Assembly: GCA_965242595.1 (NCBI GenBank)
Contig: OZ251464.1
Span: 1,982,235 to 2,046,234, forward strand
Source of the DNA: Alphaproteobacteria bacterium
Lineage (GTDB): Bacteria > Pseudomonadota > Alphaproteobacteria > SP197
Length of the DNA stretch: 64,000 bases
Direction: 5' to 3'
Shown: one piece after another, positions 1 to 64,000 of the stretch
Layout: every line of letters starts with the position of its first letter
Position numbering within the stretch: position 1 is the stretch's first letter
Notes under the pieces: generated by a model
The model's database searches: none
Told to the model about the DNA's origin: nothing
The model's input: only the letters and a program-made list of their open reading frames with translations
Program-made: the position numbers and the translations under genes

Positions 1-3000
1 GATGGTGGTCGCCGCCCCCGACGGGCGCGACAGGGTAGCGCGGACAGTCGCCGCCCCGCCGCTCTCCGAGATCGCCGCCGGCGACAGCGCCAGCGTCACC
101 CCCGGCGCATCGTCGTTGTCGGTGGTGGTCACAGACACATCCACGTCGGCGATGCCGTTGTAGTCGGAGCCGCTGGCGCTGGAAGTATCCAGGCGCACAT
201 CCCAGGTGACGGTGCCGTCGTCGATATTGTCGTCCACCCCGGTCACCGTCACCACCTGATTGGTGTTCCAGTTGCCCGAACTCCCGGCCGTGAAGGTCAG
301 GGCGGAAGGCGATACCCGGCCCTCGCCGGCATCCTGGCTGGTCACCGTCACCGTCACCGCCTGCGAAGACATCGTGGCCTGGCCGGGATCCGTCGCCAGC
401 TTCACGGTGAAACTCGCCTGCCCGCGCCCCTCGCTCGCCTGGCCGGTCACCGTGCCCACATCCAGGCCCAGCTCGTCGTCGGCGTTGACGGCATAGATGA
501 ACACGTCGGAGAGCGCGTCGTAGAAGCTGTCGGCCGTGTCGGCCGTGTTCACCGCCAGCGTCACCCGGTAGTTCTGGCTGCCGTCGGCCGTGCCGGGCGA
601 GGGATCGTTCACCCCGGTCAGCGTCACCGTCTGCGCCGTCTGCCAGTCGCTGGAGGTGAAGGTCAGCGACGACGGCGACGCCGTGCCCTCGCCCGTGTTC
701 GAGCTGGTGACATCGATCACCACATTCGCGGTCGGCCCGGTGGCCAGGGTGATGTCCACCGTGGCCGTGCTGCCATCCTCCGAGGTTCGCAGCCGCGAAC
801 TGGTGCTGGTGGTCTCCGACATGACGATGGCCGCCTGGTCGTCGTCGCTGATGGTCAGGGACGCGCCGGTCACGCTGCCCACGCCGTGGCCGTTGGTCGC
901 CGCCGCCCCCACCGTCACCATGTTGTCTGTCGCATCCACCTGGTTGTTCACGGCCGTGATCGTCACCGTGCCGCTGGCGGTGGTGGCGCTGGCGGCGATC
1001 ACGATCCGCCCCGCCGCCCCCGCCGGCACCGTGAAGACCCCGCTCTGCGCCGTCACCGTCACCGTGGTCGGCTGGCTGGAAGGCCGCTCCAGAACCGCCG
1101 AGACCGCCGCCGCGCCGCCATTCTCGGTGATCGTGGCCGGCTGGACCGAAAGCGTCACCCCCGGCGCCGCATCGTCGTCCTCCAGCGTCAGCGTCGCCCC
1201 GGTCACGCTGCCCGCGCCCCGGTCGTTGGTCAGCGTCGCCGTCACCGTCGCCGTCCGGTTGGGTTCGTCGATATCGTTATCCACCGCCGTGATCGCCGCC
1301 GTGTCGCTGGCGGCGGCGGTGGCGAAGGCCGCGATCACGATGGTGGCGTCCGAACCCACCCGATAGGCCGCGCCCTGCGCCGCCATCACCGTCACCGTGG
1401 TCGCCACCGCCGAGGCCCGCGACAGGGTGGCGCTCACCGCCGACGTGCCACCGTTCTCGGAAATCGAGGCGGGAGAAAGCGCCAGCACCGCCCCCGGCGC
1501 CGCGTCGTCGTCGTTCAGCCTCAGCGTGGCGGCGGTGACGGCCATGGTGGTGGAATCGGCGCTGGCCCGGTCGTTCGTCACGATGGCCGTCACATTCGCC
1601 TGGCGACCGGGGCTGCCCTGGTGAACGTTGTCGTTCACCGCCGTGATCGTCACCGTCCCCGAGGCGTTCACCGTATCCCCAGCCGCGATCACGATCTGCC
1701 CCGCCGCCCCCGACGGCACCGTGAACGCCCCGGTCACGCCCGTCACCGTGATGGTGGTCGCCGCCCCCGACGGGCGCGACAGGGTGGCGCGCACCGTCGC
1801 CACCCCAGCGTTCTCCGAGATCGCCGCCGGCGTGAGCGCCAGCGTCACCCCCGGCGCCGCGTCATTGTCGGTGGTGGTTACAGGCACATCCACATTCGCC
1901 AGCGCGTTGTAGTTGGTATCGCCGCTGGCGGGGTCCAGCCGCACATTCCAGGTGACGGTGCCGTCGTCGATATTGTCGTCCTCCCCGGTCACCGTCACCG
2001 CCTGGGTCGTGCTCCAGTCGCCCGGCTGGAACGTCAGGGTGGAGGGCGAGACCCGGCCCTCGCTGGCATCCTGGCTGCTCACCGTCACCGTCACCGCCTG
2101 CGCCGGCTGGGTTCGCAGCCTCACGGTGAAGCTCGCCGTCCCACCCCCCTCGGTGGCCTGGCCGCTCACCGTGCCCGTCACCAGGCCGTATTCGTCGTCG
2201 TGGTTGACGGCATAGACGGTCGCGGTCGCAACCATGTCATAGGTGTCGTCGGCCGTGTTGGTCTGATCCACCTCCACCGTCACCTGGTAGTTCTGGCTGC
2301 CATCGGCAAGGGTATCGTCCTGGCCGGTCAGGGTCGCGGTCTGGGCCGTCTGCCAGTTGCTGGCCGTGAAGGTCAGCGACCCGGGCGAGACCGCCCCCTC
2401 GCTCGTGCCGGAGCCGGCCACGGCCAGGTCCAGCTCCACATCGCCGGTGGGCTGGCTGGTCAGCGCCACGGTGAAACTCGCCGTCCCGCCCCCCTCGTCG
2501 GTTTGCAGCCGCGCCGTGGTGGAGGGGGTGGGCGCCAGCGCCAGGCCGGCCGTGTCGTCGTCGGTGATGGTCACCTGCGGGTGGGCGGCGGCGTTCACCC
2601 GGTGGTCGTTGGTCTCCCCGATAAGCACGTACGGCGCGTTGGCCCCCGCGTCCACATCGTTGTCCAGCGCCGTGATCGTCACCCTGTCCGCGCTGGTGGT
2701 GGCGCCGGCCGCGATCACGATCCTCCCCCCCGCGCCCGTCGGCACCGTGAAGATGTTTTGCAGCCCCTGCACCGTCACCGTGGTCGCCGCGCTCGACTTG
2801 CCCGACAGCACCGCCGACGCCGTCGTCATCCCACCATTCTCGGAAATCGACGCAGACGACAGCGTCACCGTCACCGTCGGCGCCGCCTCGTCGTTCTCCA
2901 GCGTCAGCGTGACAGCGGTCGGGTTCGCCACATTGTTGCCGCCCGCCGCCGTGCCGGAGACCGTCACCTGCTTGTTGGGCGCATCCACATCGTTGTCGCT

Positions 3001-6000
3001 GGCCGTCACCGTCACATCCCCGCCGCTGACGGTGACACCGGCGGCGATGGTCAGCGTCCTGGCGGCGGAAAGGGCGAAGTCCGCCGCCACCGCGCCCGTT
3101 CCGGGCGCCGCCGCCACCGTCACCGTCACCGCTTCGCTGGAGGCGCCCGAAAGCGTGGCCGTCACCGACGCCACCCCGTTCGTCTCCGAGATCGACGCCG
3201 GCGACAGCGCCAGGGCCAGTGTCGGCAGCGCGTCGTCGTCGCTCAGCGTCAGCGTGACAGCGGTCGGGTTCGCCACCCCATTGCCGCCCACCACCGTGCC
3301 GGAGACCGTCACCGACTTGTCCGGCGCATCCACCATGTTGTCGTTGGCCGTCACCGTCACCGCGCCGGCGCTGGTGGTGCTGCCGGCGGCGATGGTCAGC
3401 GTCTTGGCGGTGGAAAGGTCGAAATCGGCCGCCGCCGCCCCCGTCCCAGGCGCCGCATCCACCGTCACCGTCACCGCTTCGCTGGAGGCGCCCGAAAGCG
3501 TGGCCGTCACCGTCGCCACCCCGCCGTTTTCCGAGACCGCGCTGGCCGACAGCGCCAGGGCCACGGTCGGCAGCGCGTCGTCGTCGGTGAGCGTCAGGGC
3601 GACATCCGACGGGTTCGAAAGCAGGCCGTGGCCGCCCGCCACACTGGCGGAGATCGTCACCTGCTTGTCCGGCGAGTCCACCATGTTGCCATTGGCCGTC
3701 ACCGTCACCACGCCGCTGCTGGTGGTGGCGCCGGCGGCGATGGTCAGCGTCTTGGCCATGGAGAGCGTGAAATCGGCCGCCGACGCGCCGGTCCCGGGCG
3801 CTGCCGCCACCGTCGCCACCACCGCCTCGTCCGATTTGCCCGAAAGCGTGGCCGTCACCGTCGCCACCCCGCCGCTCTCCGAGATCGCCGCCGGCGCGCG
3901 GGCCAGTGTCAGTGTCGGGGTGGGGTCGTCGTCGTTCTTGGTGACATCCACCGTCTCGTCGTCCAGGCCGTTGTACTTGCCGTCGCTACTGGCCGGGTCC
4001 AGGGTAATCTCCACCGCCAGACTCGCCGGATCGTCCCGGTCGTCGTCCACCGCCGTCACCCGCAGCGTCTGGGTGGCGTTCCAGTCGCTGGCGCTGAACA
4101 CCAGCGTCTTCGCGGTCGCGAAGGCTTGCGCATTGGCGTCGCCGGCCGCCCTGGCCAGCCGCACCTCGTCGCCATCGCCGCTGGTCGCCGTCACCGTCAC
4201 CGCCGCCGTCGGCTTGCTGGTCAGCCTCACCGTGAAGGTCTGCTCCGCTCCGCCCTCCGTCACCGTCAGCGTGCTCTCGGAGACCGTCAGCCCGGCCACA
4301 TCCACATCGGTGGTGCGCACCGTCTGCGGGCGCACGCTGGCCCCGCCAATCACATGATAGGCATCTGTGGGCTCATCCGGCGTGTCCGGGAACAGGCGCA
4401 GTGTGTAGTCGTCGTCGCCATCCACCACCTGGTCGCTCACGCCGTGCAGCGTCACGGTCTGCGCCGTCTCCCAGTTGCTGGCGGTGAAGGTCAGCCGCGT
4501 CGATGCCGCCGCCGTCCCGCCCCCCGCAGACACCAGCCCCTCATCCGACTCGTCGCTTTTCACCGCCACCGTGATGTTGGTGGTGGGCTGGCTGTTCAGC
4601 TTCACGGTGAAGGTCTCGCTGGCCCCTTCGGCCACGCTCAGCCACACCGGACAGGGCGCCCGGCGGCAGCGCGGAAAGGCCGGGGCCGTCACCAGGGCGG
4701 CGCGGTCGTCCTCCCAGATCCGCAGTTCCACATCGGCCGGGGCGGCGATGGTCAGCGTACTGCTGGGGGCGCCCTTCACCACCACCTTCTTGCGGGTCAC
4801 TGTGTCGTCCACGAGGGAGTCGATACGGTCGTCCACGGCCGTAATCGTCACCACGCCGGTGCTGGCGGTGGCGCCAGCCGCAATGATCAGCTTGGTGTTG
4901 GCGGAAAAGCTGAAATCGTCCGCCGCCGCGTTGGTTCCCGCCGTCGCCGAGACGGCGATCGTCACCGCCGCGCTGGCCGGGGTGCTCAGCCGCGCCGTCA
5001 CCGTGGTCATGCGCTCGGAACCCGGCGCCGTGGCCAGCTCCTTGATGGCGTCCGCCTCGCCCGAGATCGGGTCCGACAGCGCCAGCGTCAGCGTCGCCGT
5101 GTCGTCGTCCTCCAGCGTCAGCGTCAGCGACGATGGCGTCCCCACGTTGTTGCCGCCCGTCACCATGCCGGAGACCGTCACCGACTTGTCAGGCGAATGG
5201 ACGTTGTTGCCATTGGCGGTCACCGTCACCGTGCCGGCGCTGGCGGTGGCGCCGGCGGCGATGGTGAGCTTCGTGTTGCTGGAAAGGTCGAAATCGGCCG
5301 CCGCCGCGTTGGCCCCGGGCGCCGCCCCCACCGTCACCGTCACCGCCTCGCTCGACTTGCCCGAAAGCGTCGCCGTCACCGTCGCCACCCCGCTGCTCTC
5401 CGAGATCGACGAAGACGACAGCGCCAGCGTCACCGTCGGCAGGCTTTCGTCGTCGGTCAGCGTCAGGGTGAGATTGGACGGCGCCGCTATGTTGTTGCCG
5501 CCCACCGCGGTGCCGGAAATCGTCACCGACTTGGGCCCCGAATGGCGGTCGTTGCTATTGGCCGTCACCGTCACCGTGCCGGCGCTGGCGGTGGTGCCGG
5601 CGGCGATGGTCAGCGTCTTGGCGCTGGAAAGGTCGAAATCGGCCGCCACCGCCCCGGTTCCGGCCGCCGCCCCCACCGTCACCGTCACCCCTTCGCTCGA
5701 CTTGCCCGAAAGCGTCGCCGTCACCGTCGCCACCCCGCCGGTCTCCGAGATCGAGGAGGACGACAAGGCCAGCGTCACCGTCGGCAAGGTTTCGTCGTCG
5801 CTCAGCGTCAGGGTGACATCCGATGGCGCCACCACCCCGTTGCCGCCCGTCACCGTGCCGGAGACCGTCACCGACTTGTCCCCCGAATGGACGTCGTTGC
5901 CGCTGGCCGTCACCGTCACCGTGCCGGCGCTGGTGGTCTGCCCGACGGCGATGGTCAGCGTCTTGGCGGCGGAAAGGCCGAAATCCGCCGCCACCGCCCC

Positions 6001-9000
6001 GGTCCCAGCCACCGCCCCCACCGTCACCGTCACCGCCTCGCTCGACTTGCCCGAAAGCGTCGCCGTCACCGTCGCCTCGCCGCCCTGCTCCGAGATCGAG
6101 CTCTCCGACAGCGCCAGCGTCACGATGGGCAGGGTTTCGTCGTCGGTCAGCGTCAGGGTGAGATTGGAAGGCGCCACCACCCCGTTGCCGCCCGTCACCG
6201 TGCCGGAGACCGTCACCGACTTGTCAGGCGAGTCCACATCGTTGCCATTGGCCGTCACCGTCACCACGCCGGCGCTGGCGGTGCTGCCGGCGGCGATGGT
6301 CAGCGTGGTTCCCGTCTGGGCGAAGTCCGCCGCCACCGCCCCGGTCCCGGCCGCCGCCCCCACCGTCACCGTCACCGCTTCGCTGGAGGCGCCCGAAAGC
6401 GTGGCCGTCACCGACGACACCCCGCCGGTCTCCGAAATCGAGCTTTGCGACAGCGCCAGGGTCACCGTCGGCAGGGTTTCGTCGTCGGTCAGGGTCAGGG
6501 TCGCCGTGGTGACGGCCATGGTGGTGGAATCGGCGCTGGCCTGGTCGTTCGCCACCGTCGCCGTCACCGTCGCCTGGCGACCGGAGCTGCCCTGATGCAC
6601 GCTGTCGTTCACCGCCATGACGGTCACCGTGTCGCTGGCGGCGGTGGTGTCGCCGGCGTCGATCACGATCTGCCCCGCCGCCCCCGACGGCACCGTGAAG
6701 GCCCCGGAAACCGCCGTCACCGTCACCGTGGTGGCCGCGCTGGAGGGATGCGAGAGCGTCGCCGAGACCACCGAGCTGCCGCCGTTCTCGGCAATCGAGT
6801 CATCCGACAGCGCCAGCGTCACCCCCGGCGCCGCCTCGTCGTCGCTGATGGTCAGCGTGACGTCGTCCGGATCCGACGCGCCATCGCCGCCATCTACGGT
6901 GGCGGAGACCGTCACCTCCTTATCCGGCGCGTCGGCGGTGTTGTTCATCGCCGTCAATGTCACCACGCCGGTGCTGGTGGTGGCAGCGGCGGCGATGGTG
7001 AGCAGGGTTCCCGCCTGGGTGAAATCGGTCCCCGCCCCGGGCGAAGCCGAAACCGTGACGGTGGTCCCTTCGTTGGCCGCCTTGTCCAGCGTCGCCGTCA
7101 CCGTCGCCACCCCGCCGTCCTCCGAGATCGAGCTCTCCGACAGCGCCAGCGTCACCGCCGGCTTGTCGTCGTCTATGACCGTCACCGTCACCCCGATGGG
7201 GCGCTGCGCATGGGCCACGTTCCGCCCCACATCGCCGAGTCCGTAGTCGGCCACGACGTATCTGAGGCGCAGGGTGTTGTCCTCGTGGCCGGAGTCCGCG
7301 AGGGCATTCACGGTCACCGTCTGGGGCGTGTCCCAGGTCGTGGTCGTGAAGGTGTAGTTTTGCCCCCTCATGGGGGATAGTTGATTGTCGCCCCCCAGCG
7401 CGAGGCCGATGTCGGGGTAGAGGCCGACGCTGACCCACTGCGCCAGCCCAGGAGGCGGTTCGGTGTCCAGGACAAAGGTGAACGTCTTGCTGGCGCCCTC
7501 CTCGGTCAGGGTCATGGTGGTGGGGTTGAAGGTCACGCCTGCCGTGTCGTCGTCGGTCAGCGTCAGGTCCACCGTGGCTGGCGCCGCCACCCCATGGCCG
7601 CCCGCCATGGTGGCGGAGATCGTCACCTGCTTGTCGTTCGTATCCACCAAATTGCCATTGGCCGTCACCGTCACCGTGCCGGCGCTGGCGGTCTGCCCGG
7701 CCGCGATAGTCAGCGTCTTGGCGCTGGAGAGGGTGAAATCGCCCGCCACCGCCCCGGTCCCGGCCGCCGCCCCCACCGTCGCCACCACCGCCGCGCTCGA
7801 TTTGCCCGAAAGCGTCGCCGTCACCGTCGCCACCCCGCCAGTCTCCGAGATCGACGAGGACGACAGCGCCAGCGTCACGGTGGGCAGGGTTTCGTCGTCG
7901 CTCAGCGTCAGCGTGACATCCGACGGCGCCGCCACCCCGTTGCCGCCCGTCGCCGTGCCGGAGACCGTCACCGATTTGTCCGGCGCATCCACATCGTTGC
8001 CATTGGCCATCACCGTCACATCGCCGCTGCTGGCGGTGCTGCCAGCGGCGATGGTCAGCGTCGTGGCGGCGGAGAGGTCAAAGTCGCCCGCCACCGCCCC
8101 GGTCCCGGCCGCCGCCCCCACCGTCACCACCACCGCTTCGCTCGACTTGCCCGAAAGCGTCGCCGTCACCGACGAAACCCCGCCGGTCTCCGAAATCGAC
8201 GCCGGCGACAACGCCAGGGCCACCGTCGGCAGCGTGTCGTCTTCCGTAATGGTCAGGGTGACATTCGCCGGGTTCCCCACGCCGTGGCCGCCCGCCACCG
8301 TGCCGGAGACCGTCACCGACTTGTTCGCCGCGTGGACATCGTTGTCTTCGGCCGTCACCGTCACATCGCCGCTGCTGGCGGTGGCATTGGCGGCGATGGT
8401 GAGCGTGTTCTCCATGGAGAGCGTGAAGTCGTCCGCCCCCGCCCCGGCCCCGGCCGCCGCCCCCACCGTCACCACCACCTCCGCGCTCGATGCGCCCGAA
8501 AGCGTGGCCGTCACCGACGCCACCCCGCCGTTTTCCGCAATCGACGCCGGCGCCAGCGCCAGCGTCACCATGGGCGCCGTCTCGTCGTCGGTGAGCGTCA
8601 GCGCCGCGCCGGTCACGGCCATGGTCTCCGAGTTGGCGGCTGCCTGGTCGTTGGCCGCCGTGCCCGTCACCGTGGTGGCGCGCCCGGCGCCGTCAGCGCC
8701 GCCCTGATACACGCTGTCGTCCACCGCCGCCACGGTCGCCGTGTCGCCAGCGTTCACGGTATCGCCAGCGGCGATGACGATCACAGCGTCCGAACCCACC
8801 GTATAGGCCCCGTCCACCGCCGTCACCGTCACCGTGGTATCCGCGCTGGAGGGATGGGAGAGCGCCGCCGCTACCGTGGTCTCGCCGCCGTTCTCGCCGA
8901 TCGAGGCTGCCGACAGGCTCAGCGTCACACCCGGGGCATCGTCGTCGTCGGTCAGCGTCAATGCGACCCCGGTCGGGGCCGCCACGCCATTGCCGCCGCT

Positions 9001-11430
9001 GGCCGTGGCGGCAACCGTCACCTGCTTGTCGGGCGCATCGCCGTCGTTGTCCTCGGCCGTCAGCGTCACGCCGTCGCCGCCGCTGGCGGTGGCCCCGGCG
9101 GCGATGGTCAGCGTCCCCCCGCCGGAAAGGGTGAAATCGTCCGCCGCCGTCACCGTCACCACCACCGCCTCGCTGGAGGCGCCCGACAGCTTCGCCGTCA
9201 CCGTCGTCATCTCGCCATTTTCCGAAATCGAAGCCGACGACAGCGCCAGCGTCACGACCGGCAGCGCGTCGTCGTCGGTGAGCGTCAGCGTCACCGCCGC
9301 CGGCGCCCTCACATCGCCGCTCGCCTCCCCCGCAACCAGCATCCGCTTGTCCGGCGAGTCGATGCTGTTGCCCACCGCCGTAATCGTCACCGTGCCGGTG
9401 CTGGCGGTGGCCCCGCTGGCGAACACCAGCTCCGTCGTCGCCGACAGCGTGGCATCGCCCACCATGGCCCCCGCCCCGGGCGTCACCGTCACCGTAACGG
9501 TGGCCGCCCCGGCGGCCGCCTCGTCCAGCGTCGCCGTCACCGTCGTCACGCCGCCGGTCTCGGAGATGGTGGAGGACGACAGCGCCAGCGCCGCCTTGGG
9601 CACGGCGGTGATGGGGAGCCACTCGCCGTAGTAGTAATAAGTTGTTATGCCGTCGGGGAAGAGGCCGCCATGCGTGACGAGGACGACCACGCCGTCATTG
9701 TCGATCATCGCCTGGGTAAGACGGATCGTCCTGGACCCGCCGCTGCCGGTGGCCCGGCTGCAAATGGCGCCCTCGGTCGGCGCGGGGCCGCGATTTGAGG
9801 CGAGTCGCCTGACCGTCCTGTAAGCGCACGCCCAGACCCATCGATCCCCCAAGCTCCTCCCGGTAACGGTGATCGTTTGCGGGTCGGTCTTGCCCTTCAG
9901 CGACGCCGTGGTGACGTCATAGGTACCGAGCCCCGTTACCCAGCGCCTGTCGGTCCCGGTGGGCACGGTGCCGTCATTGTCGGTGACGGTCAGCGTCACG
10001 CTGGCCGGGTTCGCCACCCCGCCGCCGGCCGCGCTGCCCGACACCGTCACCTGCTTGGCGGCCCCGCGCATATCGTTGTTGACGCCCGTCACCGTCACCG
10101 TGCCGCTGCTGGCGGTCGCCCCGGCGGCGATGGTCAGCGTCCGCGTCAGAGACAATGTGAAGTCCCGCGCCGTCGCCCCGGTGCTGGGCGCCGCCGCCAC
10201 CGTCACCGTCACCGCCGCGCTGGAGGCGCCCGAAAGCCGCGCCGTCACCGTCGCCACCCCGCCGCCCTCCGAGATCGACGAGGGGGACAGCCCCAGCGTC
10301 ACCATCGGCGTGCCTTCGTCGTCGATCAGCGTCAGCGTGGTGGCTTCGGGCGCCCGGATGTCGCCAGCAACGCTGCCCGAAATCGTCACCTGCGCGTTGG
10401 GCGCGTCGGCGCTGTCGTCCATGGCGGTGATGGTGACTGTGCCGCTGCTGGCGGTGGCGCCGTTCGCGAACACCAGCCTCGTATTGCCAGAGAGCGTGAA
10501 ATCCGTGCCCGCGCCGGGGCTGGCCGCCACCGTGACGGTCGCCGCCCCGGAGGCCGGCTTGTCCAGCACCGCCGTCACCGTGGCCACCCCGCCATTTTCC
10601 CGGATCGACGAAGACGACAGGATCAGCGTCGCCTCCGGCAGCGAGACGATGGGCACCCATTCGGCGTAGAGATAGAAATGTCTGCCCGACGACTCCTCCA
10701 ACACCACAATGACCACGCCGTCATTGTCGATCATCGCCTGGGTCAGCGTGATCGAGTTGGGCGTGTTGTTGGTGGTAAGCTGGGTGCAGCCCGCGCCCGG
10801 TCCGGTGTTGGTGTAACCCTGGGTTGGCTGCGTGGCGTCTCTGGTGGCGCAGGCCCAGAAATCGACGAGGCGCTCCCTACCCCCTCGCGTCCTCACCGCC
10901 AGTGGCTGGGCGGTGGTCTTGGCCAGCAGCGGTGACGTGGTGATGTCCCAGTCGTTGGCTGTAGGGGCGCCGTTTCGCCACGTGGTCGCGGTGACCGACG
11001 GCTCGTTGTCGGCGATGGTCAGCGTCACGTCGGCCGGGCCGGTCAGGCTGCCGCCGCCGCCCGCGGCGCTGCCCGCCACCCTCACCATCTTGTCGGGCGC
11101 GTCGATGTCGTTGTTGACCGCCGTAATCGTCACCGTGCCGGCGCTGGCGGTGGTGTTGGCGGCGATGGTGAGCGTGGTGCCCGTCAGCGTGTAATCCGCC
11201 GCCCGGGCGCCGCTGGAGGCGACCGGCGCCACGCTGACCGTCACCGTCACCGCCGCGCTGTTCGGCGTGTTCAGACTGGCCGTCACCGAGGCCACCCCGC
11301 CACCCTCCGATATCGAAGCCGGCGACAGGCGCAAGCTCACACTCTGCGCCCAGGCCGGCGCCGCGGCGGCAAGCGCCAGCGCAGCCAGCAGGACGGCGAA
11401 ACCCACGCGGGAAGCGCGACAACCCCTCAC
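1..11430 (-). CDS. Giant Calx-beta-like repeat adhesin, paralog 2. This is the 5' partial, about 3800 codons; the gene continues past the window start.
   Basis: Reverse translation of 1..132 gives VTTTDNDDAPGVTLALSPAAISESGGAATVRATLSRPSGAATTI, the same repeat type as the large ORF. The frame stays open from the window edge up to a GTG at 11428-11430 that follows an in-frame TAG. The N-terminus reads VRGCRASRVGFAVLLAALALAAAAPAWA/QS, a signal peptide with an AWA cleavage motif. A GGGGGA Shine-Dalgarno-like motif sits ~5 nt upstream. It is absent from the ORF track because no stop lies within the window. Confidence 0.8.
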   Translation of the reverse strand, partial: MRGCRASRVGFAVLLAALALAAAAPAWAQSVSLRLSPASISEGGGVASVTASLNTPNSAAVTVTVSVAPVASSGARAADYTLTGTTLTIAANTTASAGTVTITAVNNDIDAPDKMVRVAGSAAGGGGSLTGPADVTLTIADNEPSVTATTWRNGAPTANDWDITTSPLLAKTTAQPLAVRTRGGRERLVDFWACATRDATQPTQGYTNTGPGAGCTQLTTNNTPNSITLTQAMIDNDGVVIVVLEESSGRHFYLYAEWVPIVSLPEATLILSSSSIRENGGVATVTAVLDKPASGAATVTVAASPGAGTDFTLSGNTRLVFANGATASSGTVTITAMDDSADAPNAQVTISGSVAGDIRAPEATTLTLIDDEGTPMVTLGLSPSSISEGGGVATVTARLSGASSAAVTVTVAAAPSTGATARDFTLSLTRTLTIAAGATASSGTVTVTGVNNDMRGAAKQVTVSGSAAGGGVANPASVTLTVTDNDGTVPTGTDRRWVTGLGTYDVTTASLKGKTDPQTITVTGRSLGDRWVWACAYRTVRRLASNRGPAPTEGAICSRATGSGGSRTIRLTQAMIDNDGVVVLVTHGGLFPDGITTYYYYGEWLPITAVPKAALALSSSTISETGGVTTVTATLDEAAAGAATVTVTVTPGAGAMVGDATLSATTELVFASGATASTGTVTITAVGNSIDSPDKRMLVAGEASGDVRAPAAVTLTLTDDDALPVVTLALSSASISENGEMTTVTAKLSGASSEAVVVTVTAADDFTLSGGGTLTIAAGATASGGDGVTLTAEDNDGDAPDKQVTVAATASGGNGVAAPTGVALTLTDDDDAPGVTLSLSAASIGENGGETTVAAALSHPSSADTTVTVTAVDGAYTVGSDAVIVIAAGDTVNAGDTATVAAVDDSVYQGGADGAGRATTVTGTAANDQAAANSETMAVTGAALTLTDDETAPMVTLALAPASIAENGGVASVTATLSGASSAEVVVTVGAAAGAGAGADDFTLSMENTLTIAANATASSGDVTVTAEDNDVHAANKSVTVSGTVAGGHGVGNPANVTLTITEDDTLPTVALALSPASISETGGVSSVTATLSGKSSEAVVVTVGAAAGTGAVAGDFDLSAATTLTIAAGSTASSGDVTVMANGNDVDAPDKSVTVSGTATGGNGVAAPSDVTLTLSDDETLPTVTLALSSSSISETGGVATVTATLSGKSSAAVVATVGAAAGTGAVAGDFTLSSAKTLTIAAGQTASAGTVTVTANGNLVDTNDKQVTISATMAGGHGVAAPATVDLTLTDDDTAGVTFNPTTMTLTEEGASKTFTFVLDTEPPPGLAQWVSVGLYPDIGLALGGDNQLSPMRGQNYTFTTTTWDTPQTVTVNALADSGHEDNTLRLRYVVADYGLGDVGRNVAHAQRPIGVTVTVIDDDKPAVTLALSESSISEDGGVATVTATLDKAANEGTTVTVSASPGAGTDFTQAGTLLTIAAAATTSTGVVTLTAMNNTADAPDKEVTVSATVDGGDGASDPDDVTLTISDDEAAPGVTLALSDDSIAENGGSSVVSATLSHPSSAATTVTVTAVSGAFTVPSGAAGQIVIDAGDTTAASDTVTVMAVNDSVHQGSSGRQATVTATVANDQASADSTTMAVTTATLTLTDDETLPTVTLALSQSSISETGGVSSVTATLSGASSEAVTVTVGAAAGTGAVAADFAQTGTTLTIAAGSTASAGVVTVTANGNDVDSPDKSVTVSGTVTGGNGVVAPSNLTLTLTDDETLPIVTLALSESSISEQGGEATVTATLSGKSSEAVTVTVGAVAGTGAVAADFGLSAAKTLTIAVGQTTSAGTVTVTASGNDVHSGDKSVTVSGTVTGGNGVVAPSDVTLTLSDDETLPTVTLALSSSSISETGGVATVTATLSGKSSEGVTVTVGAAAGTGAVAADFDLSSAKTLTIAAGTTASAGTVTVTANSNDRHSGPKSVTISGTAVGGNNIAAPSNLTLTLTDDESLPTVTLALSSSSISESSGVATVTATLSGKSSEAVTVTVGAAPGANAAAADFDLSSNTKLTIAAGATASAGTVTVTANGNNVHSPDKSVTVSGMVTGGNNVGTPSSLTLTLEDDDTATLTLALSDPISGEADAIKELATAPGSERMTTVTARLSTPASAAVTIAVSATAGTNAAADDFSFSANTKLIIAAGATASTGVVTITAVDDRIDSLVDDTVTRKKVVVKGAPSSTLTIAAPADVELRIWEDDRAALVTAPAFPRCRRAPCPVWLSVAEGASETFTVKLNSQPTTNITVAVKSDESDEGLVSAGGGTAAASTRLTFTASNWETAQTVTLHGVSDQVVDGDDDYTLRLFPDTPDEPTDAYHVIGGASVRPQTVRTTDVDVAGLTVSESTLTVTEGGAEQTFTVRLTSKPTAAVTVTATSGDGDEVRLARAAGDANAQAFATAKTLVFSASDWNATQTLRVTAVDDDRDDPASLAVEITLDPASSDGKYNGLDDETVDVTKNDDDPTPTLTLARAPAAISESGGVATVTATLSGKSDEAVVATVAAAPGTGASAADFTLSMAKTLTIAAGATTSSGVVTVTANGNMVDSPDKQVTISASVAGGHGLLSNPSDVALTLTDDDALPTVALALSASAVSENGGVATVTATLSGASSEAVTVTVDAAPGTGAAAADFDLSTAKTLTIAAGSTTSAGAVTVTANDNMVDAPDKSVTVSGTVVGGNGVANPTAVTLTLSDDDALPTLALALSPASISETNGVASVTATLSGASSEAVTVTVAAAPGTGAVAADFALSAARTLTIAAGVTVSGGDVTVTASDNDVDAPNKQVTVSGTAAGGNNVANPTAVTLTLENDEAAPTVTVTLSSASISENGGMTTASAVLSGKSSAATTVTVQGLQNIFTVPTGAGGRIVIAAGATTSADRVTITALDNDVDAGANAPYVLIGETNDHRVNAAAHPQVTITDDDTAGLALAPTPSTTARLQTDEGGGTASFTVALTSQPTGDVELDLAVAGSGTSEGAVSPGSLTFTASNWQTAQTATLTGQDDTLADGSQNYQVTVEVDQTNTADDTYDMVATATVYAVNHDDEYGLVTGTVSGQATEGGGTASFTVRLRTQPAQAVTVTVSSQDASEGRVSPSTLTFQPGDWSTTQAVTVTGEDDNIDDGTVTWNVRLDPASGDTNYNALANVDVPVTTTDNDAAPGVTLALTPAAISENAGVATVRATLSRPSGAATTITVTGVTGAFTVPSGAAGQIVIAAGDTVNASGTVTITAVNDNVHQGSPGRQANVTAIVTNDRASADSTTMAVTAATLRLNDDDAAPGAVLALSPASISENGGTSAVSATLSRASAVATTVTVMAAQGAAYRVGSDATIVIAAFATAAASDTAAITAVDNDIDEPNRTATVTATLTNDRGAGSVTGATLTLEDDDAAPGVTLSVQPATITENGGAAAVSAVLERPSSQPTTVTVTAQSGVFTVPAGAAGRIVIAASATTASGTVTITAVNNQVDATDNMVTVGAAATNGHGVGSVTGASLTISDDDQAAIVMSETTSTSSRLRTSEDGSTATVDITLATGPTANVVIDVTSSNTGEGTASPSSLTFTSSDWQTAQTVTLTGVNDPSPGTADGSQNYRVTLAVNTADTADSFYDALSDVFIYAVNADDELGLDVGTVTGQASEGRGQASFTVKLATDPGQATMSSQAVTVTVTSQDAGEGRVSPSALTFTAGSSGNWNTNQVVTVTGVDDNIDDGTVTWDVRLDTSSASGSDYNGIADVDVSVTTTDNDDAPGVTLALSPAAISESGGAATVRATLSRPSGAATTI
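260..4900. repeat. Multi-kb block of gene 2 homologous (roughly 85-95% nt) and largely collinear with gene 1 segment 20150..26500
   Basis: Antisense ORFs are near-identical at a constant offset of 19,897 bp: 1397..1624 vs 21294..21521, 1628..1912 vs 21525..21809, and 1913..2215 vs 21810..22112. The offset shifts by ~1.7 kb further on (4475 vs 26100). Confidence 0.7.
9620..9965 (-). other. Insert module copy in gene 2 (second)
   Basis: Verified reverse translations: VTLTVTDNDGTVPTGTDRRWVTGLGTYDVTTAS... and ...GSRTIRLTQAMIDNDGVVVLVTHGGLFPDGITTYYYGEWLPITAV. Confidence 0.55.
10640..10975 (-). other. Insert module copy in gene 2 (N-proximal)
   Basis: Verified reverse translations: VTLTIADNEPSVTATTWRNGAPTANDWDITTSP... 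and ...QAMIDNDGVVIVVLEESSGRHFYLYAEWVP. Confidence 0.55.
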
Positions 11431-11482
11431 TCGGTCCCCCTCGACAGGCGAGCGCAGCTATCTGGCAAGCCCCCATCAAGAA

Positions 11483-11488
11483 TGTCAA
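11483..11488 (-). promoter_or_regulatory. Candidate -35 box (TTGACA) of the promoter for giant gene 2
   Basis: Minus strand reads GGTGTTGACATTCTTGATGGGGGCTTGCCAGATAGCTG ~50 nt upstream of the GTG start. The -35 hexamer is perfect but the -10 is weak. Confidence 0.3.
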
Positions 11489-11690
11489 CACCTTACAGCC
11501 AGAAACTCATATCCCGCTTCACAGGGGCCGAACCGGTGCCCGGACGGCGGCGGAGGCCATCGCATCTGGCAACGAATGCACCAGCGGAAAGCCGGGAGAG
11601 GACCTGCGATGGCAGGCAATTGCAAAGGCCCCCGCCAGTTCGGCACAGACCCGGAATTGCCGCGCCAAAGCCACAAGAACGATAGCGCCA

Positions 11691-11699
11691 GCACAAACC
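11691..11699. repeat. Homopolymeric C9 tract (G9 on minus), ~260 bp upstream of the giant gene 2 start
   Basis: Direct reading: cca ccccccccc a at 11688..11700. Confidence 0.9.
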
Positions 11700-11808
11700 A
11701 CCCCCCCCCAAGCCCGTGACCATACCTCCAGGCGCGCTGTGCGGCGGACGCCGTTATGCGCCGGATAGCCATGCCGGACGCCAATTCTTGCGGTGCTAAG
11801 CCACGACG

Positions 11809-12546
11809 CTAAGCCACGACAGGGGCGGTCGCTGCCGGAACGGACGGCCCCTCGACAGCGATGCTGCGATCCGCCGCCATCGCAATATGCCGCGCCACGC
11901 GCTCGTCCAGGACGCTCTCCTGGGTATCGAGTTCAAGCGCGAAACGAATCAGCAGCCGTCTGTACAGGTCGAAATCGCGCTCTTGCCGCGCTGCGGCCAA
12001 TTGCCGAATGGCAAGATCGTCGCGCCGCAGCGGCCCGCATACGCGCATGAGGTGAAGGGCGGCGTTGCCCCGCTCCGAGAGGCGGCTTCCCCGCTGGATG
12101 GCGTCTTCCAATGCCTCGTCGAACGCCGTTCGCCCCGCCTCGGTCCATCGCGCCTTGAGGGCCGTGTAAAGGGCCGGCGTCGCCACCCCCAGCCAGCACC
12201 CGGTGTCATCGAGGGGCGCAAGGGATATGCCCGAATCGCCCAGCGCGCCCCCCACAACCTCGGCAGCCCGCGCAAGTTCCGCCCCCATGGCGACCACCCC
12301 TTCGCCGGAGACGATCGGCCGCGCGGATGCCGGCGGCAGCAGGGTGCCAAGCACCGCCGCTTCGTCCGGATCGGCGACCTCCAGCGCCCCGGGGTCGTCG
12401 CGCCAGTCGAGGCTGTGCGCAAGATAGAGCGCGGGATCGCCTGCGAATGAAAGCAAGGGTGGGCAAAAATGCATCCAGTCGCCAACATGGGCGGCGGACA
12501 TGCTAAAAAACCCCCGCAGGGTTGCGGCTGCGCGCGTGTCAACCAT
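11809..12546 (-). CDS. Hypothetical protein (245 aa). Its start overlaps the stop of the upstream ORF by 8 nt.
   Basis: ORF with mixed amino-acid composition (W, H, F, Y, C), unlike the low-complexity antisense frames. It is in the same orientation as its neighbours and translationally coupled to 12539..13315. I recognise no family. Confidence 0.5.
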   Translation of the reverse strand: MVDTRAAATLRGFFSMSAAHVGDWMHFCPPLLSFAGDPALYLAHSLDWRDDPGALEVADPDEAAVLGTLLPPASARPIVSGEGVVAMGAELARAAEVVGGALGDSGISLAPLDDTGCWLGVATPALYTALKARWTEAGRTAFDEALEDAIQRGSRLSERGNAALHLMRVCGPLRRDDLAIRQLAAARQERDFDLYRRLLIRFALELDTQESVLDERVARHIAMAADRSIAVEGPSVPAATAPVVA

Positions 12547-13315
12547 GAGCGGCCTCCAGCACCATGGATTCCTCTACCGTCTGCACCACCGACCCGTCTT
12601 TCTCCGACACGATGACGTGATCGAAAACCCACCTGTAGATTCGCTGGCTTTCGCTGTCTGCCAACGGGTTGCGCCCGAGCCAATGGATATATTTGCCGCG
12701 ATTGTCTTCGCTCATGTGGATTGCCCGTAGCTCCAGGCGGCCGGTGATCGCGTCGTGCGGGATGCGGACTTCCCATGTCCAGGCCCGCGCGGTGTTCGGC
12801 TGTCCCCTGACGATGGTGAACCCGGTCTCCGGAGGCCGATTCCCGGGCCCGGGGGCGCGGCCCTCAATGTAGTCGCTGAGCGTGTCGTAGTGGGCGAGAA
12901 TATACCGTTCGAAAGCATCCTTCCAGTCGCGCAACGGCACATCCAGCGTCCGGAAGGCCGCTTGCCGCGCTGTCGTCCCGAGTGGTGGATCGGTGTGGAT
13001 CTTGCCCGCCCACCAGCCGCCGCTGTCGAACGGCGTGGCCCCCCTCGCATCCGCAGGCCAGGCAACGCCTTCGGCCTCGCTCAAGACAAATACGATCCAG
13101 CCATAGCTGTCCTCCGCCCGCAGGACGTAGAAGTAGTAGGGCTTGCCGAGGATGCCAAGCCCATGCTCGGCCGCCAGGGTTTGCGGGCGGGCAGCGGGCG
13201 CAGGCCACTTTCCCTGGATGGCTGCGGTCACCAATTCGCGCCAATCCTCGCCACCATGAAGGTGGTAGTTGTGCAGCCCTCGGGTCAGCAAACGGTTCAT
13301 GGCCCCATCATACAC
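12539..13315 (-). CDS. Hypothetical protein (258 aa)
   Basis: Complex, non-repetitive composition (YYFYVLRAEDSYGWIVFVLSE..., WTWEVRIPHD...). It sits 69 nt downstream of the protease gene stop. I recognise no family. Confidence 0.55.
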   Translation of the reverse strand: MYDGAMNRLLTRGLHNYHLHGGEDWRELVTAAIQGKWPAPAARPQTLAAEHGLGILGKPYYFYVLRAEDSYGWIVFVLSEAEGVAWPADARGATPFDSGGWWAGKIHTDPPLGTTARQAAFRTLDVPLRDWKDAFERYILAHYDTLSDYIEGRAPGPGNRPPETGFTIVRGQPNTARAWTWEVRIPHDAITGRLELRAIHMSEDNRGKYIHWLGRNPLADSESQRIYRWVFDHVIVSEKDGSVVQTVEESMVLEAAHG

Positions 13316-13384
13316 CGGGAGCAGCGGGAATTGTCACCCCCCAATCGGCATGACGGCCTGCCGGGAGGGCGCCGGGCGGGGCGT

Positions 13385-14041
13385 TCAGGGCTTGGGTTCC
13401 GGCCGTAATGGCGGGCAGCTGTCCGCGCCATCCGCCTGGCGTTTCTGGCGCTGGCGATAGTATTCGACCAGTCGGTACGGGTCGTGGCCGACGGAGCGCG
13501 AAATCCGGTGGCGAACCTCGCGCACGGCGGCGATGACGGGATCGTCTCTCATGGCGATGCCACCTCTCCGGGAAGCTGCGACTTCACGCGCCATGGCGCC
13601 GCCGCGGCGCCAGAGAGTAGCCCGTTTCAGCTTGATCAGGGGGCGGTCGGGCGACTCCGGGCGCGGCCCCAGCGCGCGGGTGGCGCTATCCGCCACCAGG
13701 TCCAGCGCCGTCAGCACGATCTGGCCGATCAGCGGCTCGCTCAAGGGCGGGCCGACGATGCACTCGGTGATCATGAAGCGGTTGCCGATGTGAACCGTCA
13801 CCGGCCCGGCCACCGGGCGGGTTTCCTTGCGTTGGTCCGCATAGGTCACGACGACCTCGCGCTGCTTCCTCAGACCCAGGCGGCTGACCACGTTCTCCGG
13901 CAACACGAGCATGACCGCGCCGGTATCCACCACGCCTAGCACCGTCATGCGGCGAAGCTCGGATTCGGGGCGCAAACCCCGGCGGACGATGCAGCGGTCG
14001 CCGGTGTTTTCTAATTCCACCGAAGCGACGATCTCACCCAT
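13385..14041 (-). CDS. Retropepsin-like (clan AA, DTGA motif) aspartyl protease with a ~80-aa C-terminal extension
   Basis: Reads MGEIVASVELENTGDRCIVRRGL...LGVVDTGAVMLVLPENVVSRLGL...IGNRFMITECIVGP, with the catalytic D-T-G-A signature and the overall pattern of the PF13650/PF13975 type. There is a strong SD (GAGGAGGAAG) 8 nt upstream of the ATG at 14041; the ORF track extends it to a GTG at 14089. The C-terminal tail (MRDDPVIAAVREVRHRISRSVGHDPYRLVEYYRQRQKRQ) is unassigned. Confidence 0.6.
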   Translation of the reverse strand: MGEIVASVELENTGDRCIVRRGLRPESELRRMTVLGVVDTGAVMLVLPENVVSRLGLRKQREVVVTYADQRKETRPVAGPVTVHIGNRFMITECIVGPPLSEPLIGQIVLTALDLVADSATRALGPRPESPDRPLIKLKRATLWRRGGAMAREVAASRRGGIAMRDDPVIAAVREVRHRISRSVGHDPYRLVEYYRQRQKRQADGADSCPPLRPEPKP

Positions 14042-14061
14042 CGGCTTCCTCCTCACCGGCA

Positions 14062-14190
14062 TCCTGTCGCAACCGGAGCACCATGCCACAGGCGCCGCCG
14101 GGCGGGTGTCGGGTGGGTGTCACGGGGGTGTCGTGGACATGTTGCAGGGCGGCCGCGGCAGGCGGCGCGGGGCGGCGGGGGCCTGCCCAG
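14062..14190. repeat. Intergenic element R, copy 1. It lies between hicB and the protease gene.
   Basis: ~100-bp core is shared with 14627..14758 and 15151..15245. It contains GTGTC-type repeats phased at exactly 11 bp (14106, 14117, 14128, 14139). Its gene-proximal end reads GGTTGCGACAGGAT on minus. Confidence 0.7.
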
Positions 14191-14208
14191 GCCGTGTCCG
14201 GGCGCCGG

Positions 14209-14415
14209 TTAGACGGTGGCCGGTTCGGGCAGCGCCCCATCCTCATTGCGGACGATCTCCAGCCACTCGTCCACGATCCGGCACAGCTCGCGATACACCG
14301 CCACTTCGTCGTCGCCATGACAGCACGGGCCGATGACCCCGGGACAGGAACCGACAAAACACCGGTCCTCGTCCGACCATGCGACTCGCTTGATGTATTT
14401 CGCGCTGTCCTTCAT
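14209..14415 (-). CDS. hicB: HicB-family antitoxin, short form without a DNA-binding domain (68 aa)
   Basis: Reads MKDSAKYIKRVAWSDEDRCFVGSCPGVIGPCCHGDDEVAVYRELCRIVDEWLEIVRNEDGALPEP, matching the HicB-like antitoxin pattern (Y..v.WseEDg.yva..P.lpGc...GdT.eEA.......I.ewLE). It has a 4-nt ATGA overlap with hicA and a GAGGAG SD inside the hicA 3' end. Confidence 0.75.
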   Translation of the reverse strand: MKDSAKYIKRVAWSDEDRCFVGSCPGVIGPCCHGDDEVAVYRELCRIVDEWLEIVRNEDGALPEPATV

Positions 14416-14606
14416 GTCTGCGACTCCTCTATCCTTCGCCGCACCTCTCGTTCCTGGTAGGGCTTGGCATCGCCACCCAGGCTTCCGGAAATCGTCACAC
14501 GCTGCCCGTTCGGGTGGCGATAATTTCTGTGGCTGCCCTTGCCGCCGCGCGAAACGAACCCCGCCCGCTCCAGGTCTCTCACCAACGCTGCGACTTTACG
14601 CGGCAT
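14412..14606 (-). CDS. hicA: HicA-family mRNA interferase toxin (64 aa)
   Basis: Reads MPRKVAALVRDLERAGFVSRGGKGSHRNYRHPNGQRVTISGSLGGDAKPYQEREVRRRI. It has the G-KGSH-x-y-HP signature of HicA/YcfA-like proteins and sits directly upstream of hicB with overlap. Confidence 0.8.
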   Translation of the reverse strand: MPRKVAALVRDLERAGFVSRGGKGSHRNYRHPNGQRVTISGSLGGDAKPYQEREVRRRIEESQT

Positions 14607-14626
14607 GGTGTCGAGGCCGACATGGC

Positions 14627-14758
14627 CAACATTCTATCGCAACCGGGGCGCCATGGTCACAGGCGCTGCCGGGAGGGTGTCGGGCAGGTGTCACGGGCGT
14701 GTCGTGGGCGTGTTGCAGGGCGGCCGCGGCAGACAGCGCGGGGTGGCGGGGGCCGGGT
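14627..14758. repeat. Intergenic element R, copy 2, immediately upstream (minus sense) of hicA
   Basis: Four GTGTC/GTGTT repeats at 14677, 14688, 14699 and 14710 with exact 11-bp phasing. A TTGCGATAGAAT (-10-like TAGAAT) lies 25 nt before the hicA ATG on minus. Confidence 0.7.
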
Positions 14759-14762
14759 GGAA

Positions 14763-15044
14763 TTATCCCGAAGCTCGTTGAACTTCAGCCGCCCCGCCAT
14801 GCCGTGGCCCGCGCTGCCCAACCATCCCGGAGCACGCCAGGCCCGCGGTCGGTTCGGGCAGCGCCCCATCCTCATCGCGGAGGATCTCCAGCCACTCGTC
14901 CACGATCCGGCACAACTCCCGATACACCGCCACTTCGTCGTCGCCGTGACAGCACGGGCCGATGACGCCGGGGCAGGAACCGACGAAGCACCGATCCTCG
15001 TCCGACCACGCGACTCGCTTGATGTATTTCGCGCTGTCCTTCAT
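14763..15044 (-). CDS. Second, orphan HicB-like copy (hicB') with a 26-aa C-terminal extension and no hicA partner
   Basis: MKDSAKYIKRVAWSDEDRCFVGSCPGVIGPCCHGDDEVAVYRELCRIVDEWLEILRDEDGALPEPTAGL... is ~93% nt identical to hicB over ~250 bp. It has an intact ATG (15044) and a GAGGAG SD. The ORF track extends it to 15083 through the tandem repeat. Confidence 0.5.
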   Translation of the reverse strand: MKDSAKYIKRVAWSDEDRCFVGSCPGVIGPCCHGDDEVAVYRELCRIVDEWLEILRDEDGALPEPTAGLACSGMVGQRGPRHGGAAEVQRASG

Positions 15045-15057
15045 GTCCGCGACTCCT

Positions 15058-15130
15058 CTATCCTCCGCCGCGCCGCTCTCCATCCCTCGCCGCGCCGCTC
15101 TCTATCCTTCATCCTTCGCCGCGCCGCTCA
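15058..15130. repeat. Imperfect 22-bp tandem triplication replacing hicA upstream of hicB'
   Basis: Units are ctatcctccgccgcgccgctctc / catccctcgccgcgccgctctc / tatccttcatccttcgccgcgccgctcattcc. They correspond to the 3' end of hicA (RRRIEE codons and the hicB SD) present once at 14416..14440. Confidence 0.7.
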
Positions 15131-15150
15131 TTCCTGGCACAGTTGGCACC

Positions 15151-15245
15151 CTATCGCAACCGGGCCACCACCACAATAGGCGCTATCGGGAGGGTGCCGC
15201 AAGGGTGTCGTGAACATGTTGCGCGGCCGCCGCCCGACACCCGCC
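15151..15245. repeat. Intergenic element R, copy 3, partial and diverged. It lies between the giant gene 1 stop and hicB'.
   Basis: Starts ctatcgcaaccgg like copies 1 and 2. It retains three 11-bp-phased GTG(C/T)C repeats at 15194, 15205 and 15216. Confidence 0.55.
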
Positions 15246-15286
15246 CGACACCCCTGCGGCACCCACCCGACAGGCGGCGCGGGCGC

Positions 15287-18200
15287 CTACCAGGCCAGGC
15301 GCAGTTCCAGGGCCAGGCCGTGTTCGGGATCGGCGACGCCCTCGTTGCGGCTGGCCTCGATGGCGAGGCTCAGCACGCTGCCCAGCCCCCACCGCTGGCC
15401 CAGGCTGTAGCGGCGCTCGCCCCGGCCCAGGGCCATGGCGCCATAGGGGGTCGCGGTGGCGACGCCGCCCCAGGCGGGCAGGCCATAGCCCAGCTCGCTC
15501 TCCAGCCGGGCGCCCCGGCCGACGCTGGCGCCGTTCTCGTCGCCGCCCGCCATGCCGTCCTGCCACAGGCGCGTCAGGCCGCTATCGGCCACGCCCCAGG
15601 CGGGGGCGAGCTGGAACGACAGGCCGCGCCCGTCGCCGTCGGGGTTCAGGTGGAAGGCGCCAGACGCGCCCCATTCCTCCAGATCGCTGCGATGGGCCAG
15701 CAGGGCCCGCCCGCCCAGTTCGGCCCCCAGGCCGCCGCCGGAATCGCTCAGCGCGATGCTGCCGCCCAGCTCCACGCCCATGCCGCTGGCGCCATCGCCA
15801 CCGTCCCAGCGCAGCCCCGCCTCCAGGGACGGCGCCAGCGACCAGCCGCCATCCAGCGACCAGCTGCGGCTTCCCGCCGCCGCCAGCCGGGCGCGCTGGG
15901 TGGCCACGGTCAGGGCGGCGATCACCTCGCCATTGTCGTCCAGGGCATAGCGGGTGGCCTCCACCGACGCCTTCAGGTCCAGCGCCAGCCCGTCGGCGGC
16001 CAGCAGCGGCAGCGCCCCGCCCATGGCGGCGGCCAGCATGGAACTGTCGCCCGCCTGCCAGCCATAGCGCTCGCGGATGGCGCTATCGGTCATGCGCAGA
16101 TCGCCGCGCCCATAGCCCAGGGCCGCCCACAACCGGCTGCCGTCGGCGCCGGCCCAGCCCAGATAGGGATGGACGGCCGACATGGCGCTCTCGTGGTCGC
16201 CCCGGATGGCGCCCTCGTCGCCATCGCTGCGGTCGCTATAGGCGATGGCGCTCTCGAAGCGCGAGAGCGCCAGCCCGGCGGTGAAGCCGTCGCCCAGCAC
16301 CGCATCGGCGCCGAGATGGGCCGCGAACAGCCTGCCCGACCAGTCCAGCGCCGCCTGCTTGCGTTCCAGATCGCGCCAGTCGCCGGCGCCCCACAGCACC
16401 AGCGAGGAGGCGCCGCCATCGTCGTCATCGCCGCCACTCAGGGCCAGGGTGAAGCCTTCGCCGCCCAGCAGCTCCTTCCACGAGCTGCCGCCGTCCTCCA
16501 GCGCCTCGCCCTTGGAGCGCAGGAAGCCCGCCGCCGCGTCCAGGCCCTGCGCCGCCAGCCCACCGCCGCCACCGGCCGGGCCTTCCAGGCGGGAGGAGAT
16601 GGCGTCCAGCGCGCTGCCCCACATGGCCCGCGACAGCTCCGGCAGAATGGAGCGGTTGATGGCCTTCAGCCGCGCCCGCGCCAGGTCCAGATTGGCCACC
16701 ACCTCGACGGTGAAGACCAGCTCCGCCCGCTGGCCGTCGATATCGGTCGCCGTCCAGCTGTAGCTGCGCAGCTCGAACGCCGCGCCCGGCGTCCCCGACA
16801 GGCGGCGCCCGGCGCGGGCGATGCCGTCCGGCAGCGTCTCCGGCGCCAACGCATATTGCAGCTGCCCGTCGCCGCCGCTCGCCAGCGGCAGGTCCAGCGG
16901 CGCGATGGCCTCGTCCACCGTCCAGGTCAGCGCCTGCGGGAAGTCGGCCTCGGCGAAGGACGGGCGCGTGTCCTCATAGCCGACCGCAAAGGGCGAGAAT
17001 GTCGTCACCCCGGGCGCGCACACCCGCATCCGCTCCGCCTCCCAGGACGACCCCGCCACCGGTTCCCAGGCGCTGCCGTCATGATGCAGCAGCACGGGTT
17101 CGCGCCCCGCCGCCGCCGCCAGCAGAGCCTCGCTTACCGGCAGGCAGATATGCAGCCCCGCCGCCAGCGCCCCCGCGACCTGGATATCCACCGCCGACTG
17201 CGCCGCGCCGTCCCGCCCCAGGGCGAAGCCCGACCCATCCACCACCGGCAGCGCCCGGTCCGAAAGCGGCCTGAAGCTCATCTCCACCATGCGTCCGCCG
17301 ATGCTGAACACCGCCTCCGCCTCCCGCAACGGCGCCAGGATGCGGCTGTCCTCTTCCACCGGAGCGGAGAGCGCCGCCTGCACCCCGTCATAATCGCCGC
17401 CGGAGGCGCTGTGGGTCAGCAGCGCCGCGTCGGCATAGTCGTCCTCGTCCCCCCGCGCCGTCACCGTCACCGTCTGCGCCTGGTTCCAGTCCGCCGCCGT
17501 GAAGGTCAGGCCGGTGGGCGCGGGCGTCACATCCGGGTTGTCGCTCGCCACCGCCAGCGTCACCGGCCCGGTGGGCTCGCTGGTCAGCGCCACCGTGTAG
17601 TCGGCCCCCGGCCCGTCCGCCGTGGTCGCCACCGCCGCCGGCGCGAAGGCCAGCCCCCTGCTGTCGTCGTCGGCGACGGTCAGGGTGGCGGCGGCGACGG
17701 CCACGCTTTCGCCGGCGGCGCTGGCCAGGGCGTTGGCGGCCGCGCCCGTCACCCGCACCGATATGTCCGGCGCATCCACGGCGTTGTCGTTGGCCGTCAC
17801 CGTCACCTGGCCGCTGCTGGCGGTAGCAAAGGCGGCAAAGGTCAGCGTCGTTCCCGCCTGGGTGAAATCGCCCGCCACCGCGCCCGCCACCGGCGCCGCC
17901 TGAACCGTCACCGTGGTCGCCGCCGCCGAGGGATGGGACAGCAGCGCCGTCACCCGCGTCACGCCGCCGTTCTCGGAGATGGTGGCCGGGTTCAGCACCA
18001 GCGTCACCGCCGGCGCCGCGTCGTCGTCGCTCGTGGTCACATCCACATGCTCGACCAGGCCGTCATAGATGGCATCGCCGCTCGCCGTCCGCAGCCGCAC
18101 CTGCCATGCGACATCGCCATCGTCGATGGCGTCGTCCACCCCGGTCACCGTCACCCTCTGGGCCCGGTTCCAGTTCCCGGCGCCGAACACCAGCGCGGCC

Positions 18201-21200
18201 GGCGCCACCCGCCCCTCGCCGGGATCGCGGCTGGTCACCGCCACCGTCACCGCCGCGCCCGGCTGGGTCAGCAGCGCCAGGGTAAAGCTGGCCTGGCCGC
18301 CCGCCTCGCTCGCCCGCCCGGTCACCCGGCCCACATCCAGCCCGGCCTCGTCGTCGCGGATGGTCAGCGCCGCGTCGGCCGGGGCCGCCACCCCGCGCCC
18401 GCCCGTGACGGTCGCCGAGACCGTCACCGTCATGCGGCCCGAAACCGCGCTGTCGTCCACCGCCGTCACCGTCACCGCCCCGGTGCTGGCGGTCGCGCCC
18501 GCCGCCACCGTCAGCCTGTTCGCGGCCGAAAGCGTGAAATCGTCCGCCTGGGCGTTCGCCCCCGGCGCCGCCGCCACCGTCAGCGTGGTCGCCGCGCTGG
18601 ACGGGTGGGAGAGCGCCGCCGTCACCGTCGCCACGCCGCCGTTCTCCCAGATCCACGTCGGCGTCAGCACCAGCCGCGCCGTCGGCGTGGCCTCGTCGTC
18701 GGCGATGGTCAGCGTCACGGCGCCGGGATCGGTCTTGCCGTGGCCGTTGGCGGCGCTGCCGGAGACCGTCACCCGTTTGTCCGGCGCGTCGCTGGCGTTG
18801 TCCGCCGCCGCAATCGTCACCCGCCCCGCGCTGACGGTCGCGCCCGCCGCCACGGTCAGCGTCGCCGCCGCGCTCAGGCTGTAATCGCCCGCCACCGCGC
18901 CGCTGGCCGCCACCGGGGCCACCGCCACCGTCACCGTGGTGGCCTGGCTGGAAGGCCGGTCCAGCGCCGCCGTCACCGTCGCTACGCCGCCGTTCTCGGA
19001 AATCGAGGCCGACGACAGGCGCAGCGTCGTCGCCGGCGCCGGATCGTCGTCGGTCAGCGTCAGTATGGCGCCGCCGATGCTGCCCACGCCCTGGTCGTTG
19101 GCCGCCGTCGCCGTCACCATGGGGGTGCGGTCGGGTTCGTCGGTGGCGTTATCGACCGCCGTGACGCTCGCCGTGTCGCCGGTGTTCTCGGTGCTGCCGG
19201 CGGCGATGACGACGGTCGCATCCGCGCCCACCGCATAGGCCCCGGCCAGCGCCTGAACCGTCACCGTGGTGGCCGCGCTGGAGGGATGGGAGAGCGTCGC
19301 CGAGACCGCCGAGGCGCCGCCGTTCTCGGAGATGGTGGCCGGGTTCAGCGCCAGCGTCACCCCCGGCGCCGCCTCGTCGTCGGCGATGGTCAGCGTCACC
19401 GAGGGCGGGTGGTTGACAAGGCCCAGGCTGTCGCTGGCGGTGCCGGAGACCGTCACGCTCTTGTCGGGCGCGTCGGTGCCGTTGTTCGCGGCCGTGATCG
19501 TCACCGCGCCGCTGCTGGTGGTGGCGTTGGCCGCGAAGGTCAGGGTGGTTCCCGTCTGCGTGAAGTCCGTCCCCGAACCGGGCGATGCCGAGATCGTCAC
19601 CGTCACCGCCACGCTGGACACCTTGTCCAGCACCGCCGTCACCGTCGCCACCCCCCCGTTCTCCCCAATCGACGATGACGACAGCGCCAGCGTCGTCTGC
19701 GGCGTATCGTCGTCGGTCAGCGTCAGCGTGGCGTCGGACGGGTTCGCCACCCCGTTGCCGCCGGTGGCCGTGGCCGAGACCGTCACCCGCTTGCTGCCCG
19801 TGGCCACGGCGTTGTCGTTGGCCCGGATCGTCACCCGCCCGGCGCTGGCGGTGGCCCCGGCGGCGATGGTCAGCGTGGTCCCCGTCTGCGCGAAGTCCGC
19901 CGCCGCCGCCCCGCTCCCCGGCGCCGACGCCACCGTCAGCGTCACCGCCTGGGTGGAGGTGCCATCCAGTGTCGCCGTCACCGTCGCCACGCCGCCGGCC
20001 TCCGCAATCGAGGCGGGAGAAAGCGCCAGCGTCGCCACCGGCAGCGCCTCGTCCTCTTCCAGCGTCAGCGTCACCGGCGTCACGCTGCCCGCGCCCTGGT
20101 CGTTGTCCACCGTCGCCGTCACGCTGGCGGTGCGGTTGCCGGAATGGACGCCGTTGTTCACCGCCGTAATCGTCACCGTGTCGCTGGCGGCCGTGGTGTC
20201 CCCGGCGGCGATCACGATCTGCCCCGCCGCCCCCGCCGGCACCGTGAAGGCGCCGGAGACCGCCTGAACCGTCACCGTGGTGGCCGCGCTGGAGGGGTGC
20301 GAGAGCGTCGCCGAGACCGCCGAGCTGGCGCCGTTCTCCCCAATCGCGGCATCCGACAACGCCAGCGTCACCCCCGGCGCCGCATCGTCGTCGCTCAGCG
20401 TCAGCGTCTGCGACGACGGATCGTTGGTAAGCCCCAGGCTGTCGCTGGCCGTGCCGGAAACCGTCACGCTCTTGTCGGGCGCGTCGGTGTCGTTGTTCAC
20501 GCCCGTGACGGTCACCACGCCGGCGCTGGTGGTGGCGTTGGCCGCAAAGGTCAGGGTTCTGGCGGTGGAGAGGGCGAAATCGCCCGCCACCGCGCCCGCG
20601 CCCGGCGAAGCCGAGATCGTCACCGTCACCGCCACGGCCGAGATGCGGTCCAGTGTCGCCGTCACCGTCGCCACCCCGCCGTTCTCCCCAATCGACGACG
20701 ACGACAACGCCAGCGTCGTCTGCGGCGTATCGTCGTCGGTCAGCGTCAGCGTCTGCGACGACGGGTTCGCCACCCCGTTGCCGCCGGCAGCCGTCGCCGA
20801 AACCGTCACCTGCTTGCTGCCCGTGGCCACCGCGTTGTCGTTGGCCCGGATCGTCACCCGCCCGCTGCTGGCCGTGGCCTCGGCGGCGATGGTCAGCATG
20901 GTTCCCGCCTGCGCGAAGTCCGCCGCCGCCGCCCCACTCCCCGGCGCCGAGGCCACCGTCAGCGTCACCGCCTGGCTCGACTTGCCATTCAGGGTCGCCG
21001 TCACCGTCGCCACCCCCCCGGCCTCCGCAATCGACGCGGGAGAAAGCCCCAGCGTCGCCACCGGCAGCGTCTCGTCGTCTTCCAGCGTCAGCATCGCGCC
21101 GGTCACGCTGCCCGCGCCCCGGTCGTTGGTCAGCATCCCCGTCACCGTCGCCGTCCGGTTGGGTTCGTCGATGTCGTTATCCACCGCCGTGATCGCCGCC

Positions 21201-24200
21201 GTGTCGCTGGCGGCGGCGGTGGCCCCGGCCGCAATCACGATGGTGGCGTCCGAACCCACCGTGTAGAAGCCGGCCACGTGGGTCACCTTCACCGTGGTCG
21301 CCACCGCCGAGGCCCGCGACAGGGTGGCGCTCACCGCCGACGTGCCGCCGTTCTCCGAAATCGAGGCGGGAGAAAGCGCCAGCACCGCCCCCGGCGCCGC
21401 GTCGTCGTCGTTCAGCCTCAGCGTCGCCGTGGTGACGGCCATGGTGGTGGAATCGGCGCTGGCCCGGTCGTTCGTCACGATGGCCGTCACCGTCTCCTGG
21501 CGACCGGGGCTGCCCTGGTGAACATTGTCGTTCACCGCCGTAATCGTCACCGTCCCGCTGGCGTTCACCGTGTTTCCAGCCGCGATCACGATCTGCCCCG
21601 CCGCCCCCGACGGCACCGTGAACGCCCCCGAAACCCCCGTCACCGTCACCGTGGTGTCCGCGCTGGAGGGATGGGAAAGCGTCGCCGAGACCACCGAGGT
21701 GCCGCCATCCTCGGCAATCGAGGCTGCCGACAGCGCCAGCGTCACCCCCGGCGCCCCGTCGTTATCGGTGGTGGTCACCGCCACATCCACATCCGCCAGC
21801 GCGTTGTAGTTGGTATCGCCGCTGGCCGGGTCCAGGCGCACATTCCAGGTGACGGTGCCGTCGTCGATATCGTCGTCCTCCCCGGTCACCGTCACGACCT
21901 GGGTCGTGCTCCAGTCGCCCGGCTGGAACGTCAGGGTGTCGGGCGATACCGCCCCCTCGCTGGCATCCTGGCTGCTCACCGTCACCGTCACCGCCTGCGC
22001 GGGCTGGGCCAGCAGCGCCACGGTGAAGCTCGCCTGCCCGCCCCCCTCGCTCGCCTGGCCGCTCACCGTGCCCGTCACCAGGCCGTATTCGTTGTCTTGG
22101 TTGACGGCATAGACGGTCGCCGCCGCCAACCCGTCATAAACGCTGTCGGCCGTGTTCGCCTGGTCCACCGTCACCGTCACCTGGTAGTCCTGGTTGCCGT
22201 CGGCGGCGGAATCGTCCTGGCCGGTCAGGGTCACGGTCTGGGCCGTCTGCCAGTCGCTGGCCGTGAAGGTCAGCGACCCGGGCGAGACCGCGCCTTCGCT
22301 CGCGTCGGTGCTGGTCAGGGTCAGGTCCAGCTCCACGGCCCCGGTGGGTTCGCTGGTCAGCGCCACGGTGAAACTCGCCGTCCCGCCCGCCTCCGTGGTC
22401 CGCAGCCGCGATGCGGCCGAGGTGGTGGGCGAGAAGGCGAAGCCGGCCACATCGTCGTCCCGGTTCACGGCATAGACGTTGATCTGGGCCAGGCTGCTAT
22501 AGCGGCTGTCGGCGGTGTCGGCCGGATCTACTGTCGCCGTCACCCGGTAGTCGCGGTCGCCATCGTCGATAGCGTCGTCCTGGCCGGTCAGGATCACGGT
22601 CTGGGCCGTCTGCCAGTTCTGGGCCGTGAAGGTCTGGCTGCTCTGGGCGCCGTCGGTGGCCGGATCGGCGTCCACCGCGCCTTCGCCGGGCGTGACCGAG
22701 GCAAAATCGACCGACACATTCGAGGTCGGCTCGCTCGCCAGCTTCACCGTGAAGCTGGCGGTTCCACCGGCCTCCGTGGTCGCCAGCCGCGCCGTGGTCG
22801 AAGGCGTCGGCGCCAGCGTCAGCGCCGCCATATCGTCGTCGGTGACGGTCAGCGCCGCCCCGGTCACGACCATGACCTCCGACTCGGCGTCGGCCTGGGC
22901 GTTGGCGGCCGTTGCCGTCACCGTCGCCATGGCGTTGGCCGCGTCCACCTGGTTGTCCACCGCCACCACCCTCGCCCGGTCGCCGGCGGCCGCGGTGGCC
23001 CCGGCCGCGATCACGATGGTGGCGTCCGAACCCACCCGATAGGCCGCGCCCTGCGCCGCCGTCACCGTGATGGTGGTCGCCGCGCTGGACGGGTGCGAGA
23101 GCGTGGCGCTGACGCTGGCTATCCCGCCATTCTCCGCAATCGAGGACGGGGCCAGGGCCAGCGTCACCCCCGGCGCCCCATCGTCGTCGGCGATGGTCAG
23201 CGCCGCCCCGGTCACGCTGCCCGCCCCCTGGCTGTTGTCCATGGTGCCCGAAACCGTCACCGCCTTCGCCGGCGCGTCGCTGTCGTTGTCGCTGGCCGTC
23301 AGCGTCACCACGCCGGCGCTGGCCGTCCCGCCCGCCGCGATGGTCAGCGTCGCCGGGCTCGAAAGCGTGAAGTCGCTCCCCGCCCCCGGCGCGGCCGCCA
23401 CCGTCACCGTGGTCGCCGCGCTGGAGGGCCGGTCCAGGGTGGCCGTCACCGTCGCCACCCCGCCGTTCTCCCCAATCTCGCTTGCCGACAGCGCCAGCGT
23501 CGCCGTCGGCGCGGCGTCGTCGTCCACAATCGTCACCGTCACGTCGGCGGGCGCCGCCACCCCGTTGCCGCCCGCCACCGCGCCCGAGACCGTCACCGCC
23601 AAATCCGCCTCGTCGGTCGTGTCGGCGCGGGCGGTCAGCGTCACCACGCCGGTGCTGGCCGTCGCCTCGGCCGCGATGGTCAGCGTCGCCGAGCTCGAAA
23701 GCGTGAACTCCGTCCCCGCCCCGGGGGCGGCCGTCACCGTCACCGTCAGCGCGGCGCCGGGTTTGCCGTCGAGCCCAGCCGTCACCGTGGTCACATTCCC
23801 CGCCCCGCCCTCGGCGATGCTCGTGGCCGAAAGCGCCAGCGTCAGGGTGGGCGTCGCCTCGTCGTCGCTGGTGGTCACCGCTATGTTGCGATCCGCCAGG
23901 GCGTTGTAGTCGCCATCGCCGCTGGCCGTGTCCAGCAGCACATTCCACTCCACATCGCCGTCGTCGATATCGTCGTCCTCCCCGGTCACCGTCACCGCCT
24001 GGGCCGTGTTCCAGTCGCTCGTCTGGAAGATCAGGGTGGAGGGCGATACCCGGCCCTCGCTGGCATCCTGGCTGGAGACCGCCACCGTCACCGCCTGCGC
24101 AGGCTGGGACAGCAGCGCCACGGTGAAGCTGGCCTGTCCGCCCGCCTCGCTCGCCTGGCCGCTCACCGCGCTCACATCCAGCCCGAAATCGTCGTCGGCG

Positions 24201-27200
24201 TTGACGGCATAGACGGTCACGGCCGCAACCATGTCATAGACACTGTCGGCCGTGCTGGTCTGATTCACCGTCAGCGTCACTTCGTAGTCCTCGCTGCCAT
24301 CGACCATGCCGGCATCGTCCTGGCCGGTCAGCGTCACCGTCTGCGCCGTCTGCCAGTCCGACGCGGTGAAGGTCAGCGACGACGGCGACACCGTGCCCTG
24401 GGCCGTGTCCGAACTGGCCACATCCAGCACCACATCCCCGGTCGGCTCGGTCGCCAGGGTGACGGCCACCGTGGCCATGCTGCCATCCTCCGAGGTGCGC
24501 AGCCGCGAGCTTGTGCCGGTCGTGGGCGACATCACGATTCCCGCTATGTCATCGTCGGTGAACTCCATCGACTGGCTCAGCTGCGTCTGCGACAGGCCCT
24601 GGTCGTTCACCAGCTGGGCCCTCATCGACTCGGTCCGGGTCGCCTCGTCCACCTGGTTGTCCACCGCCGTAATCGTCACCGTGTCGGCGGCATTCGCCGT
24701 CTGCCCGGCGGCGATCACGATCTGCCCCGCCGCCCCGGCCGGCACCGTGAAGGCGCCGGCCACCGCCTGCACCGTCAGCGTAGTCGCCGCGCTGGAGGGG
24801 TGGGAGAGCGTCAATGTCACCGTCGCCGTGCCGCCATTCTCGGAGATCGTGGACGGCATCACCGTCATCACCGGCAACGGCGCCGCATCGTCGTCCTCCA
24901 GCGTCAGCGTCACGCCGCCGATGCTGCCCACGCCCTGGCCGTTGGCCGCCATCGCCGTCACCGTCGCCATGCGGTCGGGCTGGTCGGTGTCGTTATCCAC
25001 CGCCGTAATCGTCACCGTGTCGCTGGCCGCCGTGGTGGCGCCGGCCGCAATCACGATGTAGCCCGCCGCCCCGGCCGGCACCGTGAAGGCGCCGGAGACC
25101 GCCGTCACCGTCACCGTGGTGGCCGCGCTGGAGGGATGGGAGAGCGTCGCCGAAACCACCGAGCTGGCGCCGTTCTCCACAATCGAGTCATCCGACAGCG
25201 CCAGCGTCACCCCCGGCGCCGCATCGTCGTCGCTGATCGTCAGCTCCGCATCGCCGGGCGCCACCGCCCCCTGAGAGTTGTCCACACTCGCCGACACCGT
25301 CACCCGCTTGTCCGGCGCGTCGGTGTCGTTGCTGACCGCCGTGATCGTCACCAGCCCGGCGCTGGCGGTGGCATTGGCGGCGATGGTCAGCGTTTTGGCC
25401 GCAGACAGCGTGAAGTCCGCCGCCAGCGCCGGCGAGACCGGCACCGCCGCCACCGTCACCGTGGTCGCCACGATGGAGGCCCGGTCCAGGGCCGCCGTCA
25501 CCGTGGTCACGCCGCCGTTCTCGGCGATGGACGCCGCCGACAGCAGCAGCCGCGCCCTGGGGTCGTCGTCGTCGTTCACCGTCGCCGTCACATCCTCGCT
25601 CAGCCCGTTATAGGCGGCGACGCTGCTGGACGAGGTCAGCGTGACGGTCACCTGCGCGCCGTCGGCCTCGTCGGCGCTGTCGTCCACCGCCCTCACCTTC
25701 AGCTGGCGCGCATGGCTCCAGTTGTCCCCCGTGAACACCAGCGTCTTCGTGGCCGTGGCGGCCCCCGCGCCCACCGCCAGCCGCGCCTGGGTGGCATCGC
25801 CGCTGGTCGCCGTCACCGTCACCGCCGCCGCCGGCCTGCTCGCCAGCCGCACCGTAAAGGCCGCGCCGGCCCCGCCCTCGGTCACCGTCACCGCGTCGCT
25901 CGAAAGCGTCAGGGCGGCCATATCCGCATTGGTGGTGCGCACCGTCTGCGGGCGCACGCTGGCCCCGCCTATCGTGTGATAGGCGTCTGTGGGCGTGTCC
26001 GGCGTGTCCGGGAACAGGCGCAGGGTGTAGTCGCCGTCGCCGTCCACCACATTGTCGCTCACGCCGTGCAGGGTCACGGTCTGCGCCGTCTCCCAGTCGC
26101 TGGCGGTGAAGGTCAGCCGCGTCGATGCCGCCGCCGCGCCGCCGCCCGCAGACACCAGCCCCTGGGCCGTATCGCTGCTTTTCACCGCCACCGCGATGTC
26201 GGTGGTGGGCTGGCTGTTCAGCTTCACGGTGAAGGTCTCGCTGGCCCCTTCGGCCACGCTCAGCCACACCGGACACGGCGCCCGGCGGCAGCGCGGAAAG
26301 GCCGGGGCCGTCACCAGGGCGGCCCGGTCGTCCTCCCAGATCAGCAGCTCCGCCACCACGGTCGGGTTGCCCTGGGAATCGGTCGCCGCCGCCACCTGAC
26401 TCGCCGTCCCGGTCACGCTGGCCGAAAGCGTCACCTTCTTGCCGGCGACCGTGCTGTCCACGATGGAGTCGATGTCGTCGTCCACGGCCGTAATCGTCAC
26501 CACGCCGGTGCTGGCGGTGGCCCCGGCCGCGATGGTCAGCTTGGTGTTGGCGGAAAGGGTGAAATCGTCCGCCGCCCCATTGGTTCCCGGCGCCGCCCGG
26601 ACCGTCACCGTCACCGCCGCCCCCGATGCGGCGCTCAGGCTGGCGGTCACCGTGGCCATGCGCTCGCCCGAGGGCGCCGTCGCCAGCTCCTTGATGGTGT
26701 TCGCCTGGCCGGAGATCGGGTCCGACAGCGCCAGCGACAGGGTGGGCGCGGGGTCATCGTCGACGATGGTGAGCGTGGCGGTGGCCCGGTTCGGCGCCAG
26801 GGTCGCGCGCCCGCTCAGGTTGTGCAGGGTGACGACGAACGTCTCGTCGTGCTCGTCCTCCTCATCCCCTTCCCACGCGACCGAGAAGCATTGACGCTGG
26901 GTGGTGGGCGCACCATCGCCCAGGGTGTCGGTGAAGGGTCCGACACCCTGAGATACGATGGCCGTGTAGTCGGTCCCCGCCGTCGCCGTGCCGTCGCTGG
27001 TCGAGACCTGCGCATCGACGCGGCCATAGCCGGTCGGCTGGCTTATCACCGCGCAGGCACTGGCGGGCTGCTGGGAGGACGCATCGCCCTCGGTCTCGCG
27101 CAGCGCCGTGTCCTGGAAGCCCAGCGTCGGCGGGTCGTCGTCGTCAGTGATGGTGCCGGTTCCGGTCGCGGTCGCCAGACTCGCGTTCACGGCGCCGGAG

Positions 27201-30200
27201 AGCGTCAGCTTCACGGTCTCGTCCGGCTCGTTGATCTTGTCGGCGACCACCTCCGCGTTCAGGGGCTTGGCGGTCTCCCCGGCCGCGAAGGTCAGCGTTC
27301 CCGTGGTCGCCGCGGTCGCGCCCTGGGCGACGGTCAGCATCAGCGCCCCCGACGACAGGGCGGTATAGTCATAACCCGCCGCCGCCGTGCCGGCCCCGGA
27401 CCCGACCACATTGGCGAAGTTCACCTTCACCTCCCGTCCGCTGGCCGCCGACAGCGTGACCTGGAACGAAAGCGCCGTCCTGGTGCTCCCGCCCGCGCTC
27501 CCCTCCGTCACCGTGGGCGAGGAGATCGACAGGGCCGGCGTCGCATCGTCATCGACGATGGCGAGCGTCACGGCGGCCGGATGGGAGATTTCCCCCACGC
27601 TGCTGGCCACCCGGCCCGTCACCGTCACCGCCCCGTCCGCCTCGTCCACGGCATCGCCGACCGCCGCCACCGTCACCACGCCGCTGCTGGCGGTGGCCCC
27701 GGCCGCAATCGTCAGCGTGGTTCCCGTCTGCGTGAAGTCCGCCGCCTCGGTCGCATCCCCCGGCGTCGCCGTCACCGTCACCGTCACCGCCGCGCTGGCG
27801 CTCTTGTCCAGCCGCGCCGTCACCGTCGCCACCCCGCCGCTCTCGGAGAGCGACGCCGACGACAGCGCCAGCGTCACCACCGGCGTATCGTCGTCCGTGA
27901 CGGTCAGCGTCGCGTCGCCCGGGTTCGCCACCCCGTTGCCGCCGCTCGCCACGGCGGAGACCGTCACCTCCAGGGCCGGTGCCACCGCCCGGTTGTCCAC
28001 CGCCGTCACCGTCACCACGCCGGCGCTGGCGGTGGCCCCGGCGGCGATGGTCAGCACCCGGTTGGCGCCGAACGTCACCGCCCCGGCCGGGGCCGCCGCC
28101 AGGCGCAGCGTCACCGCCGCGCTCGATGCCCTGTCGAGGGTCGCCGTCACCGTCGCCACCCCGCCCGCCTCGGAAATCTCGCCCGGCGTCAGCGCCAGCG
28201 TCGCCACCGGCGTGGCATCGTCGTCGGCGAGCGTCAGGATAGCGGCGCGCGGGTTCGCCACCCCATGGCCGCCGGCGGCCGTGGCCGAGATCGTCACCGG
28301 CTTGTCGGGCGAATCCACGTCGTTGCCCACCGCCGTCACCGTCACCACGCCGCTGCTGACGGTGGCGCCGGCCGCGATGGTGAGCGTGGTTCCCGTCTGC
28401 GCGAAATCCGCCGCCACCGCCCCGGCGCCGGGCGCGGCCGCCACCGTCAGCGTCACCGCCGCGCTCGATGTCCCGCTCAGCGTCGCCGTCACCGTCGCCA
28501 CCCCGCCGCTCTCGGAGATCGACGCCGGCGCCAGCGCCAGCAGGGCCGTCGGCGTGGCATCGTCGTCGGCGATCTCCAGCGTCGCGGCCGCCGCCTGGCC
28601 GCCACCCGAAAGCGCGCCGGAGACCGTCACCCGCTTCGCCAGCGCGTCCACGTCGTTGTCCACCGCCGTCACCGTCACCACGCCGCTGCTGGCGGTGGCA
28701 CTGGCGGCGATGGTGAGCGTCGTGGCCCCGGACAACATGAAATCCGCCGCCGCCGCCCCCGATGCCGTCACCGCCATCGCCGCCACCGTCACCGTCACCG
28801 CCGCCGCGTCGGGGCGGTTGCGCACCGCCGTCACCGTCGCCACCCCGCCCGCCTCGGAGATCGACGACGACGACAACCGCAGCAGCACCTGCGCCGGGCC
28901 GTCGTCCTCATAGACGGTCAGCGTCGCATCGCCCGGCGCCGCCACCCCGTTGCCGCCGGTGACCGCGCCGGAGACCGTCACCGACTTGTTGCTGGCATCC
29001 ACGATGGCGTCTTCGTTGGCCGTCACCGTCACCGCCCCGCTGCTGGCGGTCTCGCCGGCCGCAATCGTCAGCGTCCTGGCCGCGGACAGGGTGAAATCGC
29101 CCAGCGCGGCCCCCGCCCCCGGCGCCGCCGAGACCGTCACCGTCACCGCCTCGCTGCTGGCGCCGGAAAGGGTGGCCGTCACCGTCGCCACCCCGCCATC
29201 CTCCGAAATCGCCGTCGGCGCCAGCGCCAGCGTCGCCGTCGGCAGCGCCTCGTCGTCGTTCACCGTCGCCGAAACGGTGGCATCCGCCAGCGCCTGGTAG
29301 GCGGCGTTGCCCGCGCTCGCCGTCGCCAGCGTGATGGCGACCACCCGGTCCGGCTCGTCCACGGCATCGTCCACCGCCCTCACCGTCACCGTCTGCGCCG
29401 TCGCCCAGTCGCCATCGCCGAAGCTCAGGGTCTGCGCGGCCGCAAAGCCGGACAAGCTCGCACCGGCGCCGCGGGCCAGCTCCACCTGGCCGGCATCCGC
29501 GCCCGCCGTCGTCACGCTCACCGTCACATCCGCCAGCGGCCGCTTCGCCAGCGCCACCGTAAAGGCCACCCCGGCCCCGCCCTCGCTCACCGTCACCGCG
29601 CTGCGCGACAGCGCCAGCCCGGCCGCATCCACATTGGTGGTGCGCGCCTTGGCCGTGGTCGCCGCCACCAGGCTGTAGGCGTCCGTGGCCGCGCTCGCCG
29701 GCTTCAGCGTCAGGTCGTAGTCCCAGTCGCCGTCCACCGCGTCGTCGCTCACGCCGGCCAGGGTCACGGTCTGCGCCGTCGCCCAGTCGCTGGCGGTGAA
29801 GGTCAGCTCCAGTGTCGCCGCCGCCGCCGCGCCGCCGGCAGACAGCCTGCCTTCGCTGGCATCGCCGCTCGTCGCCCGCAGCGTCACATCCGCCGTCGGC
29901 TGGCTGGCCAGCCTGGCCGTGAAGCTCGCCGTGGCGCCCTCCGCCACCGTCACCCATGGCTGGCTGGCATCCGCCGGCAGCGCCGGGTCCAGCACCAGCC
30001 CGGCGGCATCGTCTTCCACGATCCGCAGCGTCAGGGAGCCGGGATGGGCCACCGCATGGGCCGCATCCGCCGCCCTGCCGGACGTCCCCGAAACCCGGAC
30101 CTGCTTCGTCGTTCCGGTCAGGGTGGAATCGATGGCGTCGTTCACCGCCGTGATCGTCACCGTGCCGGTGCTGACGGTGGCGCCGGGCGCAATCGCCAGC

Positions 30201-33200
30201 ATCTTGTTCACGGAAAGGGCGAAATCGTCCGCCGCCGCCGACGCGCCCGCCGCCGCCGCCACCGTGATCGTCAGCGCGGCATGGGAGGGCCGGTCCAGGC
30301 TGGCCGTCACCACCGCCTGGCGCAGCCCGGCCGCCGCCGCTTCGTCTTCCTGGATCTCCGCCTGCGACAAGGTCAACGTCGCCACCGGCGCCGGGTCGTC
30401 GTCGGTCAGCGTCAGGGTCTGCGTCAGCCCGGCGCCGGCGGCGATGCCGTGCCCATTGGCCGCCATGCCCGAAATCGTCACGCCCTTCGCCGGTGAATCG
30501 GTCTCGTTGTCCACCGCCGTCACCGTCACCCGCCCGCTGCTGGCGCTCCCGCCGGCCGCAATCGTCAGCGTTCTGGCCGCCGACAGCGCGAAATCGCCAG
30601 CCGCCGCCCCCGCGCCCGCCGCCGCCGCCACCGTGATCGTGGTGGCCGCGCTGGAGGGCCGGTCCAGCGCCGCCGTCACCGTCGCCACCCCGCCATTCTC
30701 GGAGATCGACGCCGGCGACAGCGCCAGCGTCGCCGCCGGGGCCGCATCGTCGTCCAGCAGCGTCAGCGTCACCGCCACCGGCTGGGTGATGGTGCGCCCG
30801 CTCGCCGCGCTCCCCGAAACCCGCACGCTCTTCGCCGGCGCATCCACCCGGTTGTCGCTGGCGGTGATCGTCACCGCCCCCGTGCTGACGGTCGCGCCGG
30901 CCGCGATCTCCAGCACCGTTCCCGTCAGGGTGAAATCGCCAGCCACCGCCCCCGATGCCGTCACCGCCGTCGCCGCCACCGTCACCGTCACCGTCGCCCG
31001 CGACGTCCGGTCCAGCGTCGCCGTCACCGATGCCACCCCGCCATTCTCGGAAATCGCCCCCGGCGTCAGCGCCAGCGTCACCTGCGGCGCGCCGTCGTCG
31101 TCGGCGATGGCCAGCGTCACCGCCGCCGGGTCCGCCACCCCGTTGCCGCCGCTCGCCCGCCCGGCAATCCGCACCTGCTTGCCGGCCTCCGGCAGCGTGT
31201 CATCCACCGCCACCAGCGTCACCCGCCCGCGGCTCGCCGTCTCGCCAGCGGCGATGGTCAGCGTGGTCGCTGTCGAAAGCTCGTAATCGTCGCCGCTGGC
31301 ATTGGTTCCCGCCATCGCCGAGACCGCAATCGTCACCGCCAGGTTCGATTTGCCGGTCAGCGTCGCCGTCACCGTGGCGATGCCGCCATTCTCCGTAATC
31401 GGGTTGCGCGACAGCGCCAGCGCCGCCACCGGCAGCGTCTCGTCTTCCGTCAGCGTCACCTCCACCGCCGCCGGCGCCGCCAGGCGCCCATGGCCGCCCG
31501 TCACCGTCGCCCGCACCGCCACCCTGCGGTCCTCGCCCGGCTCATGCACATCGTTGTCGCTCGCCGTCACCGTCGCCACCCCGCTGCTGACGGTGGCCCC
31601 GGGCGCGAAGGTCAGCGTCGCCGCCGCCGACAGGGCGAAATCGCCCGCCACCGCATGGGTTCCCGGCACCGCCGCCGCCGCCAGCGTCAGCGTCGCCGCC
31701 GCGCTGGAGGCCCCGGTCAGCGTCGCCGTCACCGTCGCCACGCCGCCATTCTCCGTAATCGCCATCGCCGAGACCGCCAGCGCCAGCGTCGGCGTGGCAT
31801 CGTCGTCCACCACCGTCGCCGTCACCGTCTCGCTCAGGCCGTGATAGAGCCCGTCCCCGGTGCTGGCCGTCGTCAGCGCGATCTCCACCTGCTCGCTGGC
31901 GGCCTCGTCCAGGGCATCGTCCACCGCCCGCAGGCTCAGCGTCTGCGCCGTCTCCCAGTCCGCCGCCGTGAAGGTCAGCGTCTGCGACGCCGCAAAGCCC
32001 GCCCCGGCCGCCAGCAGCGCGTCCCCGTCGTCGCCGCTTGTGGCGGTGACGGTCACGTTCGCCTGCGGCCGACTCGCCAGCGCCACCGTAAAGCTGGCAT
32101 CCGCCCCGCCCTCGCTCACCGTCACCGCCTGGCTGGAGAGCGCCAGCCCCGCCACATCGTCGTCGGTGGTCTTCACATCCGCGCTCACCGTCGCCAGCCG
32201 GTCATAGGCATCCACCCCCGCGCCGGCCGCGTCCGCATTCAGGCGCACCTGCCAGTCGCCGGCCCCATCGACGGCAGCGTCGTCCACCCCGGTCACCGTC
32301 ACCGTCTGCGCCGTCTCCCAATCCGCCGCCGTGAAGGTCAGCGCCGTCGGCAAAACCCTGCCCTGGGCCGCGTCCGAACTCGCCACCGTCACCGTCACCG
32401 CCACCGTCGGACGCGAGGTCAGCGCCACCGTGAAGCTGGCATCGTCTCCCTCCTCCACCACCAGCCAGGGCCGGCCCACCGGGATCGCCGGCGCCAGCGC
32501 CAGGCCGATGGCATCGTCCTCCAGGATGGTCAGCTCCACGGTCGCCGGGGCGGCCAGCCCGCCCGACGCCAGCCCCGAAACCGTCACCCTCTTGCCGTCC
32601 AGCGCGCCATCGACCCGCGAGTCGATGGCGTCGTCCTGCGCCGTCACCGTCACCACCCCCGCGCTCGCCGTGGCCCCGGCGGCGATGGTCAGGGTGGTGG
32701 CCTGCGAAAGCGCGAAGTCGTCGGCCGCCGCATTGGTCCCCGGCGCCGCCGAGATCGTCACCGTGGTCGCCGTCCTCGCCACCCCGCTCAGACTCGCCGT
32801 CACGACCGCCCGCCGCGCGCCGGCGGCCGCGTCGCCGTCTTCCTCGATGCTGGCGCGCGAAAGCGCCAGCGTCACCGTCGGCGCCGCATCGTCGTCGGCG
32901 ACGGTCAGCGTCACCGCCGTGGGCGCCGCCACCCCGTTGCCGCCAGCCACCATGGCCGCCACCGTCACGCTTTTGTCCGGCCCATAGTCGCTGTCGTCCT
33001 GCGCCGTCACCGTCACCACCCCCGCGCTCGCCGTCTGCCCGGCCGCAATCGTCAGCGTCGCCGCCGTCGAAAGCGCGAAGTCCCCGGCCACCGCTTCCGT
33101 TCCCGGCGTCGCCGTCACCGTCGCCGTCACCGCTTCGCTCGACGGCCCCGACAGCGTCGCCGTCACCGTGCTGACATTGCCCGCCCCGCTCTCGCTGATC

Positions 33201-36200
33201 GTGTCCGGCTGCGCCGCATCCGGCTCCGACAGCGCCAGCGTCACCACGGGCAGGGTTTCGTCGTCCACGATGGTGCCGGTTCCCAGCAGCGTCCCCAGCG
33301 CCGCATTGCCGGCCGGCCCCAGGCTCAGCGCCACCGTCTCGTCGCCTTCGTGAACGTCGTCGCCCGTCACCGTCACCGCCACGCTCTTGCCGGTCTCGCC
33401 GGCCGCGAAGGTCAGCGTGCCGCCGCTGAACGCCGTGTAATCGCTTCCCGCCGTGGCGCTGCCGGGCGGGTTCCACGCCCCCCAGCCCACCGTCACCCGC
33501 TTGCCGCTGACCGCATCCAGCGTCACCGCGAAGGTCAGCGCCGCGCTGTCGCCGACATCGCCTTCGGCCACGCTGGGCGACGAGATCGACACCGCCGGCG
33601 GGTTGTCGTCGTCCACCAGCGTCAGCATCGCCGGGGCCGAATTCGCCACCGCAACCGTGCCGCCGGTGGACGCGATGCCCCAGATCCTCACCTTCTGATC
33701 CGCCTCGTCGATGGCATCGCCCACCGCCGCCACCGTCACCACGCCCACGCTGGCGCCCGCCGCCGGCGCAAAAACCAGCGTCCTTCCCGAGCTCAGCGCG
33801 AAATCGCCCGCCTGCGTGTCCGCGCCCGGGGCCGCCGATACCGTCACCGTCACCGCCTGATGCTCCAGCACCGGGCTCAGCACCGCCGTCACCGTCGCCA
33901 CCCCGCCGGTCTCCGAGATCGAGCTGGACGACAGCGACAGCGCCACCACCGAGCCACCGTCGTCGTCCACCAGCGTCAGCGTCTCGGCGGCCGGGTTCGC
34001 CAGCGCCCCATTGCCCCCGGCCACCGTTCCCGTCACCGTCGCCTGCCGGTTCACCGTGTCCGCCATATTGTCCACCGCCGTCACGGTCACACCCCCCGCG
34101 CTGACCGTGGCCCCGGCCGCGACGGTCAGCGTGGTCGCCGCCGACAGCGTGAAGTCGTTCGCCACCGTGTCGGTTCCCGCCGCCGGCGCCGCCGCCACCG
34201 TCACCGTCACCGCTTCGCTGGAGGGATGGGACAGCGCCGCCGTCACCGACGCCACTCCCCCGTTCTCCAGAATCGACGATGGCGTCAGCAACAGCGTCAC
34301 CGTCGGGATCGCCTCGTCCTCCCGGATATTCAGCGTTGCCGACCCCGTGTCGGTCACCGTCTGCCCATCCACCGGCGTCGCCGCCACGGTGGCCGAAATC
34401 GTCACCTGCTTGTCCGTCGATCCCCACGCCGGGCCGTGAACGTCGTCATCCACGGCCGTCACCGTCACCACCCCGGCGCTGGCCGTGGCCCCGGCCGCGA
34501 TGGTGAGGGTGGTTGCGCTGGAAAGGGTGAAATCGCCCGCCGCCGCATGGGTTCCAGGGGCGGCGGCCACCGTCACCGTCACCGCCACGCTCGACGGCCG
34601 GTTCAGCACCGCCGTCACCGTCGCCACCCCGCCCGCCTCCGAAATCGATCCCGGAGTCAGGACCAGCGAGGCCTGCGGCGTCGCATCGTCGTCGGCGATG
34701 GCGAGCTCCACCCCCGCCGGGTCCGCCACCAGGCCATAGCTGTCGCTTGCCACGCCGGTCACCGTCACCGTCTTCGCTGGCGAATCGCTCTCGTCGTCCA
34801 CCGCCGTCACCGTCACCACGCCGCCGCTGGCCGTGGCCCCGGCCGCGATGGTCAGCGTCTTCGCCGCCGACAGCGTGAAATCCCCCACCGCCGCGTTCGC
34901 CCCCGCCATGGCCGCCACCGTCACCGTGATCGCCTGGCCCGAGACGCCGCCGGCCAGCCCGGCCGTCACCGTCGCCACATTGTTGGCCCCGCTCTCGTCG
35001 ATGGACGCGCGCGAAAGGGCCAGCGTCAGCGTCGGCGTGGCATCGTCGTCCGTGATGGTCAGCGCCGTCCCGGTCACATCCACCGCCCCCTGGGCGTTGG
35101 CCCCGGTGCCGGTCAGCGTCACCGTCCCGTCCGGGGAATCCCAGGCGTTGGCGACCGCCGTCACGCTCACCGTTCCCGCGCTGGCGACCTCCCCCACCGC
35201 GATGGTCAGCGTCTTCGCGCCCGACAGCGTGAACGCGCCATCCTCGGTATGCGCCCCCGCCGCCGCCGCCACCGTGACGGTCACCGCCGTCACCGCCGCC
35301 CCGTTCAGCGTCGCCGTCACCGTCGCGATACCCCCCGCCTCCGCAATCGGGTTGGCCGACAGCATCAGCGCCGCCACCGGGCGGTCGTCGTCCACGATGG
35401 TCAGCGTCGCCGCGCGCGGATGCGCCACCCCGTTGCCGCCCACCGCCGTGGCCACCACCGCCACCGCCGCATCCGCCGCGTCATGGCTGTTGTCGTTGGC
35501 CGTCACCGTCACCCGCCCCGTGCTGGCGGTCGCCCCGGCCGCAATCGTCAGCACCGCCCCCGCCTGGCGGAAGGCGCCCGCCCGCGCCGGCGCCACCGGC
35601 GTGGTCGCCACCGTCACCGTCACCGCCGCGCTCGACGGACCCGAAAGCGCCGCCGTGATCGTCGCCACCCCGCCCGCCTCCGCAATCGACGCCGGCGACA
35701 GCGCCAGCGTCACCGACGGCAGCGCCTCGTCGTCGGCCAGCGTCAGCGCCACCGCCGCCGGCGCCGCCACGCCATGGCCCCCGGTCGCCATGGCCGAAAT
35801 CCGCGCCCGCTTGTCCGGCGCATCCACATCGTTGCCGTTCGCCGTCACCGTCACCTGCCCGCTGCTGGCGGTATCCCCGGCCGCAATCGTCAGCGTCCTG
35901 GCCGCGCTGAGGTCGAAATCGGCCGCCACCGCCCCGCTGGCGGTCAGCGCGGCCGCCGCCACCGTCACCGTCACCGCCGCGCTGGAAGCATGCGACAGCG
36001 CCGCCGTCACCGTCGCCACCCCGCCGCTCTCGGAGATCGCCGCCGACGACAGCGCCAGCGTCAGCGTCGGCAGCGCGTCGTCGTCGGCGATGGTGCCCGC
36101 CGCCATCGCCGTTCCCAGGCGCGCGTTCACCGGCGCGTCGAGGGCCAGGCGCACCGTCTCGTCCAGCTCGTCGGTGTCGTCGCCGCTCACCGTCACGTCC

Positions 36201-39200
36201 ACGCTTTTGGCGGTCTCGCCAGGCGCGAACGTCAGCACCCCCGATGCCAGCGCCAGGTAATCCACGCCCTGGCTGGCGCTGCCGCCCACATCCTCGGCAT
36301 ATTCCACCTTCACCTGCCTGCCGCTGGCCGCGTCCAGCGTCACCGGCAGGGCCAGGATGGCCGTCTCCCCCGCCGCCCCCTCGGCCACGCTGGCGGCGGC
36401 GATGGCCACCACCGGCTGCGGGTCGTCGTCCAGGATCGTCACCGTCACCGCGTTCGCGTCCAGCGCGCCGCCGCCCATGGCCCGCCCGCTCACCGTCGCC
36501 CTCTCCTCGCCTTCATCCAGGGCGTCGTCGGCCGCCGCGATCGTCACCACCCCCGTGCTGGCGGTCGCCCCGGGCGCGAACACCAGGTCGGTGGCCGCGC
36601 TCAGCGCCAGATCCGCCCCCGTCGCCGGCGGCTGCGCCGTCACCGTCACCCGCACCGTCACCGCCGCCGTCGCCGCCGGGTTCAGCGTCGCCGTCACCGT
36701 CGCCGCCCCGCCCGCCTCCGAGAGCGTGGCCGACGACAGCGCCAGCACCGCCTGCGGCGCCCCATCGTCATCTACAATGGTCAGCTCCACCTCCGCCGGG
36801 TCCGCCACCCCGTTGCCGCCCGCCGCCTGCCCCCTCACCGTCACCGCCACCGCCACCTTGCCGTCCGCCTCGTCCCTGTTGTTGTCGTTGGCCGTCACCG
36901 TCACCCGCCCGGCGCTGGCGGTCGCCCCGGCCGCAATCGTCAGCGTCGCCCCGCTCTGGGTGAAATCGCTGGCGCTGGCCCCCGCGCCCGCCGCCGCCGT
37001 CACCGTCACCGTCACCGCCGCGCCCGAGGGATGGGAAAGCCTGGCCGTCACCGTCGCCTCGCCGCCGTTCTCGGCGATGGCGGCCGGCGCCAGCGCCAGC
37101 GTCAGCGTCGGCAGGGAATCGTCGTCGCTGAGCGTCAGCCGCGCCCCGGCGACATTCCCGGCCGCCACATCGTTGGCCACCGAGGCCGTCACCGTCACCA
37201 CCCGCCCGGCGCTGCCCTCATGGGCATGGTTGTCCACCGCCGTCACGATGGCCGTGTCGGAGGCGGCGCTCGTCGCCCCGGAAGCGATCACGATCACCGC
37301 GTCCGAACCCACGCCATAGGCCCCCGCCACCGGCGTCAGCGTGACGGTGGTCGCCGCCGGCGAGGGGCCGGAAAGCGTCGCCGTCACCGTCGCCACCTCG
37401 CCCGCCTCCGAAATCGTGGCCGGGGCCACCGCCAGCGTCACCTCCGGCGCCCCCTCGTCGTCGGCGATGGTCAGCATGGCGGCCACCGGGCGCTCCGTGC
37501 CGGTGGGGAAGCTGTGACGGTTGCTCATGCTGCCCGAAACCGTCACCTGCTTCGCCGCCCCGTGGACGTCGTTGTCGCTGGCGGTCACCGTCACCCGCCC
37601 GCCGCTCGCCGTCGCCCCGGCCGCAACCGTCAGCGTCGTCGTCGCCGACAGCGTGAAGTCCCCCGGCGCCGCATTGGTTCCAGCCGCCGCTGCCACCGTC
37701 ACCGTGGTCGCCGCCGCCGATGGGTGCGACAGCGCCGCCGTCACCGTCGCCACCCCGCCCGCCTCGGAAATCGTGGCCGGCGTCACCGCCAGCCTCGCGG
37801 TCGGCGCCGCATCGTCGTCGGCCAGGCTCAGCGTCACCGCCGCCGCATCCGCCATCCCCGCCGGGCCGTCCGCGCTTGCCGTCACCGTCACCTGCTTCGC
37901 CGGGCCGTCCGTGTCGTCGTCCACCGCCGTCACCGTCACCCGCCCGCTGCTGGCGCTCTGCCCCGCCGCGACGGTCAGGGTGTTCGGCGCCGACAGCGTG
38001 AAGTCCCGCGCCTGCGCGTTCGTCCCGGCCGCCGCCACCACCGTCAGCGTGGTCGCCACCGCCGCCGGGCGCGACAGCGCCGCCGTCACCGTCGCCACCC
38101 CGCCCGCCTCCGAAACCGTGGCCGGCGTCAGCGCCAGCACCGCCTGCGGCACCGCATCGTCGTCGTTCAGCGTCAGCATGGCCCCGGTCACCTCGCTGTC
38201 CGCCCCCACATCGTTCGCCACCGACGCCGTCACCGTCACGCTGCGCCCGGCGCCGCCCTGGTGGACGTCGTCGTTCACCGCCGTCACCGTCGCCTCGTCG
38301 TCCTTGTTGCTGGTCGCGCCGCCCGCGATGACGATGGTGGCATCGCCCACCGCATAGTCCCCCGCCACCGGCGCCACCGTGACGGTGGTCGCCGCCCCCG
38401 ATGGATGCGACAGGGTCGCCGTCACCGTCGCCACCCCGCCCGCCTCCGAAACCGAAGCCGGCGCTACCGCCAGCGTCACCTCCGGCGTGGCGTCGTCGTC
38501 CACGATGGTGAGCGTCACGCCCAGCGGTCTCTCCACCGCGCTGTCGCCGTCGGTCACGCCGGAGACCGACAGAACCAGGTCGGCCGCATCCACGTCGTCG
38601 GCCACCCCCGCCACCCACAACTCCTCCGTGCTGGCGGTCGCGCCCGCCGCGATGGTCAGGTCTGAGGCCGAGCTGATCTTGAAACCGTCCTTGTCCTCGG
38701 GCGACAGCGAGTTCGCCACGCTCACATAGATCGTCACCGCCGTCTGCACCGTCTTCGACAGGCTGGCCGTCACCGTCGCCCGCCCGCCCGCCTCGGCGAT
38801 CGACGTCGCAGACAGCATCAGCGTCGCCACCGCCGGGCCGTCGTTGTCGCGGATCGTCACGGTCGGGGCATTCGCATCCTGATGGTTGCTGATGATCGTC
38901 ACCCCCTGGTCGTTCGTCGCCGTGCCCGTCAGCACCACGAGCTTGCCGTCATCCTCGTCGCTGTTCTCCACCGCCGTCAGCGTCACCACCCCCGTGCTGG
39001 CGGTTTGCCCGGCCGCGATGGTCAGCTTCGTGCCGGTCAGCGTGTAGTCGCTGCTATCCGTGTCCTTCCCCCCCGTCGCCGTCACCGTCACCGTGGTCGC
39101 CGCGCTCGAGGGATGGGAGAGGCTGGCGGTCACCGTCGCCACCCCGCCCGCCTCGGCGATGGTGGAGGGCGTCGCCGTCAGCACCGCCTGCGGCGCGCCA

Positions 39201-42200
39201 TCGTCGTCGCGGACGGTCAGGGTGGCGCCCGCCACCGTCACCGCCCCGTTGCCGCCCGACGCCTGCCCCGTCACCGTCACGCTGTTGTCGGGCGCATCGG
39301 TGGCGTTGTCCTTCGCCGTCGCCGTCACCGCCCCCGTGCTGGCGCTCGCCCCGGCGGCGATGGTCAGCGTCTTTGCCGCGCTCAGCTCGAAATCCGCATC
39401 CCCCGCCACCGTAACGGTCACCGCGTCGGTCGAGACCGACGTCATGGTCGCCGTCACGGTCGCCATCCCGACATCCTCCGAGATCGACGCCGGCGAAACC
39501 GCCAGCTGCGCCGTGATGGCGTCGTTGTCGGCGATGGTGGCCGTGCCGCTGGCGCCCGCCGCCGCGATACTGGCATCCACCGCCCCGCTCAGGGTGACGA
39601 CCAGGGTCTCGGCCGCCTCGTTCAGGGCATCGTCGCTCACCGTCACCGGGATCGCCCCGCTGGCGGCCCCGGCGGCCAGGGTCAGGGTGCCGGGCGTCAG
39701 CGCCGTGTAATCCGCCCCCGCTGTCGCCGTGCCGGTGCCCGCATCGGCATAGTCCACCGTCACCTGCTTTCCGCTCGCCACGTCCGGCGTCACCGTGAAG
39801 GACAGCGTCCCGACATCCTCCGCCACGCTGGGCGACGAGATCGTCAGCTCCGGCGGGTCGTCGTCGTCGGCGATGGTGCCGGTCGCCGTCGCCGCCGTGC
39901 TGGAAAGCGTCAGATGGGCCGCCCCGGTCAGCCCCACCACCACCGTCTCGTCCGCCTCGTCCGAGCGGTCGTCGCTCACCGCCACCTCGATCTGTCCCGC
40001 GCTCGCGCCGATGGCGAAGGTCAGCGTGCCGGCCGCCAGGGCGGTGTAATCCACCCCCGCCGTCGCCGTGCCGCCGCTCCCCGCGCCGTAATTGACCGTC
40101 GTCTCCCGCCCGCTGGCCGCGTCCAGCGTCACCGCGAACGACAGCGCCGCCCCAGCCTCACCCTCGCCCACCCGCGCCCCGGCGATGGCGACCGTTGGGG
40201 CCGGGTCGTCGTCGGCGATGGTGCCGGTCGCCGTCGCCGCCGTGCTGGAAAGCGTCAGGCCGGTGGCCCCGGTCAGCCCCACCACCACCGTCTCGTCCGC
40301 CTCGTCCAGGGCGTCGTCGCTCACCGCCACCTCGATCCGTCCCGCGGTCACGCCGATGGCGAAGGTCAGCGTGCCGGGTGCCAGCGCCATGTAGTCCACG
40401 CCGGAGCTCGCCGTGCCCGTGCCGGCATCGGCGTAATCCACCGTCGTCTCCCGCCCGCTCGCCGTCACCCCCTGCGCGAAGGCCAGCGTCACCGGGAACG
40501 ACAGCGCCGCCCCGCCCTCGCTCGCCCGCGCCTGGCCGATGGCGACCGACGGCGAGGGGTTGCCGTCGCTCACCGTCACCGTCACGATCACGTCGGCCAG
40601 GCGGTCGTAATCGGCGTCGCCGCTGCTGGCCGCATCCAGCGTGAAGGCGATCCGCTCGTCGTCCTCGTCCACCCGGTCCTCCCGCCCCTGCGCCCCCACC
40701 GTCTGCGCCGTGCTCCAATTGGCGGGCGTGAAGGTCAGCGTCTGCGTGTCCAGGAAACCGCCCCGGATCTTGCCCACCAGCGCCTCTGCGGAGTCGCCGC
40801 TCGTGATCGTCACCGCCACATCCGCCGCCGGCTTGCTCGCCAGCGCCAGCGTGAAGGTCTCCTCTGTTGCCGCGTCCTCCGCCACCGTCACCGCGCTCCG
40901 CGACAGCACCAGCCCGGCCGCGTCCACATCCGTCGTCCGCGCCTTCGCCCGCGCCGTCGCCAGCACCGAATAGGCGTCGCTGGCGCCACCGTCCGCATTC
41001 AGCGCCAGCTCCCAATCCTGGTCGCCGTCCACCGCCCGGTCCGCCGCGCCGGTCACCGTCACCGTCTGCGCCGTCATCCAATTGCCGGGCGTGAAGGTCA
41101 GCGTGGTCGCCGCCGCCGGCGCCGCGCCCCCCGAAGCCAGCAGCCCTTCGCCATCGTCGCCGCTGGTCACCTCCACCGTCGCATTCCCTATCGGCTCGCT
41201 GGCCAGCGCCAGGGTGAAGCTCGCGCTGGCGCCCTCCGCCAGCGTGAACCACGGGGCGTTGGCGTCCGCCGGCGGGGCCGGCGCCAGCGCCAGACCGGCC
41301 GCATCGTCCTCCGTCACCGTCAGCGTCACGTCGGCCGGGTTGCCGTTGCCGCTGGAAACGCCCGACACCACCACCTGCTTGCCGCCGGCCGCCGCATCGA
41401 CGATCGAGTCCACCAGATCGTCCACCGCCGTTACGGTCACCGTCCCGGTGCTGTCCACCGCCCCGGCGGCGATGGTCAGCGTGGTTCCCGTCTGGGTGAA
41501 ATCGTCGGCCGCCGCGTTGGTCCCCGCCCGCGTGGACACGACGACCGTGGTCGCCTCGCTCAGCGCCGCCGCCAGATGGGCCGTCACCGTGGCCATGCGC
41601 GCGGCCGCCGCCGCGCCCGCATCCTCCTCGATGCCGGTCCGCGACAGCGCCAGGGACACATCCGTCGCCCGCCCCATCGCCTCTGCCGAGGGCGGCCCGT
41701 CCGCCGCCCCGGCGCGGGTCGAAATCACCCGCAGCGTGTAATCCACCCCCGCCGTCAGGCCGGTGATGGTCCGGCTCGTGCTTCCCGCGCCGACGACCGT
41801 CGCCTGGCGGGTGGCCACATCGTAGCCTTGCGCCCCCGATTTCCACTGCACCTTGTAGCCGTCCGCCTGCGCCGCCGCCGTCCAGTCCACCTTGAGCGCG
41901 TCCACCGCCGGCGTCGTCGTCACCGAACTCACCCGGTCCGGCGCCCGTGGCAGCACGGTCATGGTCAAGGGCAGGCTGCCGCTGTCGCCATCCCGGTCGC
42001 TTGCGGTCAGCGACCAGGTGGCCGCCGCTGCCGCCGTGGCCGGCGTGCCGCACAGCGTCCGCGCCGCCCCGCAGGCGCCGCTGCCATCGTCGTCGAATTC
42101 CAGCCCCGTCGGCAGCGACAGCGTGGTCGCCAGCCCCGGCCCGCTCAGCGTGTAGCCGAGCGGCAGGTTGCCGGAGACCGCCGCCGGCAGCAGCTGCGAG

Positions 42201-45200
42201 ACCGTCTCGCCCTCGGTCCAGGTCCAGGCGTCCTCGGCATCGTCCGCGAACGATGGCTGGGTGTCCTCCTCCACCGCCAGCGTGAACGTCAGCACCGCCC
42301 GGTCGCCATCCACATCGCTGGCGGTCAGCCGGTAGCTGGCGCCCGCGGCGGCGGCCGTGGGCGTGCCCGTGATGCGGCGCGTGGCGGCATCGAAGGCCAG
42401 CCCCGCCGGCAGCGCCGGCGTCAGGGCGTAGCTTAGCGCCGAGTTCACGTCGGTCGCCGTCTCCCCCGCCCCCGGCGTCGGGAAGCTCGCCGCCGGCAGC
42501 GCCGGATCGTCGGCCCACACCGGGCTTCCCTTCACGAACCTCTTGGCCGCCACCGTCGCCGAGCCGAAGGAAGGCGCCCGGTCGTTGATGCGCGGAGGGC
42601 GGTTCGTGAACGAAATCGGCGCCCGCACGTCGATATCCAGGATCGCCGGCGTGTTGTGATAAGGCCCTCCATCGGCCCGGATATAGCCGCTGACGCCTTC
42701 GTTGGCGTCGTAGAACAGCCGGAACGGATGGCGCGGAACGGTGATGCCGTCGCCGTCCCAGTCCGACGCCTGCACCTGGTATTCGAAGGTGAGTTCGCCC
42801 GGGTTGGTGTCGTAGAACGTGGCCGCCGCCGCCTCGCGGTCGTTGTCGCCGATCTTGAACTTCAGGCCCATGCCGGCGCCGGGCGTGGCGATGGCGGCAT
42901 CGAAATTGAACGAGAACAGGATGATGCCGCCGGTGCGGAAATTCGCCAGCGTCGCGCCCTGGTGGTCGGTGATGCGCAGGCGCTCGACGCCCGGGTTGGT
43001 GGACACGGCGATGGAGACGTTCAGCGTCGCCACATCGCCGTCCCGGTCGGTCGCCGTCAGCCGATAGACCGTCGCCGCTCTGGTTTGCGTCGGCCGCCCC
43101 GTGATGCGCCCGCCATGGCTGTCCCGCGCCCCTGGCGCCGTGTAGGCCAGCCCCGCCGGCAAGCTCGCCATGGCATAGGTCAGCCTGCCATTGCCCCCGG
43201 TCGCCGCCGGCAGGCTGAAGGTGGGGAACGCCCGGTCGATGCCCAGCGTCCGCGCCACCTGCGAGACCGCGAACGAGGGTTGCAGATCGTCGGAAATCGT
43301 CCCGGTTCCGGTCGCCATCGCCAGAGTCGCATGCGCCGGCGCGGACAGCGTCACCACCACCGTCTCGCCGCTCTCGCTGCGGGTGTCGCTCCAGGCGGCG
43401 ATGCCGATGGTCCTGGCCGTCACGCCGGGCGCGAACGTCAGTGTGCCCGCCGTCAGCGCCGTGTAGTCCACCCCGGCGGTCGCCGTGCCGCCGCTCCCCT
43501 CCGCATAGTTCACCGTCACCTGGCGCCCGCTGGCCGCGCTCAGCGTCACCGTGAAGGTCAGCGTCCCGCCCTCGCCCACCTCCGGTGAATCGATCGCCAG
43601 CGACGGCGTCGCATCGTCGTCGGCGATGGTGCCGGTGCCTGTGGCCGCGCTCCCCAGCGTCGCGCCCGAGGGGTTGGAAAGGACCACGCGCAGCGTCTCG
43701 TCCGCTTCGTCCAGCCTGTCGTCTGCCACCGCCGCGGCGATGGTCTTGCGCGTCTGCCCCGGCGCGAACGTCAGCGTCCCGCCCGCCAGCGCCCCATAGT
43801 CGGTCCCGGAGGTGGCCGTGCCCAAGCCCGCATCCGCCCAGTCCACCGTCACCTGACGGCCGCTCACCGCGTCCAGCGTCACCGCGAAGGACAGCGCCGC
43901 CTGGCCGCTATCGCCCTCCGCCACGCTGGGCGAGGAGATCGCCAGCGTCGGCGAGGGGTCGTCGTCGGCGATGGTGCCGGTTGCCGTCGCCGTGCCCAGG
44001 GCCGCGTTCATGGCGTCGGAGAGCGTCACCGCCACCGTTTCGTCCACCTCGTCCAGCGTGTCGCCTTCCACCGTCACGGCGATGGTCTTGGCCGTCTCGC
44101 CCACCGCGAATGTCAGCGTGCCGGGCGCCAGCGCCGTGTAATCCACCCCCGCCGTCGCCGTGCCCGTCCCCGCATCGGCATAGTTCACCGTCACCGTCTG
44201 GCCGCTGGCTATGCTGAGCGTCACCGGCAACGACAACACCGCCTGGCCGGTATCGACCTCCACCACCCGCGCCGCCGCGATGGCCAGCGTCGGGCGGGTG
44301 TCGTCATCGATGATCGTCCCCGTGCCGCTCGCCCCGCTCAGATTCGCGTTGGTCGCGTTGCTCAAGCTCAGCACCACGGTCTCGTCCGCCTCGTGCCCCG
44401 CATCCCCGGCCACCGTCACGACGATGTCCTTGCTGCGCTCTCCCGGCGCGAAGGTCAGCGTGCCGGGGGCCAGGGCCGTGTAATCCACCCCCGAGGTCGC
44501 CGTGCCCGTCCCGGCGTCGGCATAGTCCACCGTCACCGTCTGGCCGCTGGCCACGCCCAGCCTGGCGCTGAAGGTCAGCATGGCCGCCATGGCGTCGCCG
44601 GCACCGCCCTCGGAAACCGACGCCGCATCGGTCAGCGCCAGGTCCGGCTGGTTGTCGTTGTCAGTCAGCGTCAGCGCCGCCCCCGTCACGCTGCCCGCGC
44701 CGGTGGGGGAGCTATGGTCGTTCGCCACCGTCGCCGTCACCGTCTCCTGGCGGGCGGGGTCGTCGCGCAGATTGTCTATCGCCGCCAGCCTCGCCCTGTC
44801 CGAGGCGGCGGCCGTGGCCCCGGCCGCGATCACGATGGTGGCGTCCGGACCCACCGTCCAGGCCCCCGCCTTCGGCACCACCGTCACCGTGGTCGCCGCG
44901 CTCGAGGCGCCCGACAGCGTCGCCGACACCGACGCCACCCCGCCCGCCTCCGAAATCGAGGTCGGCGCCACCGTCAGCGTCACCTCCGGCGCCGCGTCGT
45001 CGTCTTCGATGGTGAGCGTCAGCGGCAGCACCGCCTGGGTGTTCGCGCCGCTGGCCGCGCTCGCCGAGATCGTCACCTGCTTGTCCGGCCCATCCACCTG
45101 GTCGTTCACCGCCGCCACCGTCACCACCCCCTCGCTCGCCGTCTCCCCCATCTTGAGGGTCAGCGTCGTCGCCGCGCTCAGCGTGAAATCGCCCGCCACC

Positions 45201-48200
45201 GCCGGCGCCACCGGGGCCGCCGTCACCGTCACCGTCATCGCCGTGCTCGGCGGCAAGGGCAGCCGCGCCGTCACCGTCGCCGCCCCGGCCTGGCCGCCAT
45301 CCTCTTCGATGCGCGCCGACGACAGATGCAGCGTCACCCGCGCGCCATCGTCGTCGAGATTGGCCGCCCGCACCTCGCTGCTCGCCAGGGCGCGATAGCC
45401 GGCGTCGCCGGGCGGCGTGGCCGTGGCCGCCGCGCTGTCCGCATCCAGCGTGATGGCATAGCTCACATCGCCGTCCACCGGATTGGCAGGCGCGTCGTTC
45501 TGGCCGTGAACCGTCACCGTCTGCGCCGTGCTCCAGCTGGTGGCGTCGAATGTCAGCGTCGCCATTGCCGCCGCGCTCGCGCCGCTGGCGACCGAAATCA
45601 GCCCCTCGCCCGTATTGCCGCTGCTCACCGTCACCGTCACCGCCGCCGTCGGCGCGCTGGCAAGCGCCACCGTGAAGCTGTCCGTGGTTCCCGTCTCGCT
45701 GGTCTGGGTCGAACCCTGGCTCTCCACCACCGTCAGCCCCGCCGCGTCGTCATCGACATTGGTCACGCTCACCGTGACGTTCCCCAGGCCGCGATAGGCG
45801 CCGTCGCCCGCGCTGTCCGGGTTGAGCGTGACGGCATAGCTGGCGTCGCCATCGTCCGCGTCGTCGTCCACGCCCCGCACCCGCACCTCCTGGCCCACAT
45901 TCCAGTCGGACGCGCTGAAGCTCAGCGTCCCCGAACTGCCCCAGTTGCCGCCGCTATCCACCGACAGCTGGCCCTCGCCCGCCGACCCGGACGGGATCGA
46001 CGCCGCCACCGTCACCGCCGCCACCGGCTGGCTGGAAAGCGCCACCGTGAAGCTGTCCGTGCCTCCCGCCTCGCCGGTCCGGGTCGCCCCCTGGCTCTCC
46101 ACCACCGTCAGCCCCGCCCGGTCGTCGTCGTCGCGGATGAAATTGCTCGCAGTCGAGTCCCTCACATTGGCGTTGACCTGGTTGGTGAGCCTCAGGCACA
46201 CCGACTCGTAGAGGTTCTCGTCGATGTCGTCGTCCAGCACCGTCACGTGGAAGCTGAGGGAATTGCTGCCCGGCGGGATGGTCACCACCCGCCCGGTGAG
46301 GGAGGTGTAGTCCAGCCCCGCGGTTGCGGGGGGACGCGGCCCAGGCGCCCTGCAGGTTCCCAGATTGAACGTGATCGGCAGCTCGCTCCTGCCATCCAGT
46401 TGCAAAACGAAATTCACCTGCCCCGCCTGTCTGTAGGTGAAACTGCTGCCGGGCCTCTGCGCCGCGCCGCTGCGCCCTTCCCAGCCGGCATCGTCCGAAC
46501 TGAAGAGGGTGACCGTCGGCGTTCTGTCGTCGTCGGTCAGCGTCAGCGCCACGTCGGCCGCATCCGCCACCCCGTTGCCGCCCGTCGCCGTGCCCGAGAC
46601 CGTCACCTGCTTGCTGGGCGAATCCAACCCGTTGTTGTTCGCCCTCACCGTCACCGCCCCGGTGCTGGCCGTGCTGCCGGCCGCGATGGTCAGCGTTTTG
46701 GCCATGCTCAGCGTGAAGTCCCGCGCCGCCGCATAGCTTCCCGGCGCCGCCGCCACCGTCACCGTCACCGCCTCGCTGGAGGCGGCCGAAAGCGCCGCCG
46801 TCACCGACGTTACACCGCCCGACTCCGAAATCGACGACGGCGCCAGCGCCAGCGTCAGCGTCGGCAACACATCGTCGTCGCTCAGCGTCAGCGTCGCGTC
46901 CGCCGGCGGCGCCACCCCGTTGCCGCCCACCGCCGTGGCCGAGACCGTCACCTGCTTGTCGGGCGAGTCCACATCGTTGCCGTTCGCCGTCACCGTCACC
47001 GCCCCGGCGCTGGTGGTGCTGCCGGCGGCGATGGTCAGCGTCCTGGCCGCGCTGAGGTCGAAATCCGCCCCCACCGCCCCGGTTCCCGCCGCCGCCACCA
47101 CCGTCACCGTCACCGCCTCGCCCGAGGGATGGGACAGCATGGCCGTCACCGTCGCCACCCCGCCGGTCTCCGAAATCGACGCCGGCTCCAGCGCCAGCGT
47201 CAGCGTCGGCAGCGCGTCGTCGTCGTTCAGCGTCAGCGCCGCCCCGGTGACAGCGCCCACCCCCGGCCCGCTCGCCGCCCGGCCCGTCACCGTGACGGAA
47301 CGGCCGCCGCTGCCCTCATGGGCGTCGTTGTCCACCGCCGCCACCGTCGCCACATCGTCGCCGCCGGCGGTCTGCCCGCCCGCGATGACGATGCTGGCAT
47401 CCGCCCCCGCCGTGTAGCCCCCCTCCACCGGCGTCACCGTCACCGTCACCGCCGCCACCGAGGGATGGGACAGCATGGCCGATACCGTCGCCACCCCGCC
47501 CGCCTCCGCAATCGAGGCCGGGTTCACCGCCAGCGTCACCGAGGGCGGGGCGTCGTCGTCGGCCAGCGTCAGCGCCGCCCCGTTGACGGCGTTGCCGCCC
47601 AGGGCGCTCGCCGCCCTGCCGGTCACCGTCACGCTCCGCCCCGCCGCCCCTTCGTAAGCGTCGTTGTCCGCCGCCACCACCGTGGCGATGTCGGCGCTGG
47701 CGGTCTGCCCGGCCGCGATGGCGATGCTGGCGTCCGCCCCCTGGCCATAGGCGCCGGCCACCGCCTCCACCGTCACCGTCACCGCCTGGCTGGACGGCCC
47801 CGACAGCACCGCCGTCACCGTCGCCACCCCGCCCGCTTCCGTCACCGATGCCGGCCGCGCCGCCAGTGTCACCGACGGCGTCTCTTCGTCGTCCGTAATG
47901 GTCAGCACCGCCCCGGTCACGCCCCCCGCGCCCTGGGCATTGGTCATGCTGCCCGTCACCGCCACCTGCCGGTCCGCCTCGTCGATGGCGTCGTCCAGCG
48001 CCGTCACCAGCGCGGTATCGCCCGCATTCTCGGTTCGCCCCGCCTGGATGACGATATGGCGGGTGGAGTCGTCCACCTCATAGGCGCCCGACAGCGACGC
48101 CACCGTCACCGTCGTCACCGCGCTGGACGGATGCGACAGCGCCGCCGATACCGTCGCCACCCCGCCCGCCTCCGAAATCGTGGCCGGCGCCGCCGTCAGC

Positions 48201-51200
48201 GTCACCCCCGGCGCCGCGTCGTCGTCGTTCAGCGTCAGCGCCACCGCCGCCGGCGCCGCCACCCCGCCACCCGCCGCCAGGCCGGAGATCGTCACCGTCC
48301 CGTTGGGCGCGTCCGTGGCGTTCCCCACCGCCGTCACCGTCACCGCCCCGCTGCTGGCGCTCTGCCCGGCCGCCACCGTCAGCGTCCGCGCCGCCGACAG
48401 GGTGAAGTCCAGCGCCGACGCCCACGCCCCCGGCTGTGCCTGAACCGTCACCGTCACCGCCGCGCTCGCCCCCGCCGACAGGGTGGCCGTCACCGTCGCC
48501 ACCCCGCCCGCTTCCGCGATCGCCGCCGGCTCCAGCACCAGCGCCAGCGTCGGCGGCCCGTCGTCGTCCAGCAGCGTCAGCACCGCATCCGCCGGCGCCG
48601 CTATCCCGCCGCCGGCGCTGCTGCCGGAGATCGTCACCCGCTTGTCCGCCGTGTCGTCGCCATTCCCCACCGCCGTCACCGTCACCACGCCGCTGCTGGC
48701 CGTCGCCCCGGCCGCGATGGTCAGCTTGGTTCCCGTCAGCGTGAAATCGCCCACCGCCGCCCCGGCCCCGGGCGCCGCCGCCACCGTCACCGTCACCGCC
48801 TGGCTGGCCGGATAGGAGAGCGTCGCCGTCACCGTCGCCACCCCGCCCGTCTCCGAGATCGACGACGACGACAGCACCAGCGCGGCCGTCGGGCGGGCAT
48901 CGTCGTCCTCCAGCGTCAGCGCCACCGGGCTGGGCGCCGCCGCCCCGTTGCCGCCGGCAACCGTGCCCTGGACCCGCACCCGCTTGTCCGGCGTCACCGC
49001 CGCATTGCCCACCGCCGTCACCGTCACCACGCCGCTGCTGGCGGTCTGCCCGGCCGCGATGGTCAGCGTCCGCGCCGCCGACAGCGCGAAGTCCCGCGCC
49101 GCCGCCCCGGCCCCCGGCAGCGCCTGCACCGTCACCGTGGTGTCCTGGCTGGACTCGCCCGAAAGCGTCGCCGTCACCGTCGCCACCCCGCCGCTCTCCG
49201 AAATCGACGCCGGCGCCACCGCCAGCGCCACCGCCGGCGTCGCCTCGTCGTCCACCAGGAACAGGAACAGATCCTCGAGGCGATGCGCCGGCACGCCCTG
49301 CCCCAACGACACCCGGCCCTCGATGCGCACCTCCCTGTTGGGCGCATCCACATCGTTGTCCAGCCCCGTGATCTCCACCGCCTCCGTGCTGGCCGTCTGC
49401 CCCGCCACGATGTTCAGCCCGGTGCCCGTGCCGCCCCGCACCGCCTCGGCCCGGTAGCCCGCCACATTGGCGTTCGGCTGGATCGTGACCAGAACCCGCA
49501 CATCCGCCGTCGTCGCCGCGCTCAGCGCCACCGTCAGCGTCGCCACGCCGCCGTTCTCCGAGATCGACGACGACGACAGCGCCAGCGAGGCCCGCGGCGC
49601 CCCGTCGTCGTCGCGAATCGCCAGCATGGCGTCGCCCGGATCCGCCACCCCCAGCCCGCCCGACGCCGCGCCGGAGATCGCCACCCGCTTGTCCGGCGCA
49701 TCCACGCCGTTGTCGCTGGCCGTCACCGTCACCGCGCCCGAACTGGCGGTCGCCCCCGCCGCGATGGTCAGCGTGTTGGCCGCGCTCAGCGCAAAGTCCG
49801 TCCCCGCGCCCGGCGCGGCCGATATCGTGATGGTCACCGGCGCGCTGGAGGGATGCGACAGCACCGCCGTCACCGTCGCCACCCCGCCCGCCTCCGAAAT
49901 CGACGCCGGCGTCACGACCAGCGTCGCCGCTGGCGTGGTGTCGTCGTCGGCGATCGCCAGCCTGGCCGGCGCCACCGCCGCCACGCCCTGGCGGTTGGCC
50001 GCCGAACCCGACACCTCCACCCGCTTGTCGGGCGAATCCACCGGGTTGGCCACCGCCGTCACCGTCACCCGCCCCGTGCTCTCCCGCCGCCCCGCCGCGA
50101 TGGTCAGCGTGGTTCCCGCTTGCGTGAAATCCGCCGCCGCCGCATGGGCCGCCGCCGCCGCCGAGACCGTGACGGTGGTCGCCGAACTGGACGGATGGCT
50201 CAGCACCGCCGTCACCGTCGCCACCCCGCCCGCCTCCGCAATCGTGGCCGGAGTCACGGCCAGCGCCGGCACCGGCGGGTCGTCCTCGTCGCGCAGCGTC
50301 AGCACCGCCGCCGGCGGCGCCCGCACATCGTCGCTGGCCGCCGCCCGCGCCGTCATGCGCCGGTCCGGCGTATCGACCGCGTTGTCCACCCCCGTGATCG
50401 TCACCGTCCCGGCGCTCGCCGTCGCCCCCTGCGCGAATGTCAGCACCGGCGCCGCCGACAGCGCCGCATCGCCCGCCCGCGCCGGCGCCTGCGGCGTCAG
50501 CGACAGCGTCAGCGTCGCCGCCGAAACCGCCGCCTTGTCCAGCACCGCCGTCACCGTCGCCACCCCGCCATTCTCCCAGATCGCCGCCGGCGTCAGCGCC
50601 AGCGTCGCCTTGGGCAGGGCGACGATGGGAACCCACTCGCCGTAGAAGAAATTGGTCTGGTTGCCGCCGCTCCCACCGCGGAGCGTATCCACGACGAAGA
50701 CGACCACGCCATCGTTGTCGATCATCGCCTGGGTAAGACGGATGGTCCTGGACCAGCCGCCGCCGCTGGCCTGGCGGCAAACGGCGCCCTCGGTCGGCGC
50801 GGGGTGGGTGCTTCCAGAGCCTCGACTAACCGTCCTGTACGCGCACGCCCAGATCTGTCGCCGCGACGCGTCCTCCGCAGGCGGCGCGCTAACGGCGATG
50901 GTTTGCGGGGCGCTCTTGCCCAGCAGCGACGCCGTGGTGACGTTAAAATTGTGCGCCTGCCCCCAGCGCCTGTCGTTCCCTGTCGGCGTCCCACCCTCGT
51001 TGTCGGCGATCTCCACGCTCACGCTCGCCGGGTTCGCCACCCCATGGCCCCCCGCCGCCGCGCCGGTCACCGTCACCCGCTTGTTCGCCGCCGCCACATC
51101 GTTGTTCACCGCCGTCACCGTCACCGACCCCGTGCTGGCGGTGCCCTCCGCCGCGATGGTCAGCGCCCGGTTCGCGCTCAGCTGGTAGTCGGTCACCGCC

Positions 51201-54200
51201 GCCCCCGTCCCCGGCATCGCCGCCACCGTCACCGTCACCGCCGCGCTGGACTTGCCCGACAGCGCCGCCGTCACCGTCGCCACCTCGCCGCCCTCCGAGA
51301 TCGAGGCCGGCGCCACCGTCAGCGTCACCGACGGCGTCCGCTCGTCGTCCACCACGGTCAGCACCGCCGCCACCGGGTTCGCCACCCCGCGCCCGCCCGT
51401 GGCGCCCCCCGTCAGCCGCACCCGCTTGTCCGGCGCATCGACATCGTTGTCCCTGGCCGTCACCGTCACCACGCCGCTGCTGGTCGTCTGCCCGGCCGCG
51501 ATGGTCAGCTTCGTGGTCGCGCTGAGGTCGAAATCCGCCGCCACCGCCGGGGCCACCGCCGCCGCCGCCACCGTGATCGTCACCGCCGCGCTGGAAGGAT
51601 GCGACAGCCCCGCCGTCACCATCGCCACATTGTCACTACCGCTTTCCTCTATAGACGCGTGCGAAAGTAACAACCGCGCCGTCGGGGTGGCGTCGTCGTC
51701 GGTCAGGGTCAGCGTCACGGCGGAAGGCGCCGCCACCCCATGGCCCCCCACCGCCGGGCCGGAGACCGTCACCTGCTTGTCGGGCGAGTCCACAGCGTTG
51801 TCGTTGGCCGTGATCGTCACCGCCCCGGTGCTGGTCGTGGCGCCCGCCGCGATGGTGAGCGTCTTGGCGGCGGAAAGGCCGAAATCGGCCGCCACCGCGC
51901 CGGTCCCGGGCGCCGCCGCCACCGTCACCGTCACCGGCGCGCTCGCCCGGCCCGAAAGCGTCGCCGTCACCGTCGCCACCCCGCCGCCTTCCGAGATCGA
52001 GGGCGCGGACAGCGTCAGCTCCAGGGTCGGCGCCATCTCGTCGTCGCTGAGCGTCAGCGCCACCCCCGTCACCGGGCCGGTGCCCTGGTCGTTGGCCATG
52101 CTGGCCGTCACCGTGGTCTGGCGCCCGCCGCTGCCCTCATAGACGTCGTTGTTGGCCGCCGTCACCAGCACCGTGTCGCCCGCATTCGCTGTCTGGCTGG
52201 CCGCGATGACGATGGTGGCGTCGGCTCCCACCGTGTAGAAGCCGGAAACCGCCGCCACCGTCACCGTGGTCGCCGCGCTCGAGGCGTGGTCCAGCGTCGC
52301 CGTCACCGTCGCCTCGCCGCCGTTCTCGGAGATCGACGCCGGCGCCACCGCCAGCGTCACCTCCGGCGCCGCGTCGTCGTCCGCGACGGTCAGCGTCAGC
52401 GCGGGCGGCGATACCACCCCGCGCCCGCCCGTGGCCACCCCGGACACCGTCGCCTGTTTGTCCGGCGCATCCGCCCCGTTATCGACCGCCGTGATCTCCA
52501 CCGCCCCCACGCTCGCCGTCGCCCCCGCGGCGATGGTCAGTGTCCGGTTCGCGCTCCAGCTGAAATCCCCCGCCACCGCCGGCGGCACCGCCGTCAGCGA
52601 AACCGCAATCTCCACCGCCTCCCCCGACGGATGCGTCAACTTCGCCGTCACCGTCGCCACATTAGAGGCCCCGCTTTCGTCGATGGTGGCGGACGAAAGC
52701 ATCAGCGTCGCCGTCGGCAGCGCATCGTCGTCGCGCACCGTCAGCGTCGCATCCGCCGGGTTCGCCACCCCGTTGCCGCCCACCGCCTGGCCGGAGACCG
52801 CCACCCGCTTGTCGGCCGCATCGGTCGTATCCGGCAGCGCCGTCAGCGTCACCGCGCCCGAACTGGCCGTGTCGCCGGCCGCAATCGTCAGCAGCGTCCC
52901 GGTCTGGGTGAAATCCGCCCCCGCCCCCGGCGTCGCCGCCACCGTGATCGTCACCGCCTGGCTGGAGGCGCCCGAAAGCGTCGCCGTCACCGTCGCCACC
53001 CCGCCCGCCTCGGCGATGGCGGAAGGTTGCAGCGCCAGCCGCGCCGTGGGCGTGGCCTCGTCGTCGGCCAGCGTCAGCGTCGCATCCGCCGGGTCCGCCA
53101 CCCCGTTGCCACCGGTCGCCGTGGCGGAGACCGTCACCGCCTTGTCCGGCGCATCCACCGCGTTGTCATTGGCCGTCAGCGTGACCGTCCCGCTGCTGGC
53201 GGTGTCGCCCGCCGCGATGGTCAGCATCGTTCCCGTCAGCGTGTAATCGCCCACCACCGCGCCCGTTCCCGGCGCCGCCGCCACCGTCACCGTCACCGCC
53301 TCGCTGGACGGGCCCGACAGGGCCGCCGTCACCGTCGCCTGGCCGCCCACCTCCGAAACCGACGACGACGACAGCACCAGCGACAGCGTCGGCGTGCCGT
53401 CGTCGTCGCGGATGGTGAGCGTCGCGTCCGGCGGATCCGCCGCCCCGGGGCTGCCCGCAGCGGTCGCCGAAATCGTCACCCCCTTGTCGGCCGAGTCGGT
53501 GGGGTTCCCCACCGCCGTCACCGTCACCGGCCCCGAACTGGTCGTGGCGCCGGCCGCAATCGTCAGCGTGGCGGGCGCGCTCAGGGTCCAATCGCCCACC
53601 GCCGCGCCCGCACCCGGTGCCGCCGTCACCGTCAGCGTCACCGCCGCCGCCGAGGGGTTGGAAAGCGTCGCCGTCACCGACGCCACCCCGCCAGTCTCCG
53701 AGATCGAGGCCGGGGTGAGCGCCAGGGCCGAGCTGGGGCGCGCATCGTCGTCGGCGATGGTCAGCGTCACGTCGGCGGGCGCCGCCACCAGCCCGTGCCC
53801 GCCCGCCACCTGCCCGCTCACCGTGGCGGTTTTCGCCGTCGAGTCGATGGCATCGTCCACCGCCGTCACCGTCACCGCGCCGACGCTGGCCGTCGCACCC
53901 ACCGCGATAGTCAGCGTCCGCGCCGCCGACAGGGCAAAACCGCCGTCGGCGGCCAGCGCCGCATAGACCGGCGTCGCCGCCACCGTCACCGTGATCGCCT
54001 CGCCCGAAACGCCGCCGGCAAGGCTGGCCGTCACCGTGGTCGCGTTGCCCGCCCCGCTTTCGGCGATGCTGTGCGGCCGCCCCGCATCCGGGGCCGAAAG
54101 CGCCAGCGTCAGCACCGGCGTCGGATCGTCGTCCTCGATGGTGCCGGTTCCGATGGCCGCGCTTCCCAGCCTGGCGCCGGAGGGGTTGGAAAGCTCCAGG

Positions 54201-56080: not shown

Positions 56081-56099
56081 ATCCAGGCCTGAACCGCCA

Positions 56100-56146
56100 C
56101 TGATCGAACCGTAATCTATAACAACCCATCGCGCCAACGCCTGCAA
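56100..56146 (-). promoter_or_regulatory. Candidate promoter of giant gene 1 in a low-GC stretch
   Basis: Minus strand reads TTGCAG-17nt-TGTTATAGAT upstream of the ATG at 56080. The track's TTG start coincides with the -35-like TTGCAG. Confidence 0.25.
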
Positions 56147-56455
56147 TCGTTTTCCGACATGGTGCAGTCACCGCCCACCTAATCCATTTTCCTCCCTACC
56201 ACCTTCCCCTACCTTGGCGCCCCCCACTCATCGCCACCCATGCTCCGGCCATGGCGGCAAGCGGCCCGGAAGGCCGAAGAGGCGCCCGGCCTTCGCCGCA
56301 GCCGCCCGCGCAAAGCCTCTTGGCAGCCGCACAGCTATCGAAGGCGGCAACGGCCACAGCGGCGCTCCCCGAGCCGGCCACCGGCACGATAAGCGACGGC
56401 AACAACCGCCGCAAGGGGACGATACCGCCCCCGCATGATGTGATCGACCTGCCGG

Positions 56456-56743
56456 TCAGGCGCGGCCCGGAGCGCCGAAAGGCCCTAAAAGGCCCCCGGC
56501 CATGGCGAGCACGAGGGCCGCGATGAAACCCATGGCCCATCGCATGAAGCGAAGCTCAACTCTGAGCTCGTGAATATCGGCCCTGGTGGCCAGTTCGCCC
56601 CGGTCGGCAGTGCTGGCCTGGCGAACGACACCGGCGATGGCGGCGCTCAGAGCCGGCCCTTCACCACCGCCACCACCCCGCGCCGGCCTAGGGCAGCAGC
56701 TTGATGAGAGCCACCACAGCGGCAACGGCGGCGCACAAACCAC
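56456..56743 (-). pseudogene. DUF1640-like C-terminal fragment, or a short paralog overlapping the next gene
   Basis: The 3' part reads ELATRADIHELRVELRFMRWAMGFIAALVLAMAGG, DUF1640-like. The N-terminal part of the ORF is low-complexity and overlaps 56688..56948 by 56 nt. There is no convincing start. Confidence 0.3.
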
Positions 56744-56948
56744 CGTAGAACCGAACCGTCATGCGCGTCTCGAGGCGGGCAAGGCCGGTTTCCAGGTCCG
56801 CCTTGGTCGCGACGCTCCCCGACATATGAGCGTGCATCGACCTGGCGTGCGCATCCGCATGGGCCTTGGCCTGCTGCTCATCGACCCCGGCCGCCTTCAG
56901 CAACTCGATGTAATCGAGCTTGTCGAAAGGCGTGGCACCGTTCGCCAT
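56688..56948 (-). CDS. DUF1640-family small protein (86 aa)
   Basis: MANGATPFDKLDYIELLKAAGVDEQQAKAHADAHARSMHAHMSGSVATKADLETGLARLETRMTVRFYGGLCAAVAAVVALIKLLP matches the F-D-T/K...L...AG...QA.A...ATKADL...LE.R pattern of DUF1640. Confidence 0.65.
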   Translation of the reverse strand: MANGATPFDKLDYIELLKAAGVDEQQAKAHADAHARSMHAHMSGSVATKADLETGLARLETRMTVRFYGGLCAAVAAVVALIKLLP

Positions 56949-57066
56949 GATCTGCCGCCCAGCCCGTTTACACCCTGGTACACCACGCCCCCGCCGTCAA
57001 CACCCCCACACCGCCATCGCCCCCAGGCCACCGGCGTCGGGCCAAGGCCCCCCCTCAAGATACCGT

Positions 57067-57142
57067 TGGTGAGCCCGCAGGGACTCGAACCCTGGACCCT
57101 CTGATTAAAAGTCAGATGCTCTACCAGCTGAGCTACAGGCTC
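57067..57142 (-). tRNA. tRNA-Lys (anticodon UUU), 76 nt with encoded CCA
   Basis: Minus-strand sequence is GAGCCTGTAGCTCAGCTGGTAGAGCATCTGACTTTTAATCAGAGGGTCCAGGGTTCGAGTCCCTGCGGGCTCACCA. The 7-bp acceptor stem is GAGCCTG/CGGGCTC and the anticodon loop is CTTTTAA. The T-loop is TTCGAGT. Confidence 0.9.
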
Positions 57143-57409
57143 CACGGGAACATGCCGCGCTCTTCAAACCCGGCACGGGGGCGTGCTGTTGTTCAGTGAC
57201 GCCAAGCGCACCCTATAGCCACAAAGGCAGGCGGTCAACCGGCCACCCCGGTTCAGGACGCAGAAATCGCCACGCGGGCGGCGTCCGGCACGCACCACCG
57301 GGCCGCGGCATCCCCGAAACGGGCACGGCTGCCTTCCCCGCCGCCAGGGAAGGGAAGGTCCAGGCTGCCGCTCCCGCGCCATCGCCAGCGATATCGGACC
57401 GCTCCAGGT

Positions 57410-58810
57410 TCAGGACGAACCGTCGCCACCCTTCGGAAAGCCGTCGCCGTCATGCCGGTCGCCGGTCAGTTCCGGGGCCTGGAGCGCGCGGGCTTCCAGT
57501 TCGATCGGCGTGATTTCGTCAACCATGCTGCCCTTCGGCGCCGCGCCCAGCCTCTCGAATCTCCGCGCAGTCGGCAGAACGCGGCCCTCGAGCGAACCGA
57601 CGCTCATGTTGTAGCGATCGACCGCTTGACGAAGAGCTTTGCCGAGATTGCCCATGCGCCCACCGAAAAATTTGATCCGTTCGAACAATTCGCGGGCAAG
57701 GTCGAACACGGCCTGGGTGTTCTCCGCCAGCTTGTGCTGCTGCCATCCATAAGCGATCGCCTTCACCAGGGCGATGAAGCTCATCGGGGTGGCGATCAGA
57801 ACGCGGTTCGAGACCGCCTGCTCGAACAACTCCGGATCGCGTTCGACGGCCGCCGAATAAAACGGCTCGCCGGGAATGAACATCACGACAAAGTCGGGCG
57901 TGACCGACAGCGCCTGCCAGTATTCCTTCGACGCAAGATCGCGCACATGGTTGCGGACATGATGAACATGGTTCGCCATGTGCTGGGCGCGTTCCTCCTC
58001 GTCGCTGGCCTCCACCGCGGCGAGATACCCCTCCAGAGGCGTTTTCGCATCGACGACGATGGATTTATCACCGGGCAGGCGGATGATGGCATCGGGCCGC
58101 AGACGGCGCTCCTCGCCGACGGTCGCTTGCGTCACGAAATCCACATGCTCGCTCATGCCCGCCATTTCGAGGACGTTCTTCAGCTGATATTCGCCCCAGC
58201 GCCCGCGCGTCTGCGGCTGCCGGAGCGCCTGCACCAGCCGATTCGTCTCCGTCTTCAAACGCAACTGCCCCTCGCTAAGGGTTTTAACCTGCTCCGTGAC
58301 GGCGCTATAGGCCCCTTCCCGCGCCTTTTCGATCTCGCCGACCTTTTGCTCGAACTTGTCCAGGCTCTCGCCGATCGGCTTGACCAGCGTCTCGATCGCC
58401 TGCTGCCTCCTGGCCAGATCCTCGTCGGAACTGGCCTTGTGCTTTTCGAACCGCTCCGTCACCCGATCCAGGAAATTTCTGCTGTTCTTTTCAAGCGCCT
58501 CGGCGGCCAGCAGCGCGAATTTTCGCTCGATCTCGGCAGCCATGCCCTTCAGCTCCTCGACGCGAGCCTCATGGTTCTGCCGTTCCGTCTTCAAACTGGT
58601 CTCGGCGATAGCCTTCTCCCCCAACAGCCGCTCGCGCTCGGACCGCTCGCGCTCCACAGTCTCCGCCGCACTCGCCTCCGCCGCATTCGCCCGCTCCTCA
58701 GCAGCGGCAGTCCTGGAGCGTTCCGGGCGAACGAAGGCCAGCCAAGCGGCGATACCCCCAAGGCCGAACCCGATCACCGCCATCAAAACATCGCCCATCT
58801 CGAACGTCAT
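57410..58810 (-). CDS. rmuC: DNA recombination protein RmuC
   Basis: 466 aa with an N-terminal TM segment and a coiled-coil region. The conserved RmuC block is LRQPQTRGRWGEYQLKNVLEMAGM...VDFVTQ...RPDAIIRLPGDKSIVVDAK. Confidence 0.8.
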   Translation of the reverse strand: MTFEMGDVLMAVIGFGLGGIAAWLAFVRPERSRTAAAEERANAAEASAAETVERERSERERLLGEKAIAETSLKTERQNHEARVEELKGMAAEIERKFALLAAEALEKNSRNFLDRVTERFEKHKASSDEDLARRQQAIETLVKPIGESLDKFEQKVGEIEKAREGAYSAVTEQVKTLSEGQLRLKTETNRLVQALRQPQTRGRWGEYQLKNVLEMAGMSEHVDFVTQATVGEERRLRPDAIIRLPGDKSIVVDAKTPLEGYLAAVEASDEEERAQHMANHVHHVRNHVRDLASKEYWQALSVTPDFVVMFIPGEPFYSAAVERDPELFEQAVSNRVLIATPMSFIALVKAIAYGWQQHKLAENTQAVFDLARELFERIKFFGGRMGNLGKALRQAVDRYNMSVGSLEGRVLPTARRFERLGAAPKGSMVDEITPIELEARALQAPELTGDRHDGDGFPKGGDGSS

Positions 58811-59008
58811 CGCTCCCTCCGTCGCCGTGCCGAAGGCCCGCCCAGTGCAGCGGCGACCAGCCTTCCCGGTCCCGCGCCGCTATATCGCAGAAAGTCTGCT
58901 TGAAGACCAGCCCTCTCCCTCAGCGCCGCCTCGCCGAAGCCCGAACTGGCAGCCCAAACCGCCCTCGTTCCCGGTCAGCCAGGGCAGGATGAGCATCGGT
59001 TATCTCTT

Positions 59009-60370
59009 CTACGGCTCCGGGACACCACGCATAGAGCTTTCATATTCAGCGATCCACCGTTCGGCCTCTTCCGTGGTGTAAGAACCAGTGATGACGCCAC
59101 TATCTTCTGGCGGTTCATGGCTCGGCGGCCGGTCGATATGAGGCTCCAGTTTCTGACGCAATTCCTTCGCTTCTGTGTCGGGCATATCCTCGACGAGAGA
59201 GTCTGCGTCTTCTCGGTTCAAACCACCCGAGAAAATCACCTCCGACAGATCGCTCTCCTGATCGATCCTCGTGCGAATGTGCGCTTCGAAAGGCGATCCT
59301 GTGGTAAACTCGCAGATAACTCCATGCAGCTGCACACCGAAAAGGTATGCTCCTTGTAGTCTCGCCGAGAAAAGATTTGCCCCTTGTAGTTCAGCCCAAA
59401 AAAGATTTGCCCCTTGTAGTTGTGCATTGACAAGAGTGCTACCTTGTAGATGCGCCCCGAAAAGATAGGCCCCTTGCAAATATGTACAGAACAAGCGCGC
59501 CCCTTGCAATTTCGCTTCAAAAAGATCCGCCCCTCGCAGTTGCGCGCTAAGGAGTGTTGCCCCCTGCAGCTGTGCATAGTGGAGTGTAACTCCCTGTAAT
59601 TGCGCCTTGTGGAGCGATGCTATTTGCAGACAAACATTGATAAGATTTGCGCCCTGCATGTGCGCCAAGTCAAGATTTGCTCCGTTCAACCAGCTGCCCT
59701 GCAAATTGATGCTACAACCCTTGAATACCTCATACTCTTGCACGAACAGCAGCGTCAACAGGCTCTGAATCTCTTCCGAAGGCTTAGATTCGTGTTCCTC
59801 TCGATACCCGGTCTTGCCTGTCGTCTGGCGGATATGGGCACAGAGGATGTCCAGCACCGTCTGTCGCAGATCCTCGGTATCCTTCGCCAGGTGGAAAAGC
59901 TCATAGGCCCCACCCAAACGTGCGGAAACCGAGTCATGACCCAAATGCCCAATGGCGTTCTTCAGCCGCTCCTGGCGCCGCCCATCCTCCGCGCCCCGGT
60001 TGGCCTCAACCTGCGCCTCTGCGACCTGCACCTGCGCCTTGGCGGTTTCTTCCATCGCCACAGCGCGGCGGTTGGCGACCGCCACTCCGATGGCGATCAG
60101 GACGCCGCCCATGACCGTGGCGATGGATGCCAGGACCGTGAACTTGCCTGTGGGTTCGTTCGGAGACTCGGCCGGTATGCCGAGACGAGAGAGCATCCAC
60201 GGCAGGCCGATGTCGAACAGGGCAGCCATGAGGGCTGCAAGCAGCCCGACCAGCGCAACGACCAGGGCCGCGAGAAGATACCGCCTCCCCCAAGCCCACA
60301 CCCGCTTCATCGCGGCGGCGCTCCTAGCCTTCATCGCGGCTCGAACGCCCGCATCGTCTCCCGCGCCCAC
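59009..60370 (-). CDS. Membrane-anchored pentapeptide-repeat protein
   Basis: Two predicted TM helices (LLAALVVALVGLLAALMAALF; FTVLASIATVMGGVLIAIGVAV) are followed by ~20 A(N/D)LxG-type pentapeptide units (ANLDLAHMQGANLINVCLQIASLHKAQLQGVTLHYAQLQGATLLSAQLRGADLFEAKLQGARLF...). The DNA has 30-bp periodicity and markedly lower GC around 59230..59700. An alternative start is M13 (60334) or M21 (60310). Confidence 0.7.
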   Translation of the reverse strand: MGAGDDAGVRAAMKARSAAAMKRVWAWGRRYLLAALVVALVGLLAALMAALFDIGLPWMLSRLGIPAESPNEPTGKFTVLASIATVMGGVLIAIGVAVANRRAVAMEETAKAQVQVAEAQVEANRGAEDGRRQERLKNAIGHLGHDSVSARLGGAYELFHLAKDTEDLRQTVLDILCAHIRQTTGKTGYREEHESKPSEEIQSLLTLLFVQEYEVFKGCSINLQGSWLNGANLDLAHMQGANLINVCLQIASLHKAQLQGVTLHYAQLQGATLLSAQLRGADLFEAKLQGARLFCTYLQGAYLFGAHLQGSTLVNAQLQGANLFWAELQGANLFSARLQGAYLFGVQLHGVICEFTTGSPFEAHIRTRIDQESDLSEVIFSGGLNREDADSLVEDMPDTEAKELRQKLEPHIDRPPSHEPPEDSGVITGSYTTEEAERWIAEYESSMRGVPEP

Positions 60371-60996
60371 GCCTCGCCAGCCTTGCGGTCGGACTCGGTC
60401 ATGGCGCCAAGGTCGCGAAACAGGACTCGGGAAACGCGCCTCTTCATACCCACAGCAGGGCGCTCATAGCTGATCGACCAGCGAAAAATGCTCCCTTCCC
60501 GCAGCTTCGCGGCCTCGTCGTCCGAGAGAGCGGATATGGGAATCCTCGCCTCTTCCCCCTCGCGCCTCGCGCCGGCCGTCAGATCGACCAGACGCGCCAC
60601 GAACCCCTCTTCACCGATCTCGACGACATATCCTTCCCACTCCTGCAAGGCATGAAAGGTCACGGACAGCGGGCGGCGCGGTGGCAGCGGCGGCAAGCTC
60701 ACGGCCCGGAAAAGGCCGTCGGCACCCTGCCGGCCACCAGTGGACAAGCCGTCCGCCGCAGCGTTCGAATCGCGTGAACCGGTTCCAGAGGCAGCACCTG
60801 CTTCCACATCGACGCTGACGCGTTCTTCGGAAGCGCTGCCCGGCAAACCCGCCGTGAACCGACCCGGCTGCGACATCGACCGGCCTTCCTTGCCATCCGC
60901 CAGAGACATGACCCGCTCGACAATATCGTCCCGGCCTGCGTCATCGAAGGCCGCGCGGCGCGAACCGCATCTCCCCATCCCCAGCCTCACCCACAC
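60331..60996 (-). CDS. Hypothetical protein (start uncertain; the C-terminal ~120 aa look protein-like)
   Basis: ORF reading ...FHALQEWEGYVVEIGEEGFVARLVDLTAGARREGEEARIPISALSDDEAAKLREGSIFRWSISYERPAVGMKRRVSRVLFRDLGAM. It is divergent from the ankyrin gene. I recognise no family. Confidence 0.4.
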   Translation of the reverse strand: MWVRLGMGRCGSRRAAFDDAGRDDIVERVMSLADGKEGRSMSQPGRFTAGLPGSASEERVSVDVEAGAASGTGSRDSNAAADGLSTGGRQGADGLFRAVSLPPLPPRRPLSVTFHALQEWEGYVVEIGEEGFVARLVDLTAGARREGEEARIPISALSDDEAAKLREGSIFRWSISYERPAVGMKRRVSRVLFRDLGAMTESDRKAGEAWARETMRAFEPR

Positions 60997-61120
60997 CCTG
61001 CCCGCCGCTGCCAGCCATGTCCACCTCGCCCCGGCTCAACATGCCACCTCCCCCACCCTTGCCCGCCCAACGCCCCCATGCCACCCTGCCCCCGCCCACA
61101 GGCAGCGGTGAGGGGCAACG

Positions 61121-64000: not shown

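What the first reader, a model, noticed from the sequence alone, without database searches (positions are those of the whole stretch)
15290..16690. Autotransporter-like C-terminal barrel and ~50-aa signal peptide on a 13-kaa beads-on-a-string passenger: a secretion-mode paradox
Giant Calx-beta/BIg adhesins (SiiE, LapA, MpIBP-like) are normally type I secretion substrates with C-terminal RTX repeats. Here I see no GGxGxD nonapeptides. Instead the last ~465 aa are G/D/S-rich amphipathic strands ending in the OMP beta-signal LALELRLAW, and the N-terminus is a long Sec signal. That points to type Va secretion of a passenger far larger than, and architecturally unlike, classical beta-helical passengers. 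If true this is an unusual passenger/translocator combination.
Basis: inference. Interest (0 to 1): 0.75.

Follow-up and report, generated by a model that had tools for sequence, protein, structure and literature searches.

The report
Giant Ig-repeat autotransporter-type surface protein
One unbroken 13,600-residue gene encodes a secretion signal, about 100 immunoglobulin-like "beads" and a C-terminal outer-membrane barrel related to autotransporters, so it is an unusually large member of a big, almost unstudied family of surface adhesins seen mainly in uncultured (apparently sponge-associated) bacteria.

Summary
Window 15287-56146 (-) is one ORF of 13,619 codons with no frameshift, GC3 0.92 and no RTX repeats. 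It has a Sec-type signal peptide of about 48 aa and ends ...LALELRLAW.

The last 468 aa (15290-16693) form a linker helix plus beta-barrel module.
- Direct Pfam, NCBIfam and PDB sequence searches of the whole module find nothing.
- Its first 207 barrel residues match PF03797 (Autotransporter) below threshold (E 1.6e-4).
- 14 of 36 close homologues match PF03797 on their own at E<=0.01 (best 45 bits; nine of the ten re-scanned pass the 26-bit threshold).

The passenger is about 100 Calx-beta/LapA-like domains plus He_PIG and fn3 domains.

The module always sits at the C-terminus. It defines a family of over 6,000 50%-identity clusters with Ig-like passengers of up to 7,149 aa, in MAGs of several phyla. 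A 5,007-aa collinear homologue exists.

The paradox is therefore real but recurrent. FN3/cadherin plus autotransporter proteins were noted in a sponge cyanobiont in 2019.

Unresolved and potentially novel: the barrel module is about 370 aa with 18 predicted strands, against the canonical 12.

The parts
15287..56146 (-). Whole giant ORF: 13,619 codons from the first TTG, stop codon at 15287-15289.
   Evidence: Searches show a single stop. One search gives GC3 0.92.
55937..56080 (-). Probable Sec signal peptide, 48 aa from ATG 56080. The n-region carries K4, K7, R16 and R17. The h-region is LCAAALAGGAGALALVVALVM. Cleavage is inferred at AAA|HVG.
   Evidence: One search lists the start codons. 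One search gives the hydrophobicity profile. One search shows the homologue P0248 with AVA|HVG at the same place. The assignment rests on inspection only, because no SignalP run was possible.
54593..55936 (-). Non-repeat N-terminal 'head', about 450 aa, with two He_PIG Ig-like domains. It would be the distal tip of the fibre.
   Evidence: One search matches He_PIG at E 1.6e-15. One search finds 68% identity to the N-terminus of P0248.
17393..54592 (-). Passenger stalk: 100 copies of a Calx-beta/LapA-like Ig-fold unit of about 115 aa (aa 519-12918). It is interrupted at aa 1704-1842 and at aa 4276-4822, the latter holding He_PIG x3 and fn3.
   Evidence: Searches give the Pfam matches. One search counts 100 domains with a self-built HMM, median spacing 115 aa. 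One search covers the interruptions. One search shows the repeats are 40-81% identical to one another.
16970..17392 (-). Unique pre-barrel segment, aa 12919-13059, containing 2 Cys. No family could be assigned.
   Evidence: Searches find no internal repeat here. One search finds no Pfam hit.
16697..16969 (-). Last Ig-like beta-sandwich, next to the linker. It is He_PIG-like in homologues and is the candidate first-folding unit.
   Evidence: AF2 residues 1-91 form seven strands at pLDDT 84-96; the equivalent region in P0002 and P0004 matches He_PIG.
16457..16693 (-). Linker. It has one conserved 36-residue alpha helix (consensus ARLKAINESVLPELSRAMWGSALDAVTGRL) followed by a lower-confidence helical segment.
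   Evidence: Searches show H2-37 at pLDDT 94-97, and H51-66 and H72-76 at pLDDT 46-70. Searches give the conservation.
15290..16456 (-). Beta-barrel module: a short strand plus 18 long amphipathic strands. Strands 1-9 are collinear with PF03797.
15290..15325 (-). Terminal strand with the beta-signal-like motif, ending in W (HGLALELRLAW).
   Evidence: One search gives the sequence. One search shows 75 of 79 related loci end in W and one in F.

Best explanation
The gene encodes a Sec-exported, outer-membrane-anchored fibrillar adhesin built on the autotransporter (type V, Va-like) plan. It has a cleavable signal peptide of about 48 aa and a passenger of about 13,000 aa made only of Ig-fold domains: about 100 Calx-beta/LapA-like units plus He_PIG and fn3. 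[quoted passage not shown]

Shown here:
- the uninterrupted fusion of these parts;
- homology and fold similarity of the C-terminal module to Va translocators;
- absence of RTX repeats, and of T1SS genes in the window;
- recurrence of the same architecture in thousands of proteins.

Inferred:
- BAM recognises the terminal aromatic beta-signal and inserts the barrel.
- The linker helix ends up in the pore.
- The passenger is threaded out C-to-N. The barrel-proximal Ig domain folds first, and stepwise folding of successive Ig domains, possibly helped by Ca2+ binding to the Calx-beta units, acts as a ratchet. This is the mechanism proposed for the Ig-like passengers of inverse (Ve) autotransporters.
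- The product would be a fibre of roughly 0.4 micrometres on the cell surface, whose He_PIG head binds host or matrix.
For: - The ORF is continuous and coding.
- A signal peptide is present. Sec signals are also plain in many large family members and in the adjacent paralogue.
- The C-terminal 500 aa have 35 homologues at E 1e-14 to 1e-177. Fourteen of the 36 aligned sequences match PF03797 on their own at E<=0.01 (best 45.2 bits, E 1.3e-11). Nine of the ten homologues re-scanned individually reach the 26-bit gathering score.
- The window protein's own first 207 barrel residues hit PF03797 at E 1.6e-4.
- AF2 model 1 has pLDDT 83.5 and pTM 0.75. Model 2 has pLDDT 84.1 and pTM 0.79.
- 75 of 79 related loci end in W.
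- There are no RTX motifs and no T1SS genes in the window.
- The family is large: 10,903 representatives at E<=1e-3 and 6,306 at E<=1e-30. The module is C-terminal in nearly all of the top 150, which range from 464 to 7,149 aa.
- Passengers of listed members carry only Ig-type Pfam domains.
- In 37 of 79 genome loci the barrel ORF is open for more than 3,790 aa.
- P0248 (5,007 aa) is collinear with the giant at both ends.
Against: - The complete C-terminal module gets no direct hit in Pfam, NCBIfam or PDB sequence searches, even at E<=10. The direct PF03797 match on the fragment is below the gathering score (21.9 against 26 bits).
- PF03797 aligns only to profile positions 1 to about 205-218 of 255. 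About 117 aa and six predicted strands have no counterpart in the 12-strand model.
- Whether the helix sits in the pore could not be seen, because no coordinates were available.
- The barrel is translated last. A passenger of about 1.3 MDa made of autonomously folding domains would therefore have to stay export-competent in the periplasm. This is a real mechanistic difficulty for a narrow 12-strand pore.
- Surface exposure is untested.
Confidence: 0.75

Rival explanations
1. It represents a distinct, enlarged translocator class derived from the Va barrel. All 18 amphipathic strands would form one wide barrel, plugged at rest by the linker helices. The lumen of roughly 2.5 nm would let Ig domains pass partly or fully folded, one bead at a time. 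This would resolve the problem that the barrel is made last. It overlaps the best explanation and differs in barrel size and in the folding state of the passenger.
For: - Two AF2 runs give the same 18 long strands joined by short turns of 2-9 residues, apart from one 28-aa loop, and the count is even.
- Nearly all strands contain a 9-residue window with a hydrophobic face and a polar face, including the last six.
- The beta-signal lies on strand 18.
- The module is about 370 aa. PF03797 has 255 positions, and the largest barrel in Celik et al. was 294 aa (PMC3419190).
- 22-strand TonB-dependent receptors align over 300-334 residues.
- Foldseek ranks large barrels such as LptD and TonB-dependent receptors alongside autotransporters.
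- Two helices precede the barrel.
Against: - Coevolution analysis (Meff 153) sees every hairpin but no strand 1 to strand 18 closure. It shows a strand 1 to strand 13 coupling instead. This analysis is underpowered.
- No coordinates could be inspected.
- Passage of folded domains is pure inference.
Confidence: 0.3
2. It is a type I secretion (RTX/LapA/SiiE-type) adhesin after all, and the C-terminal region is a misread T1SS signal domain.
For: The passenger domain types (Calx-beta PF03160, LapA PF20579) are those of known T1SS giant adhesins. That these domains typify T1SS adhesins is established knowledge of the family, not something tested here.
Against: - There are no GGxGxD repeats anywhere in the mature protein.
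- An N-terminal Sec signal is present instead of a retention module.
- The C-terminus is a confidently predicted beta-barrel ending in W.
- No ABC, MFP or TolC genes lie in the 64-kb window.
Confidence: 0.02
3. The barrel is only a membrane anchor, and the Ig-repeat chain is not exported through or beside it. The chain would either stay in the periplasm or need a separate, unidentified exporter.
For: - Surface exposure was not tested.
- The size and the barrel-last order of synthesis make classical self-transport hard to imagine.
- The barrel differs from canonical PF03797.
Against: - Roughly 100 Ig domains at about 4 nm each (a textbook domain length, not measured here) give a rod of about 0.4 micrometres, which cannot fit sensibly in a periplasm.
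- Homology and the helix-barrel arrangement match translocators.
- The He_PIG, fn3 and cadherin passengers of the family are typical extracellular adhesin modules (PMC6506613).
Confidence: 0.08
4. It is an assembly artefact or pseudogene. On this view repeat mis-assembly joined a barrel gene to an unrelated repeat array, or inflated the repeat number.
For: Long tandem arrays are prone to mis-assembly, and some repeat pairs are about 80% identical.
Against: - 40.8 kb are free of stops with uniform GC3 of 0.92.
- The repeats are mostly 40-65% identical, so they are assemblable.
- An independent 5,007-aa protein has the same head and the same barrel, in the same order.
- In 37 of 79 loci the barrel ORF runs more than 3,790 aa.
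- Representatives of up to 7,149 aa exist.
Confidence: 0.04

Closest known systems
Classical (type Va) autotransporters, Pfam PF03797, e.g. Hbp, NalP, AIDA-I, EspP, EstA
   Same: - The order of parts matches: Sec signal, then passenger, then alpha-helical linker, then C-terminal beta-barrel with a terminal aromatic residue.
- Homologues match PF03797 on their own, most of those re-scanned above the gathering score.
   Different: - The passenger is about 100 Ig-fold domains, not a beta-helix (types 1 and 2) or a single catalytic domain (type 3) as classified in PMC9289746.
- The barrel module is about 370 aa with 18 predicted strands, against 12 strands in about 255-294 aa.
- There are two helices before the barrel.
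- There is no ESPR-type extended signal region in Pfam.
- The direct Pfam score is below threshold.
BigE, the 10,429-aa Va autotransporter called 'the largest known autotransporter' by Celik et al. 2012 (PMC3419190)
   Same: It shows that passengers of more than 10,000 aa fused to a Va-type barrel occur. Its length also arises by internal repetition.
   Different: BigE's passenger is BrkA-like and beta-helical. The protein here is about 30% longer and is made entirely of Ig-like domains.
FN3/cadherin plus autotransporter 'eukaryotic-like proteins' of the sponge cyanobiont Ca. Synechococcus (Aphanocapsa) feldmannii 277cV (Burgsdorf et al. 2019, PMC6506613)
   Same: - Locus L071 from that MAG carries the same barrel family.
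- The architecture is Ig-like adhesin domains plus an autotransporter domain.
- The authors suggested transfer from Alpha- or Gammaproteobacterial symbionts, which fits the taxa found here.
   Different: Those proteins are far smaller and were noted only as domain architectures. The barrel extension, the family's size and giant members were not described there.
Giant T1SS Ig-repeat adhesins (LapA, SiiE, MpIBP)
   Same: The passenger uses Calx-beta/LapA-type Ig repeats arranged as a long fibre, and the likely role is adhesion.
   Different: There are no RTX repeats and no T1SS signal or genes. Instead there is a Sec signal peptide and a C-terminal membrane barrel.
Inverse autotransporters (type Ve: intimin, invasin)
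   Same: The passenger is made of tandem Ig-like domains exported by a type V barrel. Sequential domain folding is the proposed driving force.
   Different: In Ve the barrel is N-terminal and the passenger C-terminal, and the barrel family differs. Here the barrel is C-terminal and PF03797-related.

Membership tests
Type Va (classical) autotransporter | N-terminal Sec signal peptide | tested here: met
   An n-h-c layout with an AxA site follows ATG 56080. The mature N-terminus HVG is conserved in P0248. This was judged by inspection only, with no SignalP run.
Type Va (classical) autotransporter | C-terminal domain belongs to the PF03797 autotransporter beta-domain family | tested here: inconclusive
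   - Directly, the whole module gets no hit. The first 207 aa score 21.9 bits (E 1.6e-4), below the gathering score of 26.
- Indirectly, homologues 40-53% identical over the whole module reach PF03797 at up to 45.2 bits. Fourteen of 36 match at E<=0.01, and nine of the ten re-scanned pass the gathering score.
- Only profile positions 1 to about 205-218 of 255 are matched.
Type Va (classical) autotransporter | Alpha-helical linker immediately before the barrel, lying in its pore | tested here: inconclusive
Type Va (classical) autotransporter | 12-stranded beta-barrel | tested here: inconclusive
Type Va (classical) autotransporter | C-terminal beta-signal with a terminal aromatic residue | tested here: met
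   The protein ends ...LALELRLAW. W is the last residue in 75 of 79 relatives and F in one.
Type Va (classical) autotransporter | Passenger actually translocated to the cell surface via BAM and its own barrel | not testable with these tools
   This needs an experiment.
T1SS RTX-type giant adhesin (LapA/SiiE/MpIBP) | C-terminal GGxGxDxUx nonapeptide repeats | tested here: not met
   There are none in the mature protein. Loose patterns occur at or below the shuffled expectation.
T1SS RTX-type giant adhesin (LapA/SiiE/MpIBP) | No Sec signal, with an adjacent ABC transporter, MFP and TolC-like genes | tested here: not met
   A Sec-like signal is present. The ORFs scanned among the neighbours match an aspartyl-protease domain, RmuC, pentapeptide repeats and ankyrin repeats, or nothing. 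Only 64 kb were examined.
Inverse autotransporter (type Ve) | N-terminal barrel with a C-terminal Ig-like passenger | tested here: not met
   The barrel lies at the extreme C-terminus. The N-terminal 498 aa contain He_PIG domains only.
Two-partner secretion substrate (type Vb, TpsA) | N-terminal TPS domain and a separate 16-strand TpsB partner | tested here: not met

The most novel reading that the evidence does not exclude
The C-terminal module may not be a 12-strand Va translocator. It may be an expanded barrel of about 18 strands, derived from the autotransporter barrel by adding three hairpins and plugged by two helices. That would define a new type V subclass specialised for exporting strings of Ig-fold domains up to more than 13,000 residues long. 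The subclass appears to have spread by horizontal transfer among phylogenetically distant members of sponge or holobiont microbiomes.
Probability: 0.3. Interest if true: 0.8.

Novelty: new variant of a known kind. Interest (0 to 1): 0.6.

Why it matters
**Size and passenger type.** At about 13,600 aa, this would exceed the 10,429-aa BigE reported as the largest known autotransporter (PMC3419190). It would also add a fourth passenger type, tandem Ig-fold beads, to the three recognised for Va (PMC9289746).

**A test case for type V secretion.** The translocator is synthesised last. About 1.3 MDa of autonomously folding domains must therefore be kept export-competent, or the pore must be wider than the canonical one. 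The extra six predicted strands make the second option testable.

**Ecology.** The family comprises more than 6,000 50%-identity clusters. It has many copies per genome and occurs in Alpha- and Gammaproteobacteria, Binatia, Nitrospirales and a sponge cyanobiont. It sits next to ankyrin-repeat genes here. It therefore looks like a major, uncharacterised adhesin system of animal-associated uncultured bacteria.

Tried and rejected
- **Direct sequence searches.** Pfam, NCBIfam and PDB searches with the last 500, 560 and 800 aa, and a PDB search with the family profile, found no autotransporter hit. Only the trimmed 207-aa fragment gave a sub-threshold PF03797 match.
- **Foldseek against PDB.** Low TM-scores to LptD, EspP, BrkA and TonB-dependent receptors alike, so not discriminating.
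- **afdb50 library.** Unavailable.
- **First genome scan.** The scan with the broad alignment failed for lack of conserved stretches. It was redone with a narrower alignment.
- **Source contig.** Looking it up via the RmuC neighbour found nothing on record.
- **Neighbour conservation.** tblastn of the window's small flanking ORFs against 79 related loci gave no hits. The neighbours are therefore not part of a conserved system.
- **Mean-field DCA.** I used it to test barrel closure. Adjacent hairpins were detectable, but the strand 1 to strand 18 pair gave no signal and strand 1 to strand 13 gave an odd one. With Meff of 82 and then 153 I treat this as inconclusive.
- **Internal duplication.** hhalign of the last strands against strands 1-12 gave only a weak hint: strands 16-18 against strands 8-10, E 7e-4, probability 26%.
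- **Literature.** No paper describing this barrel subfamily or giant Ig-repeat Va autotransporters was found. The only mention is the domain-architecture note in PMC6506613.
- **Rejected readings.** T1SS adhesin, TPS substrate, inverse autotransporter and assembly chimera (see the rival explanations and membership test).
Full report
**1. What is there**

The minus strand of window 15287-56146 carries a single ORF of 13,619 codons. GC at the three codon positions is 0.67/0.60/0.92 for the whole gene and 0.76/0.58/0.91 for the last 1.4 kb. No frameshift or stop separates them. The overlapping plus-strand ORFs are high-GC shadow frames.

**2. The N-terminus**

The first in-frame ATG is at 56080. 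From there the sequence is MGCKIVKPAGGVGACRR / LCAAALAGGAGALALVVALVM / QLGAGVPEAAA | HVGNSH.
- It has a basic n-region, a hydrophobic core of about 21 residues (mean Kyte-Doolittle 2.0-2.2) and an AxA site.
- A 5,007-aa homologue (P0248) has a shorter signal ending AVA|HVG. The proposed mature end is therefore conserved.
- No SignalP was available, so this is a reasoned reading and not a score.
- Pfam finds no ESPR-type extension.

**3. The passenger**

Pfam finds Calx-beta, LapA, He_PIG and fn3 domains throughout.
- An HMM iterated on the protein itself counts 100 copies of a unit of about 115 aa between aa 519 and 12918.
- This array is interrupted at aa 1704-1842 and at aa 4276-4822. The second gap holds three He_PIG domains and one fn3.
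- The head of about 450 aa holds two He_PIG domains.
- Repeats are mostly 40-65% identical, and up to 81%.
- GGxGxD occurs once, upstream of the start. Looser RTX patterns are at chance level.

**4. The C-terminal module**

The last 701 aa are unique within the protein. Direct searches of the last 500-800 aa against Pfam, NCBIfam and PDB sequences found nothing, even at E<=10. The link to autotransporters rests on four other lines.
- *Homologues.* The region has 35 homologues at E 1e-14 to 1e-177, mostly proteins of 450-860 aa. Fourteen of the 36 aligned sequences match PF03797 on their own at E<=0.01 (best 45.2 bits). Nine of the ten homologues re-scanned individually reach the gathering score of 26.
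- *Direct match.* The first 207 barrel residues of the window protein, scanned alone, hit PF03797 at E 1.6e-4. The score is 21.9 bits, below threshold, over profile positions 5-200 of 255.
- *Predicted structure.* AlphaFold2 with 36 and then 137 aligned sequences gave pLDDT 83.5 and 84.1 and pTM 0.75 and 0.79. Both show an Ig sandwich, a 36-residue helix at pLDDT 94-97, a less certain second helix, a short strand and then 18 long strands.

The protein ends in W, as do 75 of 79 relatives.

**5. Surroundings**

The window contains no ABC transporter, membrane-fusion or TolC genes.
- Downstream on the same strand (window 1-11457) lies a second giant Calx-beta/LapA ORF of at least 3,810 aa. It has its own classical signal peptide (...AAAPAWA|QSV) and runs off the window.
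- Between the two giants are small ORFs, one with a retropepsin-like domain.
- Upstream are RmuC, a pentapeptide-repeat protein and an ankyrin-repeat protein of at least 962 aa.
- None of the small neighbours recurs in related loci.

**6. The family**

A profile of the helix-plus-barrel module finds 10,903 representatives (50%-identity clusters) at E<=1e-3 and 6,306 at E<=1e-30.
- Among the best 150 the module is C-terminal in nearly all, and lengths run from 464 to 7,149 aa.
- Listed members carry only Ig-type passenger domains: He_PIG, Calx-beta, fn3, cadherin and Big.
- In species-representative genomes, 165 copies were confirmed and 79 loci fetched. They come from MAGs of Alpha- and Gammaproteobacteria, Arenicellales, Paracoccaceae, Binatia and Nitrospirales, and from Aphanocapsa feldmannii 277cV. 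Some genomes hold eight or more copies.
- In 37 of the 79 loci the barrel ORF is still open 10 kb upstream, so it exceeds 3,790 aa.
- The closest copies (60% identity) lie about 21 kb apart on one chromosome, consistent with the tandem arrangement seen here.
- P0248 is collinear with the giant: 56% identity over the first 3,000 aa and 43% over the last 3,900. It lacks about 8,600 residues of repeats.

The fusion is therefore genuine and recurrent. This gene is its extreme in length among everything I saw.

**7. Mechanism**

The parts and their order are those of a classical autotransporter. I infer the following steps.
- Sec export.
- BAM-dependent insertion via the terminal beta-signal.
- C-to-N emergence of the passenger, starting with the barrel-proximal Ig domain.
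- Successive domain folding as the ratchet. This borrows from what is proposed for Ig-like passengers of inverse autotransporters. That comparison comes from my knowledge of the field, not from a test here.

The barrel is translated last, so an enormous chain of independently folding domains must wait in the periplasm.

**8. The unresolved point**

The barrel module is about 370 aa. PF03797 has 255 positions, and the largest barrel in Celik et al. was 294 aa (PMC3419190).
- PF03797 is collinear with strands 1-9 only. About six strands are extra.
- All 18 strands, the last six included, are amphipathic like transmembrane strands. They are joined by short turns. This favours one large barrel.
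- Coevolution (Meff 153) shows every hairpin but no strand 1 to strand 18 contact.
- I could not see coordinates and had no structure jobs left, so I leave this open at about 30% for a truly enlarged barrel.

**9. Comparison with what is known**

- Va passengers are classified as a beta-helix, a beta-helix plus catalytic head, or a catalytic domain alone (PMC9289746). Tandem Ig-fold passengers are not among them.
- The largest autotransporter on record in the literature I could search is BigE, at 10,429 aa and beta-helical (PMC3419190).
- FN3/cadherin plus autotransporter domain proteins were noted, without further analysis, in the sponge cyanobiont 277cV. That paper suggested transfer from proteobacterial symbionts (PMC6506613). 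One of my loci (L071) comes from that MAG.
- The sponge or holobiont origin of the window itself is an inference from the taxa of the relatives and the ankyrin neighbour. It is not shown.

**10. Verdict**

This is a giant, Sec-dependent, autotransporter-type Ig-repeat adhesin and not a T1SS substrate.

It is not unique. It is the largest seen member of a very large, essentially uncharacterised subfamily whose translocator departs from the canonical 12-strand domain.

I rate it a new variant of a known kind, with interest 0.6.

Noticed in passing
window 1-11457 (-): A second giant Calx-beta/LapA-repeat ORF of at least 3,810 aa lies directly downstream on the same strand. Its probable start is GTG 11430 and it has its own signal peptide (VRGCRASRVGFAVLLAALALAAAAPAWA|QSV). 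It is 37-58% identical to parts of the first giant and runs off the window, so its C-terminus (barrel or not) is unseen. The closest relatives (L002/L003 on OZ241369.1) carry two barrels about 21 kb apart, consistent with the same tandem layout.
   Followed up: partly
window 61112-64000 (+): An ORF of at least 962 aa is packed with ankyrin repeats (Ank_2 E 2.5e-131) and runs off the window end. Such repeats are a hallmark 'eukaryotic-like protein' of sponge symbionts, which fits the inferred habitat.
   Followed up: no
window 58000-60500; ORF 59009-60463 (-): A pentapeptide-repeat protein (PF00805, E 5e-23) sits in a patch where GC drops to 0.59, against 0.70-0.75 elsewhere. This may be foreign DNA.
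   Followed up: no
window 11809-15179: The spacer between the two giants holds small ORFs with no conserved partners in related loci. One (13385-14119, -) has a retropepsin-like aspartyl-protease domain (PF13650, E 1.3e-6). A 112-aa ORF (14763-15101, -) looks antitoxin-like by eye, which was not tested.
   Followed up: partly
window 57410-58879 (-): A RmuC-family gene (PF02646, E 6.6e-102) lies upstream of the giant. The exact protein is not on record in the contig index, so the source assembly could not be traced.
   Followed up: partly
P0248 (5,007 aa) against window 15290-56080: This homologue is collinear with the giant, with the same head (68% identity over about 440 aa) and the same barrel, but about 8,600 fewer repeat residues. 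Repeat number therefore varies more than 2.5-fold between relatives.
   Followed up: partly
loci L002-L080: The same barrel family occurs in Alpha- and Gammaproteobacteria, Binatia, Nitrospirales and a cyanobacterium, often at eight or more copies per genome. This pattern suggests horizontal spread within a shared habitat.
   Followed up: partly
window 15290-16456 (barrel), alignment columns 98-112 against 357-367: The coevolution analysis gave an unexpected coupling between predicted strands 1 and 13 (z about 3) and none between strands 1 and 18. This is unexplained and may be noise at Meff 153.
   Followed up: partly

Follow-up and report, generated by a model that had tools for sequence, protein, structure and literature searches.

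Among the described systems closest to the locus reported here, the Marinomonas ice-binding adhesin MpIBP carries sugar- and peptide-binding modules, and the LapA/FrhA family likewise contains non-repeat inserts. These adhesins are type I secretion substrates which are held N-terminally, with binding domains of PA14, vWFA and other families located near the C-terminus. Passengers of type Va autotransporters are either free of Cys or contain closely spaced Cys pairs only, and only short disulfide loops cross the outer membrane by this route; their known autochaperone regions are found beside the barrel, where the passenger has its C-terminus. In Ig domains the B-F disulfide joins Cys roughly 65 residues apart (60-70) and a core Trp follows the first Cys. 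Amongst animal proteins, sponge aggregation factors have a signal peptide followed by as many as 14 Calx-beta domains and a C-terminal Wreath domain, the last two exons of which average 523 and 336 bp (PMC5400394).

In the window (the whole stretch of 64,000 nucleotides that was analysed), two adjacent giant genes are encoded on the minus strand. Gene 1 (15287..56080) corresponds to a protein of ~13,600 aa, its frame extending over 15290-56146 (13,619 codons) with a probable ATG at 56078-56080. The protein consists of a signal peptide (MGCKIVKPAGG...ALALVVALVMQLGAGVPEAAA/HVG, read by eye), a 600-aa head with He_PIG, more than 100 Calx-beta/LapA-like repeats of ~113 aa, occasional inserts and a putative C-terminal beta-barrel anchor. 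Gene 2 (1..11430, frame 11457..1, probable GTG at 11428-11430) runs off the window and is incomplete, encoding more than 3,819 aa with a signal peptide (...APAWA/QS), one Calx-beta-like repeat, module A, two repeats, module B and further repeats. The period of the gene 1 array is 110-120 aa, and the head and array of this protein match Pfam Calx-beta (1e-42), LapA (1e-21) and He_PIG (2e-21), in agreement with a preliminary description of the array as Calx-beta-like. The flanks are only weakly similar to related loci, the similarity lying in a pentapeptide-repeat gene, and an RmuC protein is also encoded in the flank, for which the records contain no gene with an identical product.

The C-terminal 466 aa of gene 1 (15290..16687, minus strand), ending ...LELRLAW, represent an autotransporter beta-domain homologue. 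Fifty-two homologues of this region were found, many at E-values of 1e-100 to 1e-132 and with precomputed PF03797 annotation; the C-terminus of one module carrier, P0025, matches it at 1e-65; against PF03797, the cut-off for which is 26 bits, P0025 reaches 24.9. The gene 1 C-terminus itself has no Pfam match at E<=1 and none in the PDB. Gene 1 resembles type Va autotransporters (PF03797) in its signal peptide, in a putative C-terminal beta-domain homologue that ends with an aromatic residue and in its closely paired Cys: the mature protein has 14, forming 7 pairs 5-55 residues apart, and every Cys in the mature products of both genes is part of such a pair. It differs in having a passenger of ~100 beta-sandwich beads (~13,000 aa) instead of a beta-helix, and in an anchor sequence that is below the Pfam threshold. 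The gene 1 fibre is probably tethered by an autotransporter-type beta-barrel. Some other carriers of the module lack a barrel and end either in a hydrophobic helix with a basic tail (L030 and L034, the tails of which gave nothing significant against CTERM sorting families) or in dockerin-like repeats. With MpIBP, LapA and FrhA the carriers may share the logic of a long beta-sandwich extender with few distal binding domains, whereas they differ in the C-terminal autotransporter-type anchor, the N-proximal location of the module and its unclassified family.

The module had been noticed in the preliminary description as a distinct non-repeat element of the gene 1 array at 50610-50985. It is indeed present, now delimited to 50612..50992 on the minus strand (residues 1719-1845, subtype B; translation, HMM domain E=4e-64), and the consensus given for it, PTGNDRRW...VTTASL...WACAYRTV...PTEGAVC...RTIRLTQAMIDNDGVV...YGEWVPI, matches the translation exactly; the gene 1 copy reads PTGNDRRW...WACAYRTV...PAPTEGAVC...LTQAMIDNDGVV...YGEWVPIVALP. 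Two more copies had been placed in gene 2, at ~10640-10975 and ~9620-9965, and the module HMM finds exactly two there. Both are real and only their limits had to be refined, to 10636..11007 for copy 1 (residues 151-274, subtype A) and 9598..9972 for copy 2 (residues 496-620, subtype B), again on the minus strand. All three copies are in frame, with ~125 aa each, and they can be aligned end-to-end, as had been anticipated, the gene 1 copy being 62% identical to gene 2 copy 2 and 40% identical to gene 2 copy 1; pairwise identities across the three copies (40-62%) are far above chance. The domain E-values of the copies range from 1e-55 to 1e-65 when the module HMM is searched against the two proteins, and their scores on the family HMM from 178 to 208 bits. 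Beyond these three, no copy was found at E<0.05 over the 17,400 residues of both proteins.

Each copy contains two Cys, and not the three conserved Cys first reported. The same is true of all the non-identical members collected for the family (79/79), where the two Cys occupy aligned positions 13-45 residues apart, with a mode of 20-21. In the gene 1 copy, C1768 (50843-50845) and C1790 (50777-50779) enclose a hypervariable loop (50777..50845, minus strand); the equivalent codons on the same strand are 10849-10851 and 10786-10788 (C203/C224) in gene 2 copy 1 and 9826-9828 and 9760-9762 (C544/C566) in copy 2. From its conservation in sequence, the pair may be expected to form a disulfide. A conserved Trp is found two residues before the first Cys (WAC), and the reported enrichment of aromatic residues over the repeats was borne out, Trp accounting for 3.3% of the module vs 0.6% of the array in gene 1. 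The signature block LTQAMIDNDGVV, at 50702..50737 in gene 1 and at 10711-10746 and 9685-9720 in gene 2 (all minus strand), is invariant across the three window copies, and its T, I, D, N, G and V are each at least 90% conserved family-wide. In the predicted model this block forms the end of a strand, a one-turn helix and the beginning of a long C-terminal beta-hairpin. As a working definition of the family we used the ordered elements W...DVTT.SL..K..Q / WAC / C / LTQAMIDNGGVV / EWVPI within 110-145 aa and with exactly two Cys, all of which are present in the three window copies. A Ca2+ site at 'DNDG' was considered and dropped, because the second Asp is replaced by Gly or Arg in distant members.

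A model of the module generated with AlphaFold (AF2, alignment of 30 sequences) is of high confidence (pLDDT 89, pTM 0.84) and shows an all-beta sandwich with one short helix, ending in a beta-hairpin of 13+15 residues. A model that includes a repeat on either side of the module gives the same fold (pLDDT 84). The claim that the module resembles no known family stands: the three window copies had no Pfam match at E<=10, 30 family members gave only scattered single chance matches in Pfam and NCBIfam with nothing consistent among them, and profile searches of PDB sequences with the module returned no match. Foldseek searches against PDB and BFVD had no match at E<=1e-3 (best TM 0.3-0.45), and the three-domain model retrieved generic beta-sandwich strings only. 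The best matches are to C3 macroglobulin (MG) and Ig V domains, at E>=0.01, TM 0.31-0.45 and rmsd 7-10 Å; they are non-significant and, therefore, the fold offers no functional hint. For MG domains the top E-values are 0.011-0.05 with TM 0.31-0.36 and rmsd 7-9 Å, and there is no Pfam match. For the Ig V-set the best structural TM is 0.39-0.45 (E 0.015-0.06), below TM>=0.5. The module is similar to Ig V domains in its two-sheet sandwich, predicted disulfide and variable loops upon a conserved frame, and it departs from Ig-like and MG domains in its Cys spacing (13-45 residues) and identity (9-18%, in non-significant matches). The canonical Ig disulfide is not found, the Cys pair being most often 20-21 residues apart and the Trp preceding the first Cys. 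Nor is there support for the suggestion that the domain is lectin-like, as no lectin or other carbohydrate-binding (CBM) family was matched in Pfam, NCBIfam or PDB sequences or appeared among the Foldseek matches, none of which is significant.

Calx-beta (PF03160) and LapA (PF20579) beads are comparable to the module in size, in their all-beta sandwich, in their extracellular location and in their beads-on-a-string arrangement; the module differs in having no detectable homology to them, an invariant Cys pair and Trp, no DDD ending and the 13+15-residue hairpin. Neither family was matched at E<=10 by the three copies or by any of the 30 members, and hhalign of a 31-module profile against a profile of 44 flanking repeats gave a probability of 0.2% and an E-value of 0.31 over 16 aligned columns. 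The acidic ...DDD/DDE ending is absent: the module ends in ...EWVPIVALP, while the flanking units end in ...LT(I/L)xDD(D/E). Most carriers have Calx-beta-like repeats on the flanks of the module, and in P0015 and P0019 it is flanked by fn3 or He_PIG instead. The module is an autonomous domain, distinct from a decayed repeat.

The family is recovered by exhaustive profile search, a word-indexed protein search having given one 184-aa fragment of a frameshifted giant gene. Among 1.84 billion representative proteins, 25 were detected at E<=1e-3 and 17 at E<=1e-10, amounting to ~24 true representatives, all of which are long repeat proteins with signal peptides. One protein in the match list, P0020, is a false member; it was matched because of its repeated 'GEWVPI' words. 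No relatives of the module were found in 241 million JGI metagenome records or in IMG/VR viral contigs. The 37 loci collected come from bins of uncultured genomes, the labels of which cover five phyla or classes (Alphaproteobacteria, Gammaproteobacteria, Nitrospirales, Binatia and Thermodesulfobacteriota), with one to five loci per genome. Individual proteins contain 1-3 copies at varying distances from each other, and subtypes A and B are reassorted between paralogous giants: gene 2 copy 2 is close to P0003 copy 2, and P0002 copy 2 to the gene 1 copy. P0002 is the orthologue of gene 2 and its first module is almost identical.

In all full-length carriers the module is found in the N-terminal half, distal to the anchor. 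At least 12 relatives (P0015, P0017, P0022, P0024, P0025, L030, L031, L032, L034, L035, L036 and L038) have it as the first domain after the signal peptide, a genuine tip position. The notion of a tip domain suits these relatives and not gene 1, in which the module lies ~1,700 residues from the N-terminus, behind the 600-aa head and about ten repeats. Entropy along the module peaks at residues 36-48, 56-72, 76-84 and 102-117. When nine orthologues sharing at least 70% identity are compared, variable columns make up 50-61% of three of these loops (61% of the Cys-bounded loop) and 16-18% of the core. Loop variability of this kind is also usual for any beta-sandwich under neutral drift. Between the gene 1 and P0004 orthologues the module is 83% conserved vs 74% for the surrounding array, a difference equally compatible with a structural role.

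Taking these features together, we are confident that the insert represents an unclassified, autonomous extracellular all-beta domain of 120-130 aa with a variable loop closed by a predicted disulfide, residing within giant secreted fibres that are tethered C-terminally. That the module is exposed at the surface is probable. As to its role, a disulfide-stapled domain serving as a distal recognition or binding module is the best explanation, and one we would give an even chance. Ligand binding is suggested by position and variability, and the concentration of sequence variation in the loops is as expected of a recognition surface. Against it, there is no similarity to ligand-binding, lectin or CBM families, and the gene 1 module is not at the tip. 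Tentatively, and with slightly less assurance than an even chance would imply, such a recognition head could work as follows. Sec would export the fibre and the Cys pair would be oxidised in the periplasm, after which the passenger would be threaded out to fold extracellularly, its N-terminal part lying most distant from the cell. In this distal part, a conserved scaffold (W...DVTT.SL..K..Q; WAC; C; LTQAMIDNGGVV; EWVPI) would carry four variable loops which may form the ligand-recognition surface. Given the probable habitat, the ligand could belong to the sponge matrix or to another cell surface, and the subtypes A and B, in one to three copies per protein, might confer different specificities.

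It is rather unlikely that the module is a ligand-free structural element, namely a rigid disulfide-braced connector which sets a kink, the register or the stiffness of the fibre, or braces a junction. The three-domain model is consistent with such a role on one side, as the most conserved block, LTQAMIDNDGVV, and the last strand are joined to the following repeat by just 3 linker residues at a confident junction (pLDDT 84-92), in contrast to the loose N-side linker (about 64). The internal, not terminal, gene 1 copy, and its conservation above that of the flanks relative to P0004, also suit a connector. However, where the module comes first after the signal peptide there is nothing upstream to join. 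Copy number and the spacing between copies vary as well, and a variation focused on loops, one of them disulfide-closed and variable in length, has no evident need in a pure spacer.

An improbable alternative is self-association, in which a module on one fibre or cell would bind that of a neighbour and so bundle fibres or aggregate cells, in the manner of self-associating autotransporters. The subtype-B copies of gene 1 and gene 2, for instance, would pair on this reading. The occurrence of two adjacent giant genes in one genome with subtype-B modules 62% identical, the shuffling of subtypes among paralogous giants and the autotransporter-type anchor would all accord with this. However, the spread of the family over bins with five phylum or class labels suits a shared external ligand better, and loop variation between close orthologues would tend to disrupt homophilic contacts.

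The single link to a habitat is the record OY282360, listed as 'Sponge metagenome', which shares its accession block with the OY2823xx MAGs. A sponge metagenome is the probable source of one batch of accessions; the literature gave no direct record of the MAG accession numbers, and a sponge genome note lists none of them. The module could be the specificity head of a 'sponge-docking' fibre shared horizontally, the giant Calx-beta gene being exchanged among unrelated symbionts, although we regard this as quite improbable. The Calx-beta beads would mimic or intercalate with the Calx-beta aggregation factor of the host, and the disulfide-closed variable loop would recognise a host-specific component by which the sponge might tell resident from food bacteria. 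Compatible with this are the confinement of the family to these bins, the probable sponge origin of one batch, a gene 1 head that is 82% identical across phylum labels, the Calx-beta arrays of host aggregation factors and the enrichment of Calx-beta proteins in sponge symbionts. Sponge aggregation factors are similar to the carriers in combining extracellular Calx-beta arrays with one unrelated, lineage-restricted domain, and would share a habitat with them if the module-bearing bins are sponge symbionts. They differ in being animal and intron-containing, and in a Wreath domain that is C-terminal and larger.

Very improbably, the module aids secretion or folding, as an oxidised, fast-folding unit that paces or checks the translocation of the passenger or nucleates folding outside the cell: the close pairing of all Cys in both mature proteins would fit, but the module lies at the end opposite to autochaperone regions and would emerge last, and it is also present in carriers without a barrel (L030, L034 and those with dockerin-like repeats). 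Finally, the reading under which the preliminary description would have failed, that the module is an ordinary ~113-aa unit of the array drifted past recognition, was tested and rejected as scarcely credible, for despite the similar size (about 125 vs 110-120 aa), exact repeat boundaries and all-beta sandwich, the negligible hhalign probability, the lack of Calx-beta/LapA matches, the different strand pattern, the missing acidic ending, a self-consistent conservation with invariant Cys and Trp not found in repeats and the occurrence between fn3 domains all speak against it.

The distal binding module remains our preferred reading. Annotation usually presents giant repeat adhesins as monotonous arrays, while their specificity resides in a few non-repeat inserts, and the insert described here defines a domain family absent from Pfam, NCBIfam and the PDB. 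Its fold is predicted with confidence and its signature is clear, and it is therefore usable as a model for annotating these proteins; if it is only a structural bead, its interest is confined to annotation. The family is rare globally and yet occurs in bins of several phyla, accompanied by a near-identical head of the giant gene, and is therefore a candidate marker of gene sharing within a single host-associated community, probably the microbiome of a sponge. It also offers a concrete way into the question of what the fibres of symbionts bind to.

The insert lies in two giant minus-strand genes: gene 1 is an unbroken open frame of 13,619 codons (56146-15290), and gene 2 an open frame of more than 3,819 codons that starts at 11457 and runs off the left end of the window. 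An HMM made from the segment matched three copies in the two proteins at domain E-values of 1e-55 to 1e-65, one in gene 1 (residues 1719-1845; minus strand, 50612-50992) and two in gene 2 (residues 151-274 and 496-620; minus strand, 10636-11007 and 9598-9972), with no fourth copy better than E 0.05 in either protein. Full-length alignment gave identities of 62% and 40%, and the block LTQAMIDNDGVV is invariant across the three. The insert spotted in the preliminary description is real, with three in-frame copies alignable from end to end; the string quoted there matches exactly the correct minus-frame translation of 50610-50985 and its coordinates were right within about 30 bases, however, each copy has two cysteines where three conserved ones had been claimed. 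The G+C content of the window is 70-75% and both strands carry open frames. The long plus-strand ORFs antisense to gene 1 (20144-30496, 31490-38665 and 44393-51670, of 3,450, 2,391 and 2,425 residues respectively) lack supporting evidence and most likely arise spuriously, the repeat DNA being rich in G+C and poor in stop codons.

Relatives of the module are few. A word-indexed search of 5.8 billion proteins returned one fragment only, from an ENA metagenome assembly in which the giant gene is frameshifted; this 184-residue 'protein' comes from locus L001 (ENA ERZ19489113 contig s15112.ptg015956l, 6491-20555), where frameshifts split the gene into several called genes. Many other database entries of the family (P0002, P0006, P0014 and L019) end in Arg/Gly-rich out-of-frame tails and, taken with the frameshifted calls, indicate that protein catalogues under-represent these giant genes. 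When 1.84 billion representative proteins were searched exhaustively with a profile, 25 reached E<=1e-3 and 17 of these reached E<=1e-10; P0020 was rejected as a false match through a 'GEWVPI' repeat. No relatives were found in 241 million JGI metagenome records or in IMG/VR. Scanning one genome for each of 185,579 species gave 37 module loci, all in bins of uncultured genomes whose records are titled Alphaproteobacteria, Gammaproteobacteria, Nitrospirales, Candidatus Binatia or Thermodesulfobacteriota; searched in six frames, each locus contained one to three copies. In the resulting collection of 79 non-identical copies every one has exactly two cysteines, at aligned positions and 13-45 residues apart (mode 20-21), within the conserved pattern W...DVTT.SL..K..Q.I / (V)WAC / P...C / I.LTQAMIDN(D/G)GVV / Y.(E)WVPI. 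The second copy of gene 2 (9598-9972) is nearest to the second copy of P0003, and the second copy of the gene 2 orthologue P0002 is nearest to the gene 1 module. The sequence subtypes are shuffled among paralogous giants in this way, which suggests recombination or gene conversion between the genes.

AlphaFold2 gave a confident model from a 30-sequence module alignment (pLDDT 89, pTM 0.84): its strands are short through the first two thirds, QAMID forms a single helical turn, and a long hairpin (residues 97-109 and 112-126) makes up the C-terminal end. Foldseek searches of this model against PDB and BFVD found nothing at E<=1e-3, the best alignments being to complement C3 macroglobulin domains and antibody V domains (TM 0.31-0.45, rmsd 7-10 Å), and the predicted structure is therefore that of a generic Ig-like sandwich without a close solved relative. 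When modelled between its neighbouring repeats (pLDDT 84, pTM 0.60) the module keeps its fold, with a loose N-side linker (pLDDT about 64) and a tight, three-residue junction to the next repeat; fold matches of this longer model are strings of beta-sandwich beads, namely integrin legs, cadherins, the NCX1 Calx-beta pair and C3. The module represents a new, autonomous beta-sandwich domain family, in which the two cysteines probably form a disulfide staple.

The bulk of both proteins consists of ~113-residue units (period 110-120 residues) that match Pfam Calx-beta and LapA. The gene 1 protein begins with a signal-peptide-like sequence and a 600-residue non-repeat head with He_PIG domains (minus strand, 54350-56080). 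Its last 466 residues, ending ...LELRLAW (minus strand, 15290-16687), have no Pfam or PDB match of their own, falling below every Pfam threshold. Of their 52 homologues, however, many in the range E 1e-100 to 1e-132 have a PF03797 autotransporter beta-domain as a precomputed hit, and the same 466 residues match the C-terminus of P0025 (E 1e-65), which itself reaches 24.9 bits on PF03797, where the cut-off is 26. On these homologies gene 1 is best read as encoding a very large autotransporter-type fibre, whose C-terminus would lie in the outer membrane and whose N-terminus would lie far from the cell. Such a fibre would have a passenger of some 13,000 residues built of beta-sandwich beads, an unusual design in type Va secretion. 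Passengers of this system tolerate cysteine only as closely spaced pairs, and all cysteines of the mature gene 1 and gene 2 proteins are so arranged. Those outside the modules form similar pairs, 5-55 residues apart, in gene 1 (minus strand, 54974-55015, 46196-46354, 42050-42073, 26888-27055, 26273-26290 and 17018-17146) and gene 2 (minus strand, 4651-4668), and mark further non-standard inserts. One such motif, FPRCRRAPCPVW, is common to gene 1, gene 2, P0002, P0003 and P0005. Another of these inserts, a pre-barrel domain 'ICLPV...VCA..FSPFAVGY', recurs in P0015, P0018, P0022, P0025, L030 and L034 and weakly resembles PGF-pre-PGF (E 0.016).

The module lies within the N-terminal half of every full-length carrier, and directly after the signal peptide in 12 proteins (P0015, P0017, P0022, P0024, P0025, L030, L031, L032, L034, L035, L036 and L038). 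The anchor end varies by carrier, with the module always opposite to it: an autotransporter-like barrel in gene 1, P0003, P0015, P0018, P0022 and P0025, a hydrophobic helix with a basic tail in L030 and L034, and dockerin-like repeats in P0005, P0016 and P0019 (the last reaching Pfam Dockerin_1 only at E 0.03). L030 and L034 are short carriers of roughly 500-600 residues from the Thermodesulfobacteriota bin OZ251569.1, which has five module loci. Their C-terminal ~50 residues (...GGGCAISGEN.FASPAAWFSSP.LPAMLL.TLLF..RFRK) combine a Gly/Cys motif, the hydrophobic helix and the basic tail and look like a sorting tag; no curated CTERM sorting family matches them (JDVT-CTERM, E about 0.5).

Column entropy is low in the module core and high in four stretches, residues 36-48, 56-72 (enclosed by the cysteine pair), 76-84 and 102-117 (at the tip of the hairpin). 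In a set of nine orthologues with identities of 70% or more, the share of variable columns is 61%, 50% and 50% in the last three stretches, respectively, and 16-18% in the core. The carriers are secreted giant fibres with the module toward the cell-distal end and its variation concentrated in loops. We tentatively favour a role in recognition or binding, at somewhat less than an even chance; nothing specifically favours a lectin, one of the options raised in the preliminary description. The main rival, a purely structural brace, is unlikely; it draws support from the tight C-side junction and from overall conservation (83% between gene 1 and its orthologue P0004, slightly above 74% for the array), and the many carriers that have the module as their first domain speak against it. 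Self-association by the module appears less probable still, and a role as a secretion aid quite improbable. That it is a decayed Calx-beta repeat is scarcely credible and was ruled out, since hhalign of a 31-module against a 44-flanking-repeat profile gave a probability of 0.2% over 16 columns, Calx-beta and LapA did not match it at E<=10, the acidic ...DDD ending typical of repeats is missing, it is richer in cysteine and tryptophan (3.3% vs 0.6%), its predicted strand pattern is unlike theirs, and in P0015 and P0019 it sits between fn3 or He_PIG domains rather than Calx-beta units. Without detectable homology to the repeats and with such neighbours, the module is an independent, portable domain; degeneracy and unalignable copies, the two outcomes named at the outset as counting against it, were not found.

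The sources of all carriers are ENA assemblies and accession blocks adjoining Wellcome Sanger Tree-of-Life submissions. An indirect sponge link exists for the OY2823xx batch alone, through accession OY282360 in the middle of that block, listed as 'Sponge metagenome' (PMC12239599). Compared with L004, L005, L006, L008, L009, L011, L012 and L026, the gene 1 head shares 82% identity with a locus on a 'Nitrospirales' chromosome, 75-79% with several loci labelled 'Alphaproteobacteria' and 63-65% with those labelled 'Gammaproteobacteria' and 'Binatia'; in many of these loci, as in gene 1, about 1,700 residues precede the module. This points either to transfer of the giant gene across phyla or to unreliable bin labels. 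GC3 is 0.91-0.92 in the giant genes (15290-56146 and 1-11457) and 0.84 in the modules, against 0.63-0.83 in neighbouring ordinary genes (RmuC, a pentapeptide-repeat protein and an Asp-protease-like ORF; 57410-58810, 59009-60370 and 13385-14089). Several related loci have the same G+C step (gene 0.70-0.74, flank 0.58-0.63). If the taxonomic labels of the bins hold, head identity, shared module position and the GC3 step would fit whole-gene exchange among unrelated members of one community.

In sponge aggregation factors, too, Calx-beta domains form arrays, joined by a single lineage-specific domain (PMC5400394), and sponge-symbiotic Actinobacteriota are enriched in Calx-beta proteins (PMC11706023); by this analogy a mimicry or docking role of the fibres toward the sponge is conceivable, though speculative. 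The domain family is new but its type well known, that of an accessory beta-sandwich domain of giant adhesins, and the way it is spread, narrowly yet across phyla, is intriguing.
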